A DNA stretch of 23,458 nucleotides, taken from the IMG/VR virus record IMGVR_UViG_3300020234_000071. One strand, given 5' to 3'. Made by a program: the position numbers and the translations under genes. The first letter of the stretch is position 1; each line of letters starts with the position of its first letter. The notes below the pieces were generated by a model. It made no database searches, was not told the DNA's origin, and was given only the letters and a program-made list of their open reading frames with translations. Below, piece by piece: positions 1-23,458 of this stretch. The DNA comes from an uncultured virus (IMG/VR IMGVR_UViG_3300020234_000071). Taxonomy: Duplodnaviria; Heunggongvirae; Uroviricota; Caudoviricetes.

Positions 1-179
1 CTGGTCTCATTGTCTTCAATCATGTTATCGATTAAAGCCATTGCATCTTTTTTAGATTCAGCATCCCAAGGGTAGTGATTCATCCCTTCAAGTTTGATCA
101 TCCAACCAGTGTCATCAACGGCAAGTTCATATCCCCGATAGGAATATTCCCCTGTCTTAATTCGTGTTGCTCTATTCAT
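1..179 (-). CDS. small hypothetical phage protein, runs off the left edge
   Basis: Manual translation from ATG at 179: MNRATRIKTGEYSYRGYELAVDDTGWMIKLEGMNHYPWDAESKKDAMALID..., open to position 1; starts 5 nt after the stop of 185..406. Confidence 0.7.
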   Translation of the reverse strand, partial: MNRATRIKTGEYSYRGYELAVDDTGWMIKLEGMNHYPWDAESKKDAMALIDNMIEDNET

Positions 180-184
180 ATCGT

Positions 185-406
185 TTACTTTATCCAAGTT
201 CCATTATTGTCAGTAGTCAGAACCATGTTTTTAAGTTTGTAACCATCAGCAGAAACTACCACTACTGAAGACCAATAAAATTTTCCAAGGTCTCCCAACA
301 TCGGGCAGTATGTGGGTTTGTGATTCCAGTAGACCCGAAGATTTTTCAAAGAAGGGTTTGCCTTTTTGATCATTCGTTTTGCTACAGCAAGTGTTGGTTT
401 TTTCAT
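185..406 (-). CDS. hypothetical early protein (73 aa)
   Basis: ORF directly downstream of the minus-strand promoter at 442-470. Confidence 0.75.
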   Translation of the reverse strand: MKKPTLAVAKRMIKKANPSLKNLRVYWNHKPTYCPMLGDLGKFYWSSVVVVSADGYKLKNMVLTTDNNGTWIK

Positions 407-441
407 ATCGTGTTCATCTCTTTGTTTGTTTTCGTACTATA

Positions 442-470
442 AGTATAGCATAGTTAGAAATATTTGTCAG
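442..470 (-). promoter_or_regulatory. sigma70-type promoter, leftward
   Basis: Minus strand reads CTGACA-17 bp-TATACT, with TG extended -10. Confidence 0.75.
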
Positions 471-511
471 GTTTATTTGCACTTAATATCAATTTATTTA
501 TCGAAAAGACC

Positions 512-539
512 TTGCTTTTATTTGTCAAGGTGCTATACT
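512..539 (+). promoter_or_regulatory. sigma70-type extended -10 promoter, rightward
   Basis: TTGCTT (512-517), 16-bp spacer, TGc-TATACT (hexamer 534-539). Confidence 0.7.
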
Positions 540-558
540 TAAGGTATACAAACAAACA
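518..558 (+). repeat. 41-bp promoter repeat, copy 1 (copy 2 at 22088-22128)
   Basis: TTATTTGTCAAG(G/A)TGCTATACTTAAGGTATACAAACAAACA, 40/41 identical. Confidence 0.95.
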
Positions 559-573
559 AAGAGACACACGAAA

Positions 574-798
574 ATGAATACAAATAAAGTTGAATTAAGA
601 TTTGAAGCAGGATGTGAAGAAGATTGTGGAAGGGCTTTTGAAGTTGCTGATATAATCCATGCCCCTGAAGATTCGATACATGCAAAGATGGAATCTGAAG
701 ATGGTACTTACTTTGTAATGAGGGTTGTATTGAATGACCCGATGAACACAGACATCAATGAGTTGGTCAAGAAAATTGACTACCTGATGAACCTTTAA
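574..798 (+). CDS. hypothetical early protein (74 aa, acidic)
   Basis: ORF immediately after the promoter. Confidence 0.75.
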   Translation: MNTNKVELRFEAGCEEDCGRAFEVADIIHAPEDSIHAKMESEDGTYFVMRVVLNDPMNTDINELVKKIDYLMNL

Positions 799-810
799 AC
801 GAGACACGAA

Positions 811-1002
811 ATGGCAAAACCAAACAAGATGGGAATGAGTGCAAAGCAATTGATGCGGTCTCGCCGCGCTCGATTTGGTATGCCTAAACCTAAGCCTCTT
901 GGTGATGATTGGGAAGCCTTTTATGACAAGATGGAAAAGGGTGATATGTCTGTTGAGCAAATGAAATCTGAAATGGAAAAGTTGTTGGATAAGAAATCCT
1001 AA
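811..1002 (+). CDS. hypothetical protein (63 aa)
   Basis: Co-oriented ORF 12 nt after the previous stop. Confidence 0.7.
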   Translation: MAKPNKMGMSAKQLMRSRRARFGMPKPKPLGDDWEAFYDKMEKGDMSVEQMKSEMEKLLDKKS

Positions 1003-1009
1003 TATCTGC

Positions 1010-1038
1010 TTGACAAATATTTTAAAGTAGTGTAAGCT
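1010..1038 (+). promoter_or_regulatory. sigma70-type promoter
   Basis: TTGACA-17 bp-TAAGCT. Confidence 0.75.
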
Positions 1039-1146
1039 TAACACATAAGTAGGGCAGTGCTTTCGTTAAATTCCTATCTATTGGTAAGGGAGCGTTTTAC
1101 TTTTCTCTGCTCAAGCAGTAAGCTACAAATAACTAGGGGATAGTTA

Positions 1147-2331
1147 ATGATTAAAAAGGCAGTGAGTGGTTTGATACCACTCATATCTGTGAGGTCAACT
1201 GACCTTCTTCACATTGAGTTTGTTCTGCGGGGTTTGTTTCCCAAGCATAATGTTATGGCTTTGGGTTCCAAGTTCGTTGAGAGTGAAGAGTTGACCCCCC
1301 TATATTATTCCGTTGGAACTTCAAAAGAAAATTCCCTGAACGATCTTTATAATGATGCTGAGCAAAATGAATACTCAGTAATATTTATCAATCATGACCC
1401 AGACCCAAGATTAATGGAGTGTGGGGAATTAGTCCCAGATGAAAAAACAATTCATCAAATGCTTAAGGGAGAAATCCCAACTAAAATTCTGAAAGAATCT
1501 GTTGCCTATCTCAAGGGTTTGACAGTTCAACATATCAAACAAACACTTTCCCTTTGCTCTATCTACTACGATCAGATTTCCGTGGAGAGCATCCGCAAAA
1601 CCAAAGAAAGATTATTCATTCATCAAACGGGAATTACAAAAGTTGACCCTGAGACCCCATTTTATTTTGGTGGAAATAATTTGTCTTTGTGGGTAGCTGA
1701 AAATAAACCTTATATGTTTGCGGATGTCGATCATAGATTAGTTCCCAAAGGGGTTTTGATGTACGGGGAATCTGGGACAGGTAAAACTGAATTTTCAAAA
1801 TATGTTGCGCGGGAATGGGGGCTATCTTTATTTCTGTTGGATGTTAATTCCATGCTATCGAAATGGCAGGGAGAAGCAGAGCATCATCTGAACCAAGCAC
1901 TTGTAACATTGGATAAGGAAAGCCCGTGCATAGTTTTGTTTGATGAAGTGGAAAAGCTTTTCATGAACAATAGCGAAAACGATACAAGCCAAAGATTGTT
2001 GTCTAAACTTTTGTGGTGGTTACAATATAAATCCAGTAAGGTTTTTGTTGTGATGACCTGTAATAATTTGGAAGCACTCCCCACAGAACTTTATAGATCA
2101 GGCAGGATAGATCAATTAATTAAATTGCAGGGTTTGCACAAAGATCAATTAGCAGATTTTGTTACTCAGCTTTTAGAAAGTTTTGGAGTTGATACTAAAG
2201 CTAATGAATGTATGAAGGTGGTTGGTGCTAAAATGGCACAAAGCAAAACCACTAGCAAAGAGTTTTTCCCACAGGCTTTAGTAAGTCAGTGGGTCATTGA
2301 GTATTTACAATCAACGAAGCACGGACTATAG
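1147..2331 (+). CDS. AAA+ ATPase, Ycf46/SpoVK-like
   Basis: Walker A GESGTGKT, pore loop SKWQGEAE, Walker B VLFDEVEK, second region of homology TCNNLEALPTELYRSGRID. Confidence 0.88.
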   Translation: MIKKAVSGLIPLISVRSTDLLHIEFVLRGLFPKHNVMALGSKFVESEELTPLYYSVGTSKENSLNDLYNDAEQNEYSVIFINHDPDPRLMECGELVPDEKTIHQMLKGEIPTKILKESVAYLKGLTVQHIKQTLSLCSIYYDQISVESIRKTKERLFIHQTGITKVDPETPFYFGGNNLSLWVAENKPYMFADVDHRLVPKGVLMYGESGTGKTEFSKYVAREWGLSLFLLDVNSMLSKWQGEAEHHLNQALVTLDKESPCIVLFDEVEKLFMNNSENDTSQRLLSKLLWWLQYKSSKVFVVMTCNNLEALPTELYRSGRIDQLIKLQGLHKDQLADFVTQLLESFGVDTKANECMKVVGAKMAQSKTTSKEFFPQALVSQWVIEYLQSTKHGL

Positions 2332-2342
2332 GAGATAGGAAT

Positions 2343-3065
2343 ATGATACAAGAAAACTTGGTTAAGAAAACCATTACCCTGAAAACTTTGGATAGGATTG
2401 AGGGTAGCGAAGGGAACAAAGATTATTTTGTTATCCATGAAGACAGGATTCGCTTTTGTTTGAAGCTTGATTTCAGTATGAATTATAGTGGGCAACCCAC
2501 AGGATTTTTTGTGCGGATACGAATGATTCCTTCTGCTAAAATCGATTTGTACAACATGGAAAACTGGTTTAACTCTAATTTCAAATCAAATGAAGTGGCT
2601 AAGAAATTGAGTAACAAAAGTATCAAAGCCAGTCATTTGACTATTGGTGATGAACGGGTTTCTTATGTGATGGGAGCAGAACATAATTTGTCAGACTACG
2701 GAGACCCAAGCACTAAGAAAGGTTGGGACACATTGATAACAGCGTTGACCAAAGATTTTGATGATCTGGGAAAACGTATTATTCGAAGCATGGGAATTTT
2801 TTGTAAGACCCCGAGTAAAGCACAGAAAGTAATTCAGCAAAGCATGAAAGATTACATTCTGATGTATGCCCCTGAAGAACCTACGGGCAAGAAGGCTTCG
2901 GTTACGCCGATCAAAAAGAAGGCTGCAAAAAAGAAAGTGATAGCAGCAGAAACTACTTTCAAAGAAGCAGCGGAAGAAATCCTTTCTGATATTTGCGGGG
3001 AACCCATGTCAATAGAATTGGATGATGTGCATGAGGGGGAACCAGAAATAAAACCCAAGAAATAA
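2343..3065 (+). CDS. hypothetical protein (240 aa)
   Basis: Long ORF with upstream AGGAG/AGGA; no motif recognised. Confidence 0.75.
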   Translation: MIQENLVKKTITLKTLDRIEGSEGNKDYFVIHEDRIRFCLKLDFSMNYSGQPTGFFVRIRMIPSAKIDLYNMENWFNSNFKSNEVAKKLSNKSIKASHLTIGDERVSYVMGAEHNLSDYGDPSTKKGWDTLITALTKDFDDLGKRIIRSMGIFCKTPSKAQKVIQQSMKDYILMYAPEEPTGKKASVTPIKKKAAKKKVIAAETTFKEAAEEILSDICGEPMSIELDDVHEGEPEIKPKK

Positions 3066-3092
3066 CGGGGCAATCTACAGCCGAAGTTCGTT

Positions 3093-4043
3093 ATGAGTTT
3101 TGAGCTAACCCAGAAGGTTATTCGTAACCAACTGAAACTTAGCCTTTGTGAAAAAATGATGTTAGCTATTATCGCTGACAAAATTGATCACAAAGGCTTT
3201 TGTTATCCGTCTTATAATACTTTAAGAACAATTGGTGACTGTACCCGAAGACACGTAATTAGAAGTATTAAAGTTTTAGTCAGACACAAATTAATTACCA
3301 TCAAGAAAATTCTGGGCAAAGGAAATCAATATACTATTGATGAAAAAGTCTTGGATAAAAGGATTGACGAAGTTAAAAAAGGGGAGTCAACTGGTGACAT
3401 AGAGTCACTAGCACTAGTGTCACAGAGTCACCCCCCTAGTGACATAGTGTCACCCCACTGGTGTCATGATGTCACCCTAGTAGATAAGGTAGTAAATAAG
3501 GAAGTAGATAAAGGTAGTAAAGTGATTTCAAAAAACGAAATCACAAAACCAAATTCCGATTCTATAGAAGGGGTAGGAGAAGAAATGAAAATAGAAGATT
3601 TGGATTTAACACAGTTTAAGAAAACCAATAAAAAGAAAATGAATCCAATTGATGTTTGGAGAAATGCCTGTGTGGATTATCTAGAAGAACATTCTAATGC
3701 CCCAATAAATTTGAATTACAAACAGGTACATGCAGGGACAATGAATAAGGTTGCAAAAAGTTTGGACACCATGTATCAACCGTGCGTTGAATCTGCGGTT
3801 TCTAATTGGGGGGCATTTGTTAAGTTTGTAAATCTGGAAACAGGTGGGTCTAAAAAACCACCATCACCCAACATGAATTTCTTTGTTTATCATTCTCACT
3901 ACGCTTTATTATTCGCAATGAAGAAGATGGATAAAAGTGATACTAAGATCAAATCTCATTTACCCCCATTTAAAAAGAAACCTGTAACAGACCCATACAC
4001 CAAAGCACTATTAAAAGCTGTGGGGAAACTCAGTGGGGATTAA
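3093..4043 (+). CDS. phage replication initiator (lambda O-like architecture, N-terminal winged HTH)
   Basis: N-terminal CYPSYNTL...CTRRHVIRSIKVLVRHKLI...GNQY HTH pattern; internal iterons; upstream of loader and DnaB. Confidence 0.82.
   Translation: MSFELTQKVIRNQLKLSLCEKMMLAIIADKIDHKGFCYPSYNTLRTIGDCTRRHVIRSIKVLVRHKLITIKKILGKGNQYTIDEKVLDKRIDEVKKGESTGDIESLALVSQSHPPSDIVSPHWCHDVTLVDKVVNKEVDKGSKVISKNEITKPNSDSIEGVGEEMKIEDLDLTQFKKTNKKKMNPIDVWRNACVDYLEEHSNAPINLNYKQVHAGTMNKVAKSLDTMYQPCVESAVSNWGAFVKFVNLETGGSKKPPSPNMNFFVYHSHYALLFAMKKMDKSDTKIKSHLPPFKKKPVTDPYTKALLKAVGKLSGD
3391..3475. repeat. four iterons, putative replication origin
   Basis: CTR-GTGWCAYRRWGTCAC with 15-bp cores at 3394, 3417, 3439, 3461 (spacing 23, 22, 22 bp), followed by a purine/A-rich tract. 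Confidence 0.88.
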
Positions 4044-4656
4044 ATTAAAAACTAAAGACATTGAACCTGATGATATATCGGAAGATGAAAAATATCACAT
4101 GGAAGTCTATGGGGAATATTACGCCACAGGGATTTTAAATTATCAGAAGCATTGGCGCATGGTTCAAAATATTGGGATGTATGCAGAGCAATCAGGAATC
4201 CCAGAGTATTTTATTTACCATACTTCGGAAGGAATTTTGATGTCAAAGGATGTTGAATATCTGGAAGAGTTCAGCAGTCATTTCATCAAAGGAATTAGCG
4301 GGGCTGTGATCGAAAGCAATCACAACTTCATAGACCGGATGTATTCAATGGTGGGGGTTCTGATTCGTAACTTTATTGATGCACGATTCATCACCCTTCA
4401 GGATTTGATAAAGGAAATTAAAAGCGGAAACTCGCCCAAGAGCAAACTGATTTGCATTCCTAATTTTGCACTGGATAAATCTGAGGGGGGCAATGTGGCT
4501 ACATGGGAAATGTCTAATGTGCTTAGTTGGATGCTCAATAGTCACAGTCAGGGAAGGCAGGTAGTTATTTATGTTGAAACACTTGATTATATTAATCAAC
4601 AATACGGGGGAGTTCTTCGGACTCACATTGATAATCATTTTTTAGAATTAGAATAA
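4033..4656 (+). CDS. DnaC/IstB-like helicase loader, apparently ATPase-degenerate
   Basis: Lies between initiator and DnaB; SGIP, RFITLQDLI and QYG patterns resemble DnaC, but there is no GKT or hhhhDD motif; GTG start. Confidence 0.5.
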   Translation: MGIKLKTKDIEPDDISEDEKYHMEVYGEYYATGILNYQKHWRMVQNIGMYAEQSGIPEYFIYHTSEGILMSKDVEYLEEFSSHFIKGISGAVIESNHNFIDRMYSMVGVLIRNFIDARFITLQDLIKEIKSGNSPKSKLICIPNFALDKSEGGNVATWEMSNVLSWMLNSHSQGRQVVIYVETLDYINQQYGGVLRTHIDNHFLELE

Positions 4657-4666
4657 GGGGATAAAA

Positions 4667-4948
4667 ATGGAGATGACACGATACCTAGTAGTGGGCTATA
4701 AAAAATGGGGCAAAGGTAATGTAAGAATTTCGGCAAAAGCCCCATCGTTAAAGGCACATGAGATTTCAATAAAATTAAATCTTGAGATACCGGATGAACT
4801 GTTTTCAAAACCTGCACTGGAAGCAGATATAATCATCCCCGAAGATTCAGTGGTTGCAGGAAAAATTGATACGGAAATTATTGAAGATATTAAAAAGACG
4901 GTTGAAGACGGTCTTGGAATATCCATGCATATAAGTTTAATCCAGTAG
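4667..4948 (+). CDS. hypothetical protein (93 aa)
   Basis: RBS AAGGGG; fills the operon. Confidence 0.75.
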   Translation: MEMTRYLVVGYKKWGKGNVRISAKAPSLKAHEISIKLNLEIPDELFSKPALEADIIIPEDSVVAGKIDTEIIEDIKKTVEDGLGISMHISLIQ

Positions 4949-4960
4949 GGGATAATAACC

Positions 4961-6241
4961 GTGTCATCAAGTATCGGGCTAAAGCTCGTTTCTGCGCTAT
5001 TGAATGAGGGTGATGTAAAAGCATTTTCAAAGTTAGACATCAATCCTATTACGTTGAAAGAACATGAGAAAGAAGTTTATGATTTCATAAAAGATTTTAT
5101 CTACCAACACAAGTCAATGCCAAAATCTGAAACCGTGCTGCTAGATATGGGGTTGGATTCCCTGCCTATTGCCAAGGAAGTTAGTTCATATTATGCCAAG
5201 CAGATTCGGGAACGCTTCATAAGCGATACGATCAAGAAAGGATATGCTGATGTAAAACCCTTCCTACAAAAAGAAGATATGGATGTTCAGGCAGGGATAG
5301 ATTGTCTGACTGAAACCTTGATGACAATTCATAAAGCAACATCCAGAATATCTATTGTTGATTTCAAGGATGCACGGAAATTTATTGAACAGGCATATAA
5401 AGAAAAGAAAATGCTTGGCATGGATGGAACAGTTTTGATGGGCTACCCCACAGTAGATATTTTGTCTGGGGGTATGCAGGGTGGTGATCTGATTTCAATT
5501 GTGGGCAGACCTGCAATGGGTAAAACGTGGGCAACCTTATTTATGGCTCATAATGCATGGTATAACCAACATAAGACCGTTTTGTTCATCACTCTAGAAA
5601 TGACTGTGCTTGCCATAGAGCAACGATTAGCCAGTATGCATACCAAGCATAGTCTTACACAGCTTAAAAAGGCACAGCTTGCGACTAAGGCATACAAAGA
5701 CCTACTCAGTAAACTAGGTGTACTGTCTGATTTCAAAGAATCGTTTTGGATTGCGGGGGGCGATATTGCTTCGATGGTTGAAGACATCTGGAAACTCGTG
5801 ATGCAGGTTAATCCTGAATTTGTTGTAGTCGATGGTGCGTACCTGTTATCACATCCAAATCCAAGGATGGGGAAGTATGAAAAGGTTGCTGAGAATGCAC
5901 GGGCATTGAAGCAGATGCTTGCAATGGAATTTAATATTCCAGTGGTAGCCAGTTGGCAATTTAATAGGGGGGCTGAGAAAAAAATGGAAAAAGATAAACA
6001 GGTTGGATTGGAGGATATTGGATACACGGATGAAATCGGGCAACTCAGTTCTGTGGTGTTGGGTCTGATGCAGGAAGAAAGTATTGAAACTATCATGACC
6101 CGTGAGGTCAGAATTTTGAAGGGTAGGGATGGGGAGGTTGGAACTTTCAATACAAAATGGGACTTCGTTAATATGGATTTCGGGGAGCTACCCAAGACCC
6201 CAACAGGCAGTGAACCCAAGCAGGAAATTGTGGTGGACTGA
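4961..6241 (+). CDS. dnaB: replicative DNA helicase, DnaB family
   Basis: GRPAMGKT, FITLEM, VVVDGAYLL, QFNR and KGRDG motifs. Confidence 0.93.
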   Translation: MSSSIGLKLVSALLNEGDVKAFSKLDINPITLKEHEKEVYDFIKDFIYQHKSMPKSETVLLDMGLDSLPIAKEVSSYYAKQIRERFISDTIKKGYADVKPFLQKEDMDVQAGIDCLTETLMTIHKATSRISIVDFKDARKFIEQAYKEKKMLGMDGTVLMGYPTVDILSGGMQGGDLISIVGRPAMGKTWATLFMAHNAWYNQHKTVLFITLEMTVLAIEQRLASMHTKHSLTQLKKAQLATKAYKDLLSKLGVLSDFKESFWIAGGDIASMVEDIWKLVMQVNPEFVVVDGAYLLSHPNPRMGKYEKVAENARALKQMLAMEFNIPVVASWQFNRGAEKKMEKDKQVGLEDIGYTDEIGQLSSVVLGLMQEESIETIMTREVRILKGRDGEVGTFNTKWDFVNMDFGELPKTPTGSEPKQEIVVD

Positions 6242-6432
6242 TGATTGTTAATACACAAGGTACTTCACAGGTGGTAATTGAGAGACTACAAGCGCGGGTG
6301 AAAGAATTGGAGAACATTGAAGAAAAGGCACATGCGATTGTTAAATATATGCGGAAGGAAAATATAGATGCTGTGTTGGCAGTTGTTGCTGAACTAGGCT
6401 TGCTATTTCCACCACAGAGTAACGGGGATTGA
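6241..6432 (+). CDS. hypothetical protein (63 aa)
   Basis: TGATG overlap with the dnaB stop. Confidence 0.65.
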   Translation: MIVNTQGTSQVVIERLQARVKELENIEEKAHAIVKYMRKENIDAVLAVVAELGLLFPPQSNGD

Positions 6433-6528
6433 TAGCGACTCCAATTTGGTTGAACAAGGGATTACCCAAAAAAACCAGTTTTGCCTATAGGGGGGGTATA
6501 GGGGCCCAATTTTTTTCAATAAAAAGGC

Positions 6529-6557
6529 TTGACAAATATTATTACATGTACTATTAT
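6529..6557 (+). promoter_or_regulatory. strong sigma70 promoter driving the non-coding unit
   Basis: TTGACA-17 bp-TATTAT with upstream T/A tracts (UP-element-like). Confidence 0.85.
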
Positions 6558-6562
6558 ATAGG

Positions 6563-6914
6563 GGTAAGCAACAAAACACGGAGAAAGTTTATATAGAAAT
6601 GGTGCATTTAAGAAGGTGAATGGAAACGGGCTGAGAGGTCGCAAGAATTAGGTAAGCCATTCATAACCGCAAAGTCTACTGTTAAGGATGATGCGGCTCT
6701 TTCCAAGAGGATTAACAGCTAAGCACAGGGACTTCAGAAATGAAGTAATAACAGATTCAAAAAGTGCTTAGTCATAGAGGCTGCAACAGAAGTTTGAGGA
6801 TGCAATAGGCAACATCAAGCAAGATGGAAAAATGCTAGGACAACCAATACTGTTCCTGATTCACGGTTTTGGAATCCAACCAAATTTATTACTGCCCCTT
6901 GATTGGGGCTTTTT
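6563..6914 (+). ncRNA. candidate large structured ncRNA, ROOL-like 5' half
   Basis: No ORF of 60 aa or more between promoter and terminator (apart from a rejected TTG extension); helices 6617-23/6657-63, 6679-85/6712-18, 6697-701/6705-09, 6719-26/6764-71, 6731-36/6741-46 with a GAAA tetraloop. Confidence 0.75.
6894..6914 (+). terminator. intrinsic terminator
   Basis: GCCCC-ttgatt-GGGGC-TTTTT. Confidence 0.75.
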
Positions 6915-6940
6915 GGCAAACAAAGCAAGGGGATATAAAA

Positions 6941-7402
6941 ATGGCAATTAAGCTAAAGACAAAATCAAAAGTGAAGTTGGCAATAGGCAAAAAAACTGCT
7001 GTCACTTCTGATACTGGAATCGAAGTAGCAACTAAATTACTTCCTGAAGCATTCAAGCTCAAGAAGGAAATTTCACTTCTGGCTGCTAAGACCAAAAATC
7101 TTACCGACAAACTTAACCCTATTGAAACAGAAATCCGTGAACTTGTTGACCCTGAACTTGATGGGACAGCATCCGTGAATCTGATCAATGGTGATTTGGT
7201 TATGGGGGTTTCTGCTCGTGTACAGTCACGTACTGTTATAGACACAGATGATGTTGTGATTGCACTGGAAGATTTCGAAGAAGGTCTTGCCCTGAAACTG
7301 GCAAAATTTGCTCTGGGTGATCTGGATAAATATTTTAGTCCTGATGAAATGGCAAAGCTGACTGAAATAAAAGAAGGAAATCGCAGACTCAAATACGGGT
7401 AA
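6941..7402 (+). CDS. hypothetical protein (153 aa; start corrected to ATG 6941)
   Basis: RBS AAGGGG before ATG; MAIKLKTK N-terminus; helical middle region. Confidence 0.8.
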   Translation: MAIKLKTKSKVKLAIGKKTAVTSDTGIEVATKLLPEAFKLKKEISLLAAKTKNLTDKLNPIETEIRELVDPELDGTASVNLINGDLVMGVSARVQSRTVIDTDDVVIALEDFEEGLALKLAKFALGDLDKYFSPDEMAKLTEIKEGNRRLKYG

Positions 7403-8340
7403 TGAAGCAGCAACAGGTAATTGATTTCCTCACGGTATTGGGTGGGGAGGTCACAACCACAACTTCAAATTGGGCAACCTGTAGATGTATCTTTGCTAGG
7501 TTCCTGCATGAAGGTAAGGTTGATAATCATCCTTCAAGTGGAATGACTATCACAGGGGGGGAATCAAAATACAATTGCTTTACATGTGGGGAGCGTGGAA
7601 CCCCTTATGAGATTTACAAGAAATTAAAATTTATGTTCAGGGGGGAAGTACCACAGAAAATCGATCTAAAAAAAGCTATGCAGATTATCGATGCGGAAGA
7701 ATATGATGAGGAATTAGAATTTCCAGATTACGAAACCGAGATTGCAAAAAAGCCTGTTGCGTTAATTCCCTTCGATGAGCATTGGTTTCATTGTTTCCCT
7801 TCTGCATATTCCCATCCCTATATTCAGGTGCGGGGAATTTCTGCTGAGTTGGCAGAGCAGATTGACATACGGTTAGATTTTGAAAAGTGCAGATTATTAT
7901 TTCCAATCAGAGATTGGGAAGGGGTTTTGATGGGTATACATGGGAGAACTTTTTTGGATGATATTGAGCCAAGATATTATTCTTATCCTAGTAACGGTGT
8001 GAGAAATCCTAGCGTGTGGATGGGGGAAGATCATGTTGATCTGGAAGAGCCTGTGATTTTGGTTGAAGGTCAATTTGACTATGCCAAGATCAGGGTTCAT
8101 TACAACAATGTTTTGTCTGGTCAAACCACACAGGTTCAGGTGGACAAGATTAAAAGACTTTCGGGGGCAGAAGAAATTATAACGATTTTTGATAATGGGG
8201 TTGGTGGTGACAAGGGCAGGGAAAGAATTTCAAAATACTTTACCAAGATTCCTGTGACCCATTTGAAACCACCGGAACCATACGGGGATTTGGGACAGAT
8301 GCCAGATGATATAGTTCTAGAATTATTGGAGTCTGTTTGA
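7402..8340 (+). CDS. DNA primase (zinc finger + TOPRIM)
   Basis: N-terminal C/H...NCFTC, YIQVRGI, RLLFPIRD, ILVEGQFD, FDNGVGG. Confidence 0.9.
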   Translation: MKQQQVIDFLTVLGGEVTTTTSNWATCRCIFARFLHEGKVDNHPSSGMTITGGESKYNCFTCGERGTPYEIYKKLKFMFRGEVPQKIDLKKAMQIIDAEEYDEELEFPDYETEIAKKPVALIPFDEHWFHCFPSAYSHPYIQVRGISAELAEQIDIRLDFEKCRLLFPIRDWEGVLMGIHGRTFLDDIEPRYYSYPSNGVRNPSVWMGEDHVDLEEPVILVEGQFDYAKIRVHYNNVLSGQTTQVQVDKIKRLSGAEEIITIFDNGVGGDKGRERISKYFTKIPVTHLKPPEPYGDLGQMPDDIVLELLESV

Positions 8341-8365
8341 CAAATAAAAATCTATATGCGATAAT
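8337..8365 (+). promoter_or_regulatory. sigma70-type promoter
   Basis: TTGACA-17 bp-GATAAT with TG extended -10. Confidence 0.75.
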
Positions 8366-8413
8366 TGCGGTGTCCAATAGGACAATTTAACTTAAATAAA
8401 TCGGAGGGGCTAA

Positions 8414-9232
8414 ATGGCTCTTAAATTAAATAAAATACCTAAAGAAGTAAAGGGTGACACGAAGCCAACTAAGCTAAAAGTTGGTTCTAATAAATCTGAT
8501 GATTCTGGGTCTGAGAAACCAAAAAAACCTACTCATTCAATGTTGAAGAAAGGGAAGGCAGCAAAAGAAGCTTTGGTTGCTGAACAGCAAGCCGCACAGG
8601 TTCGGGATGAACAGCGGGAAAATCAGGTATTCCGTTTTTATATAAAGCCAGAAGCAGAACGGGTAATTTCATTTCTTGATGGTGGGCTAGATGTCGATGG
8701 TGATCTTGATAGTGTTTGCTATTACGAACACACCATAAATAATCCTGCTCAGAAATATCCCAAGTACGTTTGTATCAATGACCCTGCAAACGGGGTTGAG
8801 TGTCCTGTTTGTGCATCTGGGAATACTCCATATTTTGCTACTGTGTTTACAGTTTTGACTCATGAAAAATGGATAAGCAAAAAAGAGAAAAAGGAATACG
8901 AAGGTTCTATTCAATTGTTTATTGCCAAAACTGGTGTGGCTGACAAGCTACGCAAGAAAGCAAAGAAGCATGAAAACGGTTTGGTTGGTGCAACTTTTGA
9001 AGTGTCCCGCACGAATGCTGATGCCTTCAATGTGGGGGATGATTTTGATTTTGTTCAAACTAATACGCTTGAAGAGTTAGCGGAAATGTTCCCAGACTGT
9101 GAAGTTAAACCATTGGATTACGATGAAGTAATCAAAGTTCATTCCCCTGAAGAACTGTTAGCACTAGGGTTCGGAACTGCTACCGCTGCGGTTGGCGGGG
9201 AAGCGGGGGTTGATGAGGATGCGGTAGTTTAA
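8414..9232 (+). CDS. single-stranded DNA-binding protein, gp32-like
   Basis: YYEH...YVC...CPVC metal site, acidic C-terminal tail, position next to primase. Confidence 0.72.
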   Translation: MALKLNKIPKEVKGDTKPTKLKVGSNKSDDSGSEKPKKPTHSMLKKGKAAKEALVAEQQAAQVRDEQRENQVFRFYIKPEAERVISFLDGGLDVDGDLDSVCYYEHTINNPAQKYPKYVCINDPANGVECPVCASGNTPYFATVFTVLTHEKWISKKEKKEYEGSIQLFIAKTGVADKLRKKAKKHENGLVGATFEVSRTNADAFNVGDDFDFVQTNTLEELAEMFPDCEVKPLDYDEVIKVHSPEELLALGFGTATAAVGGEAGVDEDAVV

Positions 9233-10603
9233 ATGTCCTTGTTATTGAAACTGGCAAAAGAGGCACGGGAAAAATCCCCTGTCTCTGTTTCATCAGAACC
9301 AATTTCTACGGGTTCTGCTGCGGTATTTGATTACACACCAAAATTGTGTACTCAATATAGTTTGGTGGACAGATTTAAAAAACCTTATATAAATTATAGG
9401 GTTATCGGTAAGAATACGGATAGCCCAAGAATTATGTTACCCAGAATGAAGTATGAATTGGGGGCAGAAGATCGAAGAACAGAAGGATTTGATATTGATG
9501 TTGCCCTTCAGGTTGAACCAAGGAATGAAGATCAGAAGCGGGTGTGCATGGAATTAGCACAGCATTATGTAGATGGAAAGACAGGAATAATTGTCAATGC
9601 ATCAACAGGATTTGGGAAAACTTATGTGGGGTGTTCAGCTATTGAAGACCTGAGTACCACAACTTTGATTTTGATTACCAAGTCAGATTTGGAAGGGCAG
9701 TGGAGAGATTCCCTGAAGAAGTTTTTGGGTATGGATGCGGGGGATATTGGATTGATCAAGGGAAATACTTGTGATGTCACTGATAAATCCGTGGTGATTG
9801 CCTACGTGCAATCCATGATGAAAATGAAGAGATACCCAAGTTGGATTTATAAGAATTTTGGGTTGGTCATTATTGATGAAGTTCATTTAATGGCTGCTGA
9901 CAAATTTGTTAATTGTATGTGGCAACTTCCTGCAAAATATCGGTTGGGGTTGTCGGCTAAAATAACAAGATCAGATAGAAAGGAACATGTATTTAAAGAT
10001 CACATTGGAAGAACGGTTATCAAGGCTGATGTTTTGCCAATGCAGTTCAATGTGGTTGTGGTGCAGATTAATGTAATGGTTCCAAAGTGGGTGAGATACA
10101 AAGCGGGGAGAACGGCAAGCTTGAATAATTTTTTGGGGCAGCACGAGAATAGACAGGAAATCATTACCAATAAGATTTTGTATGCTTATGGGAAGGGAAG
10201 AAATATTGTTTGTTTTGCGGAGACCAGAAAGCATTTGGATTACGCTTATGATTGTTTGGTAGATGCGGGAGTAAAAATGTCTGATATAGGATTCTATGTG
10301 GGCATGAAAAGGAACACAGAAGAAGAAAAACAAAAGTTGATTGAACAGGCACATAAACGAATTGTGTTGGCAACCTATAAAATGACAGAGTATGGCACTG
10401 ATTTTCCTCATTGGGATACGGCTATGCTAATGACCCCACGGGCTGACATAGAACAAACTGTGGGAAGAATAGTAAGGGAATTGGTGGGTAAGAAAATTCC
10501 TTTGGTCTACGATTTTGTGGATTCAATTAAGTTGCTGCAAAATTATTTTAAGAGCAGATGCAAATATTATAATTTGAAAGCATTAAATATTGTTGGAGGT
10601 TAA
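9233..10603 (+). CDS. superfamily II helicase (UvsW/XPB-like)
   Basis: ASTGFGKT, IIDEVH, LGLSA, YGTDFP, QTVGRIVR. Confidence 0.92.
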   Translation: MSLLLKLAKEAREKSPVSVSSEPISTGSAAVFDYTPKLCTQYSLVDRFKKPYINYRVIGKNTDSPRIMLPRMKYELGAEDRRTEGFDIDVALQVEPRNEDQKRVCMELAQHYVDGKTGIIVNASTGFGKTYVGCSAIEDLSTTTLILITKSDLEGQWRDSLKKFLGMDAGDIGLIKGNTCDVTDKSVVIAYVQSMMKMKRYPSWIYKNFGLVIIDEVHLMAADKFVNCMWQLPAKYRLGLSAKITRSDRKEHVFKDHIGRTVIKADVLPMQFNVVVVQINVMVPKWVRYKAGRTASLNNFLGQHENRQEIITNKILYAYGKGRNIVCFAETRKHLDYAYDCLVDAGVKMSDIGFYVGMKRNTEEEKQKLIEQAHKRIVLATYKMTEYGTDFPHWDTAMLMTPRADIEQTVGRIVRELVGKKIPLVYDFVDSIKLLQNYFKSRCKYYNLKALNIVGG

Positions 10604-10607
10604 TGAA

Positions 10608-11102
10608 ATGGGTACAGGAAATGGAAGGAAAACATCTAAAAAGAAAAGGGTGTTTAAGGATTGGTATGAAGAAAATGCCGATGCTTTGAATAAGCAAAAG
10701 AAAAAACGGTATGCAAAAGACACTGCCTACAGGGAAGCGGGGAAGTCTCGTGTGCGGGATAAGTACAAGGAAGATCATAATATTTTTCTTGATGGAAGTA
10801 GATTGGTTAAATCCAAAAGGATTAACTATGTGGCTATTAAATTGAGTGAGGCTGCTGACAAACTTGGAATTAATCTGAATACTTTACGTGGATATTACCA
10901 CCGCAAATATTTTCCTGTTTTTGTTTTTGATAATACGAAGTTGAAACTGGTCACAGTTGATCAGTTGTCGTTGCTTCAGAGATTCGTTGAAACGGCTGCT
11001 GAAGATGGTGCGGCTTCTGCTTCCAAAAGCATGAAGAAATTTTTGAAGAAAAATTGGAGGAATCGAAGTGTCAGTAAAGAAATTATCAATCAAAAAGGGT
11101 AA
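10608..11102 (+). CDS. basic protein with a C-terminal MerR-like HTH
   Basis: GGAGGT 7 nt before ATG 10608; LSEAADKLGINLNTLRGYYHRKYFP. Confidence 0.7.
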   Translation: MGTGNGRKTSKKKRVFKDWYEENADALNKQKKKRYAKDTAYREAGKSRVRDKYKEDHNIFLDGSRLVKSKRINYVAIKLSEAADKLGINLNTLRGYYHRKYFPVFVFDNTKLKLVTVDQLSLLQRFVETAAEDGAASASKSMKKFLKKNWRNRSVSKEIINQKG

Positions 11103-11559
11103 GCAGGGTAAGTTGGTGGTTCATAAAGAACCCACCGCTGAAGATGAATCTGAAGTTGAAGACCCACCATTTGAGCCTGATGAAGAATTTGTTGAGCCGG
11201 GGGAGCCTGTGGTAATTGCTACAAAGTCTAAAAAAACATTTGGCAAAGGAAAGTTAGGGAAACCAATTCAAGGTACGGTAGGGATTAAGGAACAGGATTC
11301 CCCTGAAGAAGTTAATCAGGTGGATGTGGAAGGTGCTGAATCTGTGCAACCCGAAGGTAAGCCAATGGCAAATGTTGGGTACGGTATTGATCGGACTGTA
11401 AATCTTGGGGATTTTGAAAGCTTGAAAATTCATGTGACCCTTCATGTTCCAAGTGAGGTTGATGAATCTGAAATTGAAGGCAATTATAATTTTTGTAAAG
11501 GATGGGTTGAGAAAAAAATGGAGGAAGTAATTTCTGAGTATACAGATTCAGATGACTAA
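11068..11559 (+). CDS. acidic hypothetical protein
   Basis: GTG start; low-complexity N-terminus; compact C-terminal RTVNLGDFESLKI region. Confidence 0.75.
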   Translation: MSVKKLSIKKGKQGKLVVHKEPTAEDESEVEDPPFEPDEEFVEPGEPVVIATKSKKTFGKGKLGKPIQGTVGIKEQDSPEEVNQVDVEGAESVQPEGKPMANVGYGIDRTVNLGDFESLKIHVTLHVPSEVDESEIEGNYNFCKGWVEKKMEEVISEYTDSDD

Positions 11560-12598
11560 AATTTCTGAAATTCAGATAGACCTGAAAAAAGCTCACGGGG
11601 AACAGTTCGTAACTTTGGCTGAAGAAACCAAAGGTGATATTGAAAGATTGCCTACGGGAATTTATCCATTTGATTATGCCACAGGTGGAGGATTCCCACG
11701 GGGCAGAACTTCTATTATTTGGGGCGCGGAATCTAGCGGTAAAACTAATCTTGCCCTGAAAGCTATTGCAATGAATCAAAGACTTGAACCTGAAAAGGTA
11801 AATGTGTTTATTGATTTGGAACATTCCTTTGACCCTGAGTGGGCAACTCTGATTGGTGTTGATTGCAGTAAAAAGAAATTAGCAGTTATACAACCATATT
11901 ACGCTGAGCAAGCTATTAATATAATTCAAGGGATTGTCTCTGCGGATGATGCGGGATGTATCGTACTCGATTCTATAGGTGCAATGATAACAATCAATGA
12001 GGATGAATCTGATGCCGCTAAGCGTCAAGTTGGCGGGGAAGCATTAGTGATAACCAAGATGGTAAAGAAATTGATTGTGGGTATGTCACGGGCTACCAGT
12101 TTTGGAAGATACCCCACAGTTCTGATTATCAATCAAATGAGAACTAAAATTGGGGTGATGTTTGGAAGCCCTGATGATATGCCGGGTGGAAAAGCTTTGA
12201 AACATCATTCAGCTTTAACCGTGAAAGTTAGGGCTTCAGATGAATTTGATAATAATATCAATAAAGATAGAGCATCTTTTAAATTGGTGAAAGGGTCAGT
12301 TCATAAAAGTAAAGTGCGAACACTACACAAGAATTTTGAATTTTTATTTCCCCTCACAAATCAGGGGGGGTTGAAGGTCGGATATATTGATGACTGGAAT
12401 ACTATTTCAACTCAGTTAAAAGATTTGGGGTGGCTATACAAGGAAGGTAAGGCAGTGGTTTGTTTCGATCAACAATATAAAACTTACAAGGCAGTGCGGG
12501 AAGACCTATACAAACAGCCCAAACTTTTGGATGCAATCAGAGAAAAAATTATGGAAGCCAAAATGAGTGAATTGTACGGAACAGAGGATGAAGAATAA
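11552..12598 (+). CDS. recA: RecA-family recombinase
   Basis: GGGFPRGR, GAESSGKT, FIDLEHSFDP, VLDSIGAM, INQMRTKIGVMFGSP..PGGKALK. Confidence 0.95.
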   Translation: MTKISEIQIDLKKAHGEQFVTLAEETKGDIERLPTGIYPFDYATGGGFPRGRTSIIWGAESSGKTNLALKAIAMNQRLEPEKVNVFIDLEHSFDPEWATLIGVDCSKKKLAVIQPYYAEQAINIIQGIVSADDAGCIVLDSIGAMITINEDESDAAKRQVGGEALVITKMVKKLIVGMSRATSFGRYPTVLIINQMRTKIGVMFGSPDDMPGGKALKHHSALTVKVRASDEFDNNINKDRASFKLVKGSVHKSKVRTLHKNFEFLFPLTNQGGLKVGYIDDWNTISTQLKDLGWLYKEGKAVVCFDQQYKTYKAVREDLYKQPKLLDAIREKIMEAKMSELYGTEDEE

Positions 12599-12600
12599 AT

Positions 12601-12708
12601 ATGGAATTGTATAAAGTGCAGATGATAGTTGATTCTATTGAATTGTCTGCTTTAGGAATTATGATTGCAATTCTAGCAGCAGTAGTTATTTTAATTATGT
12701 CGAAATAA
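12601..12708 (+). CDS. 35-aa single-pass membrane protein (not in ORF track)
   Basis: MELYKVQMIVDSIELSALGIMIAILAAVVILIMSK; fills the gap between recA and the next gene. Confidence 0.6.
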   Translation: MELYKVQMIVDSIELSALGIMIAILAAVVILIMSK

Positions 12709-12712
12709 TTGA

Positions 12713-13105
12713 ATGATTTGGGAACGCAAGCCAACGAAGAATAAAAATCCGCTGATGACTGATGTTCCATTGCACGGGCAGAAATCAGAAGAGCGTGTTC
12801 TTAAAGATATGGGGGCAATGCAAACTATTGCTTCGGGTTCCCTTGATGGTATGAAATCTGATGGAGTAAAAAATAACCTGCGGATTGAATGCAAGGCTAC
12901 TCTGAAAAAGTCTATATCACTTAAACATGAGTGGCTTTTGAAGATCAGGGAAGAAGCCCTTGCCACTAATAAAATACCAGTGCTGACAATTTCATTTGTT
13001 AATGCTGATGGGGAGTCTAAAGCGGGGGGAGATTATGCAGTGATTCCTCTTTATCTATTTACAGATTTTGCTGAATGGTTGGGTGAGAATGAAAGCGAAA
13101 TTTAA
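12713..13105 (+). CDS. PD-(D/E)XK nuclease, Hjc-type Holliday junction resolvase-like
   Basis: GQKSE, ASGS, KSDG, RIECKAT motifs. Confidence 0.78.
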   Translation: MIWERKPTKNKNPLMTDVPLHGQKSEERVLKDMGAMQTIASGSLDGMKSDGVKNNLRIECKATLKKSISLKHEWLLKIREEALATNKIPVLTISFVNADGESKAGGDYAVIPLYLFTDFAEWLGENESEI

Positions 13106-13979
13106 AAAATCCAGTGAGCTAAAATCTGAGCAAGGATTGAAATATCTTTTGCATAAGGAACTTGCTGTGACTGACCCACCTAGAGACATCCAAGATTTAC
13201 ATGCTTCCGAATTGACCAGAGAAGATATTGAATTTTGCGCTAGGGAACGTGCGTTTCTTTTGCGGGATGGTGACAACAGAAAAGATGGTAGGCTTGGCAC
13301 ATCGTTGAATGTCACTTATCAAATTGGACGTTGGTATGAAAATCAGGTGCGGAATAAGTGGTTGAGAAAATATGCGTTAGGAAATTGGGAATGTTCAAAT
13401 TGTAATCACGTTGTTGAATATCAAACTGTTCCTGAAATGTGTGATGCTTGCGGGGCAAGTGGAAAACAAAGTGTGTATCTAGAACCCCGTGCGTACTCCC
13501 CTGAATTTGATTGTAGTTGTGGGATAGATATGCTGCTGTGGAAAGATGAAATCTTGACAACAGTGGAAATCAAAACGATTAAGGCTGAAGATTTCAAAGC
13601 ATTAGAAGCCCCATTATCTGAGCACAGGAGAAGAACACAATTTTATCTTGACCTACTTTCTCATAGCACTTGGATGCATTTTGAAGTGAAGTTTAATCTT
13701 GAATATGGATTGCTACTTTACATCTGCAAGGGGTTTGGATTCAAGGATGATTTTGAAGGAAGGAAAGGGGTGAGTGATGCCAACTTTAGTCCGTTCAAAG
13801 AATTTCGAGTTCAACGTGGGGATGGTGTGGGATTAGAAAGTGTGTACAAAAAAGCCTTAGCTGTGAAGAAATTTAAAGCAGATGGGATAATACCCAAGCG
13901 TGAAGTTTGCCCCACAGTAACTTGTAAACGTGCGAAAAGATGCACCTATAGAGAAACTTGTTTTTCGGAGAAATCATGA
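13089..13979 (+). CDS. Cas4-like PD-(D/E)XK exonuclease with a zinc-ribbon insert
   Basis: HASEL..FCAR, GIDML, VEIKT, QFY, C-terminal Cys cluster, internal CSNC/CDAC; ATG 13089 preferred as start. Confidence 0.8.
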   Translation: MKAKFKKSSELKSEQGLKYLLHKELAVTDPPRDIQDLHASELTREDIEFCARERAFLLRDGDNRKDGRLGTSLNVTYQIGRWYENQVRNKWLRKYALGNWECSNCNHVVEYQTVPEMCDACGASGKQSVYLEPRAYSPEFDCSCGIDMLLWKDEILTTVEIKTIKAEDFKALEAPLSEHRRRTQFYLDLLSHSTWMHFEVKFNLEYGLLLYICKGFGFKDDFEGRKGVSDANFSPFKEFRVQRGDGVGLESVYKKALAVKKFKADGIIPKREVCPTVTCKRAKRCTYRETCFSEKS

Positions 13980-14461
13980 TTAAATTAAAAACTGAAAAAT
14001 TAAAAGCTACACTTGCGGGGATTGAAAATGCATGGAAGGGAACCCCAGAAGAGTACAAATTAGAAGCAGAGAAATTTATTCGGAGCTATGCAAAAAAGCA
14101 TCTTTATTTTGATGGTGGGGATGTCTTGCTTGCATGGCGAAAGACAGAAAAACCTGTTGCTCAAATGGTTTGGCGTAATCGTTGGGGGGCTGCAATTAGT
14201 TTTGCCGCTAGATCAGGGGTAATGAGAAAAGTGGGTAGATCAATTCCACAGTCAAGACAGTCACATGTTATTTCTTTAGTGCTATGGGAAAGCAAATTAT
14301 ACAGGGGAGAGCAGGAGAAAAAACCTGCCTTCAATTATGCGATAAGAAATATAATGAGCAATATTATTTTTGGAAAAACGAAAATTGAAAAAGCATTATG
14401 GCTTGCCTACGAATTTGGATTTGAGGATAGTAGACTTCAACAACAGAGCAGAAAAAAATGA
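13976..14461 (+). CDS. hypothetical protein (start ATG 13976)
   Basis: GGAG RBS and ATGA overlap with the previous stop. Confidence 0.75.
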   Translation: MIKLKTEKLKATLAGIENAWKGTPEEYKLEAEKFIRSYAKKHLYFDGGDVLLAWRKTEKPVAQMVWRNRWGAAISFAARSGVMRKVGRSIPQSRQSHVISLVLWESKLYRGEQEKKPAFNYAIRNIMSNIIFGKTKIEKALWLAYEFGFEDSRLQQQSRKK

Positions 14462-14991
14462 AAATACTTGGGATTGACCCATCCTGTAATATGGGGCTGA
14501 TAGTTTTGGAAAGAAAAAAAGATACTGTTACCACAATTCATCAACAGGTTTATTCATCCAAGGCAAAAGGGATGCAAAGGTTGGGGGATATTGGGGGCTG
14601 TATAATCGATATGCTGAAGACCTATGAACCTGACTTGGTAGCACTGGAAGGTTACTCATTTGGTTCTAAATTTAATCATGAAATAACGTATTCTGTAGGC
14701 ACTGTAATTAGATACTTTTTGTGGCAATCGGAGTATGATTATAAAATATTACCCCCTTCAACTTTAAAGAAATTTGTAACGGGCAAGGGCAACTGCAAGA
14801 AAGATTTAATGCTTTTGGGGGTTTATAAAAATTGGGGATTTGATACTACTGATGATAATTTATCCGATGCTTACGGGATTGCTTTATGCACCCTGTTTGA
14901 AAATTTGGGTATTGCCGATGAAAAAGGAGTTTGGAAAAAGGGGGATGCAAAGCACTTGAATTTTATTCATTCCCCTGCAAAAAAAGTTTGA
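14458..14991 (+). CDS. ruvC: RuvC-like Holliday junction resolvase
   Basis: ILGIDPS, VALEG, PSTLKKFVTGKGNCKK, DNLSDAYGIA. Confidence 0.9.
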   Translation: MKILGIDPSCNMGLIVLERKKDTVTTIHQQVYSSKAKGMQRLGDIGGCIIDMLKTYEPDLVALEGYSFGSKFNHEITYSVGTVIRYFLWQSEYDYKILPPSTLKKFVTGKGNCKKDLMLLGVYKNWGFDTTDDNLSDAYGIALCTLFENLGIADEKGVWKKGDAKHLNFIHSPAKKV

Positions 14992-15009
14992 TCTTAGTAT
15001 CAAATGTAC

Positions 15010-15038
15010 TTGACAAATATTAATTCTTCTGGTAAGCT
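15010..15038 (+). promoter_or_regulatory. sigma70-type promoter
   Basis: TTGACA-17 bp-TAAGCT with TG extended -10. Confidence 0.78.
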
Positions 15039-15084
15039 TAGGAAGTTGAAACAATTGTACATGAATATTTAGGAGATTATAAAC

Positions 15085-15936
15085 ATGGCAAAATCAAAGA
15101 CTGCGCCGAAAATGGCGAATCTAACAGCAGATAAGGCTACAACAAAAGCCCCTGCTACAAAGCCTGTTAAGGCTAAGGTGGAGACTAAGGATTTAATTAT
15201 CGCGTCTTCTACCGAAGTTGAAAATCTCACCAAAGCTAAAGCATTGAAACTTGCCCCTGAATTAATAGAGGCTGAAGGTATCAATGACTTTAAACTTGGT
15301 GGTGTTCTTCAGCGCATACAGGAAGAAAAGTGGTGGGAAGGTAACGACTACGAATCTTTCAAGGACTACATCGAAACAGGGTTGGGTCTTCCATACAGGA
15401 AGTGCATGTACCTTGTAAACATCTATGAAAAACTGGTAGCTGCGGGTATTAAGTGGTCAGATGTTAAATCAATCGGGTGGTCAAAACTCCGTTTCATAAT
15501 CGATCTTCTGACTGAAGATAATGTTGCGGAATGGGTCAAACGTGCCGACACAATGAATTCTCTTGAAATCCAAGAGTATGTCAAGGGACTGAAAGACGGT
15601 AAAGCCAAGCAGGATGAAAACGGTGATGAAGTTACCACCAAAGTTTCATCAATGGTTTTCAAGGTTCACCCTGATCAGAAAGATACGATCAAAGAAGCTC
15701 TTGCCAAGAAAAAGGAAGAGTCGGGAACTGAGTTTGATGCCGTTGCTCTTGAGCAAATCACATTGGGCTACATCGAAGGCAACATTGGAAAACCCAAAGT
15801 TACCGTTGCTGTTGTGAAGAAGTTTCTGGCAGGAATGACTGCTGAAAAAGCTGCTGCTCTGGTTATCGCTGTTCATCCTTCGTTGGGTGATGATGATGCT
15901 ACAGACGAAGAAGGTGATTCTGAAGCAACAGGGTAG
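15085..15936 (+). CDS. hypothetical protein, possibly DNA-binding (283 aa)
   Basis: AGGAG RBS; own promoter and terminator; K/A-rich N-terminus, helical core SFKDYIETGLGLPYRKCMYLV, acidic tail. Confidence 0.8.
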   Translation: MAKSKTAPKMANLTADKATTKAPATKPVKAKVETKDLIIASSTEVENLTKAKALKLAPELIEAEGINDFKLGGVLQRIQEEKWWEGNDYESFKDYIETGLGLPYRKCMYLVNIYEKLVAAGIKWSDVKSIGWSKLRFIIDLLTEDNVAEWVKRADTMNSLEIQEYVKGLKDGKAKQDENGDEVTTKVSSMVFKVHPDQKDTIKEALAKKKEESGTEFDAVALEQITLGYIEGNIGKPKVTVAVVKKFLAGMTAEKAAALVIAVHPSLGDDDATDEEGDSEATG

Positions 15937-15960
15937 ATTTTACTGATGTAAGAAAAACCG

Positions 15961-15990
15961 AAGGGTGCGCTTTAGGGTGTACCCTTTTTT
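15961..15990 (+). terminator. intrinsic terminator
   Basis: AAGGGTGCGC-tttagg-GTGTACCCTT followed by a T run. Confidence 0.8.
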
Positions 15991-16003
15991 GTATGGGGAT
16001 AAT

Positions 16004-16537
16004 ATGAATTTCAACAGGTACGCCAAAAAGATTTATGCCCACAATAAACAAGTTGGTTGGTGGGATGACCCAAATCGTTGTCTGTACCAAACTCTTCAAC
16101 TGGTATCTACCGAGATAGCAGAAGCTACTGAAGGGGAAAGAAAGGATTTGATGGATGATCATATTCCACATCGAAAAATGGGGGAAGTAGAATTAGCTGA
16201 TGCCCTGATTCGGGTACTGGATTTTGGGCAACACATGAAAGTTGTTTACAAGCAGGGATACCCCGCGCATGTGTGGTGCTTCGAAGACAACACTATTGGA
16301 CAACAACATCTGGGAATCAACAGCGCATTGTTGTCTGTTGCTGATGACTATTCCCGCTATCCTTATGCGGATATGACCCGCACCTATTGCATGTTAATTG
16401 AATCGATTGTTGCGGTAGCTGAGAACCAAGGCTATGACCTTGAGGGCGCGGTTAAGGATAAGATGCTGTACAACGAAACCCGAATTGACCATACCCGAGA
16501 ATATCGGGGCAGTCATTTTGATGGGAAACGATTTTAA
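16004..16537 (+). CDS. MazG-like NTP pyrophosphohydrolase
   Basis: TEIAEATEGERK, EVELADALIRVLD, KMLYNETR; GGGGA RBS before ATG 16004. Confidence 0.82.
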   Translation: MNFNRYAKKIYAHNKQVGWWDDPNRCLYQTLQLVSTEIAEATEGERKDLMDDHIPHRKMGEVELADALIRVLDFGQHMKVVYKQGYPAHVWCFEDNTIGQQHLGINSALLSVADDYSRYPYADMTRTYCMLIESIVAVAENQGYDLEGAVKDKMLYNETRIDHTREYRGSHFDGKRF

Positions 16538-16554
16538 CAACACAGGAAAATAAA

Positions 16555-16809
16555 ATGATTATAGATACAAAATTTAATATGCGGGATGAACTAAAGGATA
16601 CGGTTACAGGGTGTCAGGGAATTGTTGTTGCGATAACCATCTATGATACTGGATGCACACATTATTCCCTTCAACAAAAGCAACGGAAAGATGGGAAGGT
16701 TCCCGATTGGGAAAATTTTGATACCACCCGTTTGACGCTTGTTAAGAAAGCAAAGGTTGTTAAGACCAAAGCTAAGAGTGGCCCTGCCCCAAAAGTTCCA
16801 AAACATTAA
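16555..16809 (+). CDS. hypothetical protein (84 aa, beta-rich)
   Basis: AGGA RBS; operon position. Confidence 0.75.
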   Translation: MIIDTKFNMRDELKDTVTGCQGIVVAITIYDTGCTHYSLQQKQRKDGKVPDWENFDTTRLTLVKKAKVVKTKAKSGPAPKVPKH

Positions 16810-16821
16810 GGGGATAAGAAA

Positions 16822-17241
16822 ATGAGAAGAGACCGAAAAAAGAAAATTCACTTTGAAGGTGGTTCCTTCAGCCTGATTGAATTGGAGGGGAAAACTATCA
16901 AGAGTGTGGTTGATTTGTTGATTGAGCAACGGGATAAATCTGATGCCCTTCAGCAAGAATGGGAGACAAGCCAACGGGGGAAGACAAAAGCACAAAAGGA
17001 AGTGGAAAGTGCGGAAGAAGAACGGGATGCACTGCAAGAGATTCTGAATACTCTAGAGACCGTTATTCAATTTAGGCTTGAAACAGTTTTTCAAAATCAT
17101 GATGGTTCTTATGAATACGATTTATCACCTACTCAAAGACCACAAGTTAAGGAAACCACAGAAGAAGAAAAGGTGCTACAAAAATTGCGTAGCATGGTGA
17201 CTTACAAACCGCACAAGAATACTCTGAGTAGAGGCTATTGA
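16822..17241 (+). CDS. hypothetical coiled-coil protein
   Basis: AAGGGG RBS; E/Q/K-rich helix. Confidence 0.72.
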   Translation: MRRDRKKKIHFEGGSFSLIELEGKTIKSVVDLLIEQRDKSDALQQEWETSQRGKTKAQKEVESAEEERDALQEILNTLETVIQFRLETVFQNHDGSYEYDLSPTQRPQVKETTEEEKVLQKLRSMVTYKPHKNTLSRGY

Positions 17242-17474
17242 TGGATAAGAAGATTTATCATTCATGTGGGAACTGTAAACATTGGGAAGTAACAGGGGTA
17301 CATGGGACTATTGGATTGTGTATGTTGAATCCACCAAGCCCATTACTTAATATGAATGGTGACATAATCTATATTTTCCCTGAAACAGAAGATAAGCATA
17401 AATGTGGGCAGTGGCTTCCCCTTGCCCCCAATTTTTCGGAAGTCAAATCAAAAGAGGGTGAGCTTGCCACATGA
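17238..17474 (+). CDS. small Cys-rich protein
   Basis: CGNCKHW...GLC...CGQW; start TTG 17238 or ATG 17241. Confidence 0.72.
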   Translation: MMDKKIYHSCGNCKHWEVTGVHGTIGLCMLNPPSPLLNMNGDIIYIFPETEDKHKCGQWLPLAPNFSEVKSKEGELAT

Positions 17475-18142
17475 AACGGGGTGACAGTGTATCTATTCTT
17501 GATCACGGGCTAGTCAGGCTCGTAGATTACATGGGGGGTGATCTAGCGGTAAGTCAAAGCGCAAGGGTCTCCTATGATGCTGAAGGGCGTGAAGAAGATA
17601 AGGGGCTAATCAAGTACCTGATGATGAACGGACACAGCACACCATTTGAATCAACATGTGTGACCTTCGAAGTGAAAGCCCCCATCTTTGTTTTTAGGCA
17701 GTGGCACAGACACAGGACACAATCTTATAATGAATTGTCGGCGCGGTATCGACCACTACCAGAAGAATTTTATGTACCTGAAGCTGAGAAGATAACCAAG
17801 CAGTCAAAGGACAATAAGCAGATGCGAACTGATGAACAACATCCTGAAGCCAAAGAAATTCAGATTCAAATTATAGCAGCCAATAGAGCATCTTTTCAGG
17901 TGTACAAGAAATTGATTCGTGATGAATGCCCAAGAGAATTAGCACGATCTGTTTTACCTGTCGGGACGTTCTCACACATGTTCGCTACTGCTAATCTTTT
18001 CAACTGGTTTAGATTCTGTAAAGAGAGAAGTCACGAACATGCACAATATGAAATACGGGTTTTCTCTGATGTGATTCTGAAATTCCTTGATGACATTGCC
18101 CCTATTTCTACTGCTATTTTCAGAGAGAAATATAGTTTGTGA
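17471..18142 (+). CDS. thyX: flavin-dependent thymidylate synthase
   Basis: ARVSY, HSTPFE, RQWHRHRTQSYNELSARY, ELARSVLP, HAQYEIR. Confidence 0.96.
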   Translation: MKRGDSVSILDHGLVRLVDYMGGDLAVSQSARVSYDAEGREEDKGLIKYLMMNGHSTPFESTCVTFEVKAPIFVFRQWHRHRTQSYNELSARYRPLPEEFYVPEAEKITKQSKDNKQMRTDEQHPEAKEIQIQIIAANRASFQVYKKLIRDECPRELARSVLPVGTFSHMFATANLFNWFRFCKERSHEHAQYEIRVFSDVILKFLDDIAPISTAIFREKYSL

Positions 18143-19116
18143 TACTAAGGTCAAAAAAAATATTACCACATGAACGCTTCGACAAATATAAAGGAAAGGA
18201 ATGTTGGCAGTTTCATTTGCGGGAACGGCATTATTGGGAAGACCTAGAACATGTGGGGTTGACTCATGAAGACGCGCAAAACTTACGCACTTCTGATTTC
18301 ACATTTGAGTATGTACCGAAGTCAGATAAAGAAGTAGGTAAGGAAATAGTAAAATTTATTGAGCGTCACGAGTGGCTAGGAAAAATGCCAATATGGTTGA
18401 CCCATCGTTTTATATGCAGGTTGAATATTGAGGGGAAGCCAAATGTTTTAGCGGGGGTTATTATCATGGCAACCCCAAATGCTTTTTCTAATATTCTTGG
18501 CAAGGAAATGCGGGAAAGGGAAAAGTTGATTAGCAGGGGTGCATGTATTTCTTGGTCTCCTAAGAATCTTGCAAGCCATATCATTATGAAGTCAATTAAA
18601 TGGATGGTAGCTAATACTGAGTTCTGTTTTTTTACTGCTTATTCTGACCCTGATGCAAAAGAGTTAGGGACAATTTATCAAGCATGTTCTTTCTATTATC
18701 TGGGGCAAGTGTCGGGAACCAAGTACCAGTATTTTATTGAAGGCAAGGGATGGAGGGGTGACAAAACATTTTCTGAAAGATCAGCTTTTGTCAGGTACGC
18801 TAAAGAGTTGGGGTACACATGGAAAAAGGAATGGTTGAGAATTGAGAAGGGCAAGCGCAGGGTTAAGTGGTCAGAAATTCCAGAAGATATTGTTGTTGCT
18901 CTGAGGAAGAAATCAAGGGACACAAAAAATGCTTGTCCAAAAAGAATCTCTAGCCCCAAGCATAAGTACGTTTTTGTGTCGGGGAAAACCAAGAAGGAAA
19001 CAAAGCGATTACGAAAAGTGTTGGTTGAACGGAATCCACCACAGTATCAAGTAAAGTTTTTGAATAATAAATTCAGGGAAGTGCAGATACGATACCCGAA
19101 GAATAGGGGTGAGTAA
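18139..19116 (+). CDS. Mom-like (GNAT-fold) DNA adenine modification protein
   Basis: FIERHEWLG, LISRG....SPKNLAS, AYSDP....GTIYQACSFYYLG resemble the Mu Mom core; GTGA overlap with thyX. Confidence 0.75.
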   Translation: MILRSKKILPHERFDKYKGKECWQFHLRERHYWEDLEHVGLTHEDAQNLRTSDFTFEYVPKSDKEVGKEIVKFIERHEWLGKMPIWLTHRFICRLNIEGKPNVLAGVIIMATPNAFSNILGKEMREREKLISRGACISWSPKNLASHIIMKSIKWMVANTEFCFFTAYSDPDAKELGTIYQACSFYYLGQVSGTKYQYFIEGKGWRGDKTFSERSAFVRYAKELGYTWKKEWLRIEKGKRRVKWSEIPEDIVVALRKKSRDTKNACPKRISSPKHKYVFVSGKTKKETKRLRKVLVERNPPQYQVKFLNNKFREVQIRYPKNRGE

Positions 19117-19123
19117 AAAGAAC

Positions 19124-19153
19124 TTGACAAATAAATTATAAGAGTGCTATACT
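19124..19153 (+). promoter_or_regulatory. sigma70-type promoter
   Basis: TTGACA-18 bp-TATACT with TG extended -10. Confidence 0.8.
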
Positions 19154-19187
19154 TATGATATATTTCAATGACATAAGAGGTCAGTAA

Positions 19188-19448
19188 ATGAGTTTACAAA
19201 GCGAAGTAGATCGTATGAATTTTATGGCTAAGCATTTTGGTGAGCCTGAAATAGATATAAATTCTTTGAGTGATGATGATGCTCAAAATATTTATCAACG
19301 TATTGATTCTGGGTTGTCTCCTGAGAATCTACATTGTGATGGGGAAATATCCCGTTCTGCTGCTCAGGCAAAATATCGCAGTTACATGTGTGCAGTCAAA
19401 CAGTTAGACAAGCTTGGATTCACTGCGCGGGATTGTTACGAGTTCTAA
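19188..19448 (+). CDS. phage hypothetical protein (LSPENLHCDGE motif)
   Basis: GAGG RBS; single-gene unit between promoter and terminator. Confidence 0.8.
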   Translation: MSLQSEVDRMNFMAKHFGEPEIDINSLSDDDAQNIYQRIDSGLSPENLHCDGEISRSAAQAKYRSYMCAVKQLDKLGFTARDCYEF

Positions 19449-19468
19449 GGTAGCCATTACAAACGGAT

Positions 19469-19489
19469 AGCCCCTTCGATGGGGCTTTT
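19469..19489 (+). terminator. intrinsic terminator
   Basis: AGCCCC-ttcgat-GGGGCT-TTT. Confidence 0.75.
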
Positions 19490-19514
19490 CTGTATCTAAG
19501 GGTAGGGGGTAGGA

Positions 19515-19697
19515 ATGGAGATATTGAAATTTGTTAGCAAAGAAATTTCTCGTGGAAGTACGAATGTTGAGATTAACAAAGCCCTAGTTATAGAATTTGG
19601 GGAAGGTAATGCTATGGATGATTGGTACTTAAACCATCGAAGGGATGTACACAGGAAGGCAGGTTTCCATTCTAAATATGATAGAAGGGAATCATGA
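19515..19697 (+). CDS. hypothetical protein (60 aa)
   Basis: G-rich RBS; ATGA overlap with the next gene. Confidence 0.62.
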   Translation: MEILKFVSKEISRGSTNVEINKALVIEFGEGNAMDDWYLNHRRDVHRKAGFHSKYDRRES

Positions 19698-19885
19698 AAA
19701 TTGGAATCGTGCTTTTTGTTGCTGTGGTGTTGGCGGGATGTGGTGATAGCAGATGGGATTCTGGCAATCCATTTCATCCTGACAATCCGGGGCAGTTCTG
19801 TGATTTGCATGGTGGTGTTCAACTCATTGAAGGTGGATATATTTACTGCAATGATGGAACGTATATTGAAGAGAGTGCATTATGA
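19694..19885 (+). CDS. small lipoprotein
   Basis: MKIGIVLFVAVVLAG/C signal peptide with lipobox. Confidence 0.8.
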   Translation: MKIGIVLFVAVVLAGCGDSRWDSGNPFHPDNPGQFCDLHGGVQLIEGGYIYCNDGTYIEESAL

Positions 19886-20121
19886 AAAATATTAATGCTC
19901 TTATTCATATTTTTAAATTCGATGAATACTCTTGGTATCGTAATTGTCTGGATGAAGTGCAGAAGGAAATCGGAAAAGTTGGGGTTGTCGGAATTGAAGA
20001 ATGTGGGGCTGATGGGAAATGGACTATCACAATTGATGCTATGCAGCTTTGGGTCTCAAGCTCAAATTCGGTTGAGAAAGCTGTGCCTATAATTGAAAGC
20101 TATGAGGGGGTCAAACAATGA
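19882..20121 (+). CDS. hypothetical protein (79 aa)
   Basis: ATGA overlaps on both sides. Confidence 0.7.
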   Translation: MKNINALIHIFKFDEYSWYRNCLDEVQKEIGKVGVVGIEECGADGKWTITIDAMQLWVSSSNSVEKAVPIIESYEGVKQ

Positions 20122-20387
20122 GTGAACTTGACAGGAGTAGCACTGATGCATTGCATTGGGCGGAGCAGTTTTGTAAGACATTCAAAGAAATTTATATGTA
20201 CGGTGGTCAAGTCCTAGAAAAAGATATTGATGTGGGTTGGGTGCAAGGATGGTTTGCTAATTATTGGGCTGCTGTACATGACCCGCTTGTTAAGAAGATT
20301 GAAGAACTGGAAGCAGAAATAAAAGAATGGGAAAGTGGTGCATTGGTGCGCGGTTGGCGTAAAGAATGGGAGGATAAGAATGGGTGA
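20118..20387 (+). CDS. hypothetical protein (89 aa, Trp-rich)
   Basis: GAGGGG RBS; ATGA overlap. Confidence 0.75.
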   Translation: MSELDRSSTDALHWAEQFCKTFKEIYMYGGQVLEKDIDVGWVQGWFANYWAAVHDPLVKKIEELEAEIKEWESGALVRGWRKEWEDKNG

Positions 20388-20604
20388 GGAAGTTGGATGC
20401 ATGAATTGTGGTGAAGAATTTGAGGGTGAGTTATTTACCCATCCCGGCTATTGTGGTGATAACTTTTGTGGGCCTTGCCTGATTGGGTGGTGGGAAGAGC
20501 ACATTGATGAGTCAATTGAAATGCTCAAGCAAGCGGAATCTGATACCAAGATTACCAGTATGCATTTCACGGTTGATGATACTCAGGAGGATAAGGATGG
20601 ATAA
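20380..20604 (+). CDS. small zinc-finger-like protein
   Basis: GGAGG RBS before ATG 20380; CMNC...C....CGPC. Confidence 0.7.
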   Translation: MGEEVGCMNCGEEFEGELFTHPGYCGDNFCGPCLIGWWEEHIDESIEMLKQAESDTKITSMHFTVDDTQEDKDG

Positions 20605-20815
20605 TCTTGATGCCCAAAGCAGAGAAGATAATAGGATTACCCATAGGATTAATTCTACGTTAAAGGAACAGGTATTTGAAAAGGCAGACCGCTATGACCT
20701 GACTGTTTCTCAAATCATGAATCGACTTTTGATGAAGTGGGTGAACAATGAAAGCATGATGAGTGGTGATATTGGGGCAGTGCTGTTAGCAGAGTTTAGA
20801 AAGAAGAAATCCTAA
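20597..20815 (+). CDS. ribbon-helix-helix DNA-binding protein
   Basis: AGGAGG RBS; RITHRINSTLKEQVFEKADRYDLTVSQIMNRLL. Confidence 0.72.
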   Translation: MDNLDAQSREDNRITHRINSTLKEQVFEKADRYDLTVSQIMNRLLMKWVNNESMMSGDIGAVLLAEFRKKKS

Positions 20816-20955
20816 TGGAATGTAAGTGGAACAGGATTTGGATATTTGCTAATGATATTCCTGAACTATTGGCATGGACACTTTTTGCATTTTGGGTAAT
20901 AGTGATTTGTGCGTTGTTGGTTCGATTACTCACATATATATTCGCGGGGGAGTGA
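20815..20955 (+). CDS. 46-aa membrane protein (not in ORF track)
   Basis: MECKWNRIWIFANDIPELLAWTLFAFWVIVICALLVRLLTYIFAGE; TAATG and TGATG overlaps. Confidence 0.62.
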   Translation: MECKWNRIWIFANDIPELLAWTLFAFWVIVICALLVRLLTYIFAGE

Positions 20956-21062
20956 TGAAAGATTTATGGAAAGAATTTTTGCATTGTAGGTTGGGGATGC
21001 TATTGATCTTTGCTACTGGATTTTATTTGATTATGGTTTTACTTGAAGCAGAGCTAATATGA
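20955..21062 (+). CDS. 35-aa membrane protein (start ATG 20955)
   Basis: GGGGGAG RBS; MKDLWKEFLHCRLGMLLIFATGFYLIMVLLEAELI. Confidence 0.6.
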   Translation: MKDLWKEFLHCRLGMLLIFATGFYLIMVLLEAELI

Positions 21063-21349
21063 AGATTAATTCATTTTGGCAGTGGGTCAAAAATATGACT
21101 GTTATTGGATGGGCATTATTCAAGTCTTATTTGTACCAGTGCAGGAATCCACTGAATTATAGGGTGGTTACTAAATCAACTATCTTTCTTCGTGAGTATG
21201 AAGCGGATGGTTCCTTATCTGAAGACGTTACTTTTGTGGGGGTGGTACAGGATATTCCTGATGTCACTGACCACAGCATCATTCATAAGTGGGTGGTGAT
21301 AAAAACATTTTACGGGGAATGGGGTGATGATAACAATAGTAGTACCTGA
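21059..21349 (+). CDS. hypothetical protein (96 aa)
   Basis: ATGA overlap with the previous stop. Confidence 0.68.
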   Translation: MKINSFWQWVKNMTVIGWALFKSYLYQCRNPLNYRVVTKSTIFLREYEADGSLSEDVTFVGVVQDIPDVTDHSIIHKWVVIKTFYGEWGDDNNSST

Positions 21350-21479
21350 ATGGTTTATATATCTGTTGGCAATTTTGGTGTTGGTTTATATCATTGATAT
21401 TTTTATGAGGTTAGTCATATCTTGCTATAAAATATTGATCATGAAAAAAGAACGGGAAGCCAAAAATGATCAAGGATGA
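21327..21479 (+). CDS. 50-aa membrane protein (not in ORF track)
   Basis: MITIVVPEWFIYLLAILVLVYIIDIFMRLVISCYKILIMKKEREAKNDQG; fills the gap. Confidence 0.6.
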   Translation: MITIVVPEWFIYLLAILVLVYIIDIFMRLVISCYKILIMKKEREAKNDQG

Positions 21480-21648
21480 TGATATTTCCCTATGGGACAT
21501 TGACCTGATATGTAATGCGTGTGGGTGGGAAGGAATCAGTAAGAACGCAGAAATACTTATAAAGAAAGATGACAAGCAGGTATTATTGGTTTGTCCTAGA
21601 TGCAGGGAGGTTGACAACTTTGAGAAGCCCAATGAAGAAGAAAGCTGA
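21466..21648 (+). CDS. zinc-ribbon protein
   Basis: CNAC...CPRC. Confidence 0.72.
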   Translation: MIKDDDISLWDIDLICNACGWEGISKNAEILIKKDDKQVLLVCPRCREVDNFEKPNEEES

Positions 21649-21853
21649 AAAATCTATTAGCTATCGATACCTGAATATGAATTCCCGTGAATTCGTAGCA
21701 TCAAATGCAGATTTTGCTAAAGCATTTCGGGGTAAGAAACATTTGGTGCGGGTGATTCCAAATGAAGAGTTGGGACAAATTCTAGTTGCTGCGGGGGCAA
21801 GTGAGTTTTCGGAGCGTGAAGCAATCATGATGTGTAACAAATTACTGAATTGA
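21632..21853 (+). CDS. hypothetical protein (start ATG 21632)
   Basis: Operon tiling. Confidence 0.65.
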   Translation: MKKKAEKSISYRYLNMNSREFVASNADFAKAFRGKKHLVRVIPNEELGQILVAAGASEFSEREAIMMCNKLLN

Positions 21854-22044
21854 AAGGTAAGCCCGATCTTAAATCTGGATGGTACTGTGAAACGTGTGGG
21901 GTATTTGTTATTTCAAGTGCTATACATGGTTTCCCTGTTTCCCGCTATTGGAAAGAACAAACTGACTCACAGGTAATTGAAGCTTTCTGTTCTGCCAAGT
22001 GTGGACTAGAAGATTATGAAAGTGCAAATAATCCTGACAAATAA
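21850..22044 (+). CDS. small zinc-finger-like protein
   Basis: CETC...FCSAKC; TTGA overlap with the previous stop. Confidence 0.62.
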   Translation: MKGKPDLKSGWYCETCGVFVISSAIHGFPVSRYWKEQTDSQVIEAFCSAKCGLEDYESANNPDK

Positions 22045-22056
22045 TAATGATGTAAA

Positions 22057-22072
22057 TGTGAACTGCATCACA
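22057..22072. promoter_or_regulatory. CRP-type binding site
   Basis: TGTGA-actgca-TCACA, perfect core. Confidence 0.72.
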
Positions 22073-22087
22073 CAGATAATCCTGTTA

Positions 22088-22128
22088 TTATTTGTCAAGA
22101 TGCTATACTTAAGGTATACAAACAAACA
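22088..22128 (+). repeat. 41-bp promoter repeat, copy 2; contains extended -10 TGc-TATACT (hexamer 22104-22109)
   Basis: 40/41 identical to 518-558. Confidence 0.95.
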
Positions 22129-22144
22129 CGAAACGAGAAATAAA

Positions 22145-22309
22145 ATGACTAGAATCAACGAGTTAATGAGCGAAGAAACTTCAAACACTACTGATACAGT
22201 GAACATGATTCACACAACTTCAGAAAAAGAAGTGGTAGTAGTTAAAGAAGCTCAAGCCAAGTATGAAGCCCTTGGATTTAAAGTTGGAACCTACAACTGG
22301 AAAGCCTAA
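22145..22309 (+). CDS. hypothetical early protein (54 aa; start ATG 22145)
   Basis: First ATG after the promoter; followed by a terminator. Confidence 0.68.
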   Translation: MTRINELMSEETSNTTDTVNMIHTTSEKEVVVVKEAQAKYEALGFKVGTYNWKA

Positions 22310-22333
22310 GACACAAAGTAAGACCTGATGAAG

Positions 22334-22359
22334 AAGCCCCCTACTAGGGGCTTTTTTTT
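22334..22359 (+). terminator. intrinsic terminator
   Basis: AAGCCCC-ctacta-GGGGC followed by T8. Confidence 0.88.
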
Positions 22360-22370
22360 ATTTGCAGGAA

Positions 22371-22423
22371 TGTGACGTAAATCACACAAATAATTGACAA
22401 ATAATTTCATAGTGTGTTATACT
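22371..22423 (+). promoter_or_regulatory. CRP-type site plus sigma70 promoter
   Basis: TGTGA-cgtaaa-TCACA (22371-86); TTGACA (22394-99)-18 bp-TATACT (22418-23). Confidence 0.82.
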
Positions 22424-22458
22424 TACAGTATAGAAAATAAACAAACACGAGAAACGAA

Positions 22459-22746
22459 ATGAGCATAGCAAACACAATTAGAGACCAAATCAGCGGCAAG
22501 ACACTTTTCATGTTAGGCGCAAAGAATCTTTTAGCCCATGAAGACGGTTTTAGCTTTCGGATTCGCGGTAGCAAGGCAGTCAACTATATCAAGATTACCC
22601 TGAACGGAAAAGACCTGTATGACATGGAGTTTGGTAAGGTCTGGGGAATGAACTACAAAGTTAAGGCTACCCACAATGATGTTTATGCTGACATGATGCA
22701 CGGACTGATTGAAAGCGAAACTGGTCTTTACACCAAATTATTTTAA
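22459..22746 (+). CDS. phage hypothetical early protein (95 aa)
   Basis: ANTIRDQI...GAKNL...DLYDMEF...VYADM...TGLYTKL; directly after the promoter. Confidence 0.8.
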   Translation: MSIANTIRDQISGKTLFMLGAKNLLAHEDGFSFRIRGSKAVNYIKITLNGKDLYDMEFGKVWGMNYKVKATHNDVYADMMHGLIESETGLYTKLF

Positions 22747-22769
22747 AGTTAAATCGTGTGTTGTTTTTG

Positions 22770-22798
22770 CCCCCTCTGAAAATGGGGGGGAATTTTTT
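22770..22798 (+). terminator. possible terminator or hairpin
   Basis: CCCCCTC-tgaaaat-GGGGGGG-aa-TTTTTT. Confidence 0.5.
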
Positions 22799-22840
22799 AA
22801 CGACACAACCACCAAACAACCAACAACAGGAAACACGAAA

Positions 22841-23077
22841 ATGATATTTGATAAATGGAAAGCAATTACTTCACAGACTCTTGCTAATGAGTATATGAGC
22901 GCGAAACTCAGCAAGGGCAAGAAGGGAATTCATAATGGTCTTTCAGAAGATTTCATTAAGACTGCCTTTGATAATTTCTCACATAATGAGTCGATTCAGT
23001 ACAGAGCTTATGCAACTTATGATGGGGAAAAGGTTGAAGACACTACCATGCTTTTACAAATTTGTAACGGGGTATAG
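22841..23077 (+). CDS. hypothetical protein (start ATG 22841)
   Basis: A/C-rich leader with AGGA and ACACGA. Confidence 0.68.
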   Translation: MIFDKWKAITSQTLANEYMSAKLSKGKKGIHNGLSEDFIKTAFDNFSHNESIQYRAYATYDGEKVEDTTMLLQICNGV

Positions 23078-23085
23078 GAGTTGGT

Positions 23086-23289
23086 ATGAATAAGCGAAGC
23101 ATGGCAGTAGAACTTTTGAGCGCGTTTGGGCGATACATGGAAGATGCCCCCAATCATCCCTATCATATTAGGCTGAACGGAAAATTTCTGTGCTCTGGTG
23201 ATACTGCTGATCTGGCTGATCAAGTAGCAAAGGAATTCAGCAAAGTTGATTTGGTGGGATTGATGGATACGATACCAAGGGAGGATTGA
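23086..23289 (+). CDS. hypothetical protein (67 aa)
   Basis: AGGAG RBS. Confidence 0.7.
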   Translation: MNKRSMAVELLSAFGRYMEDAPNHPYHIRLNGKFLCSGDTADLADQVAKEFSKVDLVGLMDTIPRED

Positions 23290-23458
23290 TGACTACCTAC
23301 AAATATCTGGGTTATATCATTCAACCTAAAATGGATTTTGGCTCACAGTTTTTTTTCATAGACGGGAAAAGGGTTTCAAGGGGTTGGGTTGTTACCGATG
23401 GATTCTGTAATGTGTTGCCGGGGGCTACTTGGTCACAAACTATAGCAGGAGCCAAGAA
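23289..23458 (+). CDS. hypothetical protein, runs off the right edge
   Basis: GGAGG RBS, TGATG overlap; MTTYKYLGYIIQPKMDFGSQFFFIDGKRVSRGWVVTDGFCNVLPGATW... Confidence 0.7.
   Translation, partial: MTTYKYLGYIIQPKMDFGSQFFFIDGKRVSRGWVVTDGFCNVLPGATWSQTIAGAK

Follow-up and report, generated by a model that had tools for sequence, protein, structure and literature searches.

A candidate pseudoknotted RNA gene in the replication clusters of uncultured phages

We have analysed a 23,458-nucleotide stretch of an uncultured phage genome (the window) and found, among its replication genes, a locus that we read, on balance, as the gene of a folded RNA with a promoter of its own. Its product would have a core of ~300 nt in a transcript of ~350 nt, would not belong to ROOL, and probably acts in trans as an accessory RNA. 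The material observed directly comprises promoter and terminator motifs, homologues, covarying structure, substitutions of a non-coding kind, two genomic contexts and a contig that lacks the core; from these we infer transcription, cleavage by RNase P, a function in trans and whatever target the RNA may have. Judged as a stand-alone RNA gene, the locus has a promoter in four of its five known versions, a 3' hairpin in all five, conserved pairing and no conserved reading frame. We favour a trans-acting accessory RNA because the core travels without its neighbouring genes, is absent from one relative, contains invariant loops and is joined to its terminator by a variable linker.

The locus and its transcription signals

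The window is a phage replication block in which the plus strand carries every gene. These encode an AAA ATPase (1147-2331), an O-like replication initiator (3093-4043), a DnaB-type helicase (4961-6241), a 63-codon ORF (6241-6432), a 153-codon ORF (6941-7402) and a DnaG-type primase (7402-8340), as well as a further helicase, RecA/UvsX, a resolvase, ThyX and a Mom-like protein. The 508 nt at 6433-6940 form the widest gap between plus-strand ORFs of the window, in a ranking that covers it from ~570 nt onward, its first ~570 nt holding only short ORFs. An earlier sequence-only reading had singled out this gap as the one large non-coding stretch, and its observation holds. Within the gap, positions 6529-6914 hold a promoter and an intrinsic terminator, and a credible ORF is absent.

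Both transcription signals noticed in that reading were borne out. The promoter is of sigma-70 type (TTGACA-17-TATTAT, plus strand, 6529-6557) and matches the sigma-70 consensus at 11 of 12 positions; it would place the start of transcription at ~6564. Plus-strand promoters of this quality occur three times within positions 1-20000, at 6529, 8337 and 19124, all of them intergenic. An 11/12 promoter also lies upstream of the RNA in four of the five versions (those of the window, L001, L002 and G004; handles are explained below), and none precedes the RNA in L004 by the rule of the promoter tool. The plus-strand terminator (GCCCC-6-GGGGC with T5, 6894-6914) consists of a 5-bp G+C stem (6894-6909) with a 6-nt loop, followed by U5, and after it come the ribosome-binding site and ATG (6941) of the next gene. 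The same hairpin is present in L002 and L004 and, by direct reading, in L001, and a stable 3' hairpin ends the RNA in all five versions. Between core and terminator, a linker on the plus strand (6879-6893) shows little conservation in our alignment A2, and is kept in the contig that lacks the core. ARAGORN reported neither a tRNA nor a tmRNA in the window, in agreement with the earlier statement that it holds no tRNA; the homologue in phage G004, however, adjoins a tRNA-Tyr.

No strong promoter of their own was found for the ORF at 6941 and the primase gene. As 11/12 promoters occur only at the three positions given above, these two genes probably need read-through of the rather weak terminator, and with such a dependence one transcription start would serve both the RNA and those genes. 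The position of the RNA at the head of replication operons makes cis antitermination a serious rival explanation, in which the nascent folded RNA would act as a processive antiterminator, carrying polymerase past the terminator at 6894-6914 and past later sites. A cis role would predict an RNA that comes first after a strong promoter and ahead of replication genes, as is the case in both phage types, where these genes are co-directional with it. The missing strong promoter of the ORF at 6941 and of the primase gene, with the next 11/12 promoter only at 8337, and the presence of a terminator between the RNA and the downstream replication genes, fit this explanation too. The HK022 put RNA and the Bacillus EAR element are processive antitermination RNAs, and like them the present RNA would fold just 3' of a promoter, before a terminator and a long operon. 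They are, however, far smaller: the core is several times the size of known antiterminator RNAs. We consider a cis leader unlikely, though clearly worth weighing, and return to it with the genomic contexts.

A small protein encoded in the 3' half of the RNA appears very improbable. In its favour, all five versions keep a frame through 6796-6950 open in one register, with an invariant ATG (6832-6834). The differences at its three codon positions number 5/5/3 between the window and L001 and 6/2/1 between the window and G004, against 29/17/89, 26/17/88 and 64/45/164 in comparisons of the primase gene. In addition, a 1-nt insertion in L004 shifts the frame within an invariant block, a good ribosome-binding site is absent, and the frame would traverse the terminator and overlap the start of the next gene. 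We rejected it as a gene on its non-coding substitution pattern, the L004 frame shift and its passage through the terminator. Also rejected was a 6-codon frame at 6599-6619, which ends on the first bases of helix P2 in three of the five versions and stops after 2 codons in both L001 and L002; its GGAG-to-AUG spacing is 14-16 nt, compared with ~7 nt at the genuine gene start (6941).

Homologues in two unrelated phage types

The 301-nt core (plus strand, 6578-6878) is known in five distinct versions of 268-303 nt, all of them on phage contigs. Four are from related phages: version 1 is that of the window (L022 is identical to it and L025 differs solely outside the core), version 2 is L001, from the complete 89-kb genome G001 with its terminal repeats, version 3 is L002 (the same as L003), from G002, and version 4 is L004, from G003. 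The fifth (L006, the same as L024 and L036) is from G004, a 64-kb contig of an unrelated phage. With a covariance model built on this RNA, R1, the window scores 328 bits and the other four versions (L001, L002, L004 and G004) 256-315 bits, and the RNA is present in one copy in each genome searched. Identity of the window core is 74% to L001, 69.5% to L002, 59% to L004 and 69.8% to G004, and flanking DNA is ~81% identical between the window and G001. Core identities are out of step with phage relatedness; the core of the window is as close to that of G004 as to that of L002.

A primase search of IMG/VR led to four contigs with the same gene order as the window; neither a profile of those primases nor a search anchored on the DUF932 protein of G004 found further phages. 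Exact-motif scans covered IMG/VR, a metagenome collection and one genome per prokaryote species, with divergent members out of their reach, and matches were filtered by alignment and by R1. One new phage contig (G004) was gained in this way, besides copies of known contigs. On IMG/VR viral contigs, one pattern matched 10 loci (5 by chance), a second 7 (3 by chance), a third 23 (18 by chance) and a fourth 4, all previously known, and the 4 loci on metagenome contigs were all known contigs or copies of the window. Contigs of prokaryote genomes (one genome per species) gave 0 loci in one scan and 71 in a second, none of which was real by R1 (at most 18.5 bits, motif only). A blastn comparison of three versions of the RNA with GenBank phages returned no match. 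A literature search gave no relevant description of this RNA, a result that cannot prove it unpublished.

G004 is no more than a remote relative of the window clade, and its replication proteins belong to different families. Its replication genes encode an AEP primase, a UvrD-type helicase, a DUF932 protein, a clamp-like protein, a DUF4326 protein and PolA, to which the O-like initiator, DnaB and DnaG-type primase of the window clade are unrelated. The RNA is the sole DNA similarity between G004 and the 23-kb window; at the protein level there is one weak match of 63 residues, and the window ORFs adjoining the RNA have no relative in G004. With the complete genome G001, G004 has in common remote structural genes (25-55% amino-acid identity) and one small protein, and nothing else. 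No gene for a protein partner was found beside the RNA in both phage types. An RNA that is the one thing common to two phages with unrelated replication genes is an unusual pattern.

In G004 the RNA also lies inside the replication cluster, directly 3' of an upstream terminator and an 11/12 promoter. Its 3' end is a 12-bp hairpin (z = -3.7), and a tRNA-Tyr(GTA) begins 0-2 nt beyond it; this is the only tRNA that ARAGORN found on the contig, and two tRNA-like stubs come after it. No terminator separates the hairpin from the tRNA, and there is no strong terminator on the RNA strand for ~7 kb after the RNA. A tRNA adjoins the RNA in this one version of the five. In the window clade, the complete G001 and also G003 have no tRNA, and the single tRNA of G002 is ~22 kb from the RNA.

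A third arrangement comes from a 547-nt contig of a relative, whose dnaB end differs from the window at 40 of 293 positions. This contig joins position 6557 to 6880 through 20 letters that resemble 6558-6577, so that promoter, short leader, linker and terminator are kept and the core is missing. The missing stretch (6578-6879) is the unit held in common with G004. The core-less form was seen in one contig of one run (X16), among contigs of four public runs matched at an 85% likeness threshold, and could be an assembly artefact.

These contexts bear on the cis leader. A relative that keeps promoter and terminator without the core implies that read-through there is independent of the core, and G004 has the RNA with no terminator behind it; neither arrangement resembles the HK022 put RNA or EAR. 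The 3' hairpin and adjoining tRNA of G004 also suggest a released product, which argues against a purely nascent function.

A further explanation is that the locus produces an origin-associated primer or R-loop transcript, which would prime or activate replication whatever the type of initiator. ColE1 RNA II and the T4 R-loop origins are precedents, and a structured transcript from a host-type promoter in a replication region is what RNA II and the present RNA would have in common. Such a role would suit an RNA that has a strong host-type promoter and lies in the replication clusters of two phages with unrelated replication proteins. RNA II, however, enters the origin and is cut there, whereas the transcript here would stop at a terminator or have a tRNA behind it, and would not run on into primable DNA. 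It also appears dispensable, as the core is missing from a relative, and conservation falls on a pseudoknotted fold and its invariant loops instead of on repeats or an A+T-rich stretch. We consider the origin-associated explanation improbable.

Fold and covariation

Alignment A2, which has six rows, two of them near-identical, was used for RNAalifold and for pair counts. RNAalifold predicted 66 pairs, of which 26 are changed on both sides. The model that we counted consists of helices P1, P2, P2a, P3, PK, P5, P5a, P6, P6a and P7 and the terminator; on A2, paired cells make up 95.9% and both-side changes occur in 29 of its 59 pairs, where cells are not independent events, given the two near-identical rows and the origin of four of the five versions in one clade. 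None of 500 column shuffles of A2 reached any of the values of the model, and a slid control, with 3' partners moved by 1-3 columns, left no more than 4 pairs with such double changes. For so few sequences (five versions), we regard this as strong covariation. Folding energies are ordinary, with MFE z-scores no better than those of shuffles (-1.1 for the window, +1.5 for L004 and -0.7 for G004), and the case for structure thus rests on covariation. The sequence-only reading had described a highly structured phage-encoded RNA in the replication block, bounded by promoter and terminator, and had proposed the collection of homologues and a covariation test as a check. The covarying homologues support its description, with 'highly structured' holding by covariation and failing by folding energy.

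The A-rich 5' leader (plus strand, 6564-6611) has no supported pairing in A2, in A4 or in a helix scan, whose cut-off was presence in four or more of the five versions. It contains a conserved GGAG (6580-6583) and an invariant AUGGU (6599-6603). Next comes a 5' domain (plus strand, 6612-6703), a three-way junction in which 96.7-100% of the cells of P1, P2, P2a and P3 are paired. It is closed by P1 (6612-6616/6699-6703, GAAGG/CTTTC), a newly recognized long-range helix with three of five pairs changed on both sides. P2 (6617-6623/6657-6663, TGAATGG/CCATTCA) and P3 (6667-6671/6692-6696, CCGCA/TGCGG) had both been proposed from the letters of the window, the latter as a possible pseudoknot-type or alternative pairing, and compensatory changes in the homologues now back each of them (four of seven and four of five pairs, respectively). 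P2a is a hairpin with a GNRA loop (6629-6640; one of four pairs). On the 3' side of P2, a conserved internal loop (plus strand, 6641-6656) carries the most notable invariant run of the RNA, AGGUAAG, with flanking G, A and U likewise invariant in A2 and A4.

The best supported helix of the scan is PK, in which 6679-6685, in the loop of P3, pairs with 6712-6718, outside P1; all seven of its pairs are changed on both sides and 100% of its cells are paired. The sequence-only reading had drawn these strands, CTGTTAA/TTAACAG, as a local hairpin enclosing a smaller one. The helix itself stands, but as it crosses both P3 and P1 it is a pseudoknot and encloses no local hairpin. Four other pairings of that reading did not survive: CTCTT/AAGAG, TCTA/TAGA, AAGTTT/AAATTT and AACCG/CGGTT are jointly paired in 68.6% of cells, the level of shuffles, with one both-side change in 20.

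P5 (6719-6726/6764-6771, CTAAGCAC/GTGCTTAG) directly abuts PK, as the earlier reading had it, and is kept, with four of eight pairs changed on both sides. Its inner hairpin, P5a (6731-6746, ACTTCA-GAAA-TGAAGT; two of six pairs), closes on a GAAA loop and was likewise recognized correctly; it is present in three of the five versions. G004 has no P5a, and in its position L004 forms another hairpin, which was read by eye; MAFFT misaligns this region, and model realignment of the P5/P6 region of L004 was no better.

The 3' domain (plus strand, 6796-6878) comprises P6 (6802-6804/6833-6835), the P6a hairpin (6813-6826; three of four pairs changed on both sides) and the P7 hairpin (6849-6867, loop UCCUGAUUC), and is 90% identical to G004 over 81 nt. 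P7 is invariant and P6 differs at a single position, in one of its strands, and these two helices are thus uninformative for covariation. A second pseudoknot is possible between AGGA (6838-6841) and UCCU (6854-6857), a pairing seen by eye where the sequences do not vary. Across gap-free columns, invariance is commoner in unpaired positions (67 of 168) than in paired ones (28 of 92).

Conserved unpaired bases might also point to a riboswitch or attenuator, in which formation of the terminator at 6894-6914 would be governed by the core, acting as an aptamer for a ligand or a tRNA, and the order of promoter, conserved fold, terminator, ribosome-binding site and gene is the one expected of such a device. 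However, the 15-nt linker to the terminator is variable, and no conserved alternative partner for the terminator arms came out of the helix scan. G004 lacks a terminator, and what follows the RNA is a tRNA, not a related gene. Additionally, no Rfam riboswitch or T-box was matched at E ≤ 10. We hold an attenuator of this kind to be distinctly improbable.

Relation to known phage RNAs and a possible role

To our knowledge, phage-encoded structured RNAs of such size are few, and the function is known for none of them. ROOL and GOLLD were recently found to form RNA-only cages, that of ROOL being a homo-octamer into which the RNA self-assembles. Of the 4227 families of Rfam 15, among them GOLLD, raiA, group I introns, RNase P, tmRNA and T-box, none reached its gathering threshold in cmscan searches of the window, of G001 and of the remainder of G004. 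At E ≤ 10, positions 6400-7000 matched none of the ROOL, GOLLD, raiA and intron models, which was the check proposed in the sequence-only reading. The RNA regions of the window and of G004 gave solely chance-level matches to unrelated families at this threshold (E > 3), and L001 and L004 gave none at E ≤ 1.

That reading had suggested a compact member of the ROOL family, partly from sequence motifs. The ROOL model (RF03087; gathering score 99.1 bits) matched neither the RNA region of the window nor any of the four related records, G001-G004, at E ≤ 10, and scored 130.4 bits on a positive control, the ROOL of Ligilactobacillus salivarius pMP118. In the reciprocal direction, R1 did not recognize the pMP118 RNA. 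The longest word common to the two RNAs is 8 nt, against a shuffle mean of 8.9, and of the five motifs that the reading had named three are absent from pMP118 ROOL and the remaining two are 6-mers.

Some likeness to ROOL exists beyond sequence. PMC5737381 and bioRxiv 10.1101/2024.12.08.627333 describe ROOL as commonly near tRNAs and in prophages; in common with it, our RNA is phage-borne, pseudoknotted and multi-helical, has no known protein partner, and in one of its five versions (G004) adjoins a tRNA. In L. salivarius, ROOL is non-essential, varies in presence between strains and is linked to replicon copy number, according to PMC5643018, which echoes the presence or absence and the replication context seen here. 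However, PMC5737381 gives ROOL a mean of 581 nt, six junctions and three pseudoknots, whereas our core is about half that length, with far fewer junctions: one three-way junction and one pseudoknot supported by covariation. Together with the lack of model or sequence similarity, and a habitat in marine-sediment phages, this leaves ROOL membership hardly credible.

GOLLD (RF01998) is, according to bioRxiv 10.1101/2024.12.08.627333, a large phage RNA of unknown function that commonly lies beside or is linked to tRNAs, a neighbourhood that one version of our phage RNA also has. Unlike GOLLD, which frequently exceeds 800 nt, the present RNA has a core of ~300 nt, and RF01998 does not match it at gathering thresholds or at E ≤ 10. 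By comparison with Rfam 15, the RNA is a new predicted family, within the known broad kind of phage 'ornate' RNAs to which ROOL and GOLLD belong. Its steady position among replication genes is a further trait of its own.

For the trans-acting accessory RNA that we favour, we propose the following course. Host RNA polymerase would start from the near-consensus promoter, at ~6564, and the transcript would fold into a pseudoknotted 5' domain (the P1-P2-P3 junction, PK and P5) and a 3' domain whose loops are invariant. A discrete molecule with a stable, protective 3' hairpin would then be set free, by intrinsic termination in the window phage type and by an RNase P cut at the abutting tRNA-Tyr in G004. 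Part of the polymerases would pass the terminator, allowing expression of the downstream replication genes. The RNA may be an accessory cassette that is swapped between phages, and at the time when replication genes are expressed it might bind a host or phage factor in trans, or self-assemble.

Stable RNAs of the T4 tRNA cluster (species 1 and 2), whose function is unknown, offer a partial parallel, as they are co-transcribed with tRNAs and freed by tRNA processing. The arrangement in G004 suggests similar tRNA-coupled transcription and release. Species 1 and 2 are much smaller, however, and the RNA described here ends at a terminator in four versions of the five, not at a tRNA.

It is conceivable, though we think it doubtful, that the RNA is a self-contained machine without a dedicated protein, a smaller equivalent of the 'ornate' phage RNAs, working by self-assembly or as a ribozyme. 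As such it would be a ~300-nt cassette that moves among unrelated phages, always into the replication cluster, and acts on replication or on tRNA supply whatever the type of replisome. Should a role in or beside replication be found, it would add an RNA player to the biology of phage replication or takeover, and provide a handle on uncultured marine-sediment phages. Its modest size puts the RNA within reach of chemical probing and structural study, covariation already constrains its pseudoknotted fold, and a control is available in the natural arrangement that lacks the core.

Public sequencing runs give some indication of where these phages occur. No RNA run was listed among those that contain the locus, and contigs of two runs labelled as metatranscriptomic WGA, which may be DNA, cover genes and RNA alike, and those runs are thus mute on expression. 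The stretch 5500-8500 of the window is present, at a threshold of at least half of sampled words, in 18 sequencing runs, the likely source sample among them, from about ten studies whose labels read marine sediment, subsurface, sediment or marine metagenome.

Sequences upstream of the RNA

Immediately 5' of the -35 box of the RNA promoter, each of the four phages in the window's clade carries an element (window 6487-6521) that consists of a ATAGGGGGGG run with seven G, invariant within the clade, a nearby second ATAGGGG and then a T-run. This element is not present in G004, a remotely related phage that also carries the RNA, and could represent either a site bound by a protein or a terminator-like hairpin belonging to the genes that precede it. 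In the 547-nt contig of a relative that lacks the RNA core (run X16), window 6180-6511 is also skipped, including a 63-codon ORF, with the qualification that unknown letters may intervene at this gap. This stretch of the genome appears to be variable among relatives.

Other transcription signals and genes in the window

Sigma-70-type promoters matching 11 of 12 positions were found in two further intergenic gaps (window 8337-8365 and 19124-19153), and the stem of a terminator at 19469-19486 is almost identical to that of the terminator at 6894-6909. Taken together, these promoters and the likeness of the terminator stems point to a series of transcription units read by the host polymerase. Additionally, clustered genes at 15965-19116, one pyrophosphatase-like and the others encoding ThyX and a Mom-like protein, may constitute a nucleotide or DNA modification module.

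Further features of related phages

Two tRNA-like stubs lie 3' of the tRNA-Tyr in the RNA locus of G004 (L036 8020-8204, minus strand), neither of which was called as a tRNA by ARAGORN. The first (L036 ~8148-8195) adopts a fold with an acceptor-like stem and a T-arm plus a short hairpin, lacks a D-arm, and matches the mascRNA type weakly (E=0.13) and a tmRNA 3' end (E=0.07); the second contains a T-arm-like hairpin (L036 ~8040-8060).

A small phrog_13625 protein with no assigned function, for which the window has no counterpart, is shared by G001, the complete relative of the window phage (74708-74953), and G004 (16115-16360; L036 10065-10409, minus strand). At 62% identity between the two phages, it greatly exceeds the 25-55% found for the remaining genes they share, and its gene may be another exchanged cassette.

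Finally, a ~95-nt element near the window start (407-581) looks like a dispersed intergenic repeat, and occurs in at least three places in G001 (285-444, 38375-38468 and 67695-67787).
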